Virus record (IMG/VR): IMGVR_UViG_3300021440_000014
Location: 1-64,000 of that record
Source: a virus
Direction: 5' to 3' (one strand)
Length of the DNA: 64,000 nucleotides
How positions within the stretch are numbered: position 1 is the stretch's first letter; every line of letters starts with the position of its first letter. A program made the translations under genes and the position numbers. Shown here in pieces: positions 1-64,000 of this stretch. The notes beneath the pieces are model-generated. The model was not told the origin of the DNA. It searched no databases and saw nothing but the letters and a program-made list of their open reading frames with translations.

Positions 1-867
1 AATATAAGGGACTTTGGTAAAAATTATAGAACAAAGCCAATATATAGAGACTCCAACAATAATACCTCTTTATGCGTCTGCAAAGAGACAGGTAGGTTTA
101 TTGATTTTTCTGCTAATTTATATGGCTCTCTAGAGGATCTTGTAAAACTAAGTTTAAACTTAAAAGATATATCAGAAGCGAAAAAATGGCTTGGCTCTAA
201 AATAGATATAAAATCTTTAGAGAGAAAAGAAGATAAAAACGCTTTAGGTAAATATCCAAGAGTTTTCTCTAAAAATCTATTGAACTCACTAATGCCAGTT
301 CATGACTACTGGATAAAGAGAGGAATCTCAAAAGAGACATTGGAAGTTTTCAAGGGAGGAACGGTTTATTCTGGGCAAATGGCCGGAAGATACGTTTTCC
401 CAATATTTTCCAAAGACAAAATCATAGGCTTTGCTGGAAGAGATATTTTTAATAACAACAGCGACCGGATAAAATGGAAACTTCTTGGAGATAAGGCATA
501 CTGGATGTTTCCTATGGAAAACGTAGAAGAAAATCAGTCTAACGAAGAGTTAATTATTATAGAAAGTCTGGGCGACTGTTTAAGTTTGTGGGAAGCAGGT
601 ATAAAAAATACTCTTGTTCTTTTTGGTATAAAACTTCAAAAAAATAAAATAAAAGAGATTATTAAAAGAAATTATAAAAAAATAATAATAGCATTAAATA
701 ATGATATGGAGCAAGAAGCCAATATAGGTTTTGACGCATCATGTTTTATTAAAATGCAGCTTATGAATTTTTATGATGAAAATCAAATTTTAATAAGAAT
801 GCCAGTAAAAAAAGACTTTGGAGAAATGACAACAGAGGAAATACTAAATTGGAAAAAACAAAATTAA
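1..867 (+). CDS. DNA primase (DnaG-like, TOPRIM), 5'-truncated by the window edge
   Basis: Frame 1 is open from base 1 into the 280..867 ORF. DnaG-like core YWIKRGISKETL...RYVFPI...IIGFAGR, TOPRIM-like IIIESLGD and IIALNND, terminal KDFGEM. Confidence 0.85.
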   Translation, partial: NIRDFGKNYRTKPIYRDSNNNTSLCVCKETGRFIDFSANLYGSLEDLVKLSLNLKDISEAKKWLGSKIDIKSLERKEDKNALGKYPRVFSKNLLNSLMPVHDYWIKRGISKETLEVFKGGTVYSGQMAGRYVFPIFSKDKIIGFAGRDIFNNNSDRIKWKLLGDKAYWMFPMENVEENQSNEELIIIESLGDCLSLWEAGIKNTLVLFGIKLQKNKIKEIIKRNYKKIIIALNNDMEQEANIGFDASCFIKMQLMNFYDENQILIRMPVKKDFGEMTTEEILNWKKQN

Positions 868-1793
868 AATTAAGTGCTTCAAAGATTAAAATGCTTTTAA
901 GCTGTTCTTGGCTATATTATTGTAGGTATGTCCTTAAAATGCCTTCAAAATCAAATGAAGGGGCTTCTAGAGGGCTTTGTATCCATACCGTGCTTGAGTG
1001 CTTTATTAATAAAAGGCACGAAAAGCATTTTAATGCCTACAAAGACGGCTCAGAGACGCCAGCGGTCAAAAGATTAATAGAGAAACTCGCCAAGAAATAC
1101 GAAGTTTTTTCGGAAGAAAACATAGAGATAATAAACAGCATGATCTCTGTGGCGTGTAAATACGATTTTTTTGGCCTTTCTAATGGGGAGCCAAAAGAAA
1201 TAATATCCGAAAAAGAATTCAGCATAGATTTGGGAAATTTCATAATAAATGGTTTTATTGATAAAACTATAGTCTATGAAGACTTTATAAAAGTAATAGA
1301 TTATAAAAGTAGCAAGGCAAAATTTAGCACCGAAGAGCTTGAGTCTAATATTCAAGGAATGTTGTATTCACTGGCAATTTATAAACTATACAAAAAAATA
1401 CCAAATGTTGAATTTTTATTTTTGAAATTTGCTAGGAATCCATTCCAAAAATTTGGAAAATGCACGGAAGAGCAACTGAAAGGTTTTGAGTATTTTCTAG
1501 AAAATTTAGCAGAATATCTTAGTTCGTTCGATACTACTAAGGCTGAAAAAGGGTTCGCAGCAAATGATCCTAAGAAAAGATGGCAATGTGGGAAAGAGGG
1601 TTTTAAACCATGCGGAAAAGCTCATTATATATGTGAATATAGGAATCGTGTTGAATATTTTGCATTGTTAGACGATAATGGAAAAGTAGTAAAGACCTCT
1701 TTTAAAAAAGAAGAGATAAAAGAAAAAGGTAAAATAGTAAAACAATATTATATGGGCTGTCCAGCGCATACAAAAGATGATTTTTTAGACTAA
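849..1793 (+). CDS. PD-(D/E)XK nuclease (RecB/AddB/Cas4-like exonuclease)
   Basis: LSASKIKMLLSC N-terminus, G-x-x-I-H (GLCIH), GFIDK and VIDYKS motifs, C-terminal cysteines. Confidence 0.85.
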   Translation: MEKTKLKLSASKIKMLLSCSWLYYCRYVLKMPSKSNEGASRGLCIHTVLECFINKRHEKHFNAYKDGSETPAVKRLIEKLAKKYEVFSEENIEIINSMISVACKYDFFGLSNGEPKEIISEKEFSIDLGNFIINGFIDKTIVYEDFIKVIDYKSSKAKFSTEELESNIQGMLYSLAIYKLYKKIPNVEFLFLKFARNPFQKFGKCTEEQLKGFEYFLENLAEYLSSFDTTKAEKGFAANDPKKRWQCGKEGFKPCGKAHYICEYRNRVEYFALLDDNGKVVKTSFKKEEIKEKGKIVKQYYMGCPAHTKDDFLD

Positions 1794-2540
1794 ATGAAAA
1801 AAATACCAATATTCAAATCGCACTATAGCATAGGAAGATCAATATTAACTCTTGAGGCTGCGGGGTCAAGTAAAGAAACTGAACCTGACTCTATATTCGA
1901 TTTGTGCGTAAAATATTCAATTAAAGACCTTTATTTAGTTGAAGATGGGCTTTCTGGATATCTAGAGGCACTCAAAAACTCTTCTGAGCTTAAAATAAAT
2001 TTAAGATTTGGCGTAAGATTTTTAGTTTGCGCAGATATTAACAAAAAAGATGAAGAATCTAAATCCACTGAACATAGAGTCATAATAATGGCTAAAAATG
2101 ACAAAGGCGTAGAGCAACTAATTAAACTTTACGAAAAAGCTAGTAAAGTTGGTTTTTATTATAAGCCTCGACTTGATTTCGAAACAATTCATTCTTTATG
2201 GACTGAAGACTTGATAATGTGCCTTCCTTTCTATGATTCTTTCATTCACGAAAATTTCCTAAAAGGCAATCACTGTGTTCCAATGTTTAAAAACATAAAA
2301 CCTTTCCTTTTTGAGGAAGATAATGATTTCATTTTTGATAATTTAATTTCTAAAAGATTACACGAATATGCGGCACAGAACAAATTAGAAGTTATAAAAA
2401 CTCAAACAGTATACTATCATACTAGGAAAGACTTTTTAAGTTATATGACATTTAGATGTATAAATGAAAGATCTACGCTTGAAAAACCTCAATTAGAGTT
2501 TTTCTCTTCTAAAAACTTTTGCTTGGAAAATGCATTATGA
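1794..2540 (+). CDS. Stand-alone PHP domain of DNA polymerase III alpha (degenerate metal ligands)
   Basis: FKSHYSIGRSIL resembles the DnaE N-terminal HxHSxYS. HRVIIMAKNDKGVEQLIKL and GFYYKPRLD are typical DnaE PHP segments. Confidence 0.8.
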   Translation: MKKIPIFKSHYSIGRSILTLEAAGSSKETEPDSIFDLCVKYSIKDLYLVEDGLSGYLEALKNSSELKINLRFGVRFLVCADINKKDEESKSTEHRVIIMAKNDKGVEQLIKLYEKASKVGFYYKPRLDFETIHSLWTEDLIMCLPFYDSFIHENFLKGNHCVPMFKNIKPFLFEEDNDFIFDNLISKRLHEYAAQNKLEVIKTQTVYYHTRKDFLSYMTFRCINERSTLEKPQLEFFSSKNFCLENAL

Positions 2541-3178
2541 ACTCACACCTTCTAAGATACGATAAAACAAAGAAAATATTTCTTTTTGATTTCGAAACAT
2601 GTAATTTAAACTTATTCTTTGAATTAAATCGACCTTGGCAGGTCGCATGGCTAGTTTTCGATCTTAATAAAGTTCATGATTTGCAAGAAAGAAAGATGAA
2701 ATGGAATGATTTTGAAATAAAAATCAAACCAGAAGTCGCCGCATTAAATCACTTCAATCAGAGAATTTACGATATAGAAGCCGTAGACGAAAAAAAAGTT
2801 TTTGATGAAATGTATCAAAAGATTGAGGAAGTAGATTATTTAATGGCTCATAATGGATTGGGTTTTGATATTTTCTTTTTAAGGGAATGGTATAAAAGAC
2901 ATGGTAAAAACTATAAACTACTGCACCATAAAATGATAGACACGAATTGTCTTGCAAAGGGCAAAAAGATGAATATAATTTACTCTCAAGACAAAGATAT
3001 GACTGAGTATCAGTTTAAATTACTAAGTAAAAAAGTAAAAGGCATTAAGACTAGATTAGGTATTATAGCGAAGGAATACAATATAGAACATGACTACGCT
3101 AATCTTCATGATGCAAAAACCGATATCCTTTTAAATAAAAAAGTCTGGGATAGAATAAAATTAGAAGTGGAAATATAA
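2537..3178 (+). CDS. DEDDh 3'-5' exonuclease (DnaQ/Pol III epsilon-like)
   Basis: Exo I FDFET, Exo II AHNGLGFD, Exo III LHDAKTD. The ATG at 2537 overlaps the upstream TGA (ATGA) and is preferred over the track's 2519 start. Confidence 0.85.
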   Translation: MNSHLLRYDKTKKIFLFDFETCNLNLFFELNRPWQVAWLVFDLNKVHDLQERKMKWNDFEIKIKPEVAALNHFNQRIYDIEAVDEKKVFDEMYQKIEEVDYLMAHNGLGFDIFFLREWYKRHGKNYKLLHHKMIDTNCLAKGKKMNIIYSQDKDMTEYQFKLLSKKVKGIKTRLGIIAKEYNIEHDYANLHDAKTDILLNKKVWDRIKLEVEI

Positions 3179-3597
3179 TGAATAAAAGAGAAAGAAAAAG
3201 TTGGCCGGAAACTGCAATGTTTTTAGCGGAATCAATCGCATCACTTAGGTCGGAAGATCCTTATATTCAAGTTGGAGCTTGCGTTATCCATAAGTCTAAA
3301 AAAATATCACTAGGCTATAACGGCCCGCCACCTTCTATAGAGGTTGACTACTCAGATAGAGACGCTAGAAGGTATTATATGCTTCACGCAGAGGCAAACG
3401 TATTAGACACCTGTGAGCCGGGAGAAATAGATATTATGGCAGTAACTCACTTGCCATGCTCAGACTGTCTAAAAAGGATATCTAAATATAAAATAGAAAA
3501 AGTATTTTATAAAAATGATAATTATGCATCCGTCAATATTGATAAATCAATTGAGATGGCTAAATTTTTAAATATACAATTAATAAAAATTAAATAA
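3178..3597 (+). CDS. dCMP deaminase
   Basis: RSEDPYIQVGAC, GYNG, HAE and PCSDC zinc-deaminase motifs. Confidence 0.9.
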   Translation: MNKRERKSWPETAMFLAESIASLRSEDPYIQVGACVIHKSKKISLGYNGPPPSIEVDYSDRDARRYYMLHAEANVLDTCEPGEIDIMAVTHLPCSDCLKRISKYKIEKVFYKNDNYASVNIDKSIEMAKFLNIQLIKIK

Positions 3598-3598
3598 T

Positions 3599-3835
3599 AT
3601 GGCATCACTAGACTTCATATTTGATTTAACAAAAAAGCTTCAGAAACAAGACATCGACTTTTTGCTTATTACAGTTCAAAAAGGTGGAGCTAAAAGCACA
3701 GATAAAGTTCATGTATTCGATTCAATATCTCAAATGAAAAGTATTAAGGGAGTTATAGAAGGCATAGAAACTTCTAAGGATATACTAACCGAATACATAA
3801 AAGAATTTAAGAAAAACAAAAAAAATGGAAAATAA
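3599..3835 (+). CDS. Hypothetical protein
   Basis: 78-aa ORF tightly packed in the replication operon. Confidence 0.6.
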   Translation: MASLDFIFDLTKKLQKQDIDFLLITVQKGGAKSTDKVHVFDSISQMKSIKGVIEGIETSKDILTEYIKEFKKNKKNGK

Positions 3836-6392
3836 ATTTGAGAAGTCATTCTCTACTCTTACGTATAACATAAACGGCGTTAAATTACCTACATTTAGCG
3901 TAGAAGAGAATATTAATAAAATTCCTAATTCGGAATTTCTTAAGGAAATAGCTTTTAAAGGACTAGATAAAAAAGTTAAATCTTCAGATAAGAAAAAATA
4001 TGAAGATAGACTAAAATATGAGCTTTCCGTCATAGAAGAGTTGAATTTTACAGACTATATTCTTTTAGTTTGGGATGTGATTAATTTCTGCCATAAAAAT
4101 AAGATACCTGTAGGCATGGGAAGAGGTTCTGCGGCGGGAAGTTTGGTGCTATTTTGCATTGATGTTACGAAGATTAACCCTATTACTTATGATCTTTATT
4201 TTGAAAGATTTATTTCAAAAATTCGCGCCAAGAAACAAGTAGTAGATGGGGTAACGTATCTTGACGGATCTTTAATGTGCGATGTCGATCTTGATATTTG
4301 CTATAGGAGAAGACATGAGGTAATGAAGTATATTACTGATAAATTCCCTAATAGAACATGTAAAATCTCTACTTTAAATTCTCTACAAGGTAAGCTACTT
4401 ATAAAGGAATGTGGTAAAATCATAGGAGATTATTCTGAGGAAGACGTAAAGAAGGTTGCTGATTTGATTCCTCAAATTTTCGGTAAGGTCAAGGACATCG
4501 AAGAAGCCTACAAAGAAGAGGAAAAATTCAAGAATTGGGTAGAGTATTCTGATAAAAATAAAAACATTTACAATACTGCCTTAAAGCTAAGAGGGTTGAT
4601 TAAAAACAAAAGCGTTCACGCCTCAGCAATGCTTATTTCAGCGGAGCCTCTCGATGGAAAGATTCCTACAGAAATAAACTCTTCAACAAAAGAAACTGTT
4701 TGTTCTTATAGCATGGATTGGTCTACTTTAACAAGCGTTAAATTGGACTTACTTGGGCTAAAATGTGTGACTGTAGTTCAGGATGTGGTAGAGCAATTAA
4801 ATTTAAAATACGAAGATATAAATCTTAACGATCCAGTCATATACAAAAATCTTCAAAACTTAAAATGTCCTCACGGCATATTTCAAGTAGAGGCTAATGC
4901 AGTCTATTCTGCATGTAAGAAAATTAAGCCGAAAAACCTTGAAGAGTTAAGCGGCGTCATGGCAGTTGCAAGACCGGGAGCCATGCAATTTATTGAATCT
5001 TATTCTAAATTTACTACAGAAGGAGAAGTTAATGGCGTTCATCCATTTTTCGATGATATTCTTAGTAAAACTGGAGGGCTATGTTTATATCAAGAGCAAT
5101 TGATGAAGATGATTAATAAAATAGGATTCTCTCTTGACGAAGCCGAAACTGTTAGAAAAATAGTTGGCAAAAAGAAAATAAAAGAAGCTAAAGAGTGGGA
5201 GGGGAAAATTGAGAAGAAAATCAAAGAAAAGGGTTTAGATCCTAAAATCTCTCAAATTTTATGGAAGATTCTAGAGGATAGCGCAAATTATTCATTCAAT
5301 TTATCTCACTCAATCTCTTATGCTAGTTTAGCGGCACTAACAGCATATTTAAAATTTAAGTATCCTACTGAGTTCTTTTTGGCCTTGCTTAGGATGACTA
5401 AGAACGAACCAGATCCTATTGAGGAAATCTCTAAAATAGTAAGAGAACTCCCTCATTTTGGAATAGAACTAATCAGGCCAGATATTGCTAAATCAGATAT
5501 GGATTTCCAGAAAGAAGGTAAAAATATAAGATTTGGTCTATCTTCCATAAAAGGAGTTGCGGATAAGACGATAGAAAAACTTCTCAAATTTAAAAGTCCA
5601 AAACCTAATAAATTCAGTATATTTAGATCTGCTGATGAAAGCGAATTATCCATTGGTATATTAACTGCTTTGATTCAAGCTGGCGCAGTTCAAGATTTTA
5701 AGCAAACAAGAGCTAAAGTAGTCCTTGAAGCGCAACTATGGAATAAGCTCACGGATCGAGAAAAAAGGGCTGCGGAAAATTATGGGGAAGAAAATGATTG
5801 GGATTTAGTTAAAGTAATAAAAATACTTAACAATAAATATGATGACAAAGGTAAACAAATAATTAAAAATAGCAGATTAGAAACTATAAAAAAGCGTTTT
5901 CATGATTTCTCTGTTATATATGAAAAGAATAAATCTAATCAGGCTTTAGCTAATTGGTATTACGAAAGAAAATTGTTAGGCTTTTCTCCATCTTCAGAAT
6001 TAAGGTTCACATTTAAAAATACTGAGAATTTTAATTCAATTTCTCAGATATGGGAGCAGGAGGAAGAAGACGAGGTAAGAATGATAGGTGTGGTTAAAGA
6101 ATTTAATGTCTCAAAGTCGAAAAAGGGAAATAAGTTTTTTAAAATTTTAGTAAAAGATGAGACTGGAGAGATTACTGTCTTGATTTTTGACTCAGGAAGA
6201 GATAGAATTGCTGAATTGATAGAAGTAAATAACGGTGCGCTTCCAAAGCCTGAAGACATAATAATATTAAATGGTAAAAAGAAGACTGACTGTATATTTG
6301 CGGACTATTATAAAATAGAAACTACTAAAATATATACGAAACTAGGGGATCTTAGAAGAGAAGAGAAAGAAGAAAAACAAACTCAAGAATAA
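3825..6392 (+). CDS. dnaE: DNA polymerase III alpha catalytic subunit lacking the PHP domain
   Basis: YEDRLKYELSVI, GMGRGSAAGSL, LYFERF, catalytic CDVDLD, KLDLLGL, LYQEQLM, YSFNLSHS, IRFGLSSIKG and a C-terminal OB fold. Confidence 0.93.
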   Translation: MENKFEKSFSTLTYNINGVKLPTFSVEENINKIPNSEFLKEIAFKGLDKKVKSSDKKKYEDRLKYELSVIEELNFTDYILLVWDVINFCHKNKIPVGMGRGSAAGSLVLFCIDVTKINPITYDLYFERFISKIRAKKQVVDGVTYLDGSLMCDVDLDICYRRRHEVMKYITDKFPNRTCKISTLNSLQGKLLIKECGKIIGDYSEEDVKKVADLIPQIFGKVKDIEEAYKEEEKFKNWVEYSDKNKNIYNTALKLRGLIKNKSVHASAMLISAEPLDGKIPTEINSSTKETVCSYSMDWSTLTSVKLDLLGLKCVTVVQDVVEQLNLKYEDINLNDPVIYKNLQNLKCPHGIFQVEANAVYSACKKIKPKNLEELSGVMAVARPGAMQFIESYSKFTTEGEVNGVHPFFDDILSKTGGLCLYQEQLMKMINKIGFSLDEAETVRKIVGKKKIKEAKEWEGKIEKKIKEKGLDPKISQILWKILEDSANYSFNLSHSISYASLAALTAYLKFKYPTEFFLALLRMTKNEPDPIEEISKIVRELPHFGIELIRPDIAKSDMDFQKEGKNIRFGLSSIKGVADKTIEKLLKFKSPKPNKFSIFRSADESELSIGILTALIQAGAVQDFKQTRAKVVLEAQLWNKLTDREKRAAENYGEENDWDLVKVIKILNNKYDDKGKQIIKNSRLETIKKRFHDFSVIYEKNKSNQALANWYYERKLLGFSPSSELRFTFKNTENFNSISQIWEQEEEDEVRMIGVVKEFNVSKSKKGNKFFKILVKDETGEITVLIFDSGRDRIAELIEVNNGALPKPEDIIILNGKKKTDCIFADYYKIETTKIYTKLGDLRREEKEEKQTQE

Positions 6393-6393
6393 T

Positions 6394-7035
6394 ATGCCAC
6401 TTAATTTTTTTAAAAATAGAGAAGAAGATACGACTGGAGCAATGATGTCCTTGTCTTTTAATTCAAAAGACAAATGCCTGTTCATAACTGGTAAAAAGCA
6501 AAAAAAAATAGATTTCGAAGAAAAGGCGTTCGAAAATAGTTTGCCAGTTATTTTTAGATTGAATTTAGAAGAGATTGGCGAGTTTATTTCGGCACTCTCA
6601 AATAAAGAAGAGATGAATGTCGAAAGAGTGGCTAATGACGGTATAGACAAAAAATTTCGTCTATATTGGAGCGAAAAAGGTGCCATATTTAAATTTTATT
6701 ACGAAAGCGGAGGAAAAAGACTTATTTTCTTCATAGGATTTAAGAAGAGCGAAATACCAATATTATTAAAATATGCTGATTTTGCTTTAGAACATATATT
6801 TTCCGCTATATATTCATCCGATAAGAAAGCTGCAACGGAAAACTCACCAGAGGTAAAATTTACTCCAGTTAAGAAAAAGACCTCAAAAGAGAAGACTATT
6901 GAGCTAAGAGAGAGCAAACCTGATGATGGGGAGGTATCTTTTGATGCCGAACCACGAAATCCTGAAGCACAGCAAATAGAAGAATGGCCAGAAGAAACTA
7001 CTGGAGAATATTCAGAGCAAGATAAAGACTTTTGA
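6394..7035 (+). CDS. Hypothetical protein, candidate single-stranded DNA-binding protein
   Basis: Follows DnaE. Two beta-rich units plus a long acidic tail ending in DKDF, as in SSB C-terminal tips. Function inferred. Confidence 0.4.
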   Translation: MPLNFFKNREEDTTGAMMSLSFNSKDKCLFITGKKQKKIDFEEKAFENSLPVIFRLNLEEIGEFISALSNKEEMNVERVANDGIDKKFRLYWSEKGAIFKFYYESGGKRLIFFIGFKKSEIPILLKYADFALEHIFSAIYSSDKKAATENSPEVKFTPVKKKTSKEKTIELRESKPDDGEVSFDAEPRNPEAQQIEEWPEETTGEYSEQDKDF

Positions 7036-7060
7036 TATTTCTCTTACTTCTCTTTATTAT
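7032..7060 (+). promoter_or_regulatory. Sigma70-like promoter (TTGATA-N17-TATTAT) for the glycosyltransferase operon, probably leaderless
   Basis: -35 at 7032-7037, -10 at 7055-7060, ATG at 7067 six bases downstream. Confidence 0.5.
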
Positions 7061-7066
7061 ATTTAA

Positions 7067-8965
7067 ATGAGAAGAAAGAAGATTTTTATACAAAGCGATT
7101 TTTCGCTTGCTAAAACAGGTTTTGGAAGAGCAATGAAATCATTGCTCATGTATCTTTATAAAACAGGAAAATATGATATAACTCATTTTTGCTGTGGTAT
7201 AAACTATTCTAACGCCATTCTCACCAAAACCCCTTGGAAGTCTCTAGGCTGCTTGCCTGACTCTCCAGAGGAAATGGACGCTATTAATAGAGATCCTAAT
7301 TTACAGCGAGACGCCGGATATGGCGGATACCTAATAGATAGGGTTATTAGTAAAGAAAAGCCGGACGTATACATAGGCTCTCAAGATATATGGGCATTCC
7401 CTAATTACCATGAGAAATTCTGGTGGAATAAACCAGAAAGCGTGATTTGGACGACTTTAGATTCTCTCCCAATTCTTCCTCCAGCTATCGAAGCCGCACC
7501 TAAAGTAAAGAATTACTGGATTTGGAGCGATTTCGCTTCAAAAGAAATGAACAAATTAGGCTTTAATCACGTTCAATGTGTTCATGGACCAGTAGAAGAC
7601 TCTAAATTTTATAAGTTACCAAGCCACGCCAAGAATGGCTTAAGAAAAAAGCATGGTATTCCAGAAGATTCTTTCATTATAGGATTTGTTTTTAGAAATC
7701 AACTTAGAAAATCTGTCCCCAATCTTCTAGAAGGATTCTCCATTTTTCAGAAAGAAAATCCAGAAAAGAAGGCAAAATTGCTATTACATACCTGCTACTC
7801 TGAAGGATGGAATATTAATAAATTAGCGAAAGAATATGGAGTAAATACAAATGATATTCTAACTACTTACATTTGTAAAGTATGTGGAAATTACTCTGTA
7901 ACTAATTTTACAAGCGACGAAGAGAAATGTCCACATTGCAACGCAGAGAAGTCGTTTAGCACAACAGGGGTAGGGCGTGGAGTAACAGAAACTCAATTAA
8001 ATGAAGTTTATAATTTAATGGATGTTTACGCTCATCCATTCACTTCTGGTGGGCAAGAAATACCTATTATAGAGGCTAAACTAGCAGAACTTATAACGCT
8101 AGTAACTAATTATAGCTGCGGTGAAGAGCTATGTAAAGATGGTTCAGGTTCATTACCGCTAGAATGGGCGGAATATAGAGAGCATGGAACAGAATTCAGA
8201 AAAGCCTCAACATATCCATCTTCAATTGCAAAACAACTATCTAAAGTAGCTAAAATGGATAAAGACAAAAAAGCTCAACTTGGAAAAATGTCAAGAGAGT
8301 GGGCTTTAGAGAATTATTCGATAAATAAAATAGGAAAATTTTTCGAAGAATTTATAGATAATGCTCCATTTTGCGATTTTGATTTCGAGCAAAAGAAGGA
8401 TATTAAAAATCCAGAAGCTAAAATAGAGGACATTCAAGATAATGTTATTTGGGTAAAGAATCTTTACAAAAATATTCTGAACATGAATGTAAACGATAAT
8501 GATAGCGGACTTAATCATTGGATTACTCAATTAAAGAATGGAGCAAACAGAAAAGATATAGAAGATTATTTCAGGAGCGTAGCTGCAAAAGAAAATGAAA
8601 AAATAAAAAGTGTTAAAAACTTTTCAGATTTTATAGACGAGAACGGAAGAAAAAGGATACTCGTTGTTCTTAAAGAGAGCATTGGAGATATCTTTTTAGC
8701 CACGTCTCTTCTAGAAGATATGAAAAAATCATATAGTGAGTATGATTTATATTTCGCCTCAGATCCTCAATACGCCGAAATACTTGAAGGTAATCCTAAC
8801 ATATATAAATGGATACCTTATATTCCTCAAATGGAATCTGAGATAGCAATGACAGGCAACTTATTCAATAAAGGATTTTTCGATGCCTATTGTAATCTAG
8901 GTATTTTTACTCAAAGGCAATTAAACTATCTTACTAATAGTAGAATATCATTAGAATTAAAATAA
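7067..8965 (+). CDS. GT4-family (GT-B) glycosyltransferase with a Zn-ribbon insert, a DUF4214-like helical domain and a C-terminal GT9-like N-domain
   Basis: KTGFGR N-terminus, FIIGFVFRNQLRK, LNEVYNLMDVYAHPFTSGGQEIPIIEAK (GT4 E-x7-E region), CKVC...CPHC, and RILVVLKESIGDIFLATSLL (GT9-like). Confidence 0.8.
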   Translation: MRRKKIFIQSDFSLAKTGFGRAMKSLLMYLYKTGKYDITHFCCGINYSNAILTKTPWKSLGCLPDSPEEMDAINRDPNLQRDAGYGGYLIDRVISKEKPDVYIGSQDIWAFPNYHEKFWWNKPESVIWTTLDSLPILPPAIEAAPKVKNYWIWSDFASKEMNKLGFNHVQCVHGPVEDSKFYKLPSHAKNGLRKKHGIPEDSFIIGFVFRNQLRKSVPNLLEGFSIFQKENPEKKAKLLLHTCYSEGWNINKLAKEYGVNTNDILTTYICKVCGNYSVTNFTSDEEKCPHCNAEKSFSTTGVGRGVTETQLNEVYNLMDVYAHPFTSGGQEIPIIEAKLAELITLVTNYSCGEELCKDGSGSLPLEWAEYREHGTEFRKASTYPSSIAKQLSKVAKMDKDKKAQLGKMSREWALENYSINKIGKFFEEFIDNAPFCDFDFEQKKDIKNPEAKIEDIQDNVIWVKNLYKNILNMNVNDNDSGLNHWITQLKNGANRKDIEDYFRSVAAKENEKIKSVKNFSDFIDENGRKRILVVLKESIGDIFLATSLLEDMKKSYSEYDLYFASDPQYAEILEGNPNIYKWIPYIPQMESEIAMTGNLFNKGFFDAYCNLGIFTQRQLNYLTNSRISLELK

Positions 8966-8966
8966 T

Positions 8967-10145
8967 ATGCACATACTAGAAGCTTACGCTCTTTCATCTG
9001 GAAGGAAAATTAAAAAACCATTTATTGTAGAAAAGTTTTTCCCTCTTAATTTAGATAAGTATATAGTTATCCAACCATTCTCCAAGCCAAGCAAAAGCTA
9101 CGACTATTGGAATGATGTAATAGAGGAGATATATCCTATTTTACAACAAAACGGATACTCGATATTACAGATTGGAGCAAAAAACGAGCCTGCACTTAAG
9201 GGGTGCTATAATTTAGCGGGGCAAACTAATTTGGGTCAGGCTGCTTATTTAATTAGGAATTGCGAATTATTTCTAGGCGCGGACTCTTTCGGAGCACATA
9301 TAGCCAGTAGTTTTGGAAAGAAAATTGTCGCATTATACTCAAATAATTACGTTGAATGCGTTAAACCATTCTGGTCAACAAATGAAAATTCTATTCTTTT
9401 AGAGCCTGAAACAGGAAAGAAACCATCCTTTTCTTTTGAAGAAAACCCAAAGAGTATAAACAAAATACCTTCCGAAAAAATAGCAGAATCAGTAGTTAAG
9501 TTACTAGGTATAGATTATGAAAGTAAATACGAGACAATTTTTACTGGCTCCTTGTATCAAAACAAATATATAGAGACAATTCCCAATCAAGTAGTTAATA
9601 CTAAGGAAATCGGAATAGAGTCAATAGTCGTAAGAATGGATATGGTTTATAGCATAGACCATCTTGTTAATCAATTAAATTTATGCAAATGCTCAATCGT
9701 AACGGATAGAGAGATTGATATTAATTTAATTAAAGCTTTTAAAGATAGAATTAAAGAGCTTATCTTTGATGTCAAAAATGAAAAAGGATTTAGCGGCGAA
9801 TATCTATCAAGAATTCAAGAGCTAAATATACCTAATTTTTTACTTACCTCTCTTAAAGGAGACGATCTTAACAGAGTAAAATTAGAGTTTTTAGACTTCG
9901 GTAATATAAATGAGAAAAATGACCTTTCTTCTGTTCTAAAAGAATTAATTTCAAAATATCCAGATAAGAAATTATTTTATAAAAGCAATAAAATAACTTT
10001 AAGTGAAGGAATGATTTTTCAGTCTATTTTTGGCTTGAAAAATAATCTACCAGTTGCTAATATGAAATCTGAGATTCAAGAAGTTTCGCTTAATGAAGAT
10101 TTCATTGCGGAGATGGAAAATTTCAAAATTTTAATAGAAAAATAA
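8967..10145 (+). CDS. GT9 (heptosyltransferase-like) C-terminal-domain protein
   Basis: YIVIQPFS...KSYDYW, LQIG, NLAGQTNLGQAAYLI...FLGADSFGAHIASSFGKKIVALY. Confidence 0.8.
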   Translation: MHILEAYALSSGRKIKKPFIVEKFFPLNLDKYIVIQPFSKPSKSYDYWNDVIEEIYPILQQNGYSILQIGAKNEPALKGCYNLAGQTNLGQAAYLIRNCELFLGADSFGAHIASSFGKKIVALYSNNYVECVKPFWSTNENSILLEPETGKKPSFSFEENPKSINKIPSEKIAESVVKLLGIDYESKYETIFTGSLYQNKYIETIPNQVVNTKEIGIESIVVRMDMVYSIDHLVNQLNLCKCSIVTDREIDINLIKAFKDRIKELIFDVKNEKGFSGEYLSRIQELNIPNFLLTSLKGDDLNRVKLEFLDFGNINEKNDLSSVLKELISKYPDKKLFYKSNKITLSEGMIFQSIFGLKNNLPVANMKSEIQEVSLNEDFIAEMENFKILIEK

Positions 10146-10146
10146 A

Positions 10147-10893
10147 ATGGAAAACAAATCACCAACATTTAATAGAGAAGCCAATGGGTTAGTATCCGGC
10201 GTAACGTATCAATTTAATCCAGACGGAACTGTAAACTGGAGGAAAATGATAAAACCAGAATTCCTAGTCCCAAATGAGGAGAGACTTTCTGCGCAGCAGT
10301 TAGAAAATCTATCAACTTTAAATGTTCAAGATTTGAAGGATGAGCAGGTGCTTATACTTTTGGGCGGGATAAAGGAGCTTGCCTTCTTAAGAGGTTTTAC
10401 CTCTGTTAATTATCAAGTTCATGCGGCAACAAGAGAATATATCTGCGTTCAATGCAATATTATGTGGATGCCTCATTTTGAAACTCAAAATTATTGTGTC
10501 AGTTCTTCCGCATTAGCCGACGCTCATGTAGATAATACTAATAGAATGGGCTTGGATTTCTTAGCTTCTATAGCAGAGAACAGAGCATTTGTAAGAGCCG
10601 TAAGAAATTTCCTTAGAATAAATATAGTCGGTAAAGACGAAATGAAAAACAGAAGAGAGGCTACAGAAAACATAAATTCAATAAACCAATCTACATCAAG
10701 TTCTGGACCGGCAGTTTTAGATGAATACGGTTTCCTTTCCGATTTACTAGAAAAGAAGTCTATTACATTCGACAAGGTAAGAGCTAGGCTAGTAAGAGAA
10801 GGAGTCGAATCCGCTGATACCTTCCAGACGGTTAAAGATATTCCCGCTCCAGAGGTTTATAAGCTTATAGAAGCATTAAAGAAGCTTAAGTGA
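10147..10893 (+). CDS. Putative single-strand annealing protein (Rad52/Red-beta/Sak-like)
   Basis: IAENRAFVRAVRNFL resembles the SSAP AETRAxxRAxR helix. LLGGIKELA motif and a short C-terminal helical domain. Confidence 0.45.
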   Translation: MENKSPTFNREANGLVSGVTYQFNPDGTVNWRKMIKPEFLVPNEERLSAQQLENLSTLNVQDLKDEQVLILLGGIKELAFLRGFTSVNYQVHAATREYICVQCNIMWMPHFETQNYCVSSSALADAHVDNTNRMGLDFLASIAENRAFVRAVRNFLRINIVGKDEMKNRREATENINSINQSTSSSGPAVLDEYGFLSDLLEKKSITFDKVRARLVREGVESADTFQTVKDIPAPEVYKLIEALKKLK

Positions 10894-11251
10894 TTGAGTT
10901 CTCTATCACTGTAAAAATAGCATTTACTCTGCCAGTTTGAGGGGATCTAATAGTTATTGCATCATCTGCGTTAAGGGCTACGAAATCCTGAAGAGCGGAA
11001 ACAACAGAGTATCCTGTGGAAATTCCGCTTATCATTAATGGGTAGGTAGAAAAGTTTACATTACTACTCGAAGTGCCCAAGCCAACCGCATTCCAGTCTT
11101 CTAAATAAATATTAACATAGGCTGACTGATTCGTTTCGTTCGCTAAAGAAATTTGTTTCACTAAAGCGGTTTTATCTACTGGACACTTATATCCAGTTAA
11201 AGGAGAAAATCCTGACAAGAAAATTGGAACTGTTTTATATTCTGATGGCAT
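10886..11251 (-). CDS. Small putative virion protein
   Basis: Last gene of the - strand tail operon. Beta-rich and SG/TG-rich like its neighbours. Confidence 0.55.
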   Translation of the reverse strand: MPSEYKTVPIFLSGFSPLTGYKCPVDKTALVKQISLANETNQSAYVNIYLEDWNAVGLGTSSSNVNFSTYPLMISGISTGYSVVSALQDFVALNADDAITIRSPQTGRVNAIFTVIENSIT

Positions 11252-11255
11252 ATTT

Positions 11256-14200
11256 TTAAGAGAAAACGTAAATTTTTGTTTCTAAATCATTTAAATTAGA
11301 TACATCGTAGTAGTCATATACCTTTACACCGCTATAAAGACCAGTGATACCAGCAGTATTTAAAATACATAAATCATACGTTTTATCTGTTAAACTTGTT
11401 AAAGTTGGTATGGTGAATTTTATACTTTCGGTATTAGTAGCGGGACTGCCCCAGCTTGTATTAGGACTATGAACTACGCAGTCGTATCTATTTCCAAATG
11501 CATCTCTTAAAAAGCCGCTTGTTATAGCTTGAAAGTTTTGACCGCTTAAGGTAATATTAGTTCCAGTAAATATAGACATTTTTCTTGGATTAGGAGAAAT
11601 ATTACTAAAATATGGTTGTTTAAGATAAGATATAGAAGTCTCTGATGTTTTTGGGTATGGCAGGTTTATATCTCCAATTCCATTAGAAAGCCAATCTTGA
11701 CGCCTTAGTTTTATTTCGGCATCTTCGACAATTACATCGACTATATTGCCTAGTATTCCTGTTATTAATTTATCAGATACGGCTTTAAAGCTCTGAATAT
11801 TGCTAAATTCAGATGACAATAAATATTTTCCTGATAAAATTACATTTTCTACCCTTTTAAGGTTAGTTCCAGAAATAGATATCAACGTATTAAAGCTTCC
11901 TATTCTTGGCGAGAATCCGCTTATAGTAGAAATGCCACCAGTAATTCTTATTCCACTTATAAATTTAGCACCAGAAAATTCAGAAGATATATTAGAATTA
12001 AAATCTGTCCATCCACTAAATATAGGATATAAATTTCCAGTTCCGTAAAATTGGCCATTTATATAGCCCGTAATTTTTACATAATTTAACGATTGCTCAT
12101 CATAGCCAAAAGACAAATCTGAGTATTTATCTATTATATTAAAATGTTCTCCGCTTCCACTTACCAAGAAGCCAGTAACTTCATATCCATTTATCAATTT
12201 AAATGAGAATTGAGAACCTATGAATGAATTACCAGTTAAAGTAGATGAAATTATTTTAGGTAAAGGATTAAAAACTATATTTGAATTTCTAAATTTGTTA
12301 TTTCCACTTACAGAAATATAATCTGTAACAATTCCATAGGGAACATAAGTGGTAGCTAATTCAGAATTTACTATATTAGTTCCGGTAGACGAAATAAGAT
12401 TTCCATCGTATTTTTTAAAATAAAAATTACATCCTGAAAAATTTTCGCCACTTAAAGTTAGAATTTCGCTTGGAAGAGCTTTAGATGGGTATACTCCAGT
12501 TACTTTAGGAGGGTAGAGAATAGTAATTGAGCCGCTTGTCCCTGTTTCAAATCCTTTGTTTCTTAAATAAACTCTCTGAGAGATAGCACCATTAGGAACA
12601 AAAGTATACAGAGTATTTCCAGATGAATAAAAATTTGAGACTGTAAATAAACCGCTTCTTCCGCTAAAAACTATTCCTGTAACGTAGTTTAAATAATTTC
12701 CAGAGAAAGTAAGAGCTTCCGATACTACGACTGGATTTGGATAGTAGCTATTAATAACAGGAGAAGGAGGAACAACGATTAAATATCCGCTACTAACGCT
12801 TTCGCCCATTGCATTTTTAACTTTTATATAAGAGTTTAAAATACCAGAAGGAATCTGAATGTTTATACCTGTATCATTTACAGAAGTAAAATTAGCAGAC
12901 TGATCATTTAGCGAAACTCCTGTTACTAAATCAAATCCAGTTCCATATATTGAGATACTGCTTCCCCAAAGCCCCGATAATGGAGAAAATCCAGATATTG
13001 AAGGCTTGTCTACATAAGAGAATACTCCTGTCGAAACGATAATAGAATTACCATTGTTTATTATTATATTATTGTTTTTTACATATCTTCCGGGGACAGA
13101 TATATCCAAATAGGCATTATTGTCAGATCCAGTTATAGGGTAAACAGGTATATAATTTAAACTATTAAAATAAATAACTGAATCTAAATATAGGTTAGAT
13201 CCAGATATTCTCAATGTATCATTCTCTTGCCCGTATCCGTAAAATCCACTTATAGTAGGCGCACCCTTCAAATGAAAGACGTTATATCCAGACCCTATAC
13301 CACCAGAAGCGAAGACCTTAATAGAAACTTTTCCCTCATTAAATGGCAAAGCTCCACTGTATAAATTTGGGACATTTAAATATATTGTATTATTAAGCGA
13401 GCTACTGCTAAACGCTCCTGTATTCGAAACCGTAAATTTGCCCGTGCCTTGGCAAAAGTCTATACCAGTTACGTTTTTGAAATTAGAGCCATAAATTATT
13501 AAATTATTTAATACATTACCTGAAGAAGGATAAACATTGCTTACTACTGGAGTTGGCGGAATAATATTTAAACTAAAAGAGGACGGATGAAAATCGTAAG
13601 TATTAGATTTTAATATATTAACCGGACCAGAAGAGGCATTTTCTGGCACTGAACCAGTTAATTTAATTGAATTTATTACTTTAAATTCTCCAGTAGCACC
13701 ATTGAAAGAAACATAGCATGAGTTATTTACTGAATTATAATGAATTATATCAGTAAGGAAGTTAGAGCCGGATATTGTCAATGCGTCTCCAGTGCTCGCG
13801 TTTCTTCTGTCTAGCCCAGAGATGTAAGCAAATGGCTGAATTTTATCTGAGCTTAAACATGTAAGACCACTCTGGGCAAATAATTTTATGAAACCTTTAG
13901 TATTTCCACTAGGCAATGAGAAAGAAATACCAGAGTTAGAAAGAACACTGAAAGATGAAACATTTAAATTGTTTACTGTTATACCTGTTACTCCAGAAAA
14001 AGCATACCCTCTTACATTTATAATTGAGTTTGGAAGTCCTGTTAAAGGGTAAAAGCCGGTAATAATAGGAGATGGAACAAATAAAAATTTAGAATATGAA
14101 GTTAAATTTCTGGAAGCCGATTCAATTCTAACTCTACCCCATGCAGAATCCTTAGGAACAGTTACAAAAATGTTTTTATTTACTTCTCTAAAATCTCCTG

Positions 14201-14291
14201 AAGCCTCCCCAGCGAAAACCACAGCACTTATCTGGAAAAGCCCGCTGCCAGTTATGCTTATTGTTTCATTTATATTTCCGGTCGTTACCAT
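11256..14291 (-). CDS. Multi-IPT/TIG (Ig-like) repeat virion protein
   Basis: Repeated PxIxxFxPxxG...xIxIxGxNF...xxxVP units, roughly ten, across 1011 aa. Confidence 0.8.
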   Translation of the reverse strand: MVTTGNINETISITGSGLFQISAVVFAGEASGDFREVNKNIFVTVPKDSAWGRVRIESASRNLTSYSKFLFVPSPIITGFYPLTGLPNSIINVRGYAFSGVTGITVNNLNVSSFSVLSNSGISFSLPSGNTKGFIKLFAQSGLTCLSSDKIQPFAYISGLDRRNASTGDALTISGSNFLTDIIHYNSVNNSCYVSFNGATGEFKVINSIKLTGSVPENASSGPVNILKSNTYDFHPSSFSLNIIPPTPVVSNVYPSSGNVLNNLIIYGSNFKNVTGIDFCQGTGKFTVSNTGAFSSSSLNNTIYLNVPNLYSGALPFNEGKVSIKVFASGGIGSGYNVFHLKGAPTISGFYGYGQENDTLRISGSNLYLDSVIYFNSLNYIPVYPITGSDNNAYLDISVPGRYVKNNNIIINNGNSIIVSTGVFSYVDKPSISGFSPLSGLWGSSISIYGTGFDLVTGVSLNDQSANFTSVNDTGINIQIPSGILNSYIKVKNAMGESVSSGYLIVVPPSPVINSYYPNPVVVSEALTFSGNYLNYVTGIVFSGRSGLFTVSNFYSSGNTLYTFVPNGAISQRVYLRNKGFETGTSGSITILYPPKVTGVYPSKALPSEILTLSGENFSGCNFYFKKYDGNLISSTGTNIVNSELATTYVPYGIVTDYISVSGNNKFRNSNIVFNPLPKIISSTLTGNSFIGSQFSFKLINGYEVTGFLVSGSGEHFNIIDKYSDLSFGYDEQSLNYVKITGYINGQFYGTGNLYPIFSGWTDFNSNISSEFSGAKFISGIRITGGISTISGFSPRIGSFNTLISISGTNLKRVENVILSGKYLLSSEFSNIQSFKAVSDKLITGILGNIVDVIVEDAEIKLRRQDWLSNGIGDINLPYPKTSETSISYLKQPYFSNISPNPRKMSIFTGTNITLSGQNFQAITSGFLRDAFGNRYDCVVHSPNTSWGSPATNTESIKFTIPTLTSLTDKTYDLCILNTAGITGLYSGVKVYDYYDVSNLNDLETKIYVFS

Positions 14292-14292
14292 A

Positions 14293-15339
14293 TTAAAATT
14301 CTCCTATACCTCCATTATCGATAGATATATACTCGTCAGAAGTATCCCTTCCTCTTGTCGTTATAACTGTTATCTTTCCAGATGGATAAACTGAATTTAT
14401 AGAAAACCTTATGTAAGGTATGTTTTTTATTTTTACAAATAAAGCACTTGCCATTTTTTCCTGACCATATAAAACAGAGACGAATCCATCTAAATTACTT
14501 CCAGAAACTAAAATTGGCTCATTAATTACTGGATTAAGCTTCGAAAAACCTGATATTTCGGGACCGTAGTTATTTATATTTTCCTGAGTTAAAGTATAAG
14601 ATGATTCCAAAACACTGTTTTGGCCAACAGAAAGATTTCTGGCGGCAAGATTACCTGATACAAAAATATCGTCTACTTCTTCTTTGTATTTATTGCATAT
14701 TGAAACAGATATATATCCTTCTGCGCCAGAATATCCTATTCTTTTGTCTAACTCGTTACAGCTTATCTCGCAAACGGATTGTTTTTTAGATGGGAGAACT
14801 GAGTTCGGCCCTACAACGCCTTTATTGTATAAATCATCACGAAAATCAGCAGAATTTTCAACGCTTGATTTCCAAGATATTTTTCTAATACCAGATGAAG
14901 AAACAAAATTTGAATCGATAACACAGTCAGAAAAATTTAAGAAATTTGGTCTTGAAATTCTTTCTCTATTTGGAGCAAAACTTCCATTAAGATCTCCCCA
15001 AAATATTATTTCTGCACTTGCTTTAACGGGTGAATTTGGTATAAAATCAATCAAGTAAGAAGACACGAATCCTGACTCAAAATATAGTCCACCAAAATTA
15101 CATTTTACAGGAATAGAAGAGTTAGATAATAGGTTATTTTTAACGAAATCATTTCCAGTTAAATAATATGAAACAGACAATGTTCCATTTACGTCCGTGT
15201 TCCCTACAACATAAGTTGGGTCGTTATAACCAACGAGAACGTTACTTGAAAGGGCATTCCTGCAAGAAATTGAAGCTTCCTCCACGAATAGGGGCGAATC
15301 ATTAATAGTGATTTTACATTGTTTCGAAGAGTAAAACAT
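14293..15339 (-). CDS. Tail-tube-like minor tail protein with a C-terminal IPT/Ig domain
   Basis: Shares its pattern with neighbouring paralogues (ITIND...SISC...GG...GFVSSYLIDFIPNSPVKASAEIIFWG). C-terminal PEISGFSK...ILVSGSNL. Confidence 0.5.
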   Translation of the reverse strand: MFYSSKQCKITINDSPLFVEEASISCRNALSSNVLVGYNDPTYVVGNTDVNGTLSVSYYLTGNDFVKNNLLSNSSIPVKCNFGGLYFESGFVSSYLIDFIPNSPVKASAEIIFWGDLNGSFAPNRERISRPNFLNFSDCVIDSNFVSSSGIRKISWKSSVENSADFRDDLYNKGVVGPNSVLPSKKQSVCEISCNELDKRIGYSGAEGYISVSICNKYKEEVDDIFVSGNLAARNLSVGQNSVLESSYTLTQENINNYGPEISGFSKLNPVINEPILVSGSNLDGFVSVLYGQEKMASALFVKIKNIPYIRFSINSVYPSGKITVITTRGRDTSDEYISIDNGGIGEF

Positions 15340-16157
15340 TAGAAGCTCCTTTCTAAATTTATCTCGGTAACAACGTAATTATTAACAGATGAATTCATTT
15401 TTGATTCTGTTACGTATGAATCTTTGAAATCCATAGAAATTCTTTCCGCGAAATCTGTTCCATAATTACTAATATTCGATATCGAGACACTATCTACATT
15501 GCCGGATAAAGGAATAATAGAATTATTATTTAAATTACCAGAGAAATTGATTTCTAGGAATTTTTCTTTAATTAATGAGATCGTTTCATTTCCTTCCAAA
15601 AAGATTATATCGCTTGGACTCTTTCCCCCTATAGTAAACACTGGCTGATAATTTAATTCACAAGAGTATGAAAAACCATAGGTGCTTTGGAATCCAGTAT
15701 GTCCATAGTCTACATTTATAGCCCAAGAATGTAAAAATTTTGATTCATTATTATCGTAGTCTATTACTCCTCTTTTCTTTGATATTTTTCCAGATATAGG
15801 GTAAAAAGTAGTAAAAGAAACACTTGCTGCCGCAGGCTCATTAGGCGAAAAATTCAAACTGTAGCTTTTTATTAAAGCAGGGCATTTTAGTCCGCCTATA
15901 TCTATGTTCAAGAAAGAGACTTCAAACGGATTTGATTTTATTTTTTGTATCTCTAATAGATTTATATCATCTACTTTTGGTATATAATTTATTTCTATAT
16001 CAGATGTAATAACTGATTCTGGGCTTCTAACTGAAGAATTATAGTATCCAATTGGAGAAAGGTTCGCGAGCGAGCTTTTCTGGCTTATAGACGCAGAGTT
16101 GGCTATCAACCCTGTTCCATTGATTACGACATCACAATCTGAGAAATTTATAGCCAT
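15339..16157 (-). CDS. Tail-tube-like minor tail protein
   Basis: Paralogous to 14293..15339 (VVING...ASISQ...IGG...KSYSLNFSPNEPAAASVSF). Second half YGFSYSCELNYQPVFTIG resembles the tube protein's SYNLSFSLSRDPLEKLG. Confidence 0.5.
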   Translation of the reverse strand: MAINFSDCDVVINGTGLIANSASISQKSSLANLSPIGYYNSSVRSPESVITSDIEINYIPKVDDINLLEIQKIKSNPFEVSFLNIDIGGLKCPALIKSYSLNFSPNEPAAASVSFTTFYPISGKISKKRGVIDYDNNESKFLHSWAINVDYGHTGFQSTYGFSYSCELNYQPVFTIGGKSPSDIIFLEGNETISLIKEKFLEINFSGNLNNNSIIPLSGNVDSVSISNISNYGTDFAERISMDFKDSYVTESKMNSSVNNYVVTEINLERSF

Positions 16158-16163
16158 ATTTTA

Positions 16164-17657
16164 TTATAAATAAGAAATATCCTGTTTCTCATAACTGGCT
16201 TCGTAATGCTGAAATACTTCTTCACTACTTAATATCTTTGAGTAAATAGATACTTTATCGATATAGCCTTTAAAAATTACAGAGGCAAAAGTATTGCCTA
16301 TGTATAAAACTGGCATAGATAAATTACTACGAGTTATGGGGCATGATATGGTATTATTATACTGTCCATTTACGTATAAATCTATTTTACCTATTTCGGC
16401 ATTAAGACAGAAAGCATAGTGAACCCACGTATTATCTTGCGGAGAGACTCCCAAATCATAATCTACTCCATCAAGCCTAAAATGAAGGTTAGTCATTGTA
16501 TCTCCTATGACAATCGAAGGCCCACTCGAATCAGTTCCCCAAGAAAATAAGCCGCTTCCAGCAACTAATGCTCCATTTAAGTAGTCGCTGCTATAAAACC
16601 AGCCGCATATTGTGATTTTGTCAGAATTATGGGGGATAGAAGATAATGAATATGCATAGCTATTTGAACTATTGCCAAAAATTACTCTACCTGTTTCTGG
16701 ATCATTTAGGTTATTAAAAAGATAAAAATCTACATCTTTATTATAAACTAAATTTTTCCAAGTTAAATAAGAGTAAAAACTAGAATCATTTTGAGCGTCA
16801 AGAAAAAGAACTAAATCCTTGTTAGGTATATATTTTTTTGAATTGACAAATCCCCTATAAGTCAATGTAACAGTAGAGATAGTCTCTGAATCCCCAGAAT
16901 AGTCTTCTTTTATAAGTAACATATCTTCAAACTGAAAAGATGATAAGGCGTTAGATTTGTTGGTTTCATACAAATCTAAAGTAACGTTTGACTGCCTTTT
17001 CGTAAAGGGATAGTTTTTTAAGTTATATGCCTCATACTGTGCCGCACTTATAGTTACTGAAAAATTTACAGAAATTGGCCAATTTGTGTCCACTCTTTTG
17101 GGCGCGAAAGTTCCTAATATGTAATCAGCCCGTCTATTCACTATTATTTCTAAAGAATAAGAAAGAACGTGATCTGTAGAAAAATCATTTGTAGAGAAGG
17201 AAATACTTAAATCTTCTGACGAAGAATCTTTCACATCGTCTTCAGATGATATGAGATTTTGAGCTTCTTCGTATGATATTTTTCCAACATCTCCAAAAAC
17301 TGAGAAATCAGCAGAGATTTTAGGGGATTCACCTATTTGACACGAAGATGAGTATCTAGTAAGGTATCCACTAATGAATCCATAGTTATTCGTTACATTG
17401 TTTTTGTTAAAAATGATTATACCGTCTACAGGGTTAACTCCAGTATAAGATTTTAATGGGTCTACCGATACTAGATTGCAATTAACAGTAAAAGACCCAT
17501 TTTTCGGGCCAGAAACGTTGAAACTTGAGTTATCTGCGCCCAAAGAAGAGACATCTACTGCATTTACGGGGTTGCTAAAAGAAACATTTTGAACTCCTCT
17601 TACCCTTGAAGAGTTCAAATACAAGTATTGACTTTCTCTTCTAATATAATTAGACAT
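16164..17657 (-). CDS. Tail-tube-like protein with a C-terminal LamG/concanavalin A-like domain
   Basis: N-terminal RVRGVQNVSFSNPVNAVDVSSLG resembles the major tube RVQSINYGYSLNRRDVNQFG. C-terminal LVLFLDA...ITICGW...WVHYA...LYVNG...FKGYIDKVSIYSKILS is LamG-like. ATG at 17657 preferred over TTG at 17675. Confidence 0.7.
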   Translation of the reverse strand: MSNYIRRESQYLYLNSSRVRGVQNVSFSNPVNAVDVSSLGADNSSFNVSGPKNGSFTVNCNLVSVDPLKSYTGVNPVDGIIIFNKNNVTNNYGFISGYLTRYSSSCQIGESPKISADFSVFGDVGKISYEEAQNLISSEDDVKDSSSEDLSISFSTNDFSTDHVLSYSLEIIVNRRADYILGTFAPKRVDTNWPISVNFSVTISAAQYEAYNLKNYPFTKRQSNVTLDLYETNKSNALSSFQFEDMLLIKEDYSGDSETISTVTLTYRGFVNSKKYIPNKDLVLFLDAQNDSSFYSYLTWKNLVYNKDVDFYLFNNLNDPETGRVIFGNSSNSYAYSLSSIPHNSDKITICGWFYSSDYLNGALVAGSGLFSWGTDSSGPSIVIGDTMTNLHFRLDGVDYDLGVSPQDNTWVHYAFCLNAEIGKIDLYVNGQYNNTISCPITRSNLSMPVLYIGNTFASVIFKGYIDKVSIYSKILSSEEVFQHYEASYEKQDISYL

Positions 17658-17681
17658 ACCTTGAACCTTTAGCAATTATAT

Positions 17682-17710
17682 TTACACTATAAACTATTTT
17701 ATTGGTGTAA
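17682..17710. promoter_or_regulatory. Divergent pair of putative late promoters (GTGTAA on - at 17682-17687 and on + at 17705-17710)
   Basis: Back-to-back copies of the motif, each pointing into its own operon. Confidence 0.7.
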
Positions 17711-17730
17711 AATAAATAAGGAATAAGGCA

Positions 17731-18252
17731 ATGGACTCTATATTTAACATTGAGGAATGGGAGGCTAATAAAGTCTATTACAAAAACAGTATAGTAATAG
17801 ATAGTGGAACTATTTATTATGCATTAAAAACCCATTCATCTTCCATATTCGATAGAGTGAATAATTTTGGCGGTGTCCTAACTATTGGTCAAACTGAACT
17901 GCCAAATTTCATTTGGAAGCCCTCTTATGGTTCTAAAGCCTCTTTTGCGCCTCCAGTAAGGACAATTAAAATGGGGGATGGATACGAGCAAAATTACGCC
18001 GCAAATATAAAAAAAATAATCATAGAGCATGATTTAATTTTTGAGAATAGGAACGATCTAGAAGCGATGGCAATATATCATTTTCTATGGTCAAGGAACG
18101 GTAAAGACGTATTTTATTGGGAGCAACATTCTCAATTCTCTAAAATCTCCACTTTTATAGCAAAAGATATAGTTTTCCAAAGGAATTTCTTTAACAATAA
18201 TTCTATAAATGTCAAATTTATGGAAAAGCCAAGTTACCAAACTATTTTCTAG
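17731..18252 (+). CDS. Lambda gpM-like minor tail (distal tail) protein
   Basis: FIWKPSYG...VRTIKMGDGYEQ...GKDVFYW is typical of the phage minor tail M family. Confidence 0.75.
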   Translation: MDSIFNIEEWEANKVYYKNSIVIDSGTIYYALKTHSSSIFDRVNNFGGVLTIGQTELPNFIWKPSYGSKASFAPPVRTIKMGDGYEQNYAANIKKIIIEHDLIFENRNDLEAMAIYHFLWSRNGKDVFYWEQHSQFSKISTFIAKDIVFQRNFFNNNSINVKFMEKPSYQTIF

Positions 18253-18253
18253 T

Positions 18254-18757
18254 ATGTCTTCAATTTACGATATTCAAGATTGGAATTACTCATTTCCTTA
18301 TGTTAGAAATGATATAGTAAGATACGCGGGTAATTTCCTTTACTCACTTAAAGATATAGCCGAAAATACGGATTTTTCTTATGAAAATTTTGGCGGTTTT
18401 ATAATAACAAATGAAAGAAAACCAAATTTTATTTGGAAACCTTCGTTTCCTGTTAAGTATAATACTGTGAATAGGATAATTAATACATCTTTTAAAGAAG
18501 GTGCGTTAAGTCTTGGATACGATGGAATAAATAGTAACTCTATAGAAATAGAAATGAATTTTTCGAGCAGGGATGATAAAGAGGCAGCGGCAATATGTCA
18601 CTTCTTAGACCAAAGGGGTGGCGTAGAATCTTTTTATTACACGGTAGGTTTCCCATTTAATGTCTCTAAGTTATTTATATGCAAAGAGTGGCAAAGCACA
18701 CCTTCTAGCCTGAATATAAATAACATAACAGCCACATTTAAACAAGTATTCAACTAA
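18254..18757 (+). CDS. Second lambda gpM-like minor tail protein (paralogue)
   Basis: MSSIYDIQDW aligns with MDSIFNIEEW of the previous gene. PNFIWKPS, DGINS, FLDQRGGVESF, ITATFKQVF. Confidence 0.75.
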   Translation: MSSIYDIQDWNYSFPYVRNDIVRYAGNFLYSLKDIAENTDFSYENFGGFIITNERKPNFIWKPSFPVKYNTVNRIINTSFKEGALSLGYDGINSNSIEIEMNFSSRDDKEAAAICHFLDQRGGVESFYYTVGFPFNVSKLFICKEWQSTPSSLNINNITATFKQVFN

Positions 18758-19818
18758 TGAATAAAGATCAAGCCATAATTTCATCAAAGAAGTTGCTTTT
18801 AGAATCAACTTCTCTTTCCCCTTCTTCTTTAATCACATTGTTTGAAATGGACATTTCTGACTTAGCTTTTGATAAAGGAATTATAGGAGAGATAACAGAA
18901 TTTAATGAAGAAGATAGAATCTTTAGGTTCCATAATAATATACCTTTAATTTCTAATCAAATAGTTTGGAAAGGTAAAACTTTCTATGGATTGCCAGTTA
19001 AGGCAGAAGGATTCGAAATAAATGGAAGAGGAACCTTGCCAACGCCAAAATTATCCATATCAACTAATGAAGAAGGAGTTCCGTTCCTATCTAAATTAAA
19101 AGTCCAAATCAATAGACTTGGTGATCTAACAGGTATAAAAGTTACAAGAATAAGAACTTTTTATAAATATTTGGATGCAATCAATTTCGAGAATAGCGAA
19201 AATCCAAACGCAGATCCTTATGTAGAATTTCCAAGAGACGTATTTTATGTAGACAGAAAAACCATAGAAAATAAAAATACGATAGAATTTGAGTTGGCAT
19301 CGATTTTAGATGTGGAGGGAATTAAGCTTCCAGCGAGAATCGTTGTATCAAATAGATGCACTTGGCAGTATAGGGGCCAAGGATGCTTATACGAATCAGA
19401 GGCCAATAGAAATGTTGAGGTTCATGGACCAGAAAATAAAAGTAGACTTCCTTCTTCCGCCCCTCCTGTGGCTACTGAAAAGGGGGATTTAATTTCTGAA
19501 CTATTACCAGATGGAACAAGTTTAAACTATAGAGGAAAGCACGATAAAAATCTTACTTACAACATTGGCGATTATGTCTACATTGAAAAAAATGGTATAA
19601 AATACTATTTTGTCGCGCATACTTTAGTTCCAGAGAATACTTTTCCTCCAAATGGAAAATATTGGATTCAGGACGGTTGCAGTAAGTTAGTTAATAATGG
19701 ATGTAAGTATAGATGGGGAGTTATTGGAGGAACTGCCGCGCCGGGAAGAGCAAACGGAAACCCTCACAATGGATGTCTACCGTTCGGCGGTTTCTCCGCA
19801 GTTAGTAAGGTTAGGTAA
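18757..19818 (+). CDS. Lambda gpL-like minor tail protein
   Basis: LITLFEMD, IVWKGKTF.GLPVKAEGFE...LPTPKLSI, KVTRIRT..KYLDA.NF, and Fe-S cysteines CTWQYRGQGC and DGCSK...GC..R, LPFGGF. Confidence 0.9.
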   Translation: MNKDQAIISSKKLLLESTSLSPSSLITLFEMDISDLAFDKGIIGEITEFNEEDRIFRFHNNIPLISNQIVWKGKTFYGLPVKAEGFEINGRGTLPTPKLSISTNEEGVPFLSKLKVQINRLGDLTGIKVTRIRTFYKYLDAINFENSENPNADPYVEFPRDVFYVDRKTIENKNTIEFELASILDVEGIKLPARIVVSNRCTWQYRGQGCLYESEANRNVEVHGPENKSRLPSSAPPVATEKGDLISELLPDGTSLNYRGKHDKNLTYNIGDYVYIEKNGIKYYFVAHTLVPENTFPPNGKYWIQDGCSKLVNNGCKYRWGVIGGTAAPGRANGNPHNGCLPFGGFSAVSKVR

Positions 19819-20561
19819 TGATAAGCGAAATAAATAAGAAAATTATAAAAGAACACGCTTTAGAGGACTGCTCTAAAGAGTGCTGTGGACTTATTTATTC
19901 TAATGGAGAGAATGGTCAGTCCGTATTTAAAAGTAGGAACATATCTTCTCAGCCTGAAAATTTCTTTGAAATAGATCCAAAAGACTATCTTAAAGCCTCA
20001 CTAGAGGGAAAAGTTATAGGTTTTTACCATAGCCATTTCGGAGAACATGCTAATTCTTTTACAGATTTTGATATTTTAAATTGCGAAAGATTTAAAATGT
20101 TCGGTGTCATTTACGATATAAGGACGGATTCATTCTCTTACTATTCTCCATCTGGTTATAAGCTTCCATACACGGAAAGAGAGTATGTCATAGGTGGAAT
20201 AGACTGTTTTTCTCTTGTTAGGGATTTTTACAAAAATGAACTTAATATAGAAATAACAGACCTTGAAACGAAGTATAGGTATATAGAACACAAACCGGAA
20301 CATCCAGATAATGTTGGCTGTTTAAATATACTACCGGAACATTTTAAAAATAATAATTTTATAGAAGTTAAAGACCTGAAAGAAAACGATATCATTTTGA
20401 TGAATAGTGATAAAATTTTATCCCCAATTCATTGTTCTATTTATAGGGGGAATAATTATATTTTACATCATCCGTTTGGCGCAAAATCAAGAATAGAAAG
20501 AATAAGAAGTTGGCACACAAAATATACAACTCACAAATTTAGACATAAGAGCATGTTATGA
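19818..20561 (+). CDS. Lambda gpK-like tail assembly protein (JAB/MPN plus NlpC/P60)
   Basis: HA...KECCGLI and FYHSH (JAB). DCFSLVRDFY...HCSIY...ILHH (NlpC/P60). Confidence 0.9.
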   Translation: MISEINKKIIKEHALEDCSKECCGLIYSNGENGQSVFKSRNISSQPENFFEIDPKDYLKASLEGKVIGFYHSHFGEHANSFTDFDILNCERFKMFGVIYDIRTDSFSYYSPSGYKLPYTEREYVIGGIDCFSLVRDFYKNELNIEITDLETKYRYIEHKPEHPDNVGCLNILPEHFKNNNFIEVKDLKENDIILMNSDKILSPIHCSIYRGNNYILHHPFGAKSRIERIRSWHTKYTTHKFRHKSML

Positions 20562-21211
20562 AAAAGTTAACAAATATAAAGCTTCATGGGATATTAGGCG
20601 AAGAGGTTGGGATAAAAGAATGTAATCTTTCGATATCTTCTGTTTCAGAAGCTATCAGAGCATTAGAGGCTTTAACAAAGAATAAGCTTTATAAATTTTT
20701 TAGGGATAAAGACTCGGAAGGAATTGCCTATAAGGTTTTAATTAACGGAAGGGAAGCAGAGGTCGAAAACTTAAAAGAAGATGATCTTGATAGAATTAAA
20801 AACAGTGAGCTATGCATGAATTTTAATGATTTAAAAAGTATAGATATAGTCCCCGTTATTCAGGGGTCAGGGAAAGCGGGATCTATAGGAGCAATAGTTT
20901 TAGGTGTCATATTAATAATAGTTGGAGCCTATCTCTCTGCTTTTGGTGGTGCGGCCCTAATTGGCGCAGGTATAGGTTTAATTGTTGGCGGCGTCATGTA
21001 TCTTCTCTCTAGTCCTCCCAAAATAGACGATTTTAGAGAAGTTAAAGGCGGGGGAAGAACTTCTTATCTGTTCAGTGGCCCTCAAAACACAACTAGAGAA
21101 GGTGGGCCTGTTCCCGTAGGATACGGAAGAATGATTGTAGGAAGTCAAGTAATATCTGCTTCTTACGAAGTGTCACATGCTAACGCAGATTATAATCCAT
21201 TAACATCATAA
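20558..21211 (+). CDS. Lambda gpI-like tail assembly protein
   Basis: IKLHGILG...EAIRAL, IDIVPVIQGSG, Gly-rich hydrophobic segment, SYLFSGPQNT..EGGPVPVGYGRMIVGSQVIS. Confidence 0.9.
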   Translation: MKKLTNIKLHGILGEEVGIKECNLSISSVSEAIRALEALTKNKLYKFFRDKDSEGIAYKVLINGREAEVENLKEDDLDRIKNSELCMNFNDLKSIDIVPVIQGSGKAGSIGAIVLGVILIIVGAYLSAFGGAALIGAGIGLIVGGVMYLLSSPPKIDDFREVKGGGRTSYLFSGPQNTTREGGPVPVGYGRMIVGSQVISASYEVSHANADYNPLTS

Positions 21212-24200
21212 TGAGCGACGAAATTAAATTTTTCATAAAAGGTGCCGGTGGCTCACAACCCGAACAACCTAAAGCAAGAATTCCTGTAGAAGCCAGAGAG
21301 GGTATAAGCGGGCAATTTATAGAAAGCGGAAATCTTAGCGTTCCGGTTGATAGAGTTGTTTCTCTTACTCAGATTAGAACTTTAGACTTAATCTCCGAAG
21401 GCGAACTAGAAGGTCTTGTTTCGGGTGAGTATTCTTATGTTGGGTATCCGGGTGAAATTGGATATAGAAGTGCAGTTTTCAAGCCTTTTCAAAGTAAAGT
21501 AATTGGTGGTAAGTCAATACCTTATCTCAGATCTATTTACTGGAACGAAACTCCAGTGGTGGATAAAGATAATTTATTTAACTTCCAGCAGATAGATGTA
21601 ACCTATTCTGCCGGAACTCCAAATGGAAGCTCTTCTGTGGGGATTGGAGATGAGCTAACAATAAGTAGGAACATTCAGGAAAGATTGAGAGGCCCAAACT
21701 CAATACTAGACGCGAAAAATAAACAGCAAGCAATAGGAGAAGCAGAACAATTTGCTAAATACTATAGGATTCTAAATAAAGACTGTAAAGGAGCTATCGT
21801 TAATGTAAGAGTCAACGCTCTTTCTCAAACAATAGTAGGTGGAACTAAAGCTGGTGATACGGCAGCTTCATCTATATTTTATAGAATTTATTATAAACCA
21901 ATATTCAATAAAGCAGGAACAATATCAGCAGAAAATGTAGGCCCAGAAGATCAAGCGGGATACATCGAAGGCAAAGAAGAGATAATAAGAGGCAAAATTA
22001 GTTACGGATACATTAGATCTACAAGAATAACTTTTGATGAGGCTTATTTCCAAGATCCAACTTTTATAGGATGGGCAATTAAAGTATTCAGACTCACTCC
22101 AGATTCTCTTCAGGGAACTTTAAGAAATCAAACCTACATTGATAGCATAACTGAAATTTATGGAAACTCTTTCTGCTATCCAAACTCAGCTATAGTTTCT
22201 CAGAAATTCAGCGCAGAATACTTCAATCAAATCCCAGCAAGAGCATTTGACGTAAGGCTTTTAAAAGTAAAAATTCCTTCAAACTATGACCCAATAACTA
22301 AAACGTATGAAGGAATATGGGATGGGACTTGGAAGTCGGACGAGTATGGCAATGATGGGTTATTTTGGACGGATAATCCGGCATGGTGTTTTTACGACAT
22401 CCTAACTAATAGCAGATATGGGCTAGGCAAGTATATCTCTAGCTCTTTAGTCGATAAATGGACGCTTTACCAAATCTCTCAATATTGCGACACAATGGTT
22501 CCAGATGGGGTAGGCGGCGTCGAACCAAGGTTTACCTGCAACATGATTATTACTAGCAGGGAAGAAGCCTATAGGGTTCTGAGCGACATGGCAAGCATAT
22601 TTAGAGCTATCCTATATTATCAAGGTGGATCAATATACACTTCGATGGATATAGAGAAAGACTCTATCTATCAGTTTTCCAATTCTAACGTAGCAGAAGG
22701 CAATTTTAATTATTCTTCTAGCAGTAAAAGAGTAAGGCATTCGGTAGCTATAGTAAGGTATAATGACAAAACGAATTTTTATTTGCCAGCAATAGAATAC
22801 GTAGAAGATACTGAAGCCATCAAAAAGTATGGATATAGAGAGCTAGAGGTAGCCGCTTTTGGCTGCACAAGTAGGGGTCAAGCTATCAGGTTCGGAAGAT
22901 GGGCATTACTTAGCGAATCTCTTGAAACCGAAACCGTATCCTTCGATGCGGGCCTTGAATCATGTTATCTTAAACCGGGGGATATTTTTAGAGTATCAGA
23001 CTACTATAAAACAAATTCAAGAAGAGGCGGAAGAATTTATGATGCATATAAAAGTGGGCAAAGTTCAGTAGTTCTTTTGGACGACATAGTAACAGGGTTC
23101 AAAGATAGCTCTACATATAAATTAGCAATAACTTCTCCTTCTTACAGTTTCGATCCAACACTTGTTGAAGGGATTACAAGCGACGACATTTCAAACATAA
23201 GAAAAAATCAAGTCCAATTAATAACTTTTTCTGGTGGAGACGTTTCATCTATAAGCGGCTATTCTAGAGTTATAATTAATGAAGACAATTGGTCCAACCA
23301 AATAGATTTTAAAAATAGATATGTAGTGCCTAGATCAGTATGGACTATAGAAGCTACGGGAAATGATTTGTATGATAATAATTTTAATAATCAATGGGAT
23401 TATTATAGAGTCATAAAAATTGAAGAAAAAGAAGAGAATCTATTTGGCATAAATGCTCTTCAGTATGATTTATCTAAATATCAAGCCGTAGATTCTGGTC
23501 TTAACTTTGAAAATCAAGTTGTTCAAATCGGTAACGTAAGTGCGCCTGACTCTCTATTTTTAGAGTATGTAGATTTAGAAGGATCTAGTAATCTAAAAGC
23601 TATTAAATACTCTATCTCGAAGACGAACATGGATGGAGTAAACGGATTCCTTGTTTATGCTAAACTTGGAGATTGGGAGTCAGAAGATTTTTCAGAAAGA
23701 TTTACCAACGGTAATATTCCTCAAGTAATACCTCAGACTCCAAACAGCGAGTTTTTAATTAACGTTGCCTCTAATAGTAATCCAAGCGGAAATTTCATTC
23801 CCCTTGAAAATGGAACATACTACTTTAGAGTTTATTCAAGGAATCTTCAAGGTATACCTTCTGAAAATGGGGTTTCTAGTTCCATTTCAGTATTTGATCT
23901 TAATAAATTTCAAGGCTTAAGAATAAGCTCTCTTAGAGTCGAAGGAAATTCAGATGCGTTGTTATCTCAAAAAGCTGAAGATACTATATCCTTTATTTCT
24001 CCGACTTTTAGATGGCAGGCATCTTTAGAAAATGCTCCTTCTACACCCTATACTCTAGGGGATGTATATTACAGAATGACGATTAGGAAATCTACAAGTC
24101 CTAACTCTTCTGCGCCCGCTACATCAGATGAAAGCCCTATCGTTGGAGATCCTTATCAGCCTTCTAGCGTTATATACCACGAAGAAAAAGGGTATAAACC

Positions 24201-25506
24201 GGATGACGTAAATAATCCTAGTTTATCATTCGATTTAATTGAAAATATTTCTGCTTTTACTAAATATTATACAAATCAGCCTCAAGGTCTTACTCCAAGT
24301 GGGGCTATAAGAGATTACGATGTAGTCGTAGAAGCACATCTTCAAGACGGATCTAGTTCGGCTGGAGGCAATATATTCTCTACGGTAAGAGGAGGAAATT
24401 TAGATTCTGAGTATTCTCAAAGCAAAACTAATGGATGGGATATTTTACATGTAAATAATCCAAAAATACCAGCCATACAATTAACGGAGCAAGCAGATTT
24501 GGACTCCTGCCAAATAGCAGCAGTATCAGACCCCACAAGAATATGCACGGAGCAGTGGATTAACTCTAATGGAACCGTAAGTATAGATATTAAGACTAAT
24601 AATCTGCTAGATGATATAGCTGGAGGTTTTATATATAGTTGCAGAGAAATTTTTTCCACAGAAGAAGCTTTAAATGGCAAAAAAGCAAATGGAACGTCTA
24701 TTTACAGAGGAGAATTTTCGGATTTATCTAATCCGTTAAATGCAGCCTCTAATTTGAAAGACATTAAAAATGGATACGTTGCAGTATCTTTTTATGACAA
24801 TTTAGATAAAGCTTTCAGGGATGAAATGCTCAAGGTTAACCCTAAATACAATGACGTATTTATTAGCGGTTTAAATGTTTCTAATGCTGCTGGGGCAAAA
24901 CTTAAATCAATATCTTCTACTCTTGGCAGCTATGTTGCGTGGGGGCAAGTATTTTTTAAAGGAAAGAGAAAAACAGGTTCAACGACCAAATGGGTAATAG
25001 AAGAGTTGTCTTGGTTTGGGCCGGGAATAATAAGTGTTATCGATGACGGCTCTACTCAAAACTACGCAAAAATAAGAATAGGATTAGACTCGGAATTAGT
25101 AGACCAAAATGCAAATACCGCATTTAATATATCTTATACTTATTCTAATACTCCAGTTGGGACAAATACAGTTCCGGTTTTTAAAACAAATAAAAACTTG
25201 CCATTACTTTCAGCAGGGACTTCTCCACATAATAGATTTACTATTGCAGACAATAATTTGCCTATAGAATATATTTCTAAATGGACTAATCCATCAAGCG
25301 TAGAAGATATTCATCATTACAACTTAGAAAATGTTGTTACTATCTTAGAGCTAACAAATGAATACGCTATAGCAAAAATAGATATTCCTCAATTAACTGC
25401 GACTTCCAGCATTTATAATGCGACAACAGAAGCAAAAATATTCATTGGAATAATGCAGTCTTCGGAAGGAAAAACTCTATCAGCGGACATAGGTAAAGAA
25501 TTTTAA
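21211..25506 (+). CDS. Lambda gpJ-like central tail tip / host-specificity protein
   Basis: LDLISEGELEGLV, KVKIPSNYDP, WDGTWK, WTDNPAWCFYDILTNSRYGLG, DKWTLY.ISQYCD..VPDG, EPRFTCN, AFGCTSRGQA.R.GRW. Confidence 0.92.
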   Translation: MSDEIKFFIKGAGGSQPEQPKARIPVEAREGISGQFIESGNLSVPVDRVVSLTQIRTLDLISEGELEGLVSGEYSYVGYPGEIGYRSAVFKPFQSKVIGGKSIPYLRSIYWNETPVVDKDNLFNFQQIDVTYSAGTPNGSSSVGIGDELTISRNIQERLRGPNSILDAKNKQQAIGEAEQFAKYYRILNKDCKGAIVNVRVNALSQTIVGGTKAGDTAASSIFYRIYYKPIFNKAGTISAENVGPEDQAGYIEGKEEIIRGKISYGYIRSTRITFDEAYFQDPTFIGWAIKVFRLTPDSLQGTLRNQTYIDSITEIYGNSFCYPNSAIVSQKFSAEYFNQIPARAFDVRLLKVKIPSNYDPITKTYEGIWDGTWKSDEYGNDGLFWTDNPAWCFYDILTNSRYGLGKYISSSLVDKWTLYQISQYCDTMVPDGVGGVEPRFTCNMIITSREEAYRVLSDMASIFRAILYYQGGSIYTSMDIEKDSIYQFSNSNVAEGNFNYSSSSKRVRHSVAIVRYNDKTNFYLPAIEYVEDTEAIKKYGYRELEVAAFGCTSRGQAIRFGRWALLSESLETETVSFDAGLESCYLKPGDIFRVSDYYKTNSRRGGRIYDAYKSGQSSVVLLDDIVTGFKDSSTYKLAITSPSYSFDPTLVEGITSDDISNIRKNQVQLITFSGGDVSSISGYSRVIINEDNWSNQIDFKNRYVVPRSVWTIEATGNDLYDNNFNNQWDYYRVIKIEEKEENLFGINALQYDLSKYQAVDSGLNFENQVVQIGNVSAPDSLFLEYVDLEGSSNLKAIKYSISKTNMDGVNGFLVYAKLGDWESEDFSERFTNGNIPQVIPQTPNSEFLINVASNSNPSGNFIPLENGTYYFRVYSRNLQGIPSENGVSSSISVFDLNKFQGLRISSLRVEGNSDALLSQKAEDTISFISPTFRWQASLENAPSTPYTLGDVYYRMTIRKSTSPNSSAPATSDESPIVGDPYQPSSVIYHEEKGYKPDDVNNPSLSFDLIENISAFTKYYTNQPQGLTPSGAIRDYDVVVEAHLQDGSSSAGGNIFSTVRGGNLDSEYSQSKTNGWDILHVNNPKIPAIQLTEQADLDSCQIAAVSDPTRICTEQWINSNGTVSIDIKTNNLLDDIAGGFIYSCREIFSTEEALNGKKANGTSIYRGEFSDLSNPLNAASNLKDIKNGYVAVSFYDNLDKAFRDEMLKVNPKYNDVFISGLNVSNAAGAKLKSISSTLGSYVAWGQVFFKGKRKTGSTTKWVIEELSWFGPGIISVIDDGSTQNYAKIRIGLDSELVDQNANTAFNISYTYSNTPVGTNTVPVFKTNKNLPLLSAGTSPHNRFTIADNNLPIEYISKWTNPSSVEDIHHYNLENVVTILELTNEYAIAKIDIPQLTATSSIYNATTEAKIFIGIMQSSEGKTLSADIGKEF

Positions 25507-25511
25507 AATAT

Positions 25512-26375
25512 ATGAGAGCATCAATACTAAAAAACACAAACAGAGCAGTTTCATCTTCAGAGGAATCTTGGGGATCGCTTAGAGAAAACACAATGGTAAA
25601 ATTTGGAAATGATTCTGAATTCTACAAAATTGGTTCAAGTAAGCAATTCATGTTCATAAAAAACTTTAAGTCAATTAATCAAAATCAAATTCTTATTGAA
25701 GACGATATTGGAATTGCCCTGAACGTTTTAGATACAGTTCAAGTATCCTTTAAGGAATATGAGCTTTTAACCGTTATTAAGGAAGAGAATAGGGGGAGCA
25801 AATATAAAGTGGGAGATTTACTTACTATTGCTGGCGGAATTCCGTCTAAAGACACTCAGACCAATATTGATTATTCTACTAAGTTGGTAGTATCGGAGGT
25901 TGGCGCAGATGGGGAAATATTACAAATAAGACTGGAGCATCCGGGTAAATATATTTGCGCTCCAGAACAGAAATGTAATTTAATTGGCGGGCATGGTAGC
26001 GGAGCGACTGTATTGGCAGATTTCGTAGTATCAGATCATCGATACATTACTGAAAGAACAGTGACGAGAATAGATAAAAATGAAAAAGGAACAATTATTA
26101 CCCTTGACTCCAAGATAGACTCAGCAGTTACAGATGGTAAAATTTCTGTAACTAAATGGGAGCTTTTTATTACGTCTAATTACGCGGGAGAATCAAAATA
26201 TAATGAGCAGATACAATTTATAAGAGATTTCTCGCCAAATTTAGGTATTCCATTTTTATTGAAGGATAATCAATCCCCAGAAGCTATTTACAATTTAGCA
26301 ATATTGAAAATAGACTCTGAGTTTACTAAACTTCAAAATAGGATAAAAGAGCTAGAATCAAGAATTAGGGGATAA
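25512..26375 (+). CDS. Putative tail-associated protein
   Basis: Directly after gpJ. Beta-rich with a GSKYKVGD...GG.GSGA module and a C-terminal coiled coil (LQNRIKELESRI). Confidence 0.5.
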   Translation: MRASILKNTNRAVSSSEESWGSLRENTMVKFGNDSEFYKIGSSKQFMFIKNFKSINQNQILIEDDIGIALNVLDTVQVSFKEYELLTVIKEENRGSKYKVGDLLTIAGGIPSKDTQTNIDYSTKLVVSEVGADGEILQIRLEHPGKYICAPEQKCNLIGGHGSGATVLADFVVSDHRYITERTVTRIDKNEKGTIITLDSKIDSAVTDGKISVTKWELFITSNYAGESKYNEQIQFIRDFSPNLGIPFLLKDNQSPEAIYNLAILKIDSEFTKLQNRIKELESRIRG

Positions 26376-29300
26376 TAGTCCGCCATTTTTCTTTTGCTCT
26401 ATAATAACTTCCACAACTTTCGACTTGACAAGTTCGGCGAATTTCTTGCTGTTTTCTTGATCTTTTCCAGAGCGCGAACCTGAAGAGTCAGAAGATGTTT
26501 TAGATTCTACAGAACCTTCCTTAGACACGTTGACCGTGATGCTAATATTATTAGTTCCACCAGTAACGCTTTGGACTTGATTATTTGAACCTGAATCATT
26601 CTTGCCGTTAGACTTTAAAGATTTAACAGCTTCAGATAGCTCAGATATTACAGAGGATATTTTATCCATGTAATTAGACTCATTGCCATTTGAAGAATAA
26701 GATCCTACATATCCGCCTTCGGCATATTTTCTTCCATTATTTATATTGTTGAAGAAACTTGTTCCGTATTTGTCTACGGCTGATTTTTTAACTACAAATT
26801 CACCCCCAGTTAACATCGCGGGAATTTTATCCGTAGAAGAATTTCCGCCAAATACAGTGCCGCCCCCGGCATATTTTTTAATTATACCTCCATTAGCTCT
26901 GCCTAAACCATTAAAAATTGCTGCTACTTCTGTATCTCCAGAATTGTAAGATGTAGTTCCTCCAAACTTATCTCTTACAATATAGCCATCACTACCTTTT
27001 GTTATAGTAGACCCATCTCCTAGTTTCTTTGTATTAGAAGATGAGCTACCTATTTGACCTAATCCATAGGCACCAACCTGAATACCGGCAGATATATAAG
27101 CAGATCTTAGAGAATTATTTCTCTGCCTATTAAAGTTTCTAAGAGTTAATCTTCTATTTTTATCGTAGTCTTTCCTATCTCCAAGATAACCAATTAATTC
27201 CTGCTCTCTTTCGAACTTTAATCTATTAGCGGGATTATTTTCATCAGTTTGCCCCAAGGCTGATAACTGATTACTTACATTAAAATATCCTCCAGTAGGA
27301 CGTTTAGCATCATTATAAGCGAAAGCATTATTCAATACTATAGAAGATCTGTCCCCTTCAGAGAAACTTCTAGTTACCTGCGCTGCGCCAAAGTCCTGAT
27401 TTCCACGACTCTTCTTAGGCAGTTTAGTTCCATCTCCATATATAGGAGAATTTTTGTTCAACTCATTAAGGTAATCTTCGCCAATTGCTTGCACCGCAGA
27501 TCTTTTTATTACATATTCCCCTTCCGTCAGCATTGCTGGGACATCATCTCTAGTTCCTGACCCGCCTTTAACTCTGCCACCAGAGCTATATCTCATTATC
27601 TTGCCACCCATGTTCTTCTTTTGTGAAGTAGATGAGCTTCCAAAAGCCGAAGCCACGGACTTACCAGCTTCCCCAAGATACGAGAATAGTAAATTAGTAG
27701 ACAAATCTATGCTTAAATCTTGAACTCTTTTAAGAACTGAATTTCCAAAACTTCTAAATGCATCATCAGCGTCTTTAGTTCCATCTGCAAATGATTTAAA
27801 TGCGCTAGAGAACTCTGATTTGATTGTCGCAGCCGTAGTCACGGCTCCATCAGAAATTTCCTTATAATAGTCTTGACTATTGTATGCGGTTAACTCATTT
27901 CCAAATAAGCTCGCAGCTTGAGAAATTTTAAAATCTTTAGACTGTATTGATTTTTCATTTGCCAATCTTAATTGAGCATTATAATCTTTTCCGCTTATAT
28001 CTCCCCTATTATAAGCTTCTTTCGATCTAGCGGCTAAGAACTTTTCAGTTAAAGTAAGTTGTTTCTTAGCTATCTCGATTGCTGATAGCCCATTTCCAAT
28101 GGATTTTTTCTCTAATTTATCTAGCTGATCTCTTAAGTTTTTGGATTCTCTTAAATTTTCCGTGCCATCTTTAGATAATGCGGCCAATCTTGCTGCGCTA
28201 TTAGCTCTATTATCTAGGCTAGAAATAACAGAAGAGTAAGCTTGATTTGCATCGCCATTATCTCCAGTAGCCTGAAATACTGCTTGTTTCCTGAATAAAT
28301 CTTCGCCTATCTTACCAGATTGATCCGAGTTAAGTAATTGGCTCAATAATGAAGCAAATGACTCTCTTGTTCTTCTAGCCGTTAGCCCGCTCGTATCGAA
28401 CTGAATATTCTTTGCTTTTTCAGTTAATGCCTCAGATAATGTTCTTTCTTCACCTGCGCTAGGAGCAGGATTTATATACTTAGAAGAAGTTTGCTGAAGC
28501 GGAACAACGGGCGTATTTGGCGTTCTAATCCCAAATGCATCAAATAATGGGTCGCCAGCTAAAGGATTACTTTTACCTGCTGAAGCGTAAAATGAGATAG
28601 GATCTCCAATGGCTCCCCTAGAGCCGTCATACTTCTCTCCCCTTAACGCTGCTACAAGTTCAGCAACATTTTTAACGCTTACATTAAAACCATTATCGGA
28701 CGAAAGTTTCTGTAATATAGAGTCAAGATTTTGGCTATTTAATTTTATTTCGCTATATAAATTAGAAGACTGTCTTAATATTTCATCTTGTTTAGTTTCG
28801 GTTTTAAACTCATTAGTAAGCTGTTTTCTCGCTATCTCTTCTGGAGAAGCGGGTAGAAGATCATTAGGGAAGTTCTGTTTAATTGTATTGGCTAAATCGC
28901 TAACCAAAGGCTCAAACAAGCTAGTTCCTTGAACGTCAACGCCTAAAGATTGAAGTAATTTTGCGTTTTGGAACTTACCTTGGCCGGAAAGACCGAAATC
29001 TCCAATTTGCGCCCCTAACTCAGAAAGCGTATTTCCAGTAAGGATAGACTGTTTAAAATTAGCAGAGTTGCTTAATATATTTCCTGCGCCCCCGCCAACG
29101 CTTAATTTCTTCTGAAGATCTATCAGATCTATTTCGGCTCTTCTTTTTTCTTCCGACAGAGTTACGAGTTCTTTATTCCTATTTTCTACAGATCCCACTT
29201 GTAGTCCCCTTGAAATACCTAAATTTTTTATTGTAGAATTTAGTTCTTCAAGTAACTTTTTTTGATCCGCCGTAGTTTCCGCAGTTCCATCTGGTCTTAC

Positions 29301-32300
29301 GAGTGGATCTAATTTTACAATACTTTTTTCTAAAAAGCCTTGTAATTTGTCTATCTGTTGAAAAACAGATCCAAAATCTCCAGAGGAAGAAGATTTAGCT
29401 ATAGACTCTTTAAGATCTAATAGTGGGGCGGTAAATTCATTGGCTTTTCTAACTGCTGATTTTCCATCTCCAGTTGCTTCCGTTCCGGTTCCAAAAGCTT
29501 CTTCTATTCTTTTTTTGAGAATAGATAAAGCTCCATTATCAATAGAATCAGAAATTCCAGAAACAAAATTTTGATTGATTTTAGCTATCGAACTTACTCT
29601 TTCTTCTTCTATTTGTCTTCTATCATTCTGGAATCTAAGATTAGTTAAAGTTTTAGGCCCAGCAAAATTTTCCTGTATTTTAGCAAAATTTTCAAATCTT
29701 AAAGAATTAGATTTTTTCTGAAACTCTAAGTTAGCAGTCGCCTCCTCATTAACAGAAGACATTACTGTTTTAAAGTTATTTATTACTTCTATAGTTCTAA
29801 ATAAAGAAGCTGAAAAATCTGATGTAGTTTCTAAAGTTCTTTCTCTCTCAGATTTTCCAAGAGCTTCTCTGTTCACTCTTTTTAAAACCGCATCTCCAGA
29901 TAAGTTTTGTTCTAGAAATCTTTGAAATTTATCTATAAACTCGATTGGGTTTGTTTTAGCTCCTTCTTTTAAACTTTGAATAGCATCAAATTTTTGGGTA
30001 TCTGGTAAATTTGATTTATTTATAAAGTTTTCAAAAGCTTTAACACTGGCTTCTATCGAAGACGCAGGAGAGAGAGGATCAAACTTTTTAAATCCTTCTT
30101 CAATATCTTTTTTGAAATTTACCACTTCCGAAAGAGGAATATTTTGTAAATTTTGACCATTTTTAAATGGAATTTGGTTTATAAATCTATTAAAACTTTC
30201 AGAACTAGATACGTTTTCTCTTGTTCTAAATTTTAAATCCTGTAATACTCCGAGGTCATAAGAAGGATCTGCGCCAGCACCCAAAATATCAAGAGAGCCA
30301 ACTGAAGTTCTTCTGTTATTTATAGCTTCTTCTAGTCTATCTCTATTTGGAATAGAAAACTTTTCTAATTTATTATTTATGTTTTCTGATCTACCTAATT
30401 TAGAAACATCTTTTTTCGTATTAGAACCAAACTCTACTGCAAAATCTGCGTTTTTCTTTTCAAAAGCTATAGAATCAATAATTTCTTTAACAGCTTCCTG
30501 TAGACCTTTAAAACCTCCAGTAGATAAACCTTGATTAATTTTGCCTCTTTGTTCCAAGGATAGATTACCAAAAATATTTTTTTGCTCTTTTTGTAATTCG
30601 CTTATTTTTTCAGAACTTAAACCCCTACTATTTCTAAGGGAATCTTCTAATTTAATATAATTAGATAGATTTTCAGAATTTTCCCTATAAGAAGTATTTA
30701 TCCTCTCTAAATTCTTTTGTAAATCTGGAAGGTTACTTATAAATGCTTCAAAAATTCTAGGAAATTCAGTTGCTACTCCAATAGCGGCACCAGCCGCTAT
30801 TCCCGGTGCGCCAAATACTGCACCAAGCCCAGCGTAAGACGCAACATTTCCGACTGATTGAGTTAATTGACCAAATCCTCTTTGGTTTTTAGTTTCGTCT
30901 GTAAAAAGCTGAGATCCAATGCCACCCAAAATTGGGGCAGCAAATCCAGCGGCTATAGAAATAGTATTTAATTTGGAATCGCGGCTTTGTTTAGCGGCTT
31001 CGTATCTTTCTCTATTTTCATTTTTTAATTGATTAGCCTTTGTTCTTGTTTCTCCAAAAAAAAGACTTTTTAAAGAACCTGCTGCGTCAATCTTTTCCTG
31101 AAGAATTGCCTCTTCTTCTTTAAGTTTTGCGGTTTTTTTCTCTTGTATTTTTAATTGAGTAAAATACTCCCCCTTCATTTTTCTACTTAAAGGAACTATA
31201 TCATTAATTATTCTGTTTACTTCAGTAAAATCGTCGGAAGTTCCACCAAGTTTCCTTATGTTCTGTTCTATTACATTCTTAAAATTTTCTACGTTTTTCT
31301 TTTTAGATGATACTTCCCCTGTTTTAATTTTATTAGAAAAAGAAGATATCAAATCATTGATTACCTCAGATCCACCTAATTTATTTATAGATGGGTTTCT
31401 GAAAGAGAAATTTTCTTTCAAAAAGAATGAATCGTAACCAGAATTTTGAATTAATTTAGACTTAGAGCCTATTCTTTTAGAAAGTTCTTCAGATTCCAAA
31501 GATTCTCTTTCTTTTTTGCCAGCAAGATAGTTTTGCATTGAAGAAAATTTAATTTCTCCTTTTGGTTCATCAGGGAAAAACCCATAAGCGTTTTTATTAT
31601 AATTAACTGATCTTGTAAGGCTATTTCTTAAGCTTTTTACGCCTTTTGCCGTTAAGCTAAATTCCTCAGATAAATCTTTAATTTTGGAGTCTACATCTTT
31701 GAAGGTAAATGTGTCATTTTTAATTTGAGATTTTAAATCTTCCAAAACTCTTTGGAACTCTTCCCTTTTGGATGCGGGAGTAAAAGGCTTAAAGGTTTCT
31801 GAGCTAGATGCAAAATCCGGGGCATAGTTAGGAATTAACCCATCAGCCGCGCCATGCGTCTTAGGATTTAGCCCTTGGCTCAAAGCCCTATTAATGCCCT
31901 GATTTAATCCAAGTGGCTCATCCTTTGTGTTATATACCCCAAGTCCAGCAGGATTCAGTGGAGATTTAAGAAAAGGAGATGAAGAAGCCTTTATTAAAGA
32001 AGGAGAAACTCCCGCCCCGACTTCTCTACTTACTGCTTTAGAAAGAGATGAATAGTTAGGTATTAATCCTTTTGAGGCCGGAATTAGTCCAGAATCCCTC
32101 AAGTATTTAGTTAAACTTAAGTCGTTTAGACCAACTTCCCTGCTTCTTCCAAATGTTCCATTTTTTACTAGAAATTTTAATTTAGGTTGAGCAAAAGCAT
32201 TAGTAATAGCCTCTGCAACCGATTCAAGTTTATTTACATTTACTATTTTATTGGAAATTTTAGCAAAATCATTTTCTCCTGCAACAGAAATACCAGTTGC

Positions 32301-35300
32301 AGTATTAAGGGTTTTTCCTCCTAGTTGAGAATGAGTTTCATCAAATATTTTAGAAGGGATTCTACTCGTTATATCTAGCTTGTCGTCAAGGAAATGAGAG
32401 TATTCATGAATTAAGGCTCTTGAAGTTTTTCTGGCGGAAATAGACTGAAGATCTTCCTTCATTCTGCCAGAGAGTTGACCGTATCCTCCTTTGAAGCCAA
32501 AATTATCGTCTAGTTTTCCAGCTAAATTATCAAAATTTAAAGTAATTAAATCTGGATCATATACCGCTTTTGTGCTAGAAGATAATTTGCCCTCTATCTT
32601 TCTAAAATCTTTTGCCACGTCTAATTTTGGTGTTGCGCCCACTTTACCAAGAATAAAATTAGAATATTTCTCGAAAGATTCAGTAGAGAGGGCTTTACTT
32701 ATAAATTCATCAGGAGTAAGAGAAAAATTACTATAAGACTTAGGATCTGTCACCAACCTATCTTCTAAATTAATACTGCTAAATAAATTACTCGCGTAAT
32801 TAGGAACTATTCCAGCCGCGCCAAATTGAGATTTCAACTCTTTTAATCTTGATTTAGATAATTTAAATTCTCCGGGATCTATAACGGTCGCCAAGCTTCC
32901 ATTGGCCACCATTGCGGCAAATGTTTGAGAATTTTTATCTCCAAATCCACTTAAGAAATTAGCAGAATTTCTGCTATTAGCTAAAGCAGAAAGCTCCCTG
33001 CTTAATCTATCATTAACAGTAAAATTACTTAAATGAAGATCATCTGGCGTTATCCCATGATTTAAATCGAAATTTTCAAAAGCCTTACCTATGTATGAAG
33101 TTGAAAAAAGTCTAGTTACTGCGTCAGAAGAGTTTTCATGACTCGTTGGATCTTTTATAAACTCTTTATAAATACCTCCTTCAGATAATGAATTATTTAA
33201 AGATTTAAAAATTTTAGGAAATTTTACTCCCGGCAAAGAAATACTTTCGAGATACTTAGAGATTAAGTATTCTTTTTCAATCTCTCTAGGATCTACAAAT
33301 TTTTTAAATTGTTTAAAACCAACTGGAACGCCGCCAATTAGCTGTTTTAAATCTAGGAATCTTGCGTTTTGGCCTATCTCCCCAATTTGCTCTCCTTGTA
33401 TTCTATAATTTGGAACAAGACCAGCCGCAAAATTCTTATATGGATCAAACCCATGAACATCTTCGAAAGCTTTTTTATAGTTCGTGCCAGCTTCACTATT
33501 TTTAGGAGGAAGGATAGCGGGTTGACTCATCCCGAAGTCTTTAACTTGTTCTTTTGAGTTATAAATCACATTTCCCATGCCGGGAACTGACATCCTCTTT
33601 ATAGAACCAGCTTCGTAACCACCTAGCAATGCGCCAACCTTTTCTTTCGTCTCTTCAGGGATTAATCCTCCAGCAGCGGTCTTACCCGGAGAATTTGGCA
33701 ACACTATTTTACCAGCCTTATCAAAGCCTATCTGATTAGATTTCAAGAAATTAGCTGAAGCCTTCGATGTTACAGCGTCTAATCTAGAAATAGCCTCAAG
33801 TCTTTGCTGAGTAAGAGACAATAATGTTCTTTCTACTTCAACTTGAGAAATTGTTTTATTAAGTATTTTTTCCCTTAATCCCGGCTCAAAAGAAAGAGTA
33901 TCTTTCAGTGCCTCGGATATCTGTTTCTGTTGCAGCGCAAATTTATTAAGACCAGCAAAGCTTTTTAATGCGTCTGCCGTAAATTCTGCGAAAGATAACG
34001 CCAATTTACCTACAGCAATAGAGACTATCGCCAGCCCCGGACCAGCAATAAACTCTCCAAGTCCCTTCAAGGCACCATCAGCTATTTGTCTTCCAATTCC
34101 TTTTGACTGTTCGCCAACATCCCCAAATAAAGACTCAACTATTCCCGTCGTGTTTTTTATAACAGGAGCGATGGTAAGATTGCCAACAGTTTCACCTAAC
34201 TGCCTAAATGTCTCTTTACTCTTGTTGAGAACCGAAGCCAAGCTTTTATTATATTCTTCGTTCCTTTTGCTGGCTTCGTTTTGGGACTGAGCGGATTTTT
34301 GAGTGGCTTGATCTACTACGCTGTATTCCTTAGACAAGTCGCCAAGCAAGGCTTTTAAAATGTTAATTTGATAAACGCTACCGACAAGTTCAGCTAAGTA
34401 AGACTGTTGAGAGTCCGAAGCACTATTAAAAGTTCCAGCAAAGTTCTTTAAAATCTCTGACACTGGCAAAATCTGTTGTCCCGCCCCTCTTACTACAGTT
34501 CCCAAACTTTCTAGTTGAGCAATAACTTCTGGTCTTTCTATTCTTGTGAAAATAGTCTTTAAAGCGTTACCAATTACAGCACCACCACGGGCAGTTGTCT
34601 GCTGCGCTGAGGTAACAAAACCTATCAAGCTGTCAATACTAACTCCAGCTTCGGCAGCGGTGCTACCCACACGTTTCAGAGCCTCGGCTAAGTCTTTTGA
34701 GCTAACGGCAAATGCCGCGTCAACATTAGCGAATTTGTTAATTACTTCTGTAGACGTTAATCCAGCCTTTGAAAAGCTGTTAACCGAAGCCGTAAGAGAT
34801 TCTACGCTATCTTCAAGAGATATACCGGCTTGCCTAGATAAAATAGCCGCATCTTTAAGTCTTATAAGGGTTTCTTCCGCACCAAGACCTTGACGTGCTA
34901 ATTCAGTAGCTCCAGCCGCAATTTCAGAAAAAGACTGACCCGTATCTTTAGCTATACTAAAGATTTCGTTTTTAAAATTAGAAAGCTCTTCAGCATTTTG
35001 ATTTAGGAGAGTATTTAATTCAGTAAATGACTTGTTAACTTCTATAGTAGAAGAAACTAAGCTTTTTATGCCCTGAGATACCTGAAATATTAAACCAGCA
35101 GAAGCTCCGAAAGCTATGACACGCGCATTCGCAGCCGCCATAGATTTCGAAAACTCGTCTGTAGAAGAGGTTATTTGACCAAGGGGTCTAGTTAAGGAGC
35201 TTGAATTGAGCCTTCTATTAAATAAATTCTGTATTTTAGACGCACTTTCCTCAGCTTGCCTAAATAAAGGAGAAAAATCTCCACCAACAGATAAATTGTA

Positions 35301-35315
35301 AGTCTCAACTGGCAT
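26358..35315 (-). CDS. Tape measure protein (TP901-type core) carrying internal kinase-like and zincin domains
   Basis: N-terminal TMP core (ELARQGL...FANVDAAFAVSSKDLAEAL...TARGGAVIGNALKTIFTRI), long helical body, hydrophobic segments, and C-terminal GG.V...D.VPAML..GE.V motifs like lambda gpH. Lies downstream of the tube and chaperone genes. Confidence 0.92.
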   Translation of the reverse strand: MPVETYNLSVGGDFSPLFRQAEESASKIQNLFNRRLNSSSLTRPLGQITSSTDEFSKSMAAANARVIAFGASAGLIFQVSQGIKSLVSSTIEVNKSFTELNTLLNQNAEELSNFKNEIFSIAKDTGQSFSEIAAGATELARQGLGAEETLIRLKDAAILSRQAGISLEDSVESLTASVNSFSKAGLTSTEVINKFANVDAAFAVSSKDLAEALKRVGSTAAEAGVSIDSLIGFVTSAQQTTARGGAVIGNALKTIFTRIERPEVIAQLESLGTVVRGAGQQILPVSEILKNFAGTFNSASDSQQSYLAELVGSVYQINILKALLGDLSKEYSVVDQATQKSAQSQNEASKRNEEYNKSLASVLNKSKETFRQLGETVGNLTIAPVIKNTTGIVESLFGDVGEQSKGIGRQIADGALKGLGEFIAGPGLAIVSIAVGKLALSFAEFTADALKSFAGLNKFALQQKQISEALKDTLSFEPGLREKILNKTISQVEVERTLLSLTQQRLEAISRLDAVTSKASANFLKSNQIGFDKAGKIVLPNSPGKTAAGGLIPEETKEKVGALLGGYEAGSIKRMSVPGMGNVIYNSKEQVKDFGMSQPAILPPKNSEAGTNYKKAFEDVHGFDPYKNFAAGLVPNYRIQGEQIGEIGQNARFLDLKQLIGGVPVGFKQFKKFVDPREIEKEYLISKYLESISLPGVKFPKIFKSLNNSLSEGGIYKEFIKDPTSHENSSDAVTRLFSTSYIGKAFENFDLNHGITPDDLHLSNFTVNDRLSRELSALANSRNSANFLSGFGDKNSQTFAAMVANGSLATVIDPGEFKLSKSRLKELKSQFGAAGIVPNYASNLFSSINLEDRLVTDPKSYSNFSLTPDEFISKALSTESFEKYSNFILGKVGATPKLDVAKDFRKIEGKLSSSTKAVYDPDLITLNFDNLAGKLDDNFGFKGGYGQLSGRMKEDLQSISARKTSRALIHEYSHFLDDKLDITSRIPSKIFDETHSQLGGKTLNTATGISVAGENDFAKISNKIVNVNKLESVAEAITNAFAQPKLKFLVKNGTFGRSREVGLNDLSLTKYLRDSGLIPASKGLIPNYSSLSKAVSREVGAGVSPSLIKASSSPFLKSPLNPAGLGVYNTKDEPLGLNQGINRALSQGLNPKTHGAADGLIPNYAPDFASSSETFKPFTPASKREEFQRVLEDLKSQIKNDTFTFKDVDSKIKDLSEEFSLTAKGVKSLRNSLTRSVNYNKNAYGFFPDEPKGEIKFSSMQNYLAGKKERESLESEELSKRIGSKSKLIQNSGYDSFFLKENFSFRNPSINKLGGSEVINDLISSFSNKIKTGEVSSKKKNVENFKNVIEQNIRKLGGTSDDFTEVNRIINDIVPLSRKMKGEYFTQLKIQEKKTAKLKEEEAILQEKIDAAGSLKSLFFGETRTKANQLKNENRERYEAAKQSRDSKLNTISIAAGFAAPILGGIGSQLFTDETKNQRGFGQLTQSVGNVASYAGLGAVFGAPGIAAGAAIGVATEFPRIFEAFISNLPDLQKNLERINTSYRENSENLSNYIKLEDSLRNSRGLSSEKISELQKEQKNIFGNLSLEQRGKINQGLSTGGFKGLQEAVKEIIDSIAFEKKNADFAVEFGSNTKKDVSKLGRSENINNKLEKFSIPNRDRLEEAINNRRTSVGSLDILGAGADPSYDLGVLQDLKFRTRENVSSSESFNRFINQIPFKNGQNLQNIPLSEVVNFKKDIEEGFKKFDPLSPASSIEASVKAFENFINKSNLPDTQKFDAIQSLKEGAKTNPIEFIDKFQRFLEQNLSGDAVLKRVNREALGKSERERTLETTSDFSASLFRTIEVINNFKTVMSSVNEEATANLEFQKKSNSLRFENFAKIQENFAGPKTLTNLRFQNDRRQIEEERVSSIAKINQNFVSGISDSIDNGALSILKKRIEEAFGTGTEATGDGKSAVRKANEFTAPLLDLKESIAKSSSSGDFGSVFQQIDKLQGFLEKSIVKLDPLVRPDGTAETTADQKKLLEELNSTIKNLGISRGLQVGSVENRNKELVTLSEEKRRAEIDLIDLQKKLSVGGGAGNILSNSANFKQSILTGNTLSELGAQIGDFGLSGQGKFQNAKLLQSLGVDVQGTSLFEPLVSDLANTIKQNFPNDLLPASPEEIARKQLTNEFKTETKQDEILRQSSNLYSEIKLNSQNLDSILQKLSSDNGFNVSVKNVAELVAALRGEKYDGSRGAIGDPISFYASAGKSNPLAGDPLFDAFGIRTPNTPVVPLQQTSSKYINPAPSAGEERTLSEALTEKAKNIQFDTSGLTARRTRESFASLLSQLLNSDQSGKIGEDLFRKQAVFQATGDNGDANQAYSSVISSLDNRANSAARLAALSKDGTENLRESKNLRDQLDKLEKKSIGNGLSAIEIAKKQLTLTEKFLAARSKEAYNRGDISGKDYNAQLRLANEKSIQSKDFKISQAASLFGNELTAYNSQDYYKEISDGAVTTAATIKSEFSSAFKSFADGTKDADDAFRSFGNSVLKRVQDLSIDLSTNLLFSYLGEAGKSVASAFGSSSTSQKKNMGGKIMRYSSGGRVKGGSGTRDDVPAMLTEGEYVIKRSAVQAIGEDYLNELNKNSPIYGDGTKLPKKSRGNQDFGAAQVTRSFSEGDRSSIVLNNAFAYNDAKRPTGGYFNVSNQLSALGQTDENNPANRLKFEREQELIGYLGDRKDYDKNRRLTLRNFNRQRNNSLRSAYISAGIQVGAYGLGQIGSSSSNTKKLGDGSTITKGSDGYIVRDKFGGTTSYNSGDTEVAAIFNGLGRANGGIIKKYAGGGTVFGGNSSTDKIPAMLTGGEFVVKKSAVDKYGTSFFNNINNGRKYAEGGYVGSYSSNGNESNYMDKISSVISELSEAVKSLKSNGKNDSGSNNQVQSVTGGTNNISITVNVSKEGSVESKTSSDSSGSRSGKDQENSKKFAELVKSKVVEVIIEQKKNGGLLSPNS

Positions 35316-35340
35316 ATATAAACCTTATTCCTAGTTTATA

Positions 35341-35346
35341 TTACAC
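35341..35346 (-). promoter_or_regulatory. Putative late promoter GTGTAA upstream of the TMP
   Basis: Motif sits in a 37-bp intergenic gap, 25 nt from the ATG. Confidence 0.65.
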
Positions 35347-35352
35347 AGGTTT

Positions 35353-36336
35353 TTATACATTACTTATCCTTAACATATCTTCCATGCTTAATTTTCCACC
35401 CCTCTTGGCGGCTTCTTTAATAAGGTTATTCTTGGAAACTTGGCCACCAAGACCTATATGATCAAGATCTTCTTTAGTCGCGCCAACCAAGGAAACGTTA
35501 GAATTATCCTTATCATATTTACTAAGAACTTTTTCGGCATTCTTGTTAGTCTCAAACCATTCTACAATCTTGTCGGGGTCGTCTTTAATATCGTCTGGTA
35601 TACCATTAGTATTAGCTAAGATGGATTTATAATATTTTGCGTGGGAAAATACTTCATTTTGATAGAAAGAAAGATGGGCAACTGGTTTGCCCCAAAAAGC
35701 ACAAGGATCTTCGCTGCAAATATAAAAATAGTTCATGAAAGAAGGGGAAATGCTTATTTTTTTTAGAGTTCTTGAGCTAAATTTCTCTGTATGCTCTAAA
35801 AATTTAGAAGAAATAGAAATATATTCATCTGGCTCCAATTCGTCATAGTCCTCTTCTGTCCAAAATGAATTTTTTAAATTTTCGTCCGAAAAAGATGACA
35901 GAAAGAAGAATTTGTCATTTATTCTTTTATCAGCGAAACTTTCTGCTGTTATACCAATTGCTTTATCTTTTTTAGACTGTAATTCCTTTATTTTCTTTTC
36001 AAATTCGGCTATCTCAAATTTCATATACTCAATCTGAGATTTAAGAAACATTTTCCTTTTGGTTTCTTCCAGTCTTTTTACGTAGTCTATTTTTTCCTCT
36101 AAATCTCTCTCTTCTTTTTGAGTCCATTCCCCGGAGGAGTATACTTCTTGCAGTTTCTCCTGATATGTTTTTACTCCTTTTTTGGCGGCTTTCTCCAAGC
36201 TATCAGCGTAAATCTCTTCTAACTCCCCAGATATGAAAATGTCTATATGTTTTACATATAGACATTTACCCTGAAAATTATACTTACTATATCCTTTTAT
36301 TATTTCGGATTGAAGTTTTTTTAAATTTTCACTCAT
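35353..36336 (-). CDS. Putative tail assembly chaperone (gpGT-like position)
   Basis: Immediately upstream of the TMP. Acidic and helical, paralogous to 36329..37078 in its N-terminal part. Confidence 0.55.
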   Translation of the reverse strand: MSENLKKLQSEIIKGYSKYNFQGKCLYVKHIDIFISGELEEIYADSLEKAAKKGVKTYQEKLQEVYSSGEWTQKEERDLEEKIDYVKRLEETKRKMFLKSQIEYMKFEIAEFEKKIKELQSKKDKAIGITAESFADKRINDKFFFLSSFSDENLKNSFWTEEDYDELEPDEYISISSKFLEHTEKFSSRTLKKISISPSFMNYFYICSEDPCAFWGKPVAHLSFYQNEVFSHAKYYKSILANTNGIPDDIKDDPDKIVEWFETNKNAEKVLSKYDKDNSNVSLVGATKEDLDHIGLGGQVSKNNLIKEAAKRGGKLSMEDMLRISNV

Positions 36337-37078
36337 TAGCCGCTTTTTGCGTAGCTACTTCAACTTTATCTTCAACTGGCTTTTGTTCTGGATTTTTATT
36401 AAGCCCAACCGTGTCAGCTAATACATCAAAATCTTCTTTGTTTTCAATTCTTCCAGTATACCAAGCAGTAACCAAAAGAAGCATTTTTCTAGCGAGATTG
36501 ATATAGAAATCATCATCTCTCTCAGCAAAGTCATCATAAGTTTTTAACTTAGTTTTATAGTCTCCTTCACCGAAAAACGGTTTTTCGTTTTTAAAGAAGG
36601 CTAACTGGAATAGCCACCACAAAACAGTTTTATTTCTTGAGATAGTTTCAGCCGTGTGCTCATACAAAGACTGTTGTGAAGATTCTATGCTTTGGAGGAT
36701 TCCTCTTAAGTCAGAGATTTCATTAATAATTGCATTAATTTTATCCTTTTCTTCTTTAGTTCTTTCGTCTTCCTTTTTAAGAGACAAAGCCTGATACTCA
36801 GACTCTTTAGCTTTAATGAGTCCAACAGACTCAATATAAGTTTCTTTGTCTTTTTGGGAAAGCGTTCCTAATTCATCTGCGAATTTTACAGCCAGTTGAT
36901 TTCTAGTTAGCAGCCCTTCTTTAATGCAATTAGAAAGCGCGACGCCATAAAACATCTCTTCCTCTTCGAAAAGAACACGATTAGGTTTTCTTAAAAAGAG
37001 TTCAATTGCCTCGTATTTGTCTTCACCTTTTTCGTTTTTTACTTTTTTATAAGCCGTGAATTCGTATAATTTTTTCAT
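36329..37078 (-). CDS. Putative tail assembly chaperone (gpG-like position)
   Basis: Between the tube genes and the TMP. Coiled-coil, acidic, with an LFLRKPNR motif. Confidence 0.55.
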   Translation of the reverse strand: MKKLYEFTAYKKVKNEKGEDKYEAIELFLRKPNRVLFEEEEMFYGVALSNCIKEGLLTRNQLAVKFADELGTLSQKDKETYIESVGLIKAKESEYQALSLKKEDERTKEEKDKINAIINEISDLRGILQSIESSQQSLYEHTAETISRNKTVLWWLFQLAFFKNEKPFFGEGDYKTKLKTYDDFAERDDDFYINLARKMLLLVTAWYTGRIENKEDFDVLADTVGLNKNPEQKPVEDKVEVATQKAANE

Positions 37079-37299
37079 ATTTTATTTTCTATAAAAGTCT
37101 TTGTCTGATTTAAATTTGTTTTGCCGCCAAGTGTTATTAAAAAGTTTTTCTTTTTGGAGTCATCCCAAGAATTGTATAGTTTTTTAAAATCATTGGAATT
37201 AAAAAATTTTACATTTACAAATTTTACTCCAAAAGCTTCTATGGCTCTTGCTGTGCTCTGCAATTTTATTCTTTGTTCTATAATATTAACAATGTTCAT
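37075..37299 (-). CDS. Hypothetical protein
   Basis: 74-aa ORF with ATGA overlaps at both ends. Confidence 0.55.
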   Translation of the reverse strand: MNIVNIIEQRIKLQSTARAIEAFGVKFVNVKFFNSNDFKKLYNSWDDSKKKNFLITLGGKTNLNQTKTFIENKI

Positions 37300-37532
37300 T
37301 TTAAGTAAATCGATATCTTATCAAAATCCTGATCTATCTCTCTGGCAGTATCATTGCCACAGTCGAGAATCTTCTTTCTTATCTTTTTGAAGTCCTCTTC
37401 TTTTAAATTATATGGTGGATTTTTAATATCTTCTAATATAATTAGAAGATTTTTGTATAAGTTGGTGATTTTTCTTTGAGTTTGAAACTTAAAGAATTCA
37501 GATATCTCTTTACTCTTATCTATAGAAGCCAT
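37296..37532 (-). CDS. Hypothetical protein
   Basis: Helical ORF. ATG at 37532 preferred because the GTGTAA motif at 37565-37570 lies inside the track's longer version. Confidence 0.6.
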   Translation of the reverse strand: MASIDKSKEISEFFKFQTQRKITNLYKNLLIILEDIKNPPYNLKEEDFKKIRKKILDCGNDTAREIDQDFDKISIYLK

Positions 37533-37564
37533 AATCCCTTTTGAAAACCTTTTTCCAAAAGGGA

Positions 37565-37570
37565 TTACAC
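37565..37570 (-). promoter_or_regulatory. Putative late promoter GTGTAA
   Basis: Same motif, upstream of the chaperone operon. Confidence 0.6.
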
Positions 37571-37589
37571 TTTTATGCAAATGATAGAA

Positions 37590-38912
37590 TTAACTTATTA
37601 ACGTATTGCCTACACTAGGTAAGTATCCGCTCATGAAAAGACCTCTATCGCTTTGGAGTGGACCGCCAATCTGTGAAGAAAAGCTTAAGGAAACTCCTTT
37701 ATTTGGGCCAATAGATGAGGTATATGATTGAGAATCAAGTTTAGCGTTTTTCAGCACGTATTTCATCATTGTAAAATTACCCGTCTGAGGATGAGCTATA
37801 TTTACTTCTATATCATAGTTTTTATCTTGAGATATTGCTTCTACTAAATTTCCAGTAGAGATATCACCAAGATTTGCGTCGATAGAAAGGTTTACCTGAA
37901 CAGGGAACCTAATTTCTCTACTAAAAGCATACTTGCTTCCAAGTTTTTCGAGCGGATCTCTAGAAAGTGAAAAGCTTAGATTATAACTTTGAATTTTAGC
38001 ATCAGATATTAATGCACCAAGTTCCTGCTGATTAGAACTGCTTCCGCCCTGAAGAACTTTAAAAGTAATATCTCCCGGTTTAAGAACGCTTATTGAATAG
38101 GGACTTCTAAATTGACTTGCTGTAGGAGTAGCATTAGGTCCATTTACTGAGGTAGTAAATGAAAATCCAGACCAAGGATTAGTAACGGCAACAGGCACAC
38201 ATACAAATTTTTGGTTATTATTGGACGCAGAAACATTTACAGCAGATCCATCAGCGGGGTTGACGGCTGGATTATTAATTAAATATATACCAGAGAATCC
38301 TTCACCACCTTCATAATTACCAAATCCAGCACCATTGGTAGGGAGTGGCGTTTGGAACATTATATTAAGCCCCTCTAACGAAACATTAGTAGTAGGAAAA
38401 TTGCCTACCGAACCTTCTGTAGAGAAATTAGAAATAAAACAATTGCCTAAAGAGACGAAAGATATTTTATTATAATTACTTCCATTGTTTTCGCCGTGAT
38501 TTATCGCATCAATACCTTCTGGGACAGTTTTTACAAAGTAATTTTTGTCGTCCTGAGTTTTATTAAGAATATTAGAAATGCAGCTTACATTTTGGTTAGA
38601 GCCAGAATTGATTGTGAATCCAAGCATTTGTTCATTATAGAAATTCGCATTTAAATAAGAGAAATCAAGATTAACAGTAGGAGACTCAAGAAGAATTCTA
38701 TCTATAGCCGCCAATTCCCCAAATTGGTTAACATCTCTTCTGTTCAAAGAATAACCGTAGTTAATAGATTGGACTCTAAAAAGTTGTTTAGTTAGCGGTC
38801 TTGGATTTAAACCTGTATTAACTATTAAATTATCATCATTTTGTATTCCTGTAGAAGGACTTGGCCCAACGTATAGGACTTCGTTTTGGTAAATTACTCT
38901 ATTCTTTGGCAT
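37590..38912 (-). CDS. Tail tube protein paralogue 2 (probably minor)
   Basis: Long stretches identical to 38986..40245, e.g. RVQSINYGYSLNRRDVNQFGELAAIDRILLESPTVNLDFSYLN. Confidence 0.7.
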   Translation of the reverse strand: MPKNRVIYQNEVLYVGPSPSTGIQNDDNLIVNTGLNPRPLTKQLFRVQSINYGYSLNRRDVNQFGELAAIDRILLESPTVNLDFSYLNANFYNEQMLGFTINSGSNQNVSCISNILNKTQDDKNYFVKTVPEGIDAINHGENNGSNYNKISFVSLGNCFISNFSTEGSVGNFPTTNVSLEGLNIMFQTPLPTNGAGFGNYEGGEGFSGIYLINNPAVNPADGSAVNVSASNNNQKFVCVPVAVTNPWSGFSFTTSVNGPNATPTASQFRSPYSISVLKPGDITFKVLQGGSSSNQQELGALISDAKIQSYNLSFSLSRDPLEKLGSKYAFSREIRFPVQVNLSIDANLGDISTGNLVEAISQDKNYDIEVNIAHPQTGNFTMMKYVLKNAKLDSQSYTSSIGPNKGVSLSFSSQIGGPLQSDRGLFMSGYLPSVGNTLIS

Positions 38913-38927
38913 AATATCTAAATAAAA

Positions 38928-38933
38928 TTACAC
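38928..38933 (-). promoter_or_regulatory. Putative late promoter GTGTAA
   Basis: 15 nt upstream of ATG 38912, abutting the terminator U-tract. Confidence 0.65.
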
Positions 38934-38961
38934 AAAAAAACGCGGGAATTTTCCCGCGTTT
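38934..38961 (-). terminator. Rho-independent terminator after the major tail tube gene
   Basis: AAACGCGGGA/TCCCGCGTTT stem followed by a T run on the - strand. Confidence 0.85.
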
Positions 38962-38985
38962 ATGTTTTATTATTTTATCAACTTT

Positions 38986-40245
38986 TTAGTAATCAATACT
39001 AGGAGCAAGACCGCTGAAGAACAAGCCCTTAGTCGTCTGCAACGGACCACCGATTTGAGACGAGAAGCTCAATGACACAGACTTATTAGGTCCAATTGAC
39101 GAAGTATAAGACTGAGAATCCAACTTAGCATTTCTCAAAGTATACTCAAGTGCTCTTAGAGAACCTGTTTGAGGGTGCTTAATTGCAATTCTAATGTCGT
39201 AGCTCTTATCTGCTTGAATAACGTCAACCAAGTTACCAGTGGTAAGGTCGCCAACGTTTGCGTCAACAGAAAGGTTCACTTGGACAGGGAATCTAATTTC
39301 TCTGGCGAACGCATATTTGCTGCCCAGCTTTTCAAGCGGATCTCTTGAAAGAGAGAAGCTTAGGTTGTAGCTCTGAATCTTCGCATCAGAAATCGTAAGA
39401 CCAGCTTCGTTAAGAGAGTTAGTTGTTCCAGCGTCCCAGAAGTCGAACGTGATGTCTCCCGGTCTTAAAGCCGAAATATTGTATGCATATCCTGCGTCAC
39501 CTACTCCAAGGTTTCCGCTTCCATAAGTGCCGAACATCTTACCATTAATAGCGTTACTCTTGAACGGAGGAATAGCAGCGTAAGTGCTTAATCCAGAGCC
39601 ATCAACGGGATTAACTGCTGGGCTAGGAACCCAAGATCCAGTTGCAAGTAATCCACCAGTAGCAGGAGCAACGAATCCGTTACCGCTTTGCTTTTGAGTA
39701 AATAAAATGTTAAGACCTTCTACGGAAACGCTAGTCGTTGGGAAATTACCAACGGACGCCTCGGTAGAGAAGTTAGAAATGAAACCGTTACCAATCGCAA
39801 TATATTGTTCTGGATTAGCACCGGAAAGTCCAGCATATTCAGCGGCATCAACACCTTCTGGAACAGTTTTAATAAAATAGTTTCTATCGTCTTCGGTCTT
39901 GTTAAGAATGTTAGCGATAGCAGATACATATCCCTGACCAGTATTAATGTAAAAACCTAACGCTTCTTCATTAGAGAAAGACGAGTTAAGATAAGAAAAG
40001 TCGAGGTTAACGGTAGGGGATTCAAGCAAAATACGGTCAATAGCAGCGAGTTCACCAAATTGGTTCACGTCCCTTCTATTCAAAGAGTAACCATAGTTAA
40101 TGGATTGAACTCTGACTAATTGTTTAACCTTGTAAAAACCAGTAGTTTGCCCAGCGGCAGTAACGGTTCCGTATTGCGTTCCTGTTGCAGGTGCAGGACC
40201 GGCTAGTAAACCTTCTGTTTGGTAAATTATTCTATTTTTTGCCAT
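38986..40245 (-). CDS. Major tail tube protein (two tube-like halves)
   Basis: Position between neck genes and chaperones/TMP. Own promoter motif and terminator, codon usage like the capsid gene. The two halves resemble each other (VQSINYGYSLNRRDVNQFG and IQSYNLSFSLSRDPLEKLG). Confidence 0.75.
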   Translation of the reverse strand: MAKNRIIYQTEGLLAGPAPATGTQYGTVTAAGQTTGFYKVKQLVRVQSINYGYSLNRRDVNQFGELAAIDRILLESPTVNLDFSYLNSSFSNEEALGFYINTGQGYVSAIANILNKTEDDRNYFIKTVPEGVDAAEYAGLSGANPEQYIAIGNGFISNFSTEASVGNFPTTSVSVEGLNILFTQKQSGNGFVAPATGGLLATGSWVPSPAVNPVDGSGLSTYAAIPPFKSNAINGKMFGTYGSGNLGVGDAGYAYNISALRPGDITFDFWDAGTTNSLNEAGLTISDAKIQSYNLSFSLSRDPLEKLGSKYAFAREIRFPVQVNLSVDANVGDLTTGNLVDVIQADKSYDIRIAIKHPQTGSLRALEYTLRNAKLDSQSYTSSIGPNKSVSLSFSSQIGGPLQTTKGLFFSGLAPSIDY

Positions 40246-40278
40246 AAAATTATTTAATTTTTAAAATTCTAATATCTG

Positions 40279-40284
40279 TTACAC
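40279..40284 (-). promoter_or_regulatory. Putative late promoter GTGTAA
   Basis: Intergenic, 33 nt upstream of the tube gene ATG. Confidence 0.65.
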
Positions 40285-40306
40285 GTTATTTTATCCTTAT
40301 AGAATA

Positions 40307-41167
40307 TTAAAGTCTTGGATTACGGACCAGTTCTATTCTCATATCTATGATGTTTGGAAATACTCCGGGGTTTAGAGTTTTTATCTCATTTACTATTGCG
40401 GATCTATAAGAGATTTGAGTAGTAGAAACGTTGGCTATACATGCCATATCAGAGAACGGTATGCTATTGGCTATTTGCGTATAGTTATAATTTCCATTTT
40501 TAGAATAACCTAAGTTATTATAAGGCATATCATTTTCAGAAAAAATAGGTATGAAAGTATACTTCTTATCCCTTAATATTGAAGAAACCGCGTCACATGA
40601 GAACTGAGAGTTAGCTAAAACTATTAATTTAATGTTAAAAACAGTAGTATCTGTGCCGCCAAAAGCAAAAGGTTCGTTAACGCTTCCATCGTTCTTAACA
40701 AAAATACAGGGGAAAGTCAGTGTTTGTGGGGCTAATCCAGTGAAAGGTCTATTAATCTTGGGTCTTGCCTCGTATTTAGTTTCAAATAGCAATTTATACT
40801 CAGGTTCGTTTGTCAGGTAAACATTAAAATCTTTGATAGCGTAATTTCCGCTAATAGTTTGGTTATTAAGACTTTGAGAAAAATATAATTGGCCTTCATT
40901 GAAATTTACGCCAGAATATCCAGACTCACCAACCGAAACATAGTTATTATTTAAATAAACTCCAGAAAGAATATTCGCATTTGGGATAGATGTATCTGCG
41001 ACTATCTGTTTGAATGGAGAAGCGTAAGCGTAGTAATCGCTAAATATAGAATCTATTCGGTAAAATTGACCGGATACATTGGTATAAGCTTCTCCTTTAT
41101 CTAATAGAGTATGATCGAGCCATAATAACACGCTCGACATTAATTTATTGTCTAATTGAGGCTTCAT
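40307..41167 (-). CDS. Putative tail terminator / tail completion protein
   Basis: Directly upstream of the tube gene. TFPCIFVKNDGSVNEPFAFGG resembles the terminator-type xPxIxV motif. Mostly synteny. Confidence 0.5.
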   Translation of the reverse strand: MKPQLDNKLMSSVLLWLDHTLLDKGEAYTNVSGQFYRIDSIFSDYYAYASPFKQIVADTSIPNANILSGVYLNNNYVSVGESGYSGVNFNEGQLYFSQSLNNQTISGNYAIKDFNVYLTNEPEYKLLFETKYEARPKINRPFTGLAPQTLTFPCIFVKNDGSVNEPFAFGGTDTTVFNIKLIVLANSQFSCDAVSSILRDKKYTFIPIFSENDMPYNNLGYSKNGNYNYTQIANSIPFSDMACIANVSTTQISYRSAIVNEIKTLNPGVFPNIIDMRIELVRNPRL

Positions 41168-41766
41168 TTAGTTGTAAATTTTAATTTTAAATCATTAAGT
41201 ATCTTAGAGATATAAGGAGTTGGCTTAAATGCGCCATCTCTAAGTCTGTCTATAGATTGTAAGCCCCTGCCAGATCTACTAGAAGATGAAGTTGAAAAAT
41301 TTTTCCAGTAAATATATTCCGTAAATCCAGATATACCATTTTCAATACCTCTTAACCAACTATTACCAGAATCCCAAGGAAGAGGAGTCAAATCATATAA
41401 AGTCCTATAAGAAGGTATTTTTACTTTATAGTTAAAAATTATTTTTGTGCCCCGTTCTATTATAGTAGGGGTATCGTTCATGGAAATAAGTAATTCTAAA
41501 GCCCTTAAGACATCTTCTATTGGAGTAGATCCTGAATCGAAACCTATAAACGAGAATAAATTTCCTTTTCCAGCCAAAGTCTGAGAAATATTAGAAGAAT
41601 TTTCGTCACTTAATTCTTTACTGACCTTATGTTCTTCAAATTGCTCTAATGCAGCTATTTTAGCCGCATTAAATCTTGCTTCAGCGGCATTATAAGCAAT
41701 GTTTTTCAAGGAATTTATTCTAGCCTTCCTTGTTTCGTTATTAAACTGTATTGCGTTAAATCTCAT
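41164..41766 (-). CDS. Putative neck / tail completion protein
   Basis: Synteny in the head-tail joining block. WLRGIENG...FKPTPYIS tail. Confidence 0.45.
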   Translation of the reverse strand: MRFNAIQFNNETRKARINSLKNIAYNAAEARFNAAKIAALEQFEEHKVSKELSDENSSNISQTLAGKGNLFSFIGFDSGSTPIEDVLRALELLISMNDTPTIIERGTKIIFNYKVKIPSYRTLYDLTPLPWDSGNSWLRGIENGISGFTEYIYWKNFSTSSSSRSGRGLQSIDRLRDGAFKPTPYISKILNDLKLKFTTK

Positions 41767-42212
41767 TAAGTAGTGCTATACAAAGTAAAATAATAATAAA
41801 TTAACCCCTGAAAGTTTTGGACGCTTTCGCCCCCAATATTATTATAACTTATTCCATCCATCTCGAATAGTTCGTTTCTTCCGTTTTTTATAAATTCTCT
41901 GGCATCTTTTTGAACTTTAATCCTAGACATATTCACGCTAGATAAGCTTTGAACGTCTGGTTGGTTCGCAGAGTTTTGATTTTTATTATCTACCTTGATA
42001 ACCGGGAATATGCCAGAAACAGGAACCATTATAAAATTATCCTCATTCGAAGAAAATTGATATCCTGCATAAATATTCTCAGAACTGTTAACAATTACCC
42101 TTTTCGGCTCTTTATGAACAATTAAATTCCTTCCATTTGAGAATGTGTCAAAATGTCTCGCGAAAATACCTGTTTTTGAATATATTTGAGAGTCTGAAAG
42201 TAAACTACTCAT
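41766..42212 (-). CDS. Putative head closure (stopper) protein
   Basis: Synteny. Beta-rich 148 aa with FEMDGISY. Confidence 0.45.
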   Translation of the reverse strand: MSSLLSDSQIYSKTGIFARHFDTFSNGRNLIVHKEPKRVIVNSSENIYAGYQFSSNEDNFIMVPVSGIFPVIKVDNKNQNSANQPDVQSLSSVNMSRIKVQKDAREFIKNGRNELFEMDGISYNNIGGESVQNFQGLIYYYFTLYSTT

Positions 42213-42215
42213 GTG

Positions 42216-42689
42216 TTATCTCCTTTGATAGTAATCTCTTGGGCGGACCTCTATTAATTCTTCATCGCCGCAAACTTGCACAGGAGCAACGGAATTGTTA
42301 TTATATCCTTTAACAAGTTTATCAAGGGATTCCTGTTCCAGTTTTTTCATCTGAATGTAGCTCTTGCTTATTTCGTTTTTATTGACTGTTCTCACAGTTC
42401 CTCCGTCAGATGAGACTTCGAGTATTATATCCTGAGAGGCCACGCCAAGAAAACTCCTTATCTTCTTATCGTAAAAATAAATGCTATACAATTTTTTTAG
42501 TATAGCTTTTTCGTCAACATTCAATTCTGGGGAGATGTCAATAGAATCCTCTGACACTTGGAATGAAGTTGCTATTAAATTATTTAAATCTCCTATGTTA
42601 TTGACTATCCAATAACTAATAGAAGGAGTTGAAAGAGAGCTATCGTCTAGCTCTCTTCTTATTTCATCTGCAATTGATACAACTTTCAT
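42216..42689 (-). CDS. Putative head-tail adaptor protein
   Basis: Synteny. Helical with a central LEVSSDGGTVRTVN hairpin, as in gp6/gp15-like adaptors. Confidence 0.5.
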   Translation of the reverse strand: MKVVSIADEIRRELDDSSLSTPSISYWIVNNIGDLNNLIATSFQVSEDSIDISPELNVDEKAILKKLYSIYFYDKKIRSFLGVASQDIILEVSSDGGTVRTVNKNEISKSYIQMKKLEQESLDKLVKGYNNNSVAPVQVCGDEELIEVRPRDYYQRR

Positions 42690-42701
42690 ATCTATGTATT
42701 A

Positions 42702-42707
42702 TTACAC
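42702..42707 (-). promoter_or_regulatory. Putative late promoter GTGTAA
   Basis: In a 30-bp intergenic gap, 12 nt upstream of the ATG. Confidence 0.65.
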
Positions 42708-42719
42708 AGATATGTATTT

Positions 42720-43058
42720 TTATTTACCTTCGCCGAGAATTTTTAATGCGCTAGTTGAAATACTTTTGCCATTATTGGTTTGTTTTGCGGGCATTTTATA
42801 TAAACCAACGTATGCATTAAACTCTTTAACGAGTTTTCTGACGATAAGATCTCTGTTATCGCTGGGCTGAACACCAACTTTTCTTGCGTGAAGTTGTAAA
42901 TCAGACAGATTCATAGATTGAATCTCTTTGATATATTCGTCTAGCTTAAGTGTTCCGTATTTAGTCATTCCTTTGTCACCCCAAACTTGATCTAGAGTAG
43001 AGGGCGCGAAATTTTCTTCTTTACCGTTAATTTGAGTGATTTTTTTTGGTTTTGCCAT
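42720..43058 (-). CDS. Hypothetical protein with a Rho-N/HeH-like helical motif
   Basis: MNLSDLQLHARKVGV...RDLIVRKL pattern. Confidence 0.5.
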   Translation of the reverse strand: MAKPKKITQINGKEENFAPSTLDQVWGDKGMTKYGTLKLDEYIKEIQSMNLSDLQLHARKVGVQPSDNRDLIVRKLVKEFNAYVGLYKMPAKQTNNGKSISTSALKILGEGK

Positions 43059-43091
43059 ATATATTATTTTACTATTTTATATTTTTAATTT

Positions 43092-45005
43092 CTAATCTAT
43101 TTTCTTGAAGCCGGGACCGATATCTCTTCTTCTAGAGCTATTTCCAGAATAAGACGCTTTTGGATCTGCTACGAATGGATTAGTTCCATAATAATATCTA
43201 TATCCTGCGGGAATCCTTGTTGGTTCATTTTCGGTAGGCTTATATGGATCGTATGGTGGCCACTGTAAGCTACCAAAGAATGTAGGCTTTGAAGTTAAAT
43301 AAAAGCTATTTGGAATTGTTTTATCATAAGTATGAACTACATTTTTTTCATCCCAAACAATTGCAGATCCGGGAGCTAAATCGCTGGCTCTATAACTCCA
43401 ATTACCCCATCTTATCATTGTTTCTCTTACGTTAGTATCGTATTCAAGAGATTCTCTTGGATTACGAGAATCATCTCCTGAACCATTTATTATATACCCT
43501 AATTTAAAAAGCGTAGTATAAACGTTGTCGTAAGGGAAATATTTTAGATTATAACACTCGTAAATAGATTCTGGTGCCCCTCCCGTTGTTCCTCCTAAAA
43601 TATTACCAACAAACATCCAATAATGATTTCTTCTACAAACATCTACGGTTATCGTCTGGGCGTCTATAAATTCATTCCCTCTATCTTGAGAAAATATTCT
43701 ATTTCTAAGAATAGTAAAATGAGAGCTTGTCCCCCAATATTCGTCTGCTCTTATACCTGATGCTGAAAAATTTCCTTCTATTAAATTCATAAAAGGATGT
43801 CCTCCGTGCATCAAATTACTAAATCTTCTAATAATATCTGAATCTCCTTCTCCTAATCTCCACCAAATATTTGTAACGAAATTATAGCTAACTACATTTC
43901 CAGAAGTGCATCCTTCAAAACATACTGTTCCTATCGTTAGTTTTTCTGATATATTATCCGTAATCAATAAAGCAGAAGTATGAGGGCCAAGAAAAATAGG
44001 ATATGCCCTGTCTGAAGTATAATGTAAATCTCTTTCGTTTCCGACCGGAACTCCTCCATAGAGATAGCAACCGCTTATTTCTGACCATAAAGCGTTATAA
44101 ACCCAGAAAGCCCTTCTATGTGCTCCTATCAATTTCACATTTTTTACCCAACAATTAACCCATCCAAAAACCGTAATAGTATCAAACGCATCTGAGTCTA
44201 GGTTATCAAGAGTTAAATTTTCTAAACCAGCCTCCTCTACCATTGGCCCAATTCTTACCGCTTGAGGTTGGTTTGTATAAGAAAAATACAAAGGAGGATC
44301 TATTTGAACCGTCGTTGAATTAACTACGTTAGTTATTTTGACTATTTGCCCACATGGTCTAGTCCCAGATTCTCTACCCAACCAAGTAGCATACTGATTA
44401 GCTCCTCCTCCTCCTGTTCCGGCTGATGTAAAATTCGAAACAGGAAGAATAGCACCCTCATTCGTTTTAGTGTCTACTATGAGATATTGACCTACTGACC
44501 AATTATGTGTTGTAGAAGTAGTTAAATTAACGGAATCTTTTGTTGGAGACACTAAATCAAAAGCTGGATAAGTTGACCAAGAGAAATCAAAACCCATATC
44601 AAAATTAACCATTCTTTTTGATAAAAGTTTAATTGGAGTAATTACTCCTGTTTCTGCATTCGTTGAATAGGAAGATATATAAAAAAGATCTGGAGAAACC
44701 CCTTTAATAATAGTTTCATACATGTTTTCTCCTTTTAAAGTTACATAACTTGGGATTTTTAAAGCTTCATCTATTAAATATGTTCCATTTTTTAAAAGAA
44801 CAATTTTATTTGGTGGGCAGTTACTTATAGCTGCTTGTATTTGTTTCGTTGTAGCCCCCGGATTTATAATAGTATAAATTTCTCTGTCCGTATTCACCGT
44901 AGATCTAAGACCCGGATTCCAGTTTATTCTTAAATTATCTGGAATAATAGTAGAAAAACAGTTATGAATAAATAGGAAAAAAAGTAAAAAATAAATTGAT
45001 TTCAT
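43092..45005 (-). CDS. Signal-peptide-bearing right-handed beta-helix (pectate-lyase-3/tailspike-like) protein, paralogue C3
   Basis: MKSIYFLLFFLFIHNCFS signal. IQAAISNCPPNKIVLLKNGTY...VTLKGE, MHGGHPFMNLIEGN, RADEYWGTS. Confidence 0.75.
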   Translation of the reverse strand: MKSIYFLLFFLFIHNCFSTIIPDNLRINWNPGLRSTVNTDREIYTIINPGATTKQIQAAISNCPPNKIVLLKNGTYLIDEALKIPSYVTLKGENMYETIIKGVSPDLFYISSYSTNAETGVITPIKLLSKRMVNFDMGFDFSWSTYPAFDLVSPTKDSVNLTTSTTHNWSVGQYLIVDTKTNEGAILPVSNFTSAGTGGGGANQYATWLGRESGTRPCGQIVKITNVVNSTTVQIDPPLYFSYTNQPQAVRIGPMVEEAGLENLTLDNLDSDAFDTITVFGWVNCWVKNVKLIGAHRRAFWVYNALWSEISGCYLYGGVPVGNERDLHYTSDRAYPIFLGPHTSALLITDNISEKLTIGTVCFEGCTSGNVVSYNFVTNIWWRLGEGDSDIIRRFSNLMHGGHPFMNLIEGNFSASGIRADEYWGTSSHFTILRNRIFSQDRGNEFIDAQTITVDVCRRNHYWMFVGNILGGTTGGAPESIYECYNLKYFPYDNVYTTLFKLGYIINGSGDDSRNPRESLEYDTNVRETMIRWGNWSYRASDLAPGSAIVWDEKNVVHTYDKTIPNSFYLTSKPTFFGSLQWPPYDPYKPTENEPTRIPAGYRYYYGTNPFVADPKASYSGNSSRRRDIGPGFKKID

Positions 45006-45775
45006 AAAGGATCGCTTCCAATTTTATCAGGGCTAACTCTCACTTTGTCTATTCTATAATCTGATGGAGTGTACTCAGAGTAAAACCATATTCCATTAGC
45101 TGAACCAGTTGACTTACCATTTGTTATCGCAGTGTAAAAAGATGATCCGCTGGCAGGTTTAGTTTCGCTATTCAAAGCCATAAATACTTCAGCAAGTGAA
45201 TTAGCTCCAGTTCCGGCAACATAATGTAACCATATACTTATAGTATCCGTAGGTGCTGCGGCACCAACTGTAGATATTTCTACATAGCCAGTTGATCCAA
45301 AAGCTCCTTCTATTAATTTCAAAGTGCCATTATAATTTAAATACAGCGAACAAATAGGAGTGTTATCTTGACTCCCAGACATTAAATTAAAAATAGTTGT
45401 TCCGTCTTGATATGTAACTCTTTTGAATCTAAAATACACATATACCTCTGAAGTTAAATCAAAAGCCCCAACGTAGTAGATACGAGCACCATCTTGAAGT
45501 CTTAAACTTTTAGAGCCAACAAGAGGATCTGTAGCATACGCGAATTCAACAGTTCCCACTAAAGGAAAACCAACAACAAATTGTTGAACCCAACCCGGAA
45601 GAAAAACTCCTTCTTGAGCATCCTCGAAATCTTCTTTATAAATATAAGTTGGAGCAGCCTCACAACAATCTGGGTTTTTAGTTAAATGATTTTTTCTTTT
45701 AAAGATTGAAACCTGCTGAGAAAAACACTGAGTAGATAAAAGAAATAAAAATATTAAATTTAAAATTTTTACCAT
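45002..45775 (-). CDS. Signal-peptide-bearing lectin/jelly-roll-like protein, paralogue B2
   Basis: MVKILNLIFLFLLSTQCFS signal. Aligns with 50593..51354 (E.FE, L.GS.SLR, YVAG.GAN..A.V, DK..V). Confidence 0.65.
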   Translation of the reverse strand: MVKILNLIFLFLLSTQCFSQQVSIFKRKNHLTKNPDCCEAAPTYIYKEDFEDAQEGVFLPGWVQQFVVGFPLVGTVEFAYATDPLVGSKSLRLQDGARIYYVGAFDLTSEVYVYFRFKRVTYQDGTTIFNLMSGSQDNTPICSLYLNYNGTLKLIEGAFGSTGYVEISTVGAAAPTDTISIWLHYVAGTGANSLAEVFMALNSETKPASGSSFYTAITNGKSTGSANGIWFYSEYTPSDYRIDKVRVSPDKIGSDPL

Positions 45776-46890
45776 GTTGCCGTCTCCTCTGGATCAACTA
45801 AGTTCTCGAAATACCTTATGACAATGAAATATATTTTGGCTACTCCGGGTAAGTCGTCTGCGGTTTCATCAACTAATCTTCTTATTCTTAAATCTAGAAT
45901 AGCCCCAGAAGTAGACGTTGAATGCCCAAGATTTAAGTTGCCACTTGAAGAGGATTTTATTAAATCGTTAAAAGCGGTTTGCGAGCTAGTTATTTTTATT
46001 TCAGTGCCATAAGATTGATCTACTGGATCATCGTGTTCTACCATATCTGCGGATATACCCCAAACTACGGATTTACTTGGGATTGCATTTGAAGCCGACC
46101 AATAGACTTTTACCTCTACATTACCTTTATCCCAAGTTTCAGGCATCGGGACGGAAGCGCAAACAGTTTGTATAGTCGTATTTGTAAACTCCATAAAGTC
46201 TCTTCTTTTAAAATTTACGATACTTTCTTCTGTCCCATAAATTGCGCCAGCCGTAAAATTAGTTAGCATGGCTCCCGCTGGTATAGCTAAGGTTCTGTAA
46301 ATACCAGATCTAGAATTATTCCTCCACTCTCCTTCTCCAGTGGTAGAATTAGTGCATGTCCAAACGTAGTTACTTTGCGCATTGCTATTGGGAATTCTAA
46401 TGTCAAATAATGTTGGACTGCGATTATAAACATTAGTATTATATAGACCCGTTCTATTATTTTGATATGAATCACACCAAAACTTTTGATTACTATAATT
46501 AAAGAAATACATGTTAGTAGAAGGGATTCCTCCTAAAACTGGATTGCTACCATCTAACTCTTTCGCATTAGAAGGAAAATACGCAAAAACAGAATTAGTA
46601 TTAACCAATTCTACAACTACCTGTTTAAATGTATTCGCTTCGTTTGGTTGATTGGCAAATGATATAGTGAAATTATTGCTAGGATAAACTATATAGTAAT
46701 TAGTCCTCCAATCTACAACTATGTTTGTTGTATTGTTAAGTTTAATCATCGTTTTAGATCCATTTTTAAGATTAAAAATGGAAAGACCTGTCTGAACAAC
46801 GAACCCAGTAACAGGATCATATTGAACAGTTCTTAGTTGTCCGAAACAAGTAATGGCACTAAGCAATAAAAATAAAAATATATTTCTCAT
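45769..46890 (-). CDS. Signal-peptide-bearing tail-fibre-like protein, paralogue A2
   Basis: MRNIFLFLLLSAITCFG signal. N-domain aligns with 51351..52115 (NTTN...W.TNYY...PSN.F.IS..N.P...VNTNS..AYFP.N). Fibre-like YVWTC...GEGEW and a C-terminal jelly-roll. Confidence 0.65.
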   Translation of the reverse strand: MRNIFLFLLLSAITCFGQLRTVQYDPVTGFVVQTGLSIFNLKNGSKTMIKLNNTTNIVVDWRTNYYIVYPSNNFTISFANQPNEANTFKQVVVELVNTNSVFAYFPSNAKELDGSNPVLGGIPSTNMYFFNYSNQKFWCDSYQNNRTGLYNTNVYNRSPTLFDIRIPNSNAQSNYVWTCTNSTTGEGEWRNNSRSGIYRTLAIPAGAMLTNFTAGAIYGTEESIVNFKRRDFMEFTNTTIQTVCASVPMPETWDKGNVEVKVYWSASNAIPSKSVVWGISADMVEHDDPVDQSYGTEIKITSSQTAFNDLIKSSSSGNLNLGHSTSTSGAILDLRIRRLVDETADDLPGVAKIYFIVIRYFENLVDPEETATW

Positions 46891-48698
46891 TAGTCTTTCT
46901 TGATTATAATTTCAAATTTTCCTTTTCCAAAAATCGTTTCTGGCGCAGGAGTTGGATCTACTACGGGTGGGGGTTCCTGTGTTCCTCCAGAAGAAGCGGG
47001 TGGATTTACTCCATAAACATATCTATATCCTGCTGGAATATTTGTTGGCGAAAAATTAGGATTAGAAGGATCGTATGGGGGCCATTTTAGGAAACCGAAA
47101 GAAGAAGGTTTGCTAGTGAGATAAAAGCTATCAGGAATTACTTTGCTAGTAGTATCTACGACATTATTAGGGTGCCAAGTTTGACCTGAGCCAGCTATCG
47201 TATCATTTGTCCTATAGCACCAATTGCCCCATCTAATCATAGTAATCAAAGTAGAAGGATCATAGCTTGTTGCCCCACTTCCTAGGCTATTATAGCCTAT
47301 TTTCCAAATAGAAGAAATAGAACTGCTATAAGGAGCAGGCTCTCCATTAATTAATTCGTAATTTCCCTCTTGGACTTCCGTTCCGCCAAGTAAATTACCA
47401 ATGAAAGACCAATACCAATTACGTCTTTCAACGTCTACTGTCCAAGTTTGTGCGTCATCTGCGCCTCTATCTATCTGGCAAATTCTATTTCTCAACGCAG
47501 TGAAATGAGAGCTTGTTCCCCAATACTCGTCTGCCCTGATACGTCCGCCACTCCAATTTCCTTCTATAAGATTCATCATGGGGTGAGGACCATGCATAAG
47601 CGGGCCAAAGCGTCTCGGGCTATCTCCAGTATTAGACCACCAAATATTTGTAATAAAATTATAGCTGAAAACATTACCAGAAGAGTTACCCTCCCAGCAC
47701 ATACCCATCGTAAGTTTTTCGAGAATATTGTCAGTAATTAAACATGCGGTCGCGTGTGGGCCAAGAAAAGGAGCATAAGATCTATCGCTAATATAAGCTC
47801 CGCTATTATCTGTTCCTACGGGGCGACCCTCATGAATTAAACATCCATTAATTTCGAACCATAGCGCATTATAAACCCAATAAGATCTTCTATCTATACC
47901 TCTCACTTCTATGTTCTTTGTCCAGCAATTAACTGCCCCAAAAACGCCTACGTTGTCTCTAACCCTAACTGGATGACCATTTAGCGACAAATCCTCTGCT
48001 CCAGCATACTCTGTGATTCCTGTCATTTTTACTCCCTGCGGAGAATTTGCGTAGCTCCAGTAAAGAGGGGGACTAAATGTAACGCTTGTTGGAGAAACTA
48101 CTGACGTAATTTTGACAAGTTGACCAACGCATCTTCTGCCTGAGTCTCTACCTACCCAATTAGCAGAACCTAAAGAGCCAGCATGATCCATTGGGGGGTT
48201 TCCGGCTGGCTGCTCTAACATATCAAAAAGAACTAAATCTCCAGTCACCCATCCATGTGCTGTAGTTGTGCTAATTGTATCACTATCTTTAACGGCTGAT
48301 ACTATAGATTTGGCGGGTTGACTCCAACTTTCATCAAAATTATTATCGAAAGAAATAATAGTGCTTCCAGAAAAGGCTGCGGCAGGTTGAAGGATAGTAT
48401 TACTAATTCCCGCCCCCCTCAAAGTAACTTTACTTGGGATTACTAGAGTCGAAGAAAGATTATAAGTTCCAGAAGATAATTGAACTACCTGATTTTGAGG
48501 ACAAGTATCTAATGCCGATTGAATTTCTGCTTTCGTCGCTCCAGCAGCAATAGTTTTAAAAATTACTGTTCTATTGGGGATTCCGCCTCTAACTCCAGCG
48601 TCCCAATTGATTCTATAAGAAGGAGGAAGAATTTCGCTTAAGCAACTGAAAGCGAAAAACATAAAAATAATAAAAATGGTAAATCTGATTTTGTTCAT
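46890..48698 (-). CDS. Signal-peptide-bearing beta-helix protein, paralogue C2
   Basis: MNKIRFTIFIIFMFFAFSCLS signal. IQSALDTCPQNQVVQLSSGTY...VTLRGAG, MHGPHPMMNLIEGN, Pro-rich C-terminal linker. Confidence 0.75.
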   Translation of the reverse strand: MNKIRFTIFIIFMFFAFSCLSEILPPSYRINWDAGVRGGIPNRTVIFKTIAAGATKAEIQSALDTCPQNQVVQLSSGTYNLSSTLVIPSKVTLRGAGISNTILQPAAAFSGSTIISFDNNFDESWSQPAKSIVSAVKDSDTISTTTAHGWVTGDLVLFDMLEQPAGNPPMDHAGSLGSANWVGRDSGRRCVGQLVKITSVVSPTSVTFSPPLYWSYANSPQGVKMTGITEYAGAEDLSLNGHPVRVRDNVGVFGAVNCWTKNIEVRGIDRRSYWVYNALWFEINGCLIHEGRPVGTDNSGAYISDRSYAPFLGPHATACLITDNILEKLTMGMCWEGNSSGNVFSYNFITNIWWSNTGDSPRRFGPLMHGPHPMMNLIEGNWSGGRIRADEYWGTSSHFTALRNRICQIDRGADDAQTWTVDVERRNWYWSFIGNLLGGTEVQEGNYELINGEPAPYSSSISSIWKIGYNSLGSGATSYDPSTLITMIRWGNWCYRTNDTIAGSGQTWHPNNVVDTTSKVIPDSFYLTSKPSSFGFLKWPPYDPSNPNFSPTNIPAGYRYVYGVNPPASSGGTQEPPPVVDPTPAPETIFGKGKFEIIIKKD

Positions 48699-48738
48699 AT
48701 AAGTATTATAATAATTAAAGTATGTAATATATACTTTT

Positions 48739-48744
48739 TTACAC
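48739..48744 (-). promoter_or_regulatory. Putative late promoter GTGTAA
   Basis: Intergenic, upstream of ATG 48698. Confidence 0.6.
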
Positions 48745-48766
48745 TATTTTAGGGATAATCAATAGA

Positions 48767-50596
48767 TTACCTGTCCATAGATTTTATATTAGGTCTTCCT
48801 TTACCATTTATGACTCTAATGTTTCCAGTTGATAGCCCAGATCCAGAACCCCCTCCACCCCCGCCTCCTTCTTGAGGGGGATTCCCTAGTCCAAAAGCTC
48901 TCCAAGCCGCAGGAAGATTAGTAGCAGTATTCATTGCTAAAGATCTAGTAGGATCAAACGGTGGCCAACTTAGCCCAGCAAAATTAGTTGGTTTAGCACT
49001 AAGATAAAATGAGTTAGTTATAGTAGTGTAAGAAGTATCTAAAACGCTGTTCGTGTGCCAAACTTGACCACTACCACTTATGCTATCATTAGTTCTGTAA
49101 GTCCAGCAGCCCCAACGAATTGTATTTGTCCATACATAAGGATCATAATTTGCACTGGTATTGCCTAAACTTTCATAGCCCAACTTCCAAATTGTTGCAG
49201 TTCCTTCTGAAAAAGATTCGCCTAATATGTATTCATAATTGCTTTCGTTGACACCGGGAGCACCACCTGCAACTTCGCCAAGAAACACCCAATTGCGGTT
49301 GTTTCTTTCAATGTCGTAAGTCCAAGCTTGTTGGGCGGGCGAACCTCTATCAACCTGAAGAACTCTATTGCGTAAGCTTACAAAACTATCTGAAGTTCCA
49401 AAGTATTCGTCTGCCCTTGTTCTGCCAGCAAGCCAATTGCCTTCAATAAGGTTTAAAGTAGGGTGAGGTCCGTGCATCAATACTGCAAAGCGGCGAGGAG
49501 GATCAGTGTTTGCGTCCCACCAGATATTAGTAGTATAATTATAAGAAAATACATTACCAGAAGCAGCACCTTCAAAAGATATCGCCATAGTAACCTTTTC
49601 TATCCAATTATCTGTAATTAAACCTGCGGAGCAGTGCGGACCAAGAAACCCACCATAGGCACGTTCGCTAGTATACTGCGCGTCATTATCATTTCCTACC
49701 GGAATACCTCCTTCAATATGGTTTGCTGAAATTGTTGGCCACAAAGCTCCATAAACCCAATATGCTCTAGATTTTATACCTCTTATATGGCACCTAGTAA
49801 CCCAACATTCTATGGCTCCTTGCCATTGAGTATTATGATCTATGGTTAAAGAGCTATTAGCGATAGTTACATCTTCCACTCCAGCCCTGTGAACTAATCC
49901 AGTTATTTTCGCTGACTGAGGGGAATTACTATAGCTACTATAAAAAGGAGGATCTATTTGAAATACAGTAGTAGATACAATATTTGTAATTTTAGATACT
50001 TGACCATTAGGGCGGTTTCCTACCGCCGCTGGTCTTCCGCAGTAATTACAATCTCCAAGTGTCCCTCTATTCCTGATAGGCTTTAAATTAGAAGTATTAG
50101 TAACTTGATCTATTATGACATAATCGCCTGCGCTGTAACCATGAGCCACGGAAGAGGTTGCATTCACGCTACCTTTTACTGGAGTGACTAAATCTCTTAT
50201 TGGTCCACTATCCCAATGGTAGCTATAACCATTATCAAACATTACTATTGTATTTCCTGAAAAAGTAGGAGCATTAGTCAATATAGTTACTCCCATGCCA
50301 GCCCCTCTTAAAGTCACGCCATCTTTACTCATCTCTATACTAGCAGAAAGAGAGTAAACTCCAGCAGATAAAAGGACTACTTGGTTCGATGGACACGCAG
50401 CTATAGCAGCATTAATTGTTGCTGCTGAAGCACCAGATACTATTGTGGTATAAATCGTTTGACGATCTGGAATGCCCCCTCTAACCCCCGGATTCCATTC
50501 TATAATTCTTTCATCTGGAATTATGGGCGAAAAGTTCTGAGATAGAGCATTAAAACAAAATGCTAATATAAATAAAATTGAAAATATTTTTTTCAT
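48767..50596 (-). CDS. Signal-peptide-bearing beta-helix protein, paralogue C1
   Basis: MKKIFSILFILAFCFNALS signal. INAAIAACPSNQVVLLSAGVY...GVTLRGAG, MHGPHPTLNLIEGN, poly-Gly linker near the C-terminus. Confidence 0.75.
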   Translation of the reverse strand: MKKIFSILFILAFCFNALSQNFSPIIPDERIIEWNPGVRGGIPDRQTIYTTIVSGASAATINAAIAACPSNQVVLLSAGVYSLSASIEMSKDGVTLRGAGMGVTILTNAPTFSGNTIVMFDNGYSYHWDSGPIRDLVTPVKGSVNATSSVAHGYSAGDYVIIDQVTNTSNLKPIRNRGTLGDCNYCGRPAAVGNRPNGQVSKITNIVSTTVFQIDPPFYSSYSNSPQSAKITGLVHRAGVEDVTIANSSLTIDHNTQWQGAIECWVTRCHIRGIKSRAYWVYGALWPTISANHIEGGIPVGNDNDAQYTSERAYGGFLGPHCSAGLITDNWIEKVTMAISFEGAASGNVFSYNYTTNIWWDANTDPPRRFAVLMHGPHPTLNLIEGNWLAGRTRADEYFGTSDSFVSLRNRVLQVDRGSPAQQAWTYDIERNNRNWVFLGEVAGGAPGVNESNYEYILGESFSEGTATIWKLGYESLGNTSANYDPYVWTNTIRWGCWTYRTNDSISGSGQVWHTNSVLDTSYTTITNSFYLSAKPTNFAGLSWPPFDPTRSLAMNTATNLPAAWRAFGLGNPPQEGGGGGGGSGSGLSTGNIRVINGKGRPNIKSMDR

Positions 50597-51354
50597 GGTG
50601 CTGACGTGGAATCTCCTACTTGAATTTTATCGTAGATTAATTCCATAATACCTGTAAAGTCTACCCAGCCTATAGCCAGCCAGTTAGCATTTGCTGTTCC
50701 TGTTCCAGTGCTTAAGCTAGTAAAATTATTTCCAGAAGTGGGACGAGAGCCATCTGTAGAGAAACATACTGAAGCAACTCCATTTGCCCCGCTACCCGCA
50801 ACGTATCTAATATAAACATGATAAGTGGTTCCATCAGACATTGTTCCAACAGTAGCAGACGAAGAGGTCGCCCCATGTCTTACTTTCAGTGCCCCGCCAG
50901 ATGTCAATAAAACATCTGCAATCCTACTTTGAGAAGAGTTCCATATTTCTAGCATTTTGGCGTCTCCAGAATTAGGTGTGCTAACTGGTCTTATCATGAA
51001 ATAAAACCATCTTTCTGATCCAGCAGTAAAAGTATTGTATATGAAACTAGAAGCATCACTTGCAGTTAATATTCTTAAAGATTGGCTACCATCTAGAACC
51101 GTAGTAGTATAGTCTTCATTAACTGTTCCTCCTCCAAGGGATTCAGTCCACGCAGGGGAAGTAGTTGAATATCCTGTTCCTTCAAAAGTTTCGTTTAAAA
51201 GAGTAGAAGTAAGTCCTCCGCTACCTCCCCCACCACCACCGCTAGACACTTTATATTTTAATATAGATGAAATAAATGAAACGTTCCTAACCCCAACTGA
51301 ATAAGAAGGCGTAAAAGAAAAAAGAATGAATAATATGATTAAATATTTTTTCAT
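50593..51354 (-). CDS. Signal-peptide-bearing lectin/jelly-roll-like protein, paralogue B1
   Basis: MKKYLIILFILFSFTPSYS signal, poly-Gly linker, then a beta-sandwich homologous to 45002..45775. Confidence 0.65.
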   Translation of the reverse strand: MKKYLIILFILFSFTPSYSVGVRNVSFISSILKYKVSSGGGGGGSGGLTSTLLNETFEGTGYSTTSPAWTESLGGGTVNEDYTTTVLDGSQSLRILTASDASSFIYNTFTAGSERWFYFMIRPVSTPNSGDAKMLEIWNSSQSRIADVLLTSGGALKVRHGATSSSATVGTMSDGTTYHVYIRYVAGSGANGVASVCFSTDGSRPTSGNNFTSLSTGTGTANANWLAIGWVDFTGIMELIYDKIQVGDSTSAP

Positions 51355-52115
51355 TTCCATTCAGAAATAGTTGTATAAACGTTCGTTCCTTCTGCGTCTA
51401 AAGTTAATATATAAGTTATCGAATTCGTAAGAGTAGACCAAATAGGAGAGTTGACGTTTGTATAAAAATAAGTTGCAAAACTAGGTCCACCTAAAGTAGG
51501 ATAAACTACAGTTCTGTTTACAAGTTGAGGTTTTATATATATAACTTTTGTTTTGCTTGTGCCAGCCTGCAAACCAGTTACATTCGTTATACTTATGTTA
51601 TTAGTAAGATACCAAGTCTCTGTTGGGACTTCCAAGTTTACTGTTAAATTACTGTTTACAGTGCTATTCGTGGCAACGTTTATAGTCGTTAAATTTTGAT
51701 ATATTTCCTGATGTGAATCTATCCAAAAAGTAGTTCCATTATATCTCATTGTGAACCAATTAGTTGACGGAGCCGCAGACATAAATGGAGTCGTAAAATT
51801 AGGCCCATTTGTAGGGAAATAAGCTATAGTAGAGTTGGTATTAACTACCTCTAAAACTATCGAGGCATAAGTTGATCCCGAACTTGGAACATTCGTCCAA
51901 GAAATAGAGAAATCATTACTCGGAGTAGCTCGGTAGTAATTCGTATTCCAACTGAGTAATACGTTTGTCGTATTGCCCAAATCAACCTGAGAATTTCTAA
52001 GTGCCGTTGGGACTAATTTTCTAGTAGAAGAATCGTATATTACAGTATTATATGTTGCCGCAAAAATAGAATTAAGCGTCAAAAAAAACAAGCAAATTAT
52101 TAATATTTTTTTCAT
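51351..52115 (-). CDS. Signal-peptide-bearing tail-fibre-like protein, paralogue A1
   Basis: MKKILIICLFFLTLNSIFA signal. Two tandem small beta domains, TN-rich. Confidence 0.65.
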   Translation of the reverse strand: MKKILIICLFFLTLNSIFAATYNTVIYDSSTRKLVPTALRNSQVDLGNTTNVLLSWNTNYYRATPSNDFSISWTNVPSSGSTYASIVLEVVNTNSTIAYFPTNGPNFTTPFMSAAPSTNWFTMRYNGTTFWIDSHQEIYQNLTTINVATNSTVNSNLTVNLEVPTETWYLTNNISITNVTGLQAGTSKTKVIYIKPQLVNRTVVYPTLGGPSFATYFYTNVNSPIWSTLTNSITYILTLDAEGTNVYTTISEWK

Positions 52116-52438
52116 TAAGAAACGTCCTCAATTACAGCGAAAATAAAATTATTTCCGGGTGGAAAAGTCATTTGGTTAGAGTCAGGAAAAGTTACCAAAA
52201 ACTCACCTTCATAAAAACCTTTTACAGATGTATCTCCAGAAACCCATGAATATTGGGCTATTCCCTGAGATGCGTCATAAACAGAGCCAGTCCTAGTAAT
52301 TATATCTCCAGAAGGGCGCAATTTATAATTAAAATTGACCAAGCAACCAGAGAGGTTAATGTTCTCTTCATTAGAGTCCTGTAGTTGAACTCTTAATACA
52401 GGGAGCACGTCCCCCTTTTTTAAATAAAAATCTATCAT
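52115..52438 (-). CDS. BppU N-terminal-like (fibre-anchoring Ig-like) protein
   Basis: FYLKKGD...LRVQLQD...INLSG...DASQGIAQYSW..GDT...G.YEGEF.VTF.D....TFP is the BppU_N-type pattern. Confidence 0.7.
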   Translation of the reverse strand: MIDFYLKKGDVLPVLRVQLQDSNEENINLSGCLVNFNYKLRPSGDIITRTGSVYDASQGIAQYSWVSGDTSVKGFYEGEFLVTFPDSNQMTFPPGNNFIFAVIEDVS

Positions 52439-52446
52439 AAAATATT

Positions 52447-52452
52447 TTACAC
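52447..52452 (-). promoter_or_regulatory. Putative late promoter GTGTAA
   Basis: Fits in a 14-bp intergenic gap, 8 nt upstream of the ATG. Confidence 0.65.
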
Positions 52453-55400
52453 TTATAACTTCCTAATAACTGTCCTGCTATCCGAATACGGACTCTTTAT
52501 GGTTATAAAATTACCAGCATTTTTAATCTTTGGATTTAAATTCGCATTAGAGTTTTTTATAATTATAGAACTTGAAGGAGCGACAAAAATCCTTGCTCTT
52601 GCAGACTGATGAACAGAAGAATAAGGTGCAGAACCAATAAGAGCTTTACCTGAAATGCTCTTGTCCAAAGATTTTCTAATTCTTGCAATCGCATTAATAT
52701 ATTTCTGAGCAACTAATGAAACTCTAGCTCTAGCAAGTATATTTTTGAAATTAGCATTCGCGATACTAGAAACAGCAAATTGATTTCTAAATACAGATCT
52801 AGATACTCTAGCAATAGAATTAATATTTTTCTGCGAAGAAATTTTAATCCTTGCGATTGCTAACTGATTCTTTAAGTAAAGAACTGATATAGAAGCCCTT
52901 GAAGACTGATTATAAGAGCTTGTTCTTGTTACTCTTGCTAACGATTGCTGGTTTTTAGCCAACGTAGCCGCAATCCTAGCTCTACCAGAGATAGACTGAA
53001 CCTGTAACGCGCTTCCAATTCTAGCAATACCAGATATATTTAAGCTATTCGTTTTACGTATCCTAGATATAGCCTGAATATTTTGAGCAGAAGATATATA
53101 AATAGAGCTTCTTGCGCTAATATTCTGAGAATAAGTTCTAGAAATTCTTGATACAGCATTTAAATTCTTCTGAGCCGAAGAAGTTATTCTTGCTCTAGCT
53201 GTAATTGAGTTTTGCTGTAATGCTGAACCGATTCGAGATACAGCAGAAATATTGTAACCTAAAGATTTAGATAACCTAGAGATAGCCTGAATATTATAGC
53301 TATTTGTTTTTGATACTCTGGATAAAGCAGATTGATTTTTATCAAAAGTTCTCTTTACTCTTGATAAAGCCTGAATATTTTGCTGTCTTACAGCAGTAAT
53401 GCGCGAAACAGAGCTTATATTAGCCGTATTCTGCTTTTGTATCCTAGATACAGAAGAGATATTTCTATTATATGTAGCTTTAACTCTCGATACGCCACTT
53501 ATGCTATAACTAGAGCTATTTTTAATTCTAGCTATACCTTGTTGGTTTTTCGAGGCAGAAGGATTGCCGATATAAGCTCTACCAGAAATACTAGAGAACC
53601 CAATGCTGTCTTGAGAAACTCTTAATGTTACCGTATCTCCCTCTAGGACAAGATAAATTCTATGATACGTTCCATCATCGGGGCAATATAGTATTACGTC
53701 ATTTCTATAGGGGCTTGAAGTCTCCGTTTGATTTATAGAAACGAATACATTATTAGAGTCTGATTCGTCCGCGAAAACATTGTAAGCTTTAGCGGAATCT
53801 TGGCAGAACAAGTTCCAGTTTAAAGCCGCAGAAGGAGGATTAGACTGATATTGGTCTATGTTTAATGTATAAACTCCATCCTGAGTTCTTAATCTTAGGG
53901 CATACCAGTTACTAGAATTTCCTAAAATTAAAACATCTGTGGAGTCCGCATTTTTAATTACTCTTGCTACCGACTGCTGATAAACGGAGCTAGGAGTTCC
54001 ACTCGAAATATATGCTCTGGCCTGCTGAGTCTTATTAACTTGACCTCTTATGTTAGAAGTTCCAGAAATACTTCTGTCTATAGCTGCTGTTCCAATCCTA
54101 GCGACAGCCTGAATGCTCTTTATAGCTGGGGCTTTAACATTCGCTAAAGACTGAATATTTTTGCTATAAGAAACTTTTATTCTAGATATAGAGCTTTGAT
54201 TTTTGCTGCTCGTTAAAGATATCCTAGATATAGCCTGTTGGAATTTTAAGCTGGAATTGGATATTCTTGCTCTTCCTTGAATATTATTCTGTTTTGCGGA
54301 AGTTATTCTTGAAACAGATTGAATATTATAATTAGAAGCTTTCGATAATCTAGATATAGCAGATTGATTTTTCGAGAACGAAGCAGAAATTCTAGCAATC
54401 GACTGCTGATTCTTGGATATAGATATTTTTATCCTAGAAATGGCTTGAATACTATACAGCCTAGAATTGGCGACACGCGCCAAAGCCTGTATATTATTAT
54501 TACCTTTAGTCGCTGTTATTCTGGCTATACCTTGCTGATTTTTGGAAACAGAAGAGGTTATTCTAGAAACGGACTGAATATTATAAAGCTTAGAATTAAC
54601 AACTCTCGATATAGATTGTATGTTGTTATTATTCTTTGTGGCTGTTATTCTGGATAGAGCCTGCTGATTCTTTTGAGTAGAAATGAATATTCTAGAAACA
54701 GATTGGATATTATAAAATCTAGCATTGACTATTCTTGCCGTGCTCTGGATGAAATAGTTTTTACCAGAAGTAATTCTTGATATCGCTTGTTGATTTTTAT
54801 TTAGTGAATTTCTAACGGAAGAAATAGACTGAATAAATTTTTGGCCAGACGCAGTAATCTTAGCGACAGAAGATATATTCTTGAATAAACTATTACTAAT
54901 TCTAGCTCTTGCTTGCTGGAAATTATTAGTTTTAGCAGACGTTATTCTTGAGACTGCACTTAAATTATAATTACGACCAACGGAAATCCTAGAAATACCC
55001 TGTTGGTTCTTCTGAAAACTATTAGATATCTTAGCGATACCCTGAATACTTTTATTATTAGATACTGTTATCCTTGATCTTCCAGATATAGAATAATCTA
55101 AAGTTTTCGAAACCCTAGCCAAAGATTGCTGGTTCTTCTGATTGGCTATGTAAATTCTAGATATCGACTGGATATTTTTCGCTGAAGAATTTGACAGTCT
55201 AGATACAGAAGAAATATTATACTGACTACTTCTACTTACTCTAGAAATAGCCTGTATATTATAAAATTTAGATAAAGATATTCTTGATATCGCCTGCTGA
55301 TTTATAAAAGAAGATTTATAAATTCTGGCAACAGACTGTATATTTTTGGATACACTTGACTGAATTCTAGCTTTAGCTTGCTGATCCGCAGAGTCTACAA

Positions 55401-56940
55401 CTTTAATTCTAGATACTGCTTGAATATATTCTAGGTTAAAATTAGAAATTCTAGATATAGCCTGAATGTTTTTCTGGGTAGACTGTAAAATACTAGACTT
55501 ACCTTGTATATAATAATTGGAAGTAGAACTTCCTCCCCCGCCACCAGAAGGCGCATTACCAGTAAAAGGATTTAAAGCAACGGCATGTAAAAGAGCATTT
55601 GATGCCGCCATTTCAACGCTAATGTAGCCGCTTGTAAAAATGTCTCTTTCATCTAAACCATCGTTTGTAGTGCTAAACGCTGCGTTTGGCTGAGTATTAT
55701 AAACAGTTAAAGTTCCAGAGGTTCCAGATCCACCAACATCATTTGCGTATGTAAAGTTTACCGCAAATCTTTGGCTGGGACTACCAGTGACAAGAAAATC
55801 ATACCTTGGTGAAGCTTTATATCCTGAAAATTTAGATCCAGTTGGACTTGTTAAATTAACTCCAGAATATTCTATTAAACCGGCAGCTAAAGTAATTGTA
55901 TCGAAAGCCCCGCCAGTGCTTTGAATTCTTACTGTAAATGGATTATTACCAGTTCTGGGATTTAAAAGATAATATTGGTGAGCGTGATTCCAAAATGGAT
56001 CAATCGTCTTACCTATCTCCGTAAAAACTTGATCTCCCCAACAAACACCAGAAATTCCAGAAGGATTAATGCCAGTTGTTACATTACTTTGATTATATGT
56101 AATGTTAGCTATTAATATTGTATTATTATTCGAGTAAGAAGTAAACCCAGAATAAGAAACTACGTATCCGCTACTTGAGGGATCGAAAATAGATCTTTCT
56201 CCTTTGCCGGATATTAAGGCAATTGTAGTTGGCCTGTATAAAGATGCTACGCTAGATTGATTTCTACTATTTTGCCTAGTAATTCTAGAAATACCCGAAT
56301 TACGACCATAGCCCCAAGTCGTAATAGGGTTAGAGAAACCAAGCCAAGGGTTGCCCGTTTGAGTTCCAGACTCTATATAAGGCAAATCTCCAGATTGTGC
56401 ATTGTAACCAAATCTATGCGTCGCCGTTCTAGATGTCGCCAACGCTTCGTAGGCTATAAAACCAACTTCAACAACTAATCTATCACCACCAGAAACGTTA
56501 ATATTTCCGCTGACTCCAGTATAAGGAGGGAAAAATCTTCCGCTTAAAGTAGGGGATAGAGGAAACTCCTGAGATGTTCCAGAATTGGGAAATCCAGAAT
56601 AAATTACGGCTCTTAAAGCGTTAGTAGGAGTAACAGCTTTAATAAGTATAGCATACTGCTGGTTAGCTAATAAGTTATTCTCGGAAACTTGAATGATACC
56701 GCTAATAAAACCGCTAATAGACTGCGTGGCTAATTCATCAGAAACGTATTGGCGAGTAAGAACCCTATAAGGGGTTGTAGCGATTGCTTTTGTGCTTAAC
56801 TTTCCAGTAAAAGCATGGTTAACTGGATTTATGCTGAGGTATCTTTTATCCGCTTCAGTAGTTCTATTCCAGCCGCTCTCGTAATTAATGTTCGTTACGG
56901 GCGCATTACCAGACTGAATAAAATAAAAACGATATGGCAT
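52453..56940 (-). CDS. 1495-aa repeat protein: two N-terminal beta domains plus about 60 basic 14-aa repeats; putative virion fibre or scaffold
   Basis: Repeat consensus [KY]N[IQ][QS][AS][IV][SA]R[IV]xxxxx read from the translation. Confidence 0.7.
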   Translation of the reverse strand: MPYRFYFIQSGNAPVTNINYESGWNRTTEADKRYLSINPVNHAFTGKLSTKAIATTPYRVLTRQYVSDELATQSISGFISGIIQVSENNLLANQQYAILIKAVTPTNALRAVIYSGFPNSGTSQEFPLSPTLSGRFFPPYTGVSGNINVSGGDRLVVEVGFIAYEALATSRTATHRFGYNAQSGDLPYIESGTQTGNPWLGFSNPITTWGYGRNSGISRITRQNSRNQSSVASLYRPTTIALISGKGERSIFDPSSSGYVVSYSGFTSYSNNNTILIANITYNQSNVTTGINPSGISGVCWGDQVFTEIGKTIDPFWNHAHQYYLLNPRTGNNPFTVRIQSTGGAFDTITLAAGLIEYSGVNLTSPTGSKFSGYKASPRYDFLVTGSPSQRFAVNFTYANDVGGSGTSGTLTVYNTQPNAAFSTTNDGLDERDIFTSGYISVEMAASNALLHAVALNPFTGNAPSGGGGGSSTSNYYIQGKSSILQSTQKNIQAISRISNFNLEYIQAVSRIKVVDSADQQAKARIQSSVSKNIQSVARIYKSSFINQQAISRISLSKFYNIQAISRVSRSSQYNISSVSRLSNSSAKNIQSISRIYIANQKNQQSLARVSKTLDYSISGRSRITVSNNKSIQGIAKISNSFQKNQQGISRISVGRNYNLSAVSRITSAKTNNFQQARARISNSLFKNISSVAKITASGQKFIQSISSVRNSLNKNQQAISRITSGKNYFIQSTARIVNARFYNIQSVSRIFISTQKNQQALSRITATKNNNNIQSISRVVNSKLYNIQSVSRITSSVSKNQQGIARITATKGNNNIQALARVANSRLYSIQAISRIKISISKNQQSIARISASFSKNQSAISRLSKASNYNIQSVSRITSAKQNNIQGRARISNSSLKFQQAISRISLTSSKNQSSISRIKVSYSKNIQSLANVKAPAIKSIQAVARIGTAAIDRSISGTSNIRGQVNKTQQARAYISSGTPSSVYQQSVARVIKNADSTDVLILGNSSNWYALRLRTQDGVYTLNIDQYQSNPPSAALNWNLFCQDSAKAYNVFADESDSNNVFVSINQTETSSPYRNDVILYCPDDGTYHRIYLVLEGDTVTLRVSQDSIGFSSISGRAYIGNPSASKNQQGIARIKNSSSYSISGVSRVKATYNRNISSVSRIQKQNTANISSVSRITAVRQQNIQALSRVKRTFDKNQSALSRVSKTNSYNIQAISRLSKSLGYNISAVSRIGSALQQNSITARARITSSAQKNLNAVSRISRTYSQNISARSSIYISSAQNIQAISRIRKTNSLNISGIARIGSALQVQSISGRARIAATLAKNQQSLARVTRTSSYNQSSRASISVLYLKNQLAIARIKISSQKNINSIARVSRSVFRNQFAVSSIANANFKNILARARVSLVAQKYINAIARIRKSLDKSISGKALIGSAPYSSVHQSARARIFVAPSSSIIIKNSNANLNPKIKNAGNFITIKSPYSDSRTVIRKL
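52575..55515 (-). repeat. Degenerate 42-bp (14-codon) tandem coding repeat in two blocks of about 37 and 24 units, separated by an insert of about 120 aa
   Basis: Hand count from the protein. Recurring ttctaga(t/a)atagcctgaat-like strings on the + strand. Boundaries approximate. Confidence 0.85.
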
Positions 56941-57008
56941 AAAAACTTAACCATATCTCTACTTTTATATTGTATTATAACTAAGAGATATTGTATTATC
57001 TCTATTTA

Positions 57009-57014
57009 TTACAC
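57009..57014 (-). promoter_or_regulatory. Putative late promoter GTGTAA
   Basis: Intergenic, upstream of the repeat-protein gene. Confidence 0.6.
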
Positions 57015-57413
57015 TTATTCTAGCTCAATAACATATTGCACATTATTGCCATGAATATCTAACGCTTGCCAACCTAACTTAAATGTGACTTCTTTATGTA
57101 GCGGCTCTAAACCTTGAGTAAAATTCAAAACATTTCTTCTGAAATAGATAATTCTTCTATTGGTAAAAAAATGCTCGGAATTGTGGATGTTAAATTTTAC
57201 TCCATTAACTTCAAAATGCCCATCATTTAAATCTACTAAATAATCATTAACTCCGTCCGCCAAGCAAAACAACTCTAATTGATTACCGTTTTCCTCTTCT
57301 TTTAAAACGTCGTAAAATGAAGATTTTAATGGATCTATGGAAGAAATGTCGTCGGGCTGTTGTTGCAAAATTTTACCGTCTTTAAATCTGGCTGCAAATA
57401 GATATTTTAGCAT
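57015..57413 (-). CDS. Hypothetical protein
   Basis: 132-aa ORF in the late region with no recognised motif. Confidence 0.6.
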   Translation of the reverse strand: MLKYLFAARFKDGKILQQQPDDISSIDPLKSSFYDVLKEEENGNQLELFCLADGVNDYLVDLNDGHFEVNGVKFNIHNSEHFFTNRRIIYFRRNVLNFTQGLEPLHKEVTFKLGWQALDIHGNNVQYVIELE

Positions 57414-57440
57414 ATTAGTATATTAATTCCTATTTCTTAT

Positions 57441-57477
57441 AAAAAATAAAACCCATATAATAAATTATATGAGTTTT
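57441..57477 (-). terminator. Probable intrinsic terminator after the 180-aa gene
   Basis: On the - strand AAAACTCATATAAT-TT-ATTATATGGGTTTT (one G:U pair), followed by ATTTTTT. Confidence 0.6.
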
Positions 57478-57514
57478 GTTGAATTTATCTAGTTAATTTT
57501 CGTCTTATCTCAAA

Positions 57515-58057
57515 TCAGTTTTCATCAAATCTGAGAGATAGCGTAATTATTGCAGAATCGCCGGGGGGTGCAGCAGCAGAAGTCTTTAACTGAGTTACCA
57601 AATAACTCGTATAACCAGTAGAAGGCAATGTAGTTGCAGCCGCTCTAGCATTTTCAGGACCAGTAGTTCCAAAGAAAACAGGAACGCCAGTAGTTAGAAG
57701 ACCCGTAAGAGTCAAATCAACAGCAGTTCCAGCCAATGCAGTAGTGGCAGGAGTTGTGTAGCCCGAAATACCAGTATAAACTAACGTGAATCCGGGTTGA
57801 GTAAAGTCACCAGTAGTATGTTGGAATAAGCAATTGCTAATCTGGTTGAAAGTTCCCGAGAAAACTCCAAACTGATATTTTGGATAGCTATTACTTCCAG
57901 CCGAAATCGGAGAAGAAGAGTAAACAGTGTTTACGTCATCTGTATTCTTCCAATTTGCTTGAGAAACGTTGAAAGTTCTAGTAGTCCCCTTTGAGGCTCC
58001 GCTCAAAGATGCTACGGCAGTTCCATTGTCTTCCGCCCAAAAAAATGTACTAGCCAA
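57515..58057 (-). CDS. Putative abundant virion beta-sandwich protein (decoration or fibre subunit)
   Basis: Directly after the MCP, with its own promoter motif and terminator. Thr/Gly/Ala-rich, ending YLVTQLKTSAAAPPGD...LSLRFDEN. TTG start with GGAGG 6 nt upstream. Confidence 0.55.
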   Translation of the reverse strand: MASTFFWAEDNGTAVASLSGASKGTTRTFNVSQANWKNTDDVNTVYSSSPISAGSNSYPKYQFGVFSGTFNQISNCLFQHTTGDFTQPGFTLVYTGISGYTTPATTALAGTAVDLTLTGLLTTGVPVFFGTTGPENARAAATTLPSTGYTSYLVTQLKTSAAAPPGDSAIITLSLRFDEN

Positions 58058-58117
58058 GATAGACCTCCAGTTTTAATTGTTTGAAATTTTTCATATATTA
58101 AATTAATTCAATAAGAT

Positions 58118-58123
58118 TTACAC
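58118..58123 (-). promoter_or_regulatory. Putative late promoter GTGTAA
   Basis: Downstream of the MCP terminator, upstream of the 180-aa gene. Confidence 0.65.
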
Positions 58124-58152
58124 CAAAATATTTAAATAGTCTTTAAGGTTTT

Positions 58153-58185
58153 AAAAAAAAACGACTTACGTTTTTGCGTAAGTCG
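58153..58185 (-). terminator. Rho-independent terminator after the major capsid gene
   Basis: CGACTTACG/CGTAAGTCG 9-bp stem followed by a run of nine T on the - strand. Confidence 0.85.
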
Positions 58186-58207
58186 CTTGTTATTTTATCT
58201 CTTGATA

Positions 58208-59305
58208 TTAGACAATCAAGCCGCAAACGCCACGGGCGTCAACGCAAACTCTACCTTCTTCAAGGGCACCGTAAGTTCCGATCTTTTCAGAACGGGAAAC
58301 CCACTGGTCGTCAGGAACCACGCTGAACGTAGAACCAGAGTCAGCATTTTGAGCGATAGGACGAATAAACGCTTCTCTGCTCAAGTCGAAACCAATCAAG
58401 ATTTCATCGTTTGAAGCACTGAAGGTAGCACCGTCATAGTTAGTTGAACCTGCGAATTCCGAGAAGAGAACGTTATACTTCTTACCTGCGCCAAGTTCTA
58501 GCAAGTCCGTTATAGAAACTCCATAGATTTCAGAGCTACCAGCAGAGTTGAAGATATTCTCACGAATAGCGTCAGGAAGAGGAATAGAAGTCGTGCCAGA
58601 TCCAGCCTGACGAGTATTCATCGGGTTGAATGCGAAGTTACGAATCTGTTCTTTAACTTCTGGGCTAACAAATAAGTCAGTAAGACCTTCCGTGTCAACT
58701 CCAGTTGCGGTTCCACCGTTGAAAGCGGCGTTAATTCTGCGAAGCTTAGTGATAAGCTTGCTCAAATCAGGAACAATAAACACGTCGTCTGTTCCAGACT
58801 GATAAACGTGCTGTAACCCCTGAGTGCTCGCTTCGGCAAGAGCCTTAAGAACAACCGCCCAAGCATTACGCTCCTGTTTAATAAGGATTTCCTGAGCCAT
58901 TCTCTCCGTTGCTTTAGCAACAACATCCAAGCGCGAACGTCTAGCATATTTCTTCATGAAAGAAATCGCTGAGTCGAGACGGTATGTGGAGATTTTCATC
59001 TCTTTCACGCCTTCAACTTGGTTCGTAGGAAGACCACCAGCTTGAGATTGCGCCCAAGTGCTAATCGTTCCAACGCTTTCGTCGTAGTATAAGTCAAGCG
59101 GAATGCTCGGACTATCATCTTCGTTATATGGCTTGTCAGAGTAAACTCTTGAAGCTGTTCCAGCAGAATTGATAACTTGCTGAATCACGGGACCGATGAA
59201 ACCGGCGAAAATAGAAACAGCCTCATTAGAAACCGTTTGATCCTTAGATCCCATCGCCTTAATTAGCTCAATCTGGTCTGGTGTATTTTTGAATTGAATC
59301 TTCAT
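58208..59305 (-). CDS. Major capsid protein (HK97 fold, predicted)
   Basis: 365 aa downstream of protease/scaffold and decoration genes, high-expression codon usage, strong terminator. Segments resembling the HK97 fold (YARRSRLDVVAKATERMAQEIL, DLFVSPE, EIYGVSI). Confidence 0.8.
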   Translation of the reverse strand: MKIQFKNTPDQIELIKAMGSKDQTVSNEAVSIFAGFIGPVIQQVINSAGTASRVYSDKPYNEDDSPSIPLDLYYDESVGTISTWAQSQAGGLPTNQVEGVKEMKISTYRLDSAISFMKKYARRSRLDVVAKATERMAQEILIKQERNAWAVVLKALAEASTQGLQHVYQSGTDDVFIVPDLSKLITKLRRINAAFNGGTATGVDTEGLTDLFVSPEVKEQIRNFAFNPMNTRQAGSGTTSIPLPDAIRENIFNSAGSSEIYGVSITDLLELGAGKKYNVLFSEFAGSTNYDGATFSASNDEILIGFDLSREAFIRPIAQNADSGSTFSVVPDDQWVSRSEKIGTYGALEEGRVCVDARGVCGLIV

Positions 59306-59338
59306 ATTTTTTAATTTTTTATCTTTCGATTATTATGA

Positions 59339-59893
59339 TTAGAGAGTGTTGATCTTGATAAGGACTAAACCGTTTGCACTCTTCGGTCCAAGAGCAATAC
59401 CGACCTTGTTAGCTTGAGGAAGCGCAGTAGCACCTGCTCCAGTAGTATGGACAGTAAGTTCTCCGTTAGTAGTAGCGTAAAGGTTTGCACCCGGAGTAAC
59501 AACTCCGTTAACTCCGCTGTATAAGAATACACCGCGAGTAACAACAGGAACAGCCTGTCCGCTTAGAGCAACCTGCATTTCTGCGGCTTTTCTTGGGTTA
59601 TAAATGAGCTTCTCTCCGTTTTCGTCGAACTCTCTCACGTCAAAGAGGGTCATACCGATAGCGGTGTCGCCCGTTGCAGTTGCGGTAACAGCAGGACGAA
59701 CTCCGTAACGCAATGAAACTACGTTAGTATAACTTGAAGCAAATGGATCTGCGGAATGGACTTCTCCATCGCTTGTCCAGCCAGTTACAATCTTGACGAA
59801 TGTTCCTTTGTTAACGTTATCGCTACCGCTGTAACGATATAAGTTAATTACATCGTGTTCATCGTAGTCTCTGAATGGTCTTAGGTTTGGCAT
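59339..59893 (-). CDS. Capsid decoration / cement protein
   Basis: Between scaffold and MCP. Beta-tulip-like pattern (KGTFVKI...AIGMTLFDV...GQAVPVVTRG...PGANLY...KVGIALG). Confidence 0.65.
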   Translation of the reverse strand: MPNLRPFRDYDEHDVINLYRYSGSDNVNKGTFVKIVTGWTSDGEVHSADPFASSYTNVVSLRYGVRPAVTATATGDTAIGMTLFDVREFDENGEKLIYNPRKAAEMQVALSGQAVPVVTRGVFLYSGVNGVVTPGANLYATTNGELTVHTTGAGATALPQANKVGIALGPKSANGLVLIKINTL

Positions 59894-59930
59894 AATTTTA
59901 TTTTATAAATTTTTTAGTATTTTTTATTTA

Positions 59931-61451
59931 TTAGCGTTTTTTGATTAAAACATTTTCAGGGGCAAACGCTTTGGCCCATCTGTCTTTTTGAGAATCTTCC
60001 TTTGAAGGAGTCGCCGGAACGGAAGGAGTTTGAACCTTCGCACTTGCAACGGCATCAGCAACAACTTGCTCTTCTTGAGCTTTTTGTTCTGAAGCTACGA
60101 CAGTAGAGGCGCAGGCTTCGTCGCCTTTCTTATCCATCGGCTTTTGGCCCTTCGGCATTTTCTTCTTATTCTTCAGGAAAGTCTGAGCATTCTTTTTAAA
60201 TGCAGCATAAGACTCATCTGTTTTTAAATTTTTAATCTCGGAAGCAAGAGCAGAACGATCTTCGTCATCTAAGTTATAATCAGCGTCAAATTCGCTCATT
60301 CTAGCAGAGAAGATTTCTTCACTCTTTTTCTCTTCGATAGCTTTTTGAATCTTATCAACTTCAGCTTTTAGGGTTTCAATCTCCTTATTTGCTTTAGCAA
60401 GAGTTTCATTAAGTGTGTTAACTTCTTCTTTGTGGGCTTTTAAAAGATTTTCTTTTGCTTCTTTTTCTTTTAAGAACTCGTCGTTAGCTTTCTTAATTTC
60501 TTCAGAAACGAAATCCGTAATTGCAGAAGCTTCAATTACTTTAATGGATTCAGCGTTTATGTCTTTTAAGCTGGTAATTTTCATATTTATCTTATTCTCT
60601 TTTACATTAGTTATTTTAACTTGTGAAATATTATTTGATATATTTTCGCTCGCGGCAACCTGTAGCGAAGCGTTTTCCGTATCTATCTCCTCTTCTTTAG
60701 TCTCTTCTTCGCAAGCGACGCCTTGAACATCTGCTGCGGGAGATTCTGTAAGTCCAATGCCAATGGCTAAAACTCCTTCAGTAGGACAACGATATAAATT
60801 TTCTTCTCCAATTTTACCTTTTCCGCCAAAAGCAGTTAAATTAGCTTTTATTTTAGTAACTTCTTCTTTGTCGTTAATCACTCTTCCGTCTTCGGAATTT
60901 TTGCTATCTCCTTCTATTGCAAGAATAGAAAAATCTTTATAACCCAATTCCCAAGAAGCACTTACTTTCAAATAGTTTTGGGATTCTGGGTCAGCACAGT
61001 CTTCAATTAAATCAGCGAGTTCATCAGAAACATTTCTCCATATAACTCCTCCCAAAGTAATATTAAATGGAGAAGTCATATCTTTAACTTGCTCTAATGT
61101 TAAAGGCTTTTCTGTTCCAAACTCGGAAAAGCCCGCAGAAACAATGCATCCAACTACTTTCTTCTGATTGTGATCTAAGTTAATCGGCTTATTAATGAAA
61201 GTATCATAAATATTTAAAGCCGTAGAAGTAAGTATTACGTCTTTGTTCTTGTTAACTCTATTAACAACACATGCGCTAAAAGATATAGGAAGAAGATCGT
61301 AATTCTTTTCAGAATCAACGTCAGGCAAAAACTTCTTAAGCTGATCAATTGAAGCCAAGGAAAGATATTTGTCTTTTTCAGCCGAAACTATAGGTTTAAC
61401 AGTTAGCGAGCCGAAAATAGACTTATATTCTAATTCTTTTCTCTTTTTCAT
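59931..61451 (-). CDS. Prohead protease fused to a C-terminal coiled-coil scaffold
   Basis: VVNRVNKNKDVI, FINKPINLDH (His), VSASWEL (Ser), GIGLTESPAADV, then an acidic linker and a long coiled coil. Confidence 0.75.
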   Translation of the reverse strand: MKKRKELEYKSIFGSLTVKPIVSAEKDKYLSLASIDQLKKFLPDVDSEKNYDLLPISFSACVVNRVNKNKDVILTSTALNIYDTFINKPINLDHNQKKVVGCIVSAGFSEFGTEKPLTLEQVKDMTSPFNITLGGVIWRNVSDELADLIEDCADPESQNYLKVSASWELGYKDFSILAIEGDSKNSEDGRVINDKEEVTKIKANLTAFGGKGKIGEENLYRCPTEGVLAIGIGLTESPAADVQGVACEEETKEEEIDTENASLQVAASENISNNISQVKITNVKENKINMKITSLKDINAESIKVIEASAITDFVSEEIKKANDEFLKEKEAKENLLKAHKEEVNTLNETLAKANKEIETLKAEVDKIQKAIEEKKSEEIFSARMSEFDADYNLDDEDRSALASEIKNLKTDESYAAFKKNAQTFLKNKKKMPKGQKPMDKKGDEACASTVVASEQKAQEEQVVADAVASAKVQTPSVPATPSKEDSQKDRWAKAFAPENVLIKKR

Positions 61452-61813
61452 TTCTTTTTAATGTAAGCCGCGTTAAGAACTTTGTTTTTAGGGTTGGCAG
61501 AAGAAGCGGAAATATAAATAGAAGGAACTTCTACTTCGTAATCATCTTCCATTCCACAGGCTTTTAAAGCCTTCATCATTTGGCTTGATGATTTAATTTT
61601 AGGTAAGTGACCTTTTCCATGATCGTAAGTATATTTATAAAAATCTTCAGTTATGTAATTTATTCTTGAATGAATATTGCTCATCGCATACATTAGATCT
61701 TCCATCATGACCTTCATTTTGTCGGAAGAAGTATAATCATCAGCACTAACTGTCTTTAATTTACTTTCTATTGTGGCAAAACTTTTTGAAAGTTCTTCAA
61801 TTTTTTCTTTCAT
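61448..61813 (-). CDS. Hypothetical protein
   Basis: 121-aa ORF coupled to the protease gene by an ATGA overlap. Confidence 0.6.
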   Translation of the reverse strand: MKEKIEELSKSFATIESKLKTVSADDYTSSDKMKVMMEDLMYAMSNIHSRINYITEDFYKYTYDHGKGHLPKIKSSSQMMKALKACGMEDDYEVEVPSIYISASSANPKNKVLNAAYIKKK

Positions 61814-61827
61814 AAATCTAAGAAATG

Positions 61828-61833
61828 TTACAC
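61828..61833 (-). promoter_or_regulatory. Putative late promoter GTGTAA for the head operon
   Basis: In a 29-bp gap, 14 nt upstream of ATG 61813. Confidence 0.65.
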
Positions 61834-61842
61834 TTAATAAAA

Positions 61843-62595
61843 CTAACTTATCATCTTTTTGATGATTTCTTGGTTTTCTGGAGACTGATTTATTTTATGA
61901 GAGGTATGAAATAAGTCCAAAATCTTTTCTTTCATTTCAGGATCTTCTATTTCTTCTTCTATTCTCTTTTTAAATTCCTGCCCACCATGCAGCATTTGAG
62001 TGGCTAATTCAGCAGTTTTCTTTCCTAAGCCAAAAACTCCTCCAGATATTACTTTAGATCCTACGGAAACGACTGCTCCCGCTGCTGGATTTAAAACGCT
62101 TAATACTTTTAAAGCTATCCAAACAAATGCTAGTATAATAGCTATTACAATAAATTGAGTAAAATACCCTATTTGAATGGCCCCCGTTCCTTCTATTTTT
62201 TTGCCTGCATTTTTATCGTTATCCTCCCTAAAATCTTCAAGCTTAGAATCTAATTTCGCATCTAGTCTATCTAGTTTAGCTTTAAGTAATTCAGCCTCTT
62301 GTCTCCAAGGATCTACGGGTTTACCTAAACTTCCGGCTAGAGAATTAGCCACAGATTCGGCCTCTATTGCCGGTTTTAAAACATTAGTTGGAGAATCTGA
62401 TCTAACAGCCTCTATAACTGTCTCTTTAGTTTTTCTGGCAACGTAATCGGCGGCTTCTTTTTGAATTTCTTTATGTTGAATAGTAGCTTCTGGAACTTTC
62501 TCAACTTTATCCTGCATAAATTCTACTTTTTTGGGGAATAATGAGCACCCATTCAAAACCATAAACAGGGGTAATACTAATAATATTTTTTTCAT
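61843..62595 (-). CDS. Lipoprotein with a distal transmembrane helix; candidate unimolecular spanin
   Basis: MKKILLVLPLFMVLNGC lipobox, coiled-coil region, TM FIVIAIILAFVWIALKVL. Confidence 0.55.
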   Translation of the reverse strand: MKKILLVLPLFMVLNGCSLFPKKVEFMQDKVEKVPEATIQHKEIQKEAADYVARKTKETVIEAVRSDSPTNVLKPAIEAESVANSLAGSLGKPVDPWRQEAELLKAKLDRLDAKLDSKLEDFREDNDKNAGKKIEGTGAIQIGYFTQFIVIAIILAFVWIALKVLSVLNPAAGAVVSVGSKVISGGVFGLGKKTAELATQMLHGGQEFKKRIEEEIEDPEMKEKILDLFHTSHKINQSPENQEIIKKMIS

Positions 62596-62598
62596 AAA

Positions 62599-63999
62599 TT
62601 AAATAGGTTCAAATTTAGCGTAAACTCTTGTAGGCATAGTTGGGAAATAATTACCTTCAAACATATTATCTGCGTCAAATAGATTCCATATTCCATACGT
62701 AGAACCATCCGATATAATGGTATCATTTGTATCATAATGATCTGTATTAGCGAAAACAGTTTTAGAACTAATAGATCCAGTGTCCATATAAGAAACTGAA
62801 CATGTTTTAATAGACGATACTGGAAGTCTACCGGCTATATTACCTTTATCCCCCTGAACACTTGGATCGTATCCTGTGCCCTGATTACAAGAAAGAATAC
62901 TTATGTAATTAGAGCTAGAAAACGGTCTATTAAAAATGATTTGATGATGGAAACTATTTATTTCTAATTCATTTAATGAAGCGGTATTACTATGTTTCTT
63001 GCCCCTAACTGGAACAATTCCGCTAATATTATTTAACCATCCAGATTTATAATGCACTAAAATGTAAGGAACCCAACCACTTGAAGTTCCCGCTACACTA
63101 GGTCTTGGCATTGGAAGTCCAGTTGGGTTTAAATAAAGTAATTTACGATTACTAAGGTTATCGTTTATAGAATTAACAGTAAAAAATCCATTGTAAGATT
63201 TATCCAAACGATTTTGTTGAGTATTTGTTGCTGCGGCCGAATCTAAAATACCAGACACGTAAACAATGTCTCCAGCCTCAAAAACAGAAGTATCCCATTT
63301 CACAGACCTACTATCAATAGGATCTTTGAGGATAAAAACAATTTTATTTACTCCCACACCTGAATCCATGTATATTCCATCTGTAACCCCTACTTTAACC
63401 TGCGGATCAAACATGCATTTTTTCTGCGTATCGTCCTGAATGCCATTCGGGAACAAAGCAGTTCCGCTAACATTTAAATTTCCATGAACAACCAAGTGCC
63501 CACTTACAAATCCACTACCCTGAATGTGAGTGGCATTATTTATTCCATAGCCCAAAAATGTTTTGCCACTTACAAATAGTTGATCTCCAACATTAAGCCC
63601 AGATCTTATAAATCCACTTTGATTAGCGAGCAAATGACCGCTAATTACAACATTTCCAGTTACGTCTATACCTCCAGAAACTTCAATTTTTCTGTTAAAA
63701 ACTGTTTTACCAACTAAAGTAATATTATCGTTTTGGCTGTTGCCTAAATATGTATCGCCGCTGACTCTTAAGTCGCCAACAACTCCCAAGTTAGAACCGA
63801 CGTTTACGGTACTTTGAAATAAAGCAGGGGCACTAAATGTTGAAGCGGCGTTTACCGTAAGAGTATTCGTTGAGGATTGCCCTAAAACAGTATCTCCGCT
63901 TGCCCCAAGTATTTTTTGGGAAGCTATGTTACCAGCAATATATAAATTGTCATTTCCGGTTATTAATCCTAAAGATTTAATCCCACTATTAAAAATACC
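62599..63999 (-). CDS. Tail/head fibre-like protein with beta-helix repeats, 5'-truncated by the window edge
   Basis: The frame is open from the right edge through the track's TTG at 63789. Repeated L.VSG.T.LG units. Confidence 0.65.
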   Translation of the reverse strand, partial: GIFNSGIKSLGLITGNDNLYIAGNIASQKILGASGDTVLGQSSTNTLTVNAASTFSAPALFQSTVNVGSNLGVVGDLRVSGDTYLGNSQNDNITLVGKTVFNRKIEVSGGIDVTGNVVISGHLLANQSGFIRSGLNVGDQLFVSGKTFLGYGINNATHIQGSGFVSGHLVVHGNLNVSGTALFPNGIQDDTQKKCMFDPQVKVGVTDGIYMDSGVGVNKIVFILKDPIDSRSVKWDTSVFEAGDIVYVSGILDSAAATNTQQNRLDKSYNGFFTVNSINDNLSNRKLLYLNPTGLPMPRPSVAGTSSGWVPYILVHYKSGWLNNISGIVPVRGKKHSNTASLNELEINSFHHQIIFNRPFSSSNYISILSCNQGTGYDPSVQGDKGNIAGRLPVSSIKTCSVSYMDTGSISSKTVFANTDHYDTNDTIISDGSTYGIWNLFDADNMFEGNYFPTMPTRVYAKFEPI

Positions 64000-64000
64000 A

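Follow-up and report, generated by a model that had tools for sequence, protein, structure and literature searches.

Tape measure proteins (TMPs) are ejected at infection, and some are known to do more than measure. The TMPs of the mycobacteriophage TM4 type and Pb2 of phage T5 have one or two motifs directed at the envelope, in fixed positions, and during ejection an enzymatic or fusogenic region acts on the host, a role beyond measuring that the TMP described here would share. We know of no variable multi-cassette array, conserved joint, kinase or ADP-ribosyltransferase in those proteins. In viral polyproteins, uniform conserved sites lie between unrelated domains, and uniform cleavage sites and Asn-dependent maturation cleavages are familiar from viral polyproteins and capsid proteins. 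The closest known concept is that of the polyvalent proteins of phages and conjugative elements, in which disparate enzymatic domains are combined in one virion-associated polypeptide that is predicted to accompany the DNA into the host (Iyer, Burroughs, Anand, de Souza and Aravind 2017, J Bacteriol; PMC5512222). There, the domains are borne by MuF, portal, N4-type RNA polymerase and conjugation proteins, the repertoire includes distinctive truncated kinases without a C-terminal lobe, and the words "tape measure" appear nowhere in the text of that paper (PMC5512222). In the Sle1-type TMP-related effectors of actinobacterial contractile injection systems (Nagakubo et al. 2026, PMC13277306), a TMP-derived scaffold packed in a tail-like tube bears an exchangeable functional domain. 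Compared by description with the locus presented below, these effectors differ in having a single, C-terminal functional domain and in belonging to a bacterial intracellular nanomachine rather than a phage ruler, and they are not reported to have a repeated joint motif (PMC13277306).

The window analyzed is a stretch of 64,000 nucleotides from an uncultured phage whose 172,010-bp genome is rated complete by CheckV. On its minus strand, an open reading frame that encodes 2985 aa and carries all of the array features discussed here (26358..35315; protein P0001) was identified from the ORF list and its translation. Profile matches identify the product as a TP901-type TMP: its core, aa 79–406 (34098..35081), is matched by TIGR01760 (E 4e-35; 121 bits, cut-off 28.8), aa 122–311 by Pfam PhageMin_Tail (PF10145; E 2.5e-23, 83 bits, cut-off 33.2), and the C-terminus by tape-measure PHROGs at aa 2479–2621 and 2807–2874 (TMP-type C-terminal repeats). 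A gene for a J-like central fibre adjoins it (phrog_31, E 1e-157), marking a tail gene block. The first-pass annotation had read the interior of this protein as an array of five linker motifs delimiting four segments, the two small outer ones resembling each other and the larger inner ones being kinase-like and HExxH domains, all placed between two hydrophobic stretches; each of these features was recovered where it had been located. The hydrophobic stretches (Kyte–Doolittle, 19-aa window) are found upstream of the array at aa 415–448 (33972..34073; peak 1.88) and downstream of it, in a glycine-rich region, at aa 1448–1518 (30762..30974). A conserved backbone detected by local jackhmmer, aa 1165–1500 (30816..31823), follows the array directly, as it does in relatives, where it is found at such widely differing positions as aa 902, 1243, 1727, 3230 and 3400.

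The five motif copies, here called joints 0 to 4, are AAGGLIP at aa 547–553 (33657..33677), which is degenerate and lacks the N-Y, AAGLVPNY at aa 630–637 (33405..33428), AAGIVPNY at aa 833–840 (32796..32819), ASKGLIPNY at aa 1080–1088, and AADGLIPNY at aa 1156–1164 (31824..31850). A motif scan also revealed a sixth, partial copy that had been overlooked, DSGLIP at aa 1074–1079, immediately before ASKGLIPNY, so that joint 3 is doubled (32052..32096). The strict form of the motif, G[LIVFM][LIV]PN[YFW], occurs four times in the TMP and, by a six-frame scan, nowhere else in the genome. In 20,000 shuffles of the TMP the mean was 0.002 strict motifs, with four or more never reached, and a chance origin of the repeats is thus excluded. 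The consensus of the joint is A-[SA]-x-G-[FL]-[IV]-P-N-[FY]-[AS], at the center of a flexible linker of about 20 residues. Synonymous codons differ among the motif copies of the TMP, which indicates that selection acts on the joint peptide and rules out the motif as a recombination site at the DNA level.

Between the joints lie segments of 76, 195, 239 and 67 aa. The first, module A (aa 554–629; 33429..33656), is predicted by AF2 to be a small α/β domain (pLDDT about 85–96); it has no sequence match in Pfam, NCBIfam or PDB, and an A-type HMM matches a single copy near aa 545–630 in most relatives. The last, module B (aa 1089–1155; 31851..32051), is modeled with pLDDT >90, is the final array unit in most relatives, and has eight residues (R, E, N, G, N, E, P, G) that are invariant across 99 homologues. 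The order A...B holds in 184 of 226 proteins, and a profile–profile comparison of the two families gives E 3e-5 and a probability of 73%, a likeness to which the shared flanking motif contributes in part. In the AF2 models, module A and the segment of about 195 aa are confident, separate domains, whereas the motifs fall in low-confidence, predicted disordered linkers (pLDDT <50 at joint 1; low in both models at joint 2); at least two of the segments are thus predicted to fold independently, as had been anticipated.

The segment that follows module A, cargo 1 (aa 638–832; 32820..33404), is modeled confidently (pLDDT about 80–94) as a minimal protein-kinase-like domain. Its best Foldseek match in the PDB is PRPK/Bud32 (7sza, E 4.7e-4, probability 1.0), followed by RIO1/RIO2 and CK2 (probability 0.97–1.0), and in the ESM Atlas it matches RIO/Kdo-like clusters with TM scores of 0.50–0.57, normalized by the match. 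Across 29 aligned kinase copies, G-x-K-x-F, E, D-L-H-x-x-N and I-D-P-G are conserved at 80% or more; judging from their order and spacing, these would correspond to the β3 Lys, the αC Glu, the D-x-x-x-x-N loop and the metal-binding Asp. The predicted fold and the conserved residues together identify cargo 1 as a minimal Bud32/RIO-like kinase fold in which the catalytic residues are kept. The same kinase type occupies different ordinal positions in different TMPs.

The plan of module A, cargo domains and module B is shared by at least 757 cluster representatives (50% identity clusters, E ≤ 1e-3), and the array family is found on 155 IMG/VR contigs. It is entirely uncultured: tblastn against 50,697 GenBank phage records found no cultured relatives, and the only matches among species-representative genomes were three MAG contigs. 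The first-pass annotation had asked whether the number and identity of the intervening domains vary among homologous TMPs while linkers and flanking modules stay fixed, and this is the pattern observed. The A-to-B span ranges from 134 to 2655 aa and mostly holds 1–14 cargo units. Clustering the 861 motif-delimited segments by sequence gave 215 clusters, of which 152 have a single member. Units are domain-sized (median 205 aa; 94% ≤350 aa), with SNase, ART-PolyVal, GNAT, PGDYG and HIGH_NTase1_ass among the types recognized by Pfam. Most clusters match no recognizable family, and to call the cargo "effectors" is therefore to extrapolate from a minority.

Of the homology breakpoints between relatives, 42% lie no more than 5 aa from a motif, compared with 6% of random positions. 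In the pair P0084 and P0086 homology resumes exactly at motifs, and P0049 and P0045, a pair 87–91% identical, differ by a single HExxH cassette of about 200 aa, inserted precisely in P0049 and bounded by GLIPNF and GNIPNF. Since homology breaks at the motif and a closely similar pair differs by one precise insertion, modular exchange at the linkers is supported at the level of sequence comparison. The earlier proposal that the linkers are recombination points thus holds for cassette exchange at the peptide joint and fails, given the differing codons, for a DNA-level site.

Could the inserts be confined to a role at the envelope or during assembly, as tail-associated lysins or spacers, or be largely neutral stuffer that tunes length? 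Some relatives do have cargo of the chitinase (PF00182), lysozyme (PF00959) or endolysin-like type, the array length tracks total TMP length (r = 0.82), and the lack of a known function for the majority of the cargo is compatible with such a role. However, no substrate in the envelope is obvious for kinase, ADP-ribosyltransferase, GNAT and nuclease domains, the catalytic residues of the kinase are conserved across its 29 copies, and a stuffer needs neither folded domains nor brackets nor a conserved joint. We regard this explanation as improbable.

We favor instead a model in which the TMP has a built-in cargo bay, situated between the N-terminal core with the first hydrophobic stretch and the downstream backbone with the second, and laid out as module A, one or more globular cargo domains and module B, with a flexible linker joining successive units. 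Because the TMP fills the tail tube and exits ahead of the DNA, the array would most likely travel inside the tail and pass into the host envelope or cytoplasm during infection, and this expulsion would deliver ready-made enzymes, as is thought for polyvalent proteins. The joint is a peptide-level signal marking where whole cassettes are gained, lost or exchanged in frame. A partner probably recognizes it as well: a protease releasing the units is the most plausible candidate, and the alternative is a docking site. As a whole, this explanation appears probable to us. The sequence comparisons and models show the architecture, A, B and the kinase as independently folding units, the variability across the family and exchange at the joint, with the location in the tail lumen, the ejection into the cell, the enzymatic activity and any cleavage being steps that we infer. 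Because relatives swap units exactly at the shared joint peptide, it is probable that the tail brings ready-made enzymes into the host in a set that can change. How folded domains are stored in a 4-nm tube is a physical question raised by the model: it is doubtful that three folded domains of 200 aa could lie abreast in a siphophage tube, so that single-file packing or storage in an unfolded state would be needed.

If the array is delivered, siphophage tails would inject a customizable enzyme kit besides DNA, and kinases, ADP-ribosyltransferases, nucleases and acetyltransferases could act before phage gene expression, at the time when host defences strike. About 150 of the 215 segment clusters are singletons without a recognizable family, which makes the family a rich and sharply bounded source of candidate domains for counter-defence or host takeover. 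A simple sequence rule based on the conserved joint and the two brackets serves to locate and excise payloads, and the same elements suggest a standard interface for introducing foreign proteins into a phage tail.

In relation to the polyvalent proteins, the array is alike in combining several unrelated enzymatic domains in one chain, here a kinase fold and an HExxH domain, and in an overlapping repertoire of ART-PolyVal, GNAT, nucleases, peptidoglycan hydrolases, HExxH domains that may be zincin-like and kinases, the last likened by description. It also sits in a virion component, the TMP, the ejection of which is known in general and would be expected here. In contrast to the polyvalent proteins, the carrier is a TMP, the array is bracketed by the dedicated modules A and B, and a conserved peptide fences every unit. 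The designation "undescribed system" proposed earlier was accordingly too strong, as the idea of multi-enzyme proteins borne by the virion and injected with the DNA is that of the polyvalent proteins (PMC5512222). In the literature searched we found no description of the tape-measure carrier, of the A/B brackets or of the conserved joint. What the locus adds is an extension of the polyvalent-protein idea to a new carrier.

Whether the partner that reads the joint cuts it bears on the fate of the units, and we consider it quite possible, though short of probable, that the joints are cut. A true polyprotein, in which the joints are proteolytic sites and free kinase, protease, nuclease or other units are released in the cell, would account for a uniform conserved sequence of about 10 residues between unrelated domains, for N units having N+1 joints, and for joints that AF2 predicts to be disordered and accessible. 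The array also resembles viral polyproteins and capsid maturation in its repeated short sequence between unrelated domains and in an invariant Asn before an aromatic or small residue, a likeness that is formal only. Against this, cuts at joints 0 and 4 would sever the ruler itself. Taken together, this reading falls somewhat below an even chance. A more tentative and more specific form of it holds that the joint, G-[FL]-[IV]-P-N-[FY], is a dedicated release signal, cut by a protease or through assembly- or ejection-triggered self-cleavage at the invariant Asn, making the TMP a programmable polyprotein. If so, up to 14 enzymes would be loaded in the tail lumen between the brackets and freed in the host before the DNA, a natural plug-and-play platform for protein injection with more than 200, mostly unknown, payload families.

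Alternatively, the array might stay uncleaved, the joint serving for docking or packing, for instance as a short strand that the tail assembly chaperone, the tube lumen or modules A and B recognize, and so letting globular inserts thread into the tail; the ejected enzymes would then remain attached to the membrane-inserted TMP at the site of DNA entry. The two flanking hydrophobic stretches could anchor the array on one side of the membrane, A and B are paired and far better conserved than the cargo, the motif is specific to the TMP, and, to our knowledge, muralytic domains embedded in other TMPs function without known release. Yet an invariant G, P and N over hundreds of copies is rare for simple flexible linkers, and no binding partner has been identified. 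On balance we judge such a tethered arrangement less likely than not.

If the joints are cut, the cutter could be a phage or host protease or an HExxH cargo domain within the array itself; self-cleavage at the invariant Asn, triggered by assembly, is a further candidate. Peptidase_S78, S77, ClpP and Trypsin_2 were not detected in the complete genome, and no peptidase Pfam occurs among the TMP neighbours here or in L004; the missing detection of these four common families counts against a polyprotein. So does the absence of the motif from all other phage ORFs, which also makes the head-maturation protease an unlikely cutter. As to an embedded protease, cargo 2 (aa 841–1073; 32097..32795) contains HEYSH at aa 970–974 (32394–32408), kept as HELYH in P0100, the sole homologue found (27% identity). 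The domain has no Pfam match and its AF2 model is mostly below pLDDT 50; of the zincin hallmarks (an HExxH helix and a third zinc ligand in a zincin fold) only the HExxH motif is recognized, and from this motif it is possibly zincin-like. That polyvalent proteins are processed by zincins is among the themes put forward for them (PMC5512222), which favors cleavage. However, few arrays have HExxH cargo able to act in cis (26 of 197, or 13%), and of the arrays longer than 1000 aa, 70% have no HExxH. In favor of the polyprotein is the distribution of HExxH, which is about 50-fold enriched within arrays (0.269 versus 0.005 per 1000 aa).

The tape measure protein (TMP) gene, a TP901-type open reading frame of 2985 aa, occupies 26358–35315 on the minus strand of a single virus record of 172,010 bp that is rated complete by CheckV and whose first 64 kb, the window, have a G+C content of ~35%. 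The protein matches PF10145 (aa 122–311), TIGR01760 (aa 79–406) and, at both of its ends, tape-measure PHROGs. Two C-terminal repeats of the form GG...D-[DK]-[VI]-P-A-M-L-T-x-G-E-[YF]-V-[IV]-K, located on the minus strand at 27480–27608 (aa ~2570–2612) and 26715–26897 (aa ~2807–2867) and detected as PHROG matches, both align with the C-terminal portions of several of these families. Within the protein, a short peptide recurs five times, at exactly the coordinates reported by the first-pass annotation: AAGGLIP (33657–33677), AAGLVPNY (33405–33428), AAGIVPNY (32796–32819), ASKGLIPNY (32052–32078) and AADGLIPNY (31824–31850), here called joints 0 to 4. The joints delimit an array that consists of a small module A (aa 554–629), a kinase-like cargo (aa 638–832), an HExxH cargo (aa 841–1073) and a second small module, B (aa 1089–1155), and the two hydrophobic stretches that had been described on either side of it are present at aa 415–448 and 1448–1518.

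A sixth, partial copy, DSGLIP (aa 1074–1079; 32079–32096, minus strand), abuts the fourth, so that joint 3 is doubled, and this additional half may be a trace left by the loss of a unit. The strict form of the motif, G[LIVFM][LIV]PN[YFW], occurs four times in the TMP, compared with an average of 0.002 and never four in shuffled proteins, and in no other open reading frame in a six-frame scan of the whole 172,010-bp genome. The copies differ in their synonymous codons and, therefore, it is the peptide rather than the DNA that is conserved; the same differences rule out a role of the motif as a recombination signal at the DNA level.

An exhaustive HMMER search with aa 540–1180 retrieved 757 cluster representatives at E ≤ 1e-3 and 130 at E ≤ 1e-30; among the best 150 matches, nearly all are of TMP size and align chiefly via both small modules. 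Module B was found on at least 155 IMG/VR contigs, and many of the carrier contigs are 150–220 kb long. Since no GenBank phage was matched by tblastn and the species-representative genomes yielded matches on three metagenome-assembled (MAG) contigs only, the family is uncultured. In the 226 retrieved proteins that were analyzed in detail, two types of small module can be told apart, A and B, which are related to each other (hhalign E 3e-5); A stands first, near aa 545–630, and B last, an order that is seen in 184 of the 226. The span from A to B ranges from 134 to 2655 aa and mostly comprises 1–14 motif-delimited units with a median size of 205 aa (≤350 aa in 94%), and the joint follows the consensus A-[SA]-x-G-[FL]-[IV]-P-N-[FY]-[AS], with variants that include GHIP, GYIPNF and G-IPNF. 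Directly after the end of the array, which lies anywhere from aa ~900 to ~3400, the backbone that follows B (aa 1165–1500 here) is conserved. The cargo is highly diverse: grouped by sequence, the 861 segments fall into 215 clusters, of which 152 have a single member. Pfam names few of these (SNase, ART-PolyVal, GNAT, PGDYG, DUF7178 and HIGH_NTase1_ass), PHROGs contribute two more types, endolysin and endonuclease, and some relatives carry chitinase and lysozyme cargo; for the commonest clusters, neither Pfam at E ≤ 0.5 nor the ESM Atlas provided a family name. An assignment of clusters 1 and 2 to the PD-(D/E)xK nucleases, read from the consensus lines with Pfam empty at E ≤ 0.5, is not claimed.

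The first-pass annotation had proposed that the TMP is a modular injection polyprotein whose linkers are points of cleavage or recombination, and comparison of related TMPs bears out the cassette behavior that this proposal predicts. Among high-identity alignments, 42% of the ends are no more than 5 aa away from a motif, compared with 6% of random array positions, and the median distances to the motif are 10 and 53 aa, respectively. Between the TMPs P0064 and P0067, identity is 92% as far as residue 1647, which lies six residues beyond a motif, and the two diverge thereafter; homology between P0084 and P0086 ends at the motifs at 964 and 962 and resumes exactly at those at 1323 and 1460. In the clearest exchange pair, P0045 and P0049, identity is 87–91% throughout, and P0049 has gained a whole extra unit of ~200 aa with an HExxH motif, placed between GLIPNF and GNIPNF and immediately ahead of module B. 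The original observation is confirmed, and modular exchange at the linkers is supported. Together, P0045, P0049 and P0050 (aa ~780–990), which are 87–91% identical and differ by one precise HExxH cassette of ~200 aa, constitute a natural before-and-after set for experiments.

To examine the folds of the units, aa 540–845 were modeled with AlphaFold2 from an alignment of 119 homologous pieces (mean pLDDT 82.7). The model predicts two distinct domains, the small alpha-beta module A and a domain of ~195 aa, with the three motif copies in low-confidence portions. Foldseek matched the ~195-aa domain to human PRPK/Bud32 on top, followed by RIO kinases and CK2 (probability 0.97–1.0), and the ESM Atlas to RIO/Kdo-like clusters (TM 0.50–0.57, normalised by match). 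An alignment of 29 copies, drawn from 25 TMPs, retains G-x-K, E, D-L-H-x-x-N and I-D-P-G, which we read as the putative ATP-binding lysine, helix-C glutamate, catalytic loop and metal-binding aspartate. The earlier label "kinase-like" is thus supported, and the model identifies the domain as a protein kinase fold of minimal type. In a second model (aa 830–1172), module B exceeds pLDDT 90, but the HExxH segment is mostly below 50, because only one homologue, in the related TMP P0100, was found for it (27% identity, HExxH retained). VIA-align wide and Foldseek PDB searches with this model gave long-helix or noise matches only, so the "HExxH domain" stands only as a statement about a motif, and independent folding of the segments is predicted for A, B and the ~195-aa domain but not for this one. 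A prediction of mutual binding of A and B scored 0.25 against a mark of 0.32, which is evidence for neither binding nor its absence. Searches of aa 540–1180 and of single units against Pfam, NCBIfam, PHROGs and PDB sequences produced no matches, and neither the HExxH segment nor the commonest cargo cluster obtained a usable match in an ESM Atlas feature search. A word-based search of limited sensitivity detected no homologues of the kinase or the HExxH cargo that occur on their own.

Whether the joints are, in addition, proteolytic cleavage sites is a question on which we lean slightly toward the negative. In favour of cleavage, a single conserved sequence of ~10 residues, predicted to be disordered, separates unrelated domains, and HExxH motifs, mostly in the context T-[LF]-x-H-E-x-G-H-x-x-D among the 226 related TMPs, are ~50-fold denser within arrays than outside. 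The share of arrays that contain one is 4% for short arrays and climbs to 30% for those longer than 1000 aa; however, only 26 of 197 arrays (13%) contain the motif and 70% of those above 1000 aa lack it. With such a low share, the embedded HExxH domain is ruled out as a general processing enzyme. Nor were Peptidase_S78, S77, ClpP or Trypsin_2 detected in the genome, the S77 result saying little because that search matched no control genome either, and no peptidase Pfam was found among the TMP neighbours here or in a 202-kb relative, L004. Finally, the motif is confined to the TMP among the phage proteins, which argues against the head-maturation protease as the cleaving agent.

The concept closest to the exchangeable array is that of polyvalent proteins, in which many unrelated enzymes are combined in one virion-associated chain that is predicted to be injected with the DNA (Iyer et al. 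2017, PMC5512222). Their domains include truncated kinases, ARTs, GNATs and zincin-like peptidases that have been proposed to process the chain (PMC5512222); by analogy, delivery of the array is plausible. The text of that study makes no mention of tape measures, whereas the carrier here is the TMP, and what is novel relative to polyvalent proteins is the carrier, that is, the ruler itself, the A and B brackets and the standard joint. A study of mosaicism in phage proteins reported that it was unable to establish genuine recent mosaicism for TMPs (PMC10684548), and TMP-related, reconfigurable effectors are known from actinobacterial contractile injection systems (PMC13277306). In the literature searched, which covered the motif and tape measures in connection with polyvalent proteins, effectors and anti-defence, no description of the present architecture was found.

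The surrounding tail module is divided between two strands, an unusual layout that is identical in L004. A lambda-J-like central fibre gene of 1431 aa (phrog_31, E 1e-157), in the plus-strand stretch 21211–26375, converges on the TMP gene, with which the last plus-strand open reading frame overlaps by 18 nt. Just upstream of the TMP gene (35353–37078, minus strand), two open reading frames of 249 and 327 aa, without Pfam or PHROG matches, overlap each other by 8 nt; from their location, they may encode a pair of tail assembly chaperones. Also on the minus strand, a 1495-aa open reading frame (52453–56940) has no Pfam match, and three paralogues of ~600 aa each (43092–45005, 46890–48698 and 48767–50596), with an N-terminal PF12708 match corresponding to a pectate-lyase-like beta-helix, are candidate tailspikes or depolymerases.

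Follow-up and report, generated by a model that had tools for sequence, protein, structure and literature searches.

The 64,000-nucleotide stretch of viral DNA analysed here (the window) carries on its minus strand a single uninterrupted ORF for a protein of 2985 amino acids. The source phage is uncultured and has a 172-kb genome. A Pfam search found PF10145 (PhageMin_Tail) in the protein (E = 2.5e-23, 83 bits, aa 122-311), and 15 PHROG tape-measure families cover its N- and C-terminal parts. Judged by these matches, the protein is a tape measure protein (TMP) of the TP901 type. An earlier note on this DNA had placed a kinase-like domain inside a TMP, and the PF10145 core together with TMP PHROGs at both ends confirms this identity of the host protein. 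The window also encodes a lambda J-like fibre protein (21211-25506), and in relatives the TMP gene is followed by a gene for a PF05939 minor tail protein. The features of the TMP gene are collected in Table 1.

Table 1. Features of the tape measure protein gene, in N- to C-terminal order; positions are those of the window.
Feature	Residues (aa)	Position	Strand	Evidence
TMP gene (P0001), single uninterrupted ORF	1-2985	26358..35315	-	PF10145 and PHROG matches
PF10145 core of the TMP	122-311	34383..34952	-	Pfam
Gly-rich hydrophobic segment, N-terminal of the cassette array	418-448	33972..34064	-	Kyte-Doolittle scan
Conserved unit preceding the cassette array	about 545-631	33423..33683	-	BLASTP
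Minimal protein-kinase-like module	632-840	32796..33422	-	Family search, profile, AF2 model, fold searches
Linker 1, G-L-V-P-N-Y, N-terminal border of the kinase module	632-637	33405..33422	-	
Gly-rich loop, G-E-I-G-Q-N-A-R-F	645-653	33357..33383	-	Family conservation
K668, equivalent of the beta3 (VAIK) Lys	668	33312..33314	-	32/33 copies; model strand 32-39
E682, equivalent of the alphaC Glu	682	33270..33272	-	32/33 copies; model helix 45-60
K717, family-specific invariant Lys, last N-lobe strand	717	33165..33167	-	33/33 copies; model strand 83-87
Catalytic loop D759-L-H-L-S-N764	759-764	33024..33041	-	Conservation and alignment to HRDLKPEN
Family-specific helical insert, catalytic loop to DFG-like Asp	769-805	32901..33011	-	AF2 model, three helices
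D813 of I-D-P-G, equivalent of the DFG Asp	813	32877..32879	-	33/33 copies
Linker 2, G-I-V-P-N-Y, C-terminal border of the kinase module	835-840	32796..32813	-	
Next cassette, H-E-Y-S-H at 32394-32408, candidate zincin	841-1082	32070..32795	-	Motif
Linker 3, conserved closing unit (aa 1089-1158) and linker 4		31824..32069	-	BLASTP
Gly-rich hydrophobic segments, C-terminal of the cassette array	1449-1517	30765..30971	-	Kyte-Doolittle scan

The kinase-like module and its family

The kinase motifs quoted in the earlier note all lie in the minus-strand frame of this ORF, in the order claimed: IGEIGQNARF (aa 644-653, 33357-33386), VGFK (aa 665-668), EKEYLISKYL (aa 680-689, with E682 as the conserved Glu), PKIF (aa 700-703), IYKEFI (aa 715-720), HGITPDDLHLSNF (aa 753-765) and TVIDPG (aa 810-815). 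D759 to N764 fall at 33041-33024, exactly where that note had put them. Its segment, 32820-33404 (aa 638-832), lies inside the module, whose natural borders are wider (aa 632-840). IYKEFI, which it had taken for the hinge, is more than a plain hinge and carries the invariant K717 in the last N-lobe strand.

The window copy departs from a textbook kinase in several respects. Its Gly loop, G-E-I-G-Q-N-A, has one extra residue and an Ala replacing the third Gly. About 45 aa separate D-L-H-x-x-N from D813, and the length of the insert between these two motifs differs among family members. The entire C-terminal kinase subdomain is missing, the module ending 27 residues past D813 with the next linker.

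An exhaustive search of 1.84 billion representative proteins recovered 27 relatives of the module. All full-length relatives are giant TMPs (1.4-5.3 thousand residues). The two shortest sequences, at 206 and 494 aa, contain nothing but the module or copies of it and resemble fragments. An iterated HMM identified 42 copies in 32 proteins, nine of which have two matches, mostly adjacent or nearly so. Conservation was counted over 33 near-full copies with a median pairwise identity of 28%. Across these, K668, E682 and D759 are each kept in 32 of 33 copies and N764 and D813 in all 33, as are G645 and G648 of the Gly loop, while F653 is kept in 32. The residue following the first Gly of the loop is variable, and 31 of 33 members have the canonical G-x-G-x-x-[GAS]-x-[FY]. 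His stands at D+2 of the catalytic loop (D-L-H-x-x-N) in 27/33 copies. The residue after D813 is Pro in 18/33, G815 is present in 31/33, and the invariant K717 (33/33) is followed by Glu in 23 copies or Gln in six. Such a pattern of active-site motifs is well beyond chance.

The family could conceivably consist of pseudokinases or structural spacers, that is, a kinase-derived fold kept as bulk or as a binding module. The irregular Gly loop of the window copy would fit this explanation, as would three of the 33 copies, in each of which a single catalytic residue is replaced: D759 by Tyr in P0141, K668 by Gly in P0133 and E682 by Asp in the second copy in P0129. Against it, all five catalytic residues are complete in 30/33 copies despite the low median identity, and dN/dS in the family is 0.06-0.19; a spacer would not fix exactly those positions. 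We consider a pseudokinase very unlikely. The comparison thus shows at the sequence level a family with a conserved active site, under purifying selection and restricted to TMPs.

Searches beyond the giant TMPs gave no further members. The family alignment retrieved no free-standing relatives of 110-434 aa, and no second copy of the module was found elsewhere in the 172-kb genome. A tblastn search of 50,697 phage records, a GenBank collection in which T7-like phages should be represented, returned no match. A scan of metagenome contigs with the family alignment gave pattern matches but zero confirmed relatives, and a search of genome contigs gave no match, so it identified no bacterial prophage carrier or host.

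Profile and structure searches

On the single segment, Pfam and PHROGs reported no kinase family, with a sub-threshold CGI-121 hit as the sole match, and phmmer found no match to the segment among PDB sequences. The family profile was more informative. Its best 60 matches among PDB sequences are almost all protein kinases, although the best E-value, 0.002, is weak taken alone. The profile aligns the Gly loop, the Lys and D-x4-N in register with solved kinases, placing K668 on the AIK Lys of CDPK and D759/N764 on HRDLKPEN. Heading the matches are genuine Ser/Thr protein kinases (CDPK, Snf1, CK1, CDK2 and DAPK).

The AlphaFold2 (AF2) model of the module has a pLDDT of 79 and a pTM of 0.78. It places K668 in a strand and E682 in the helix after it, D759 and N764 in an interstrand loop and D813 between the last two strands. 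These are the elements on which a kinase would carry such residues, an indirect sign only of the convergence on one site that the earlier note had required. Structure prediction followed by Foldseek had been proposed in the earlier note as a check; a kinase fold was predicted, and Foldseek returned 69 PDB matches at E<=1e-3, with kinase-like folds throughout the matches listed. Realignment of Foldseek's list with VIA-align gave Z-scores of 9.5 for RIOK1, 9.5 for DAPK1, 9.1 for RIO1 and 8.9 for PRPK, with about 131-138 residues aligned at an rmsd of 3.2-3.4 for RIOK1 and DAPK1 and of 3.1-3.3 for RIOK1, RIO1 and PRPK. Both here and in a VIA-align search of 48,161 chains that did not depend on Foldseek, the aligned ranges cover the loops for catalysis and metal binding. 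The best 50 matches of the independent search all have kinase-like folds. Rv3197 (ABC1/UbiB) is at the top (Z 10.1, 138 residues, rmsd 3.1), and RIO1 (9.1), APH(2'') (8.7), Ark1 (8.4), Bud32 (8.3), OspG (8.0) and NleH1 (7.7) were also matched; Z-scores of 8-10 are moderate. Matches in BFVD are nearly all viral protein kinases or phosphotransferases, and the nearest named ESM Atlas clusters are APH, OspG_kinase and Kdo.

The model-based comparisons support a protein-kinase-like fold for aa 632-840. The predicted fold, the Gly loop, the Lys/Glu pair, Asp-x4-Asn and the final Asp place this region in the protein-kinase-like (PKL) superfamily. Conservation, profile and AF2 fold matches likewise agree with the earlier reading of a small atypical kinase fold of RIO/Bud32/ABC1 type with a complete catalytic set. 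That short motifs merely resemble those of a kinase, without a kinase fold, might be argued from the lack of a Pfam kinase model on the single sequence and from the empty phmmer search of the PDB. Family conservation, the profile matches and three fold searches that returned kinase-like folds only refute this explanation, to which we give next to no credence.

Pfam searches with 16 family members gave no kinase family above the cut-off. PF00069 (Pkinase) appeared in one of the 16 (E = 0.24), and the module lacks the activation segment/APE and helices F to I. ABC1 (PF03109) also appeared in only one of 16 (E = 0.1), and APH (PF01636), Kdo (PF06293) and OspG_kinase (PF22303) in none at E<=1. RIO1 (PF01163) is absent from the Pfam matches of the 16 members, and its HMM found no match in a six-frame search of the 172-kb genome, with controls positive in 7/14 genomes. 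The likeness to APH, Kdo, ABC1 and OspG is thus one of fold and language-model features only.

These neighbours raise the question of substrate. The module could be an active kinase-fold enzyme without being a protein kinase, serving as an ATPase switch or acting on a non-protein substrate (an envelope glycolipid or sugar, nucleic acid or a small molecule) during entry or early infection. The nearest folds include ABC1/UbiB, RIO, APH, Ark1 (a tRNA 2'-kinase) and Bud32, the ESM Atlas neighbours include the APH and Kdo families, the substrate-binding C-terminal subdomain is wholly absent, and the frequent His of D-L-H-x-x-N points in the same direction. Several results speak for a protein kinase instead: the best sequence-profile matches are true Ser/Thr protein kinases, the Gly loop is of the classical GxGxxGxF/Y form, the minimal effectors OspG and NleH1, which phosphorylate proteins, are equally close in fold, and the Pfam models of APH, Kdo and RIO give no match. 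We regard a non-protein kinase as unlikely; with RIO, Bud32, Ark1, APH and UbiB among its neighbours, a protein substrate for the module is only inferred.

Cassettes of the tape measure protein

The borders of the module coincide with short linkers. The motif G[FLYIM][IV]PN[FYL] occurs 677 times in 145 related TMPs, compared with 0.35 occurrences expected from shuffles, and linker 1 is disordered in the AF2 model (pLDDT 48). Almost all kinase modules begin at a linker and most finish at the following one, which shows, from sequence, that the module is a discrete cassette with linker-defined boundaries. The 609 inter-linker modules of these TMPs fall into about 130 clusters. The kinase cassette is found in 32/145 related TMPs, about 24 of which were collected through the kinase match. 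Its position ranges from aa 606 to 1830, and its copy number differs too.

The array is framed by two conserved units. BLASTP with aa 560-631 matched 104/119 related giant TMPs at 55-69% identity, and the closing unit (aa 1089-1158) is present in 119 related TMPs with identity up to 66%. By these alignments, the region between the two units can hold many different cassettes in place of one another, the kinase domain among them, and A-x-G-[FL]-[IV]-P-N-F linkers flank each one. The region lies in the N-terminal third of giant TMPs that belong to a single lineage of large long-tailed phages.

The next cassette contains an HExxH motif and is a candidate zincin protease. Its single weak relative is the kinase-bearing TMP P0128 (pairwise E 2e-6, with that sequence alone), and ESM Atlas gave weak zincin leads. 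Pfam returned no match, and neither BLASTP and phmmer against the 119 relatives and all 145 TMPs nor an iterated HMM and database search among 425-2000-aa proteins retrieved a family. The single-sequence AF2 model has a pLDDT of 35. Five of the seven HExxH-bearing TMPs carry the kinase, in a set collected via matches to the same region; because of this mode of collection we set the co-occurrence aside as evidence.

The arrangement bears on where the kinase acts. It could work in the phage-producing cell, phosphorylating the TMP, chaperones or tail proteins or keeping the ruler soluble in an ATP-dependent manner, and may be excised at the linkers before the tail is completed. ATP is certainly present in that cell. 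Part of the lambda TMP, gpH, is removed during tail assembly, a precedent for such processing; the conserved linkers could serve as cleavage sites, a possible protease cassette adjoins the kinase, and a folded domain fits poorly in the tail tube. However, an assembly role would be expected in all of these TMPs, whereas the kinase is confined to a minority, constitutes just one of about 130 interchangeable cassette types and is fixed in neither position nor copy number. Interchangeability and patchy occurrence of this kind typically mark conflict effectors, not assembly factors, and we judge a role in the producing cell to be decidedly unlikely.

Known kinases and a role during infection

Truncated kinase domains were described by Iyer et al. 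2017 in polyvalent proteins of phages and conjugative elements (PMC5512222), and these are the closest published kind to the TMP module. The following comparison is by published description, not by sequence. Both are members of the Ser/Thr/Tyr-kinase superfamily that lost the C-terminal subdomain and kept the residues for ATP binding and phosphotransfer, and both are found inside very large multidomain phage proteins thought to enter with the DNA. Each also has an insert in the catalytic region, possibly but not necessarily the same one: in the polyvalent kinases it lies between the conserved His and Asp, and in the TMP module ~45 aa are inserted between D-L-H-x-x-N and D813. Zincin-type modules are nearby in both cases (a candidate only in the TMP), and those of polyvalent proteins have been proposed to cut the array into units (PMC5512222). 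The polyvalent kinases have a conserved Gln in the last N-lobe strand, whereas the TMP family has the invariant K717; the Glu before strand 2 of the polyvalent kinases is not conserved in the TMP family; and stand-alone versions are reported for the former while none were found for the latter. By analogy, the cassette array would in effect make the tail ruler the carrier of a polyvalent set of effectors.

The earlier note's idea of a virion-delivered kinase is not entirely new: truncated kinases in phage-delivered polyvalent proteins were described in 2017 (PMC5512222). The location in a TMP is another matter: the text of Iyer et al. mentions the tape measure protein 0 times (PMC5512222), and our literature search retrieved no report of a kinase located in a TMP.

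Other kinases are instructive at a greater distance. RIO1, RIO2, RIOK and Bud32/PRPK, among the best structural matches, are likewise small and lack a full eukaryotic C-lobe. They are cellular ribosome or tRNA-modification factors and mainly ATPases, and the TMP family differs from them in its classical GxGxxG loop and the 45-aa insert before the metal-binding Asp. Among the other neighbours that are not protein kinases, Ark1 phosphorylates tRNA, APH phosphorylates antibiotics and UbiB functions in lipid metabolism. The type III effectors OspG and NleH are minimal kinases of ~160-200 aa that are threaded through a narrow conduit and are active in the recipient cell. They are bacterial effectors against eukaryotic cells with no detectable sequence relationship to the TMP module; we see in them an analogy of design, not membership of one family.

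The phage T7 kinase (gp0.7, T7K) is reported to phosphorylate host proteins broadly and to disable defence systems, and it has D-P-V replacing DFG (PMC13645617), comparable to the D-P-G of the TMP family. T7K is the product of an early gene, synthesised once the phage has entered, and is not a part of the virion; it carries a C-terminal DNA-binding/shut-off domain that is absent from the TMP module. Inserts in tape measure proteins have also been described, as with the peptidoglycan hydrolase motif embedded in the TMP of mycobacteriophage TM4 (PMC1796659). Like the kinase, TM4-type inserts are non-ruler modules in a TMP thought to act during infection. The known inserts of this sort work on the cell wall, outside the cytoplasm, and are independent of ATP. 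For a kinase, the dependence on ATP implies action in the cytoplasm.

Taken as a whole, the best explanation, which we rate at roughly even odds, is a catalytically competent minimal kinase cassette that is delivered with the TMP and phosphorylates host proteins. The cassette would comprise the N-lobe, the catalytic loop and the metal-binding Asp, without the C-terminal subdomain that holds substrates and regulators. The TMP would exit the tail before the DNA, so the cassette would enter the new host as a protein. There it would refold, either tethered or released at the linkers, possibly through cutting by the adjacent HExxH cassette. Using host ATP, it would phosphorylate host proteins before phage gene expression; as with phage T7 kinase, its targets could include proteins of defence or proteins that bind nucleic acids. 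We infer both virion delivery and an action on host or defence proteins ahead of phage gene expression. Passage through the tail poses a difficulty. A folded domain of 200 aa measures ~4 nm, roughly the width of the tail-tube lumen, and would fit tightly; the cassettes of the several TMP copies would have to be stacked in single file or be partly unfolded. More doubtful is the specific version of this proposal, in which the TMP is an injection vehicle for swappable effector cassettes and a constitutively active D-P-G kinase phosphorylates host proteins before transcription. If true, such a time-zero cytoplasmic kinase would amount to the broad action of T7 kinase against defences, but already loaded into the particle.

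Since a kinase depends on ATP, its presence in a TMP implies that some of the tail ruler gets into the cytoplasm and has enzymatic activity there. If active and delivered, it would be a tool for counter-defence or takeover that is available at time zero, independent of phage transcription, and this is timely given that T7 kinase disarms many defence systems (PMC13645617). The family provides a natural 200-residue example of a kinase pared down with all catalytic residues kept. It also extends the polyvalent-protein idea to the tail ruler, with cassettes so sharply bounded by linkers that they are individually testable. Along with its DNA, the virus may deliver to the cell a phosphorylating enzyme that has already been made.

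The tape measure gene and its cassette array

The kinase-like segment lies within a single ORF of 2985 amino acids. The earlier note had taken the protein for a tape measure protein (TMP), an assignment borne out by a match to PF10145 (PhageMin_Tail, Pfam) on residues 122-311 (E 2.5e-23) and by 15 PHROG tape-measure families that match its first 450 residues and, towards the C-terminus, two repeated motifs. The duplicated C-terminal motif reads P-A-M-L-T-x-G-E-[YF]-V-[IV]-K-[RK]-S-A-V and is preceded by a Gly-rich stretch.

The window covers the first 64 kb of a virus record of 172,010 bp (35.2% G+C, 15 tRNA genes). The distal tail genes, among them one for a lambda J-like central fibre, are convergent with the TMP gene. 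In two relatives (loci L009 and L012), the TMP gene is followed in the same direction by a gene for a 262-263-aa protein and then by a PF05939 minor tail protein. This difference in orientation suggests that the tail-tip block is inverted in the window's phage and in the related loci L008, L010, L011 and L014.

Features of the tape measure region (positions in the window)
Feature	Position	Strand	TMP residues	Remark
Distal tail genes	17731-26375	+		J-like fibre included
Lambda J-like central fibre gene	21211-25506	+		near TMP gene
TMP gene	26358-35315	-	2985 in all	one ORF
Duplicated C-terminal motif	about 27460-27540 and 26740-26820	-	2593, 2832	matches C-terminal parts of several TMP PHROGs
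Gly-rich hydrophobic segment	33972-34064	-	418-448	one side of array
Opening conserved unit	33423-33683	-		~70-85 aa
Linker 1	33405-33422	-	632	G-[LI]-[IV]-P-N-Y
Linker 2	32796-32813	-	835	as linker 1
HExxH cassette	32070-32795	-		directly after kinase; H-E-Y-S-H at 32394-32408
Linker 3	32052-32069	-	1083	as linker 1
Closing conserved unit	31842-32051	-		~70-85 aa
Linker 4	31824-31841	-	1159	as linker 1
Gly-rich hydrophobic segment	30765-30971	-	1449-1517	other side of array

Four six-residue linkers divide the region into three parts: the kinase-like module (aa 632-840), a module of 242 aa that carries H-E-Y-S-H (841-1082) and a conserved unit of 70 aa (1089-1158). A set of 145 related giant TMPs contains 677 instances of the strict motif G[FLYIM][IV]PN[FYL], whereas shuffling predicts 0.35. 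The wider consensus, A-[SA]-x-G-[FL]-[IV]-P-N-F-A, is near-invariant and bounds every cassette. The linkers may serve as cleavage sites, as docking sites for a chaperone or the tube, or as recombination joints.

Two mutually related conserved units, one before linker 1 and one after linker 3, open and close the array. More than 100 TMPs share them, with 55-69% identity, and no Pfam family covers either. Between these units the sequence varies greatly: 609 inter-linker modules, roughly clustered, fell into about 130 clusters, of which 76 were singletons. Because conserved units bracket such variable content, the kinase-like segment is one cassette within a variable array. An unassigned cassette family of 170-190 aa, with a consensus around K-G-D-A, then P-Q, then Y-P-Q-L-[KR]-Y-R, often adjoins the kinase cassette; it occurs in the related TMPs P0127 (aa 1103-1271; L012, about 4307-4813), P0125, P0138 and P0132, the last of which carries it three times.

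The HExxH cassette is nearly an orphan, with one weak relative in the kinase-bearing TMP P0128 (E 2e-6, from a pairwise comparison with that single sequence). Further HExxH cassettes are found in the kinase-bearing P0003, P0005, P0128 and P0145, which form a biased sample. The motif marks the window's cassette as a possible zincin and putative protease; its AlphaFold2 single-sequence model has a pLDDT of 35.

Fold and active site of the kinase-like module

Searched alone, the module's sequence had no match among Pfam kinase models or PDB sequences, and 16 members scanned singly returned only ABC1 (1/16, E 0.1) and Pkinase (1/16, E 0.24). A profile of these 16 copies (window and relatives' loci) gave 164 matches at E<=10 against all PDB sequences, and nearly all of the best 60 belong to protein kinases (CDPK, with E 0.002; Snf1, CK1, CDK2, DAPK). 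The profile alignments place the Gly loop on LGSGAYG, K668 on the AIK lysine and D759/N764 on HRDLKPEN. With marginal E-values and the right register, the profile suggests a weak link to known kinases.

An AlphaFold2 model of aa 632-838, built from the same 16 sequences, has a mean pLDDT of 79 and a pTM of 0.78; the pLDDT exceeds 90 in the N-lobe core and falls under 50 in the two terminal linkers. Its elements follow the kinase order: Gly-loop and K668 strands, the E682 helix, further strands ending in that of K717, a long helix, the D759/N764 strand-loop-strand, three inserted helices (aa 769-805), D813 on a strand-loop-strand and one final helix. Foldseek against the PDB returned 69 matches at E<=0.001, with a kinase-like fold in every match listed; PRPK/Bud32, DAPK3, LIMK1, Kae1-Bud32 and CDC7 are at the top and Ark1, RIO1 and RIO2 lower (TM 0.45-0.50). 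VIA-align on this list gave Z values of 9.5 for RIOK1 and DAPK1, 9.1 for RIO1, 8.9 for PRPK and 8.5 for Ark1, over about 119-139 residues at an rmsd of 3.1-3.6. Run independently of Foldseek on 48,161 representative chains, it placed kinase-like folds in all of the top 50: Rv3197 (ABC1/UbiB, Z 10.1), RIO1 (9.1), RIOK3 (9.0), RIO2 (8.8) and APH(2'') (8.7), with Ark1 (8.4), Bud32 (8.3), OspG (8.0) and NleH1 (7.7) lower. Matches in a viral structure library are almost only viral protein kinases and phosphotransferases, and in the ESM Atlas the closest clusters with a name carry the APH, OspG_kinase and Kdo families. The kinase fold, on which the earlier note had staked its reading, is predicted by AlphaFold2 and matched by Foldseek and VIA-align, and we regard it as very probable.

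The segment originally singled out, 32820-33404, corresponds to aa 638-832, and every motif quoted for it was found in place and in order. Among 33 near-full copies, aligned locally and with a median pairwise identity of 28%, G645, G648, G666, P700, K717, N764 and D813 are invariant. F653, K668, E682, D759 and G806 are kept in 32 copies, and N768 and G815 in 31. As judged indirectly, from model topology and aligned ranges, the catalytic residues, which the earlier note required to converge on one site, lie on elements in kinase order. A pseudokinase spacer is a main rival explanation, against which this conservation pattern argues; the family is probably catalytically competent. The window's own copy carries a caveat as to activity, as its Gly loop is irregular: an additional residue separates glycines one and two, and Ala stands in place of the third. 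The family consensus is more kinase-like, since 31 of the 33 copies have the textbook loop G-x-G-x-x-[GAS]-x-[FY].

The family and its place among kinases

An exhaustive phmmer search with aa 626-846 against 1.84 billion representative proteins yielded 27 matches at E<=0.001. Full-length matches, with 1.4-5.3 thousand residues, are TMP-sized; the two shortest, at 206 and 494 aa, contain nothing but the module, single or in copies, and are apparently fragments. An iterated HMM over the collected proteins found 42 domain copies in 32 proteins, almost all starting at a linker and most ending at the next. A search with the family alignment found no free-standing relative of 110-434 aa, and the 172-kb genome holds no second copy of the module. 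The kinase-like family is real, conserved and confined to TMPs. Closer pairs of copies have dN/dS values of 0.06-0.19, and the module is therefore under strong purifying selection.

Nine related TMPs have two kinase-model matches, which in most cases lie side by side or with a short gap between them. Examples are P0003 (L008), P0130 (L010), P0126 (L014) and P0129 (L015); in the second copy of P0129, Asp replaces the alphaC Glu. Such copies may form a catalytic and regulatory pair.

The module ends 27 residues past the DFG-like Asp and thus lacks both the activation segment and the entire helical C-terminal subdomain that ordinary protein kinases have. Peculiar to the family is an insert of about 45 aa that separates the catalytic loop from D813. 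The module fits no Pfam kinase family, and its RIO, Bud32, ABC1, APH and OspG-like neighbours lie within about two Z units, which structural score does not separate; we therefore place it as a distinct minimal family of the protein-kinase-like superfamily. The missing substrate lobe and the nature of several fold neighbours support another main rival, in which the domain either acts on a non-protein substrate or serves as an ATPase switch.

Full-text literature searches turned up no TMP with a reported kinase. The TMP inserts known so far are reportedly cell-wall hydrolase motifs, as in phage TM4.

Kinase domains of similar design have been described by Iyer et al. 2017 (PMC5512222) in 'polyvalent proteins', very large multidomain products of phages and conjugative elements that are presumed to accompany the DNA into the cell. 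These kinase domains form a monophyletic group that lacks the entire C-terminal subdomain, keeps the active site and has an insert in the catalytic region, and zincin (MPTase) domains alongside are suggested to cleave the array into functional pieces (PMC5512222). The design here is the same, including the possible zincin adjoining the kinase, and the insert of the TMP family may correspond to theirs; that paper nowhere mentions tape measure proteins. Two diagnostic residues, however, do not fit: by description, polyvalent kinases have a Gln in the last N-lobe strand, where the TMP family has an invariant Lys, and a Glu before strand 2 that the TMP family does not conserve (PMC5512222).

The T7 kinase is hyper-promiscuous and disarms defence systems, and its constitutive activity is attributed to D-P-V in place of DFG (2026 paper, PMC13645617). 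The TMP family has D-P-G, with Pro in 18 of 33 copies. As the module has no sequence match among 50,697 phage records, this likeness is a suggestive parallel only.

A possible role during DNA entry

By computational analysis, the kinase-fold cassette, with its complete catalytic set, is conserved and selected and sits in the TMP between flexible, conserved linkers. We infer that the TMP would leave the tail before the DNA, and that the cassette could enter the new cell as protein and refold there. With ATP from the host, it may then phosphorylate targets ahead of all phage gene expression, either while tethered or once cleaved at the linkers. A similar route is taken by OspG and NleH, minimal effector kinases of type III secretion that act after passage through a narrow needle. 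A further main rival has the enzyme act in the producing cell, during tail assembly; the patchy, cassette-like distribution of the kinase argues against this. We give the full account of a delivered effector an even chance at best, perhaps somewhat less. Should both Gly-rich hydrophobic segments flanking the array enter the host membrane when the TMP is ejected, the cassettes would end up together on the same side of that membrane.

Follow-up and report, generated by a model that had tools for sequence, protein, structure and literature searches.

Why should seven consecutive genes in the structural region of a tailed phage, apparently encoding fibre, lectin and tailspike proteins, all begin with signals for export? 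Tailed phages are taught as being assembled wholly in the cytoplasm, and their depolymerases as virion-bound or leaderless soluble proteins. The first-pass annotation of the window (the whole stretch of 64,000 nucleotides that was analysed, from the 172-kb genome of an uncultured phage) described such a block and proposed that it specifies an exported adhesin or glycanase system. The seven ORFs do occupy positions 43092-52115, adjacent to one another and all on the minus strand. Their order, A1-B1-C1, C2, A2-B2-C3, is that of two three-gene A-B-C cassettes and one solo C gene (C2), all tightly coupled.

52447..52452, minus strand: promoter-like GTGTAA motif, heading the unit BppU_N-A1-B1-C1 and lying 14 nt upstream of its BppU_N-like gene
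52115..52438, minus strand: BppU_N-like protein (PF10651), 107 aa, leaderless; its stop overlaps the A1 start
51351..52115, minus strand: A1, predicted leader, tail-fibre-type beta-sandwich domain and C-terminal domain
50593..51360, minus strand: B1, predicted leader, short conserved segment, poly-Gly linker and ConA-like jelly roll
48767..50596, minus strand: C1, predicted leader (ALS|Q) and right-handed beta-helix
48739..48744, minus strand: promoter-like GTGTAA motif, heading the unit C2-A2-B2-C3 and lying 46 nt upstream of C2
46890..48698, minus strand: C2, solo leader-bearing beta-helix protein, in a clade with bacterial members
45769..46890, minus strand: A2, predicted leader (CFG|Q) and the A N-domain; its C-terminal domain differs from that of A1 and is virus-only
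45002..45775, minus strand: B2, predicted leader (CFS|Q) and jelly roll; 29% identity to B1
43092..45005, minus strand: C3, predicted leader and beta-helix; basal branch of the phage-type C clade

Both copies of the GTGTAA motif that the annotation had reported are thus present, as is the BppU-like gene that it placed upstream in the same operon: the 107-aa product matches BppU_N at 27.6 bits, against a cut-off of 23.1. Homologues of this protein adjoin the cassette in the phage contigs L010, with the same gene order, and L004. The genome has 49 copies of the motif, oriented toward structural genes, and 30 of them lie in the 13.5% of its length that is non-coding. Co-regulation of the block with virion genes, under this structural-gene motif, is supported. 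The placement of the block between capsid and neck genes was not confirmed by sequence, as the flanking genes have no family matches except for a weak match to a scaffold.

Conservation of the leaders

The leader calls rest on a rule-based script of our own and on family conservation, not on a trained predictor such as SignalP. The script sought the features of Sec export and signal peptidase I cleavage, namely a basic n-region, a hydrophobic h-region of about 7-15 residues and small uncharged residues at positions -3 and -1. All seven proteins show the pattern that had been claimed for them: one or two Lys/Arg residues are followed by a hydrophobic core, with a Kyte-Doolittle mean of 3.0-3.25 over the best 10 residues, and by small residues at -3/-1, giving predicted leaders of 15-19 residues. 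Only one of the other 41 window ORFs of at least 100 aa reaches comparable hydropathy (61843-62595, which has a lipobox-like LNGC); the remainder do not exceed 2.16. Under a looser cut, 21 of the 224 ORFs in the genome qualify, so that a run of seven consecutive leaders lies far beyond chance.

Conservation points the same way. Leaders are found in 102 of 120 C homologues, in 118 of 140 A-family proteins, and in 57 of the 69 proteins on the B1 and A2 match lists taken together (65 B and four A2); the same rule picks out only 39 of the 224 ORFs of this phage. Throughout the C family the leader ends exactly before a single conserved mature N-terminus that is common to the bacterial proteins. Between C1 and the C protein of phage contig L003 (74% identity) the leader sequence has diverged while the mature start is identical, and this is how real signal peptides evolve. 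The leaders thus look genuine and conserved across three protein families, and the seven proteins probably leave the cytoplasm, the compartment in which the particle is assembled.

The cleavage sites proposed by the annotation are plausible, and that of C2 (CLS|E) is supported because its bacterial homologues are cut directly before the same E/Q-I-I-P motif. No lipobox with Cys at +1 was found in six of the seven proteins; C2, which has the sequence FAFSC, was considered as a signal peptidase II lipoprotein and rejected, since homology puts the cut at CLS|E instead. A search for type IX secretion C-terminal sorting domains found no CTD family match in any of the seven (Pfam, NCBIfam). The +1 residue is Gln in three of them (C1, A2 and B2) and in 23-28% of family members, against a background of 5-6%, a pattern that may reflect the Q-rule of Bacteroidetes (PMC5837995, PMC10653852, PMC10367356). 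The host is probably a diderm, and a member of the Bacteroidota.

Folds, relatives and genomic contexts

The receptor-binding-type folds described in the annotation were recovered in all three families: a fibre/spike-type beta-sandwich in the A N-domain, a jelly roll in B and a beta-helix (PF12708) in C. A1 and A2 share 38% identity over 150 aa. The closest structural matches of the A N-domain are to phage proteins, namely the Pa223 capsid spike (Z 7.9), the KP1 baseplate (7.1), the N-terminus of CBA120 TSP4 (7.0 and 6.8) and the Solidus tailspike (6.8); two non-phage chains follow at Z 6.2 and 6.1, and scores then fall to 4.3 after rank 7. Against BFVD, the same domain matches annotated tail fibre proteins with E ~1e-6. 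The C-terminal domain of A2 matches virus-only clusters with TM 0.85-0.87. The A family mostly forms the C-terminal end of fibre-like proteins of 400-1800 aa, many of which have a conserved post-leader N-terminal domain; A1, for example, corresponds to the last 250 aa of a leader-bearing protein of 900 aa in L003. Neither A1 nor A2 has the long shaft or the conserved N-terminal domain of these long fibres; they match the distal part only, and our search for a virion-binding domain in the block proteins found none.

For B, the modelled jelly roll (pLDDT 86) finds PL20, PL7 and PL36 lyases, X122 and lectin domains in Foldseek, with E down to 6e-10 and TM 0.46-0.57. The B proteins have no Pfam match, Laminin_G_3 included, and a profile comparison with the LamG domain in the bacterial protein P0012 gave none either; nor does an invariant His/Tyr/Arg set, sought as lyase catalytic residues, run through the 46 sequences compared. 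One protein, P0221, is an A-B fusion through the same poly-Gly linker. In a set of 185,579 species genomes, one MAG contig of 2.3 kb gave the only match to B, and from their homologues A and B appear to be essentially phage-only.

The C proteins match Pect-lyase_RHGA_epim (PF12708) at 30.0 (C1), 34.8 (C2) and 29.9 (C3) bits, against a gathering cut-off of 27, over only about 65-90 N-terminal residues. A profile search with C also matched mannuronan C5-epimerases (1.8e-5), and the family has a conserved HGxH...NLIEGN block. Its sequence is best read as that of a right-handed beta-helix and putative enzyme, from a family natively exported in bacteria. The nearest relatives of C2 are indeed bacterial, and it nests among their genes. 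Two of them, P0004 (65% identity) and P0012 (58%), lie between Wzy_C, polysaccharide deacetylase and Wzx flippase genes, and a third, P0007, lies among housekeeping genes. None of the three phage C copies is itself inside a polysaccharide-synthesis gene cluster, as the genes for P0004 and P0012 are; the link to bacterial Wzx/Wzy loci nevertheless points to a likely class of substrate. The annotation had named closest homologues that are ordinary host genes as one finding that would tell against it: this is the case for C2, but not for A, B or the C1/C3 clade. Another bacterial C homologue, P0086, does carry a type IX sorting-domain family, PF18962.

The survey of related phages that the annotation had suggested shows clear phage linkage for A, B and the C1/C3 clade. 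The A-B-enzyme cassette, leaders included, recurs in unrelated phage contigs of 56-62% GC, and in other phages it occupies the classical tail-fibre locus. From these comparisons it is a conserved, mobile set of fibre-type, lectin-type and beta-helix proteins with predicted export signals.

An exported module or parts of the particle?

What might such a set be for? The phage has a complete, lambda-type tail tip of its own (two gpM, gpL, gpK, gpI and gpJ), all leaderless, as well as a leaderless LamG protein, and the cassette is therefore accessory and not needed as its only receptor-binding equipment. The annotation's exported adhesin or glycanase system is still the best reading of the leaders, folds and co-regulation, with export itself deduced from the leaders. 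We give about even odds to an accessory module, exported by Sec, whose proteins would bind and cut the surface polysaccharide of the host from the periplasmic side late in the infection. The seven late-expressed proteins would leave the cytoplasm via Sec and have their leaders removed by signal peptidase I. A and B, as phage-specific partners, would most likely bind glycan or hold the C enzyme, and in the periplasm or envelope the module could bind and cut or remodel a capsule, EPS or O-antigen-type polymer of the host during its assembly. The likely benefit would be the escape of progeny, which would not be lost on debris or on already-infected cells.

Support for this periplasmic module comes from the leaders in all three families, the bacterial kin of C2, the phage's own tail tip, the shaftless A1 and A2, the solo C gene of phage contig L014, which lies outside the tail genes in a moron-like position, and two leader-bearing glycan-type proteins that the phage encodes outside the virion module, a LamG_3+fn3 protein and an NMT1_3 binding protein. 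There is also a precedent, which serves as a working analogy. That capsule loci can encode periplasmic beta-helix lyases is established, and the periplasmic form of VexL degraded its polymer in vivo whereas the cytosolic form did not (PMC6003464). VexL-type glycanases likewise combine a signal peptide with a right-handed beta-helix, and a periplasmic location gives the enzyme access to nascent polymer; the nearest homologues of C2, too, are found in polysaccharide-synthesis loci. The differences are that C has no detectable sequence kinship to VexL, that the loci of the C homologues are Wzx/Wzy-type and not ABC-type, and that here phage genes in three copies, of putative activity, have fibre-like and lectin-like partners. 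One result on VexL tells against the periplasmic module: periplasmic VexL shortened the Vi antigen and yet sensitivity to a Vi-specific phage remained, implying that removal of a receptor from inside may be incomplete.

The main rival, which we consider possible but doubtful, is that A, B and perhaps C are parts of the particle, accessory fibres or spikes that mature in the periplasm. They would be exported, lose the leader, acquire a pyroglutamate cap and possibly disulfides, fold in the periplasm and dock on cytoplasm-built particles only at lysis, perhaps via the BppU_N-like protein, which is leaderless; a hybrid is conceivable, with A and B as particle parts and C as a free enzyme. The modelled A fold, being that of a virion fibre or tailspike adaptor domain, argues for such appendages and against the periplasmic module, as do the mostly C-terminal position of the A family in long fibre-like proteins, the A-B fusion, and the use of the tail-fibre locus by the cassette elsewhere. 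In this phage the cassette is part of the structural operon, shares its motif with tail and connector genes, and is translationally coupled to the BppU_N-like, adaptor-type protein, with the same order in L010. Several diverged cassettes per genome also resemble, by analogy, the host-range device of multi-tailspike phages. In CBA120, for example, TSP1-4 are carried on branched adaptors (PDB 7rfv, 7rej); as here, one phage encodes several diverged beta-helix proteins, co-expressed with virion genes, and the A N-domain resembles the N-terminal docking region of TSP4. Known tailspikes, however, lack a signal peptide and are assembled within the cytoplasm, whereas here every member has a leader. 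A limited literature search found no published exported tailed-phage fibre, and the missing shaft and anchor region of A1 and A2, the leaderless tail tip and the nesting of C2 among bacterial genes also weigh against appendages.

The cultured Bacteroidota phage phiSM of Cellulophaga offers an experimental parallel for such appendages, with adjacent leader-bearing gp08 and gp09 in its head-side structural region (KC821616.1). The former has a Q-rule leader and is recorded as 'structural protein, experimental MS/MS proteomics', having been detected in virions; the latter, a GDSL + CBM4_9 'pectate lyase', has no virion note, unlike its neighbours, a point in favour of the periplasmic module. phiSM is nevertheless a myovirus whose gp08 and gp09 have no sequence homology to A, B or C and whose record is silent on leaders, and envelope contaminants can occur in virion preparations. 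It is unlikely that in a large phage group with Bacteroidota-type hosts, most of it uncultured, the receptor-binding appendages are built outside the cytoplasm, with fibre, lectin and spike proteins Sec-exported, trimmed and capped in the periplasm and joined to finished particles only at lysis, the window holding an accessory version docked via the BppU_N-like protein. Porphyromonas phages also have Sec-leader genes whose products expose an N-terminal Gln, read as adaptation to host export (Matrishin et al. 2023, PMC10367356); these specify five proteins of unknown function together with capsid and spanin genes, and no fibre, lectin and beta-helix cassette is described.

Two further readings are less probable still. 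The leaders might be uncleaved anchors, by which the proteins would stay fixed to the inner membrane on its periplasmic side or be kept at the membrane until lysis, so forming an envelope-bound shield or superinfection-exclusion layer instead of soluble enzymes. Phage exclusion proteins encoded beside receptor-binding genes are known, such as Llp of T5 and Cor. In some A-family relatives the hydrophobic N-terminus is longer, and a conserved AGTKVS-type motif comes after it in place of a clear small-x-small site, and the B1 site is ambiguous under our script. The short leaders with good -3/-1 residues, the Gln at +1 in three proteins and the cut position fixed in C by homology to bacterial proteins make anchoring improbable. 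Very improbable, and slightly more so, is that these are host-derived morons, captured bacterial envelope genes that inherited their leaders and serve lysogenic conversion or nothing. The bacterial clade of C2 is as this predicts, and the OMP beta-barrel genes near cassette genes in L014 (where the gene bears a leader and lies near the solo C) and L003 are comparable to Lom among the lambda tail genes. Against it, A and B are essentially phage-only, leaders, recoded to 35% GC, are retained by all three C paralogues (44-48% mutual identity), the genes have overlaps with adjacent ones and lie behind the structural-gene motif, and the cassette is conserved across unrelated phages. Llp of T5, Cor of phi80 and N15, and Lom and Bor of lambda are signal-peptide or lipoprotein genes among tail genes whose products act on the host envelope and are not in the particle; each product is a single small protein blocking or decorating a receptor, in contrast to the multi-gene fibre-lectin-enzyme set described here.

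A cassette with leaders would mean either that phages attack surface polysaccharide from inside during infection or that some attachment parts mature outside the cytoplasm. Either, if true, would change the annotation of receptor-binding genes, the prediction of host range and the mining of depolymerases from metagenomes of Bacteroidota-rich habitats.

Predicted signal peptides and control of the block

Seven minus-strand ORFs, their stops and starts overlapping or abutting, encode tail-fibre-type proteins (A), ConA-like jelly rolls (B) and right-handed beta-helix proteins (C). They are organised, together with an adaptor-type gene, as follows.

43092-52115, minus strand: the seven genes, in the order A1-B1-C1, C2, A2-B2-C3
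51351-52115, minus strand: A1
48767-50596, minus strand: C1
46890-48698, minus strand: C2
52115-52438: BppU_N-like gene, 107 aa, leaderless, overlapping the start of A1

All seven begin with a predicted Sec-type leader of 15-19 residues, comprising one or two basic residues, a hydrophobic core (10-residue Kyte-Doolittle mean 3.0-3.25) and small residues at -3 and -1. These calls come from a rule-based script that uses basic residues, hydropathy and the -3/-1 positions, not from a trained signal-peptide predictor. A comparable leader occurs in only one of the 41 other window ORFs of at least 100 aa (61843-62595, with a lipobox-like LNGC), and a looser cut-off is passed by 21 of 224 ORFs genome-wide; given this rarity, seven in a row are not due to chance, and the uninterrupted run reported in the first-pass annotation is borne out. 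Among orthologues the leader sequences diverge while the mature start is identical, as in the evolution of real signal peptides. Export and cleavage of the seven proteins, as predicted from their sequences, are well supported. Gln follows the predicted cut in three of the seven and in 23-28% of family members, against a background of 5-6%, an enrichment that fits the Q-rule of Bacteroidetes (PMC5837995, PMC10653852). Q-rule leaders have already been noted on some Porphyromonas phage genes (PMC10367356).

The O-glycosylation motif D[ST][AILMVT] is not enriched in the seven proteins (8 occurrences, compared with 9.1 +/- 3.0 in shuffles), and their cysteine content of 1.2% is uninformative, since neighbouring structural proteins have 0.55% and the genome as a whole 1.5%. 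Cysteines at alignment columns 179 and 182 co-occur (phi 0.82), and an NCBIfam search of the seven added nothing.

The claim that a BppU-like gene precedes the block also held, the match to PF10651 scoring 27.6 bits against a cut-off of 23.1. Complex prediction for mature A1 with this protein gave a score of 0.00, which speaks neither for nor against binding. The hexamer GTGTAA, earlier proposed as a late motif, lies 14 nt before the BppU_N-like gene and 46 nt before C2. It has 49 copies in the genome, 30 of them within the non-coding 13.5%, and the non-coding copies in the window precede genes for tail, connector and tape-measure proteins by 14-74 nt, the sole exception being that at 58118 (710 nt). 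This placement implies that the block has its control motif in common with the virion genes, as two units. Immediately upstream of the BppU_N-like gene, a leaderless 1495-aa protein (52453-56940, minus strand) consists of dozens of basic repeats of ~14 aa (N-I-Q-A-I-S-R-I type); it has no Pfam match.

The three protein families

A1 and A2 are 38% identical across their first 150 residues and divergent thereafter. A profile search of 1.84 billion representatives returned 155 A-family proteins, in most of which the A region forms the C-terminal end of a fibre-like protein of 400-1800 aa, many having a conserved domain directly after the leader. Leaders are present in 118 of 140, and in 77 of the 85 that have at least 500 aa. 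The A1 N-domain is modelled confidently, the C-terminal half having pLDDT <50, and its best structural matches are the capsid spike of Pa223 (Z 7.9), a baseplate protein of KP1 (7.1), the N-terminal region of CBA120 TSP4 (7.0 and 6.8) and the tailspike of Solidus (6.8). Next come two non-phage chains (6.2 and 6.1), after which Z falls to 4.3. Annotated tail fibre proteins in BFVD match the same domain, and the A2 C-terminal domain matches virus-only clusters (TM 0.85-0.87); a feature search of a protein atlas with A1 gave only weak viral leads. In one homologue, P0221, the A region is fused to a B domain through a poly-Gly linker, the same as that following the leader of B1, implying that A and B are one functional unit that is split in this phage.

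B1 and B2 are 29% identical, and all 65 homologues of B are metagenomic. Locus scans, run with a 10-sequence subset since the large alignment was too diverse, gave one 2.3-kb MAG contig in 185,579 species genomes and one match in IMG/VR. The metagenomic origin of the homologues and the single MAG contig suggest that B is essentially a phage family. When the search lists of B1 and A2 are combined, leaders occur in 57 of 69 proteins. B is confidently predicted to fold as a jelly roll (pLDDT 86), the nearest solved structures being PL20, PL7 and PL36 uronate lyases, an X122 domain and lectin-type domains (TM 0.46-0.57), with ConA-like phage proteins among the BFVD matches. No catalytic signature is conserved across the family, and B may be either a lectin or a lyase. 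Equating B with the LamG domain to which C homologues from bacteria are fused was rejected, homology being undetectable, so that those fusions provide no argument for a B-C unit.

The C proteins belong to PF12708, with weak profile similarity to mannuronan C5-epimerases, and are 44-48% identical to one another (C2 and C1 47%, C3 and C1 44%, C2 and C3 48%). A search gave 129 homologues; a leader is present in 102 of the 120 listed and ends immediately ahead of a conserved mature N-terminus, I-I-P-x-x-R-R-I-N-W-D-P-G-V-R-G-G-I-P, implying that the leader is an ancestral, defining trait of the family. Some homologues are bacterial. P0004 (65% identical to C2) and P0012 (58%) lie between genes for Wzy_C, polysaccharide deacetylase and a Wzx-type flippase, amid glycosyltransferases; P0007 adjoins obg and ribosomal protein genes, and P0047 flagellin and glycosyltransferase genes. 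Another bacterial homologue, P0086, has a T9SS C-terminal sorting domain (PF18962), which means that, in Bacteroidota, some bacterial relatives of C are secreted onto the cell surface.

In a quick maximum-likelihood tree the three copies from the window do not form one group, and accordingly they did not arise by a recent tandem triplication. C2 groups with P0005-P0008, within the clade that contains P0004; C1 groups with two relatives, of which P0032, from the phage contig L003, has a confirmed phage context; and C3 is basal to the clade of C1, which also includes P0031 from a phage contig. On this tree C2, at least, seems to have been exchanged with bacteria. C2 has no tblastn match in 50,697 phage records, nor has the 419-aa neighbour, and none was found for C2 in the IMG/VR scans.

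The cassette in other phages and the tail of this one

Members of the A-B-C cassette are found in other phage contigs, and all those listed here are leader-bearing.

Cassette members in other phage contigs
L003, 43.6 kb, 61% GC: 900-aa leader-bearing protein aligning with A1 over its final 250 residues, followed by B (65% identity to B1) and C (74% identity to C1)
L004, 80.8 kb, 62% GC: 316-aa protein, then B, a beta-helix protein and a BppU_N-like gene
L006 and L007, 56-57% GC: 876- or 909-aa protein, then B; in L007 next a 1145-aa enzyme with a GDS motif
Fifth contig: B where the tail genes end, ahead of an integrase
L010, close relative of the present phage: same order, 107-aa gene, A, B, C

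The cassette is both conserved and mobile. In L003 it lies between head-side genes and those for the tail chaperone and tape measure, and in a further contig, L014, a solo C gene is in a moron-like position. The C proteins of L003 (10753-12588) and the window (48767-50596) are 74% identical in contigs whose GC contents, 61% and 35%, are 26 points apart, which suggests either that phages with widely differing hosts exchanged the gene recently or that constraint on it is very strong.

The present genome, G000, is a single contig of 172,010 bp and 35% GC, of which the window is the first 64 kb, and is that of an uncultured siphovirus. Its own tail and probable capsid genes include the following.

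Minus strand: tape measure gene, 2985 aa
17731-25506, plus strand: complete lambda-type tail tip, with two Phage_min_tail (gpM) genes, a gpL-type minor tail protein, JAB + NlpC/P60 gpK, a gpI-sized gene and a 1431-aa gpJ
58159-58188, minus strand: strong intrinsic terminator (12-bp stem, T run), directly after a 365-aa gene (58208-59305)

The leader script found no leader on the tape measure gene or on any tail-tip gene. The two gpM-type genes are in tandem (17731-18757, plus strand), and the N-terminus of the first weakly matches CBM_5_12, a carbohydrate-binding domain. Flanking candidates for capsid, portal and tube gave no matches among Pfam, PHROG or PDB sequences. A strong terminator is expected after a major capsid gene, and the 365-aa gene is probably that gene. 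Two adjacent paralogues of 440 and 419 aa (37590-38912 and 38986-40245, minus strand) have near-identical N-termini (M-x-K-N-R-I/V-I-Y-Q) and match nothing in Pfam, PHROG or PDB sequences; they are probably tail tube proteins, not capsid. Upstream of the scaffold/portal-side genes, the 250-aa ORF at 61843-62595 (minus strand) has a lipoprotein-type leader (L-N-G-C) and weakly matches SurA_N_3 (E 0.005).

Possible periplasmic action or assembly into the particle

Why should a phage have predicted export signals on a block of fibre-, lectin- and beta-helix-type proteins? We favour, with about evenly balanced confidence, an accessory module in which the seven proteins would leave the cytoplasm and act from the periplasm on host surface polysaccharide late in infection. 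The C family is natively exported in bacteria and some of its members lie in polysaccharide-synthesis loci; G000 has leaderless adsorption gear of its own; A1 and A2 are without the shaft and N-terminal domain of the long family members; and a solo C occupies the moron-like position in L014. G000 is moreover predicted to export two proteins whose genes lie far from those of the virion, a LamG_3 + fn3 protein and a binding protein. An established analogue, VexL, points the same way, since polymer was degraded in vivo by its periplasmic form but not by its cytosolic one (PMC6003464). With VexL in the periplasm, sensitivity to a Vi-specific phage was not abolished, which counts against strong removal of receptors from inside.

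In the main rival, A, B and possibly C would be parts of the particle that mature in the periplasm and dock at lysis. We consider this rather unlikely. The fibre-type fold of A, the location of the cassette in tail-fibre loci of other phages and its coupling to the BppU_N-like adaptor-type gene all speak for it. It also has one experimental parallel in gp08 of Cellulophaga phage phiSM (KC821616.1), a protein with an N-terminal Q-rule leader whose annotation as structural comes from MS/MS proteomics. The leader-bearing neighbour, gp09, a 'pectate lyase' with GDSL and CBM4_9 domains, carries no virion note, and this pair suggests a hybrid arrangement, in which the particle would carry the fibre-like part and the enzyme would be free. 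Neither gp08 nor gp09 has homology with A, B, C or the 1145-aa enzyme of L007. Both genes, at 2501-7032 of the phiSM record, start with leaders of Bacteroidota style, on which the GenBank record is silent.

The periplasmic binding protein, an NMT1_3 protein with Gln at +1, is encoded outside the virion module (L015; G000:C1 117371-120220 and 128677-129942) with two unknown proteins and the LamG_3 + fn3 protein (Laminin_G_3, 421 aa), all leader-bearing.

Periplasmic glycanases of polysaccharide loci, leaderless virion tailspikes and Q-rule leaders on a few Porphyromonas phage genes are already known. A literature search of limited coverage found no account of a cassette of several fibre, lectin and beta-helix genes in which every member has a leader. 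This window contributes the connection of C with Wzx/Wzy loci of bacteria, the fusion of A with B, and a cassette that is plainly accessory to a leaderless tail tip. Single exported phage proteins encoded beside tail genes are known in Llp, Cor and Lom. Finally, leader-bearing OMP_b-brl (PF13505) barrel genes, which resemble lambda Lom, lie near the cassette in L003 (5484-5981) and near the solo C in L014 (12317-12826), two unrelated contigs.
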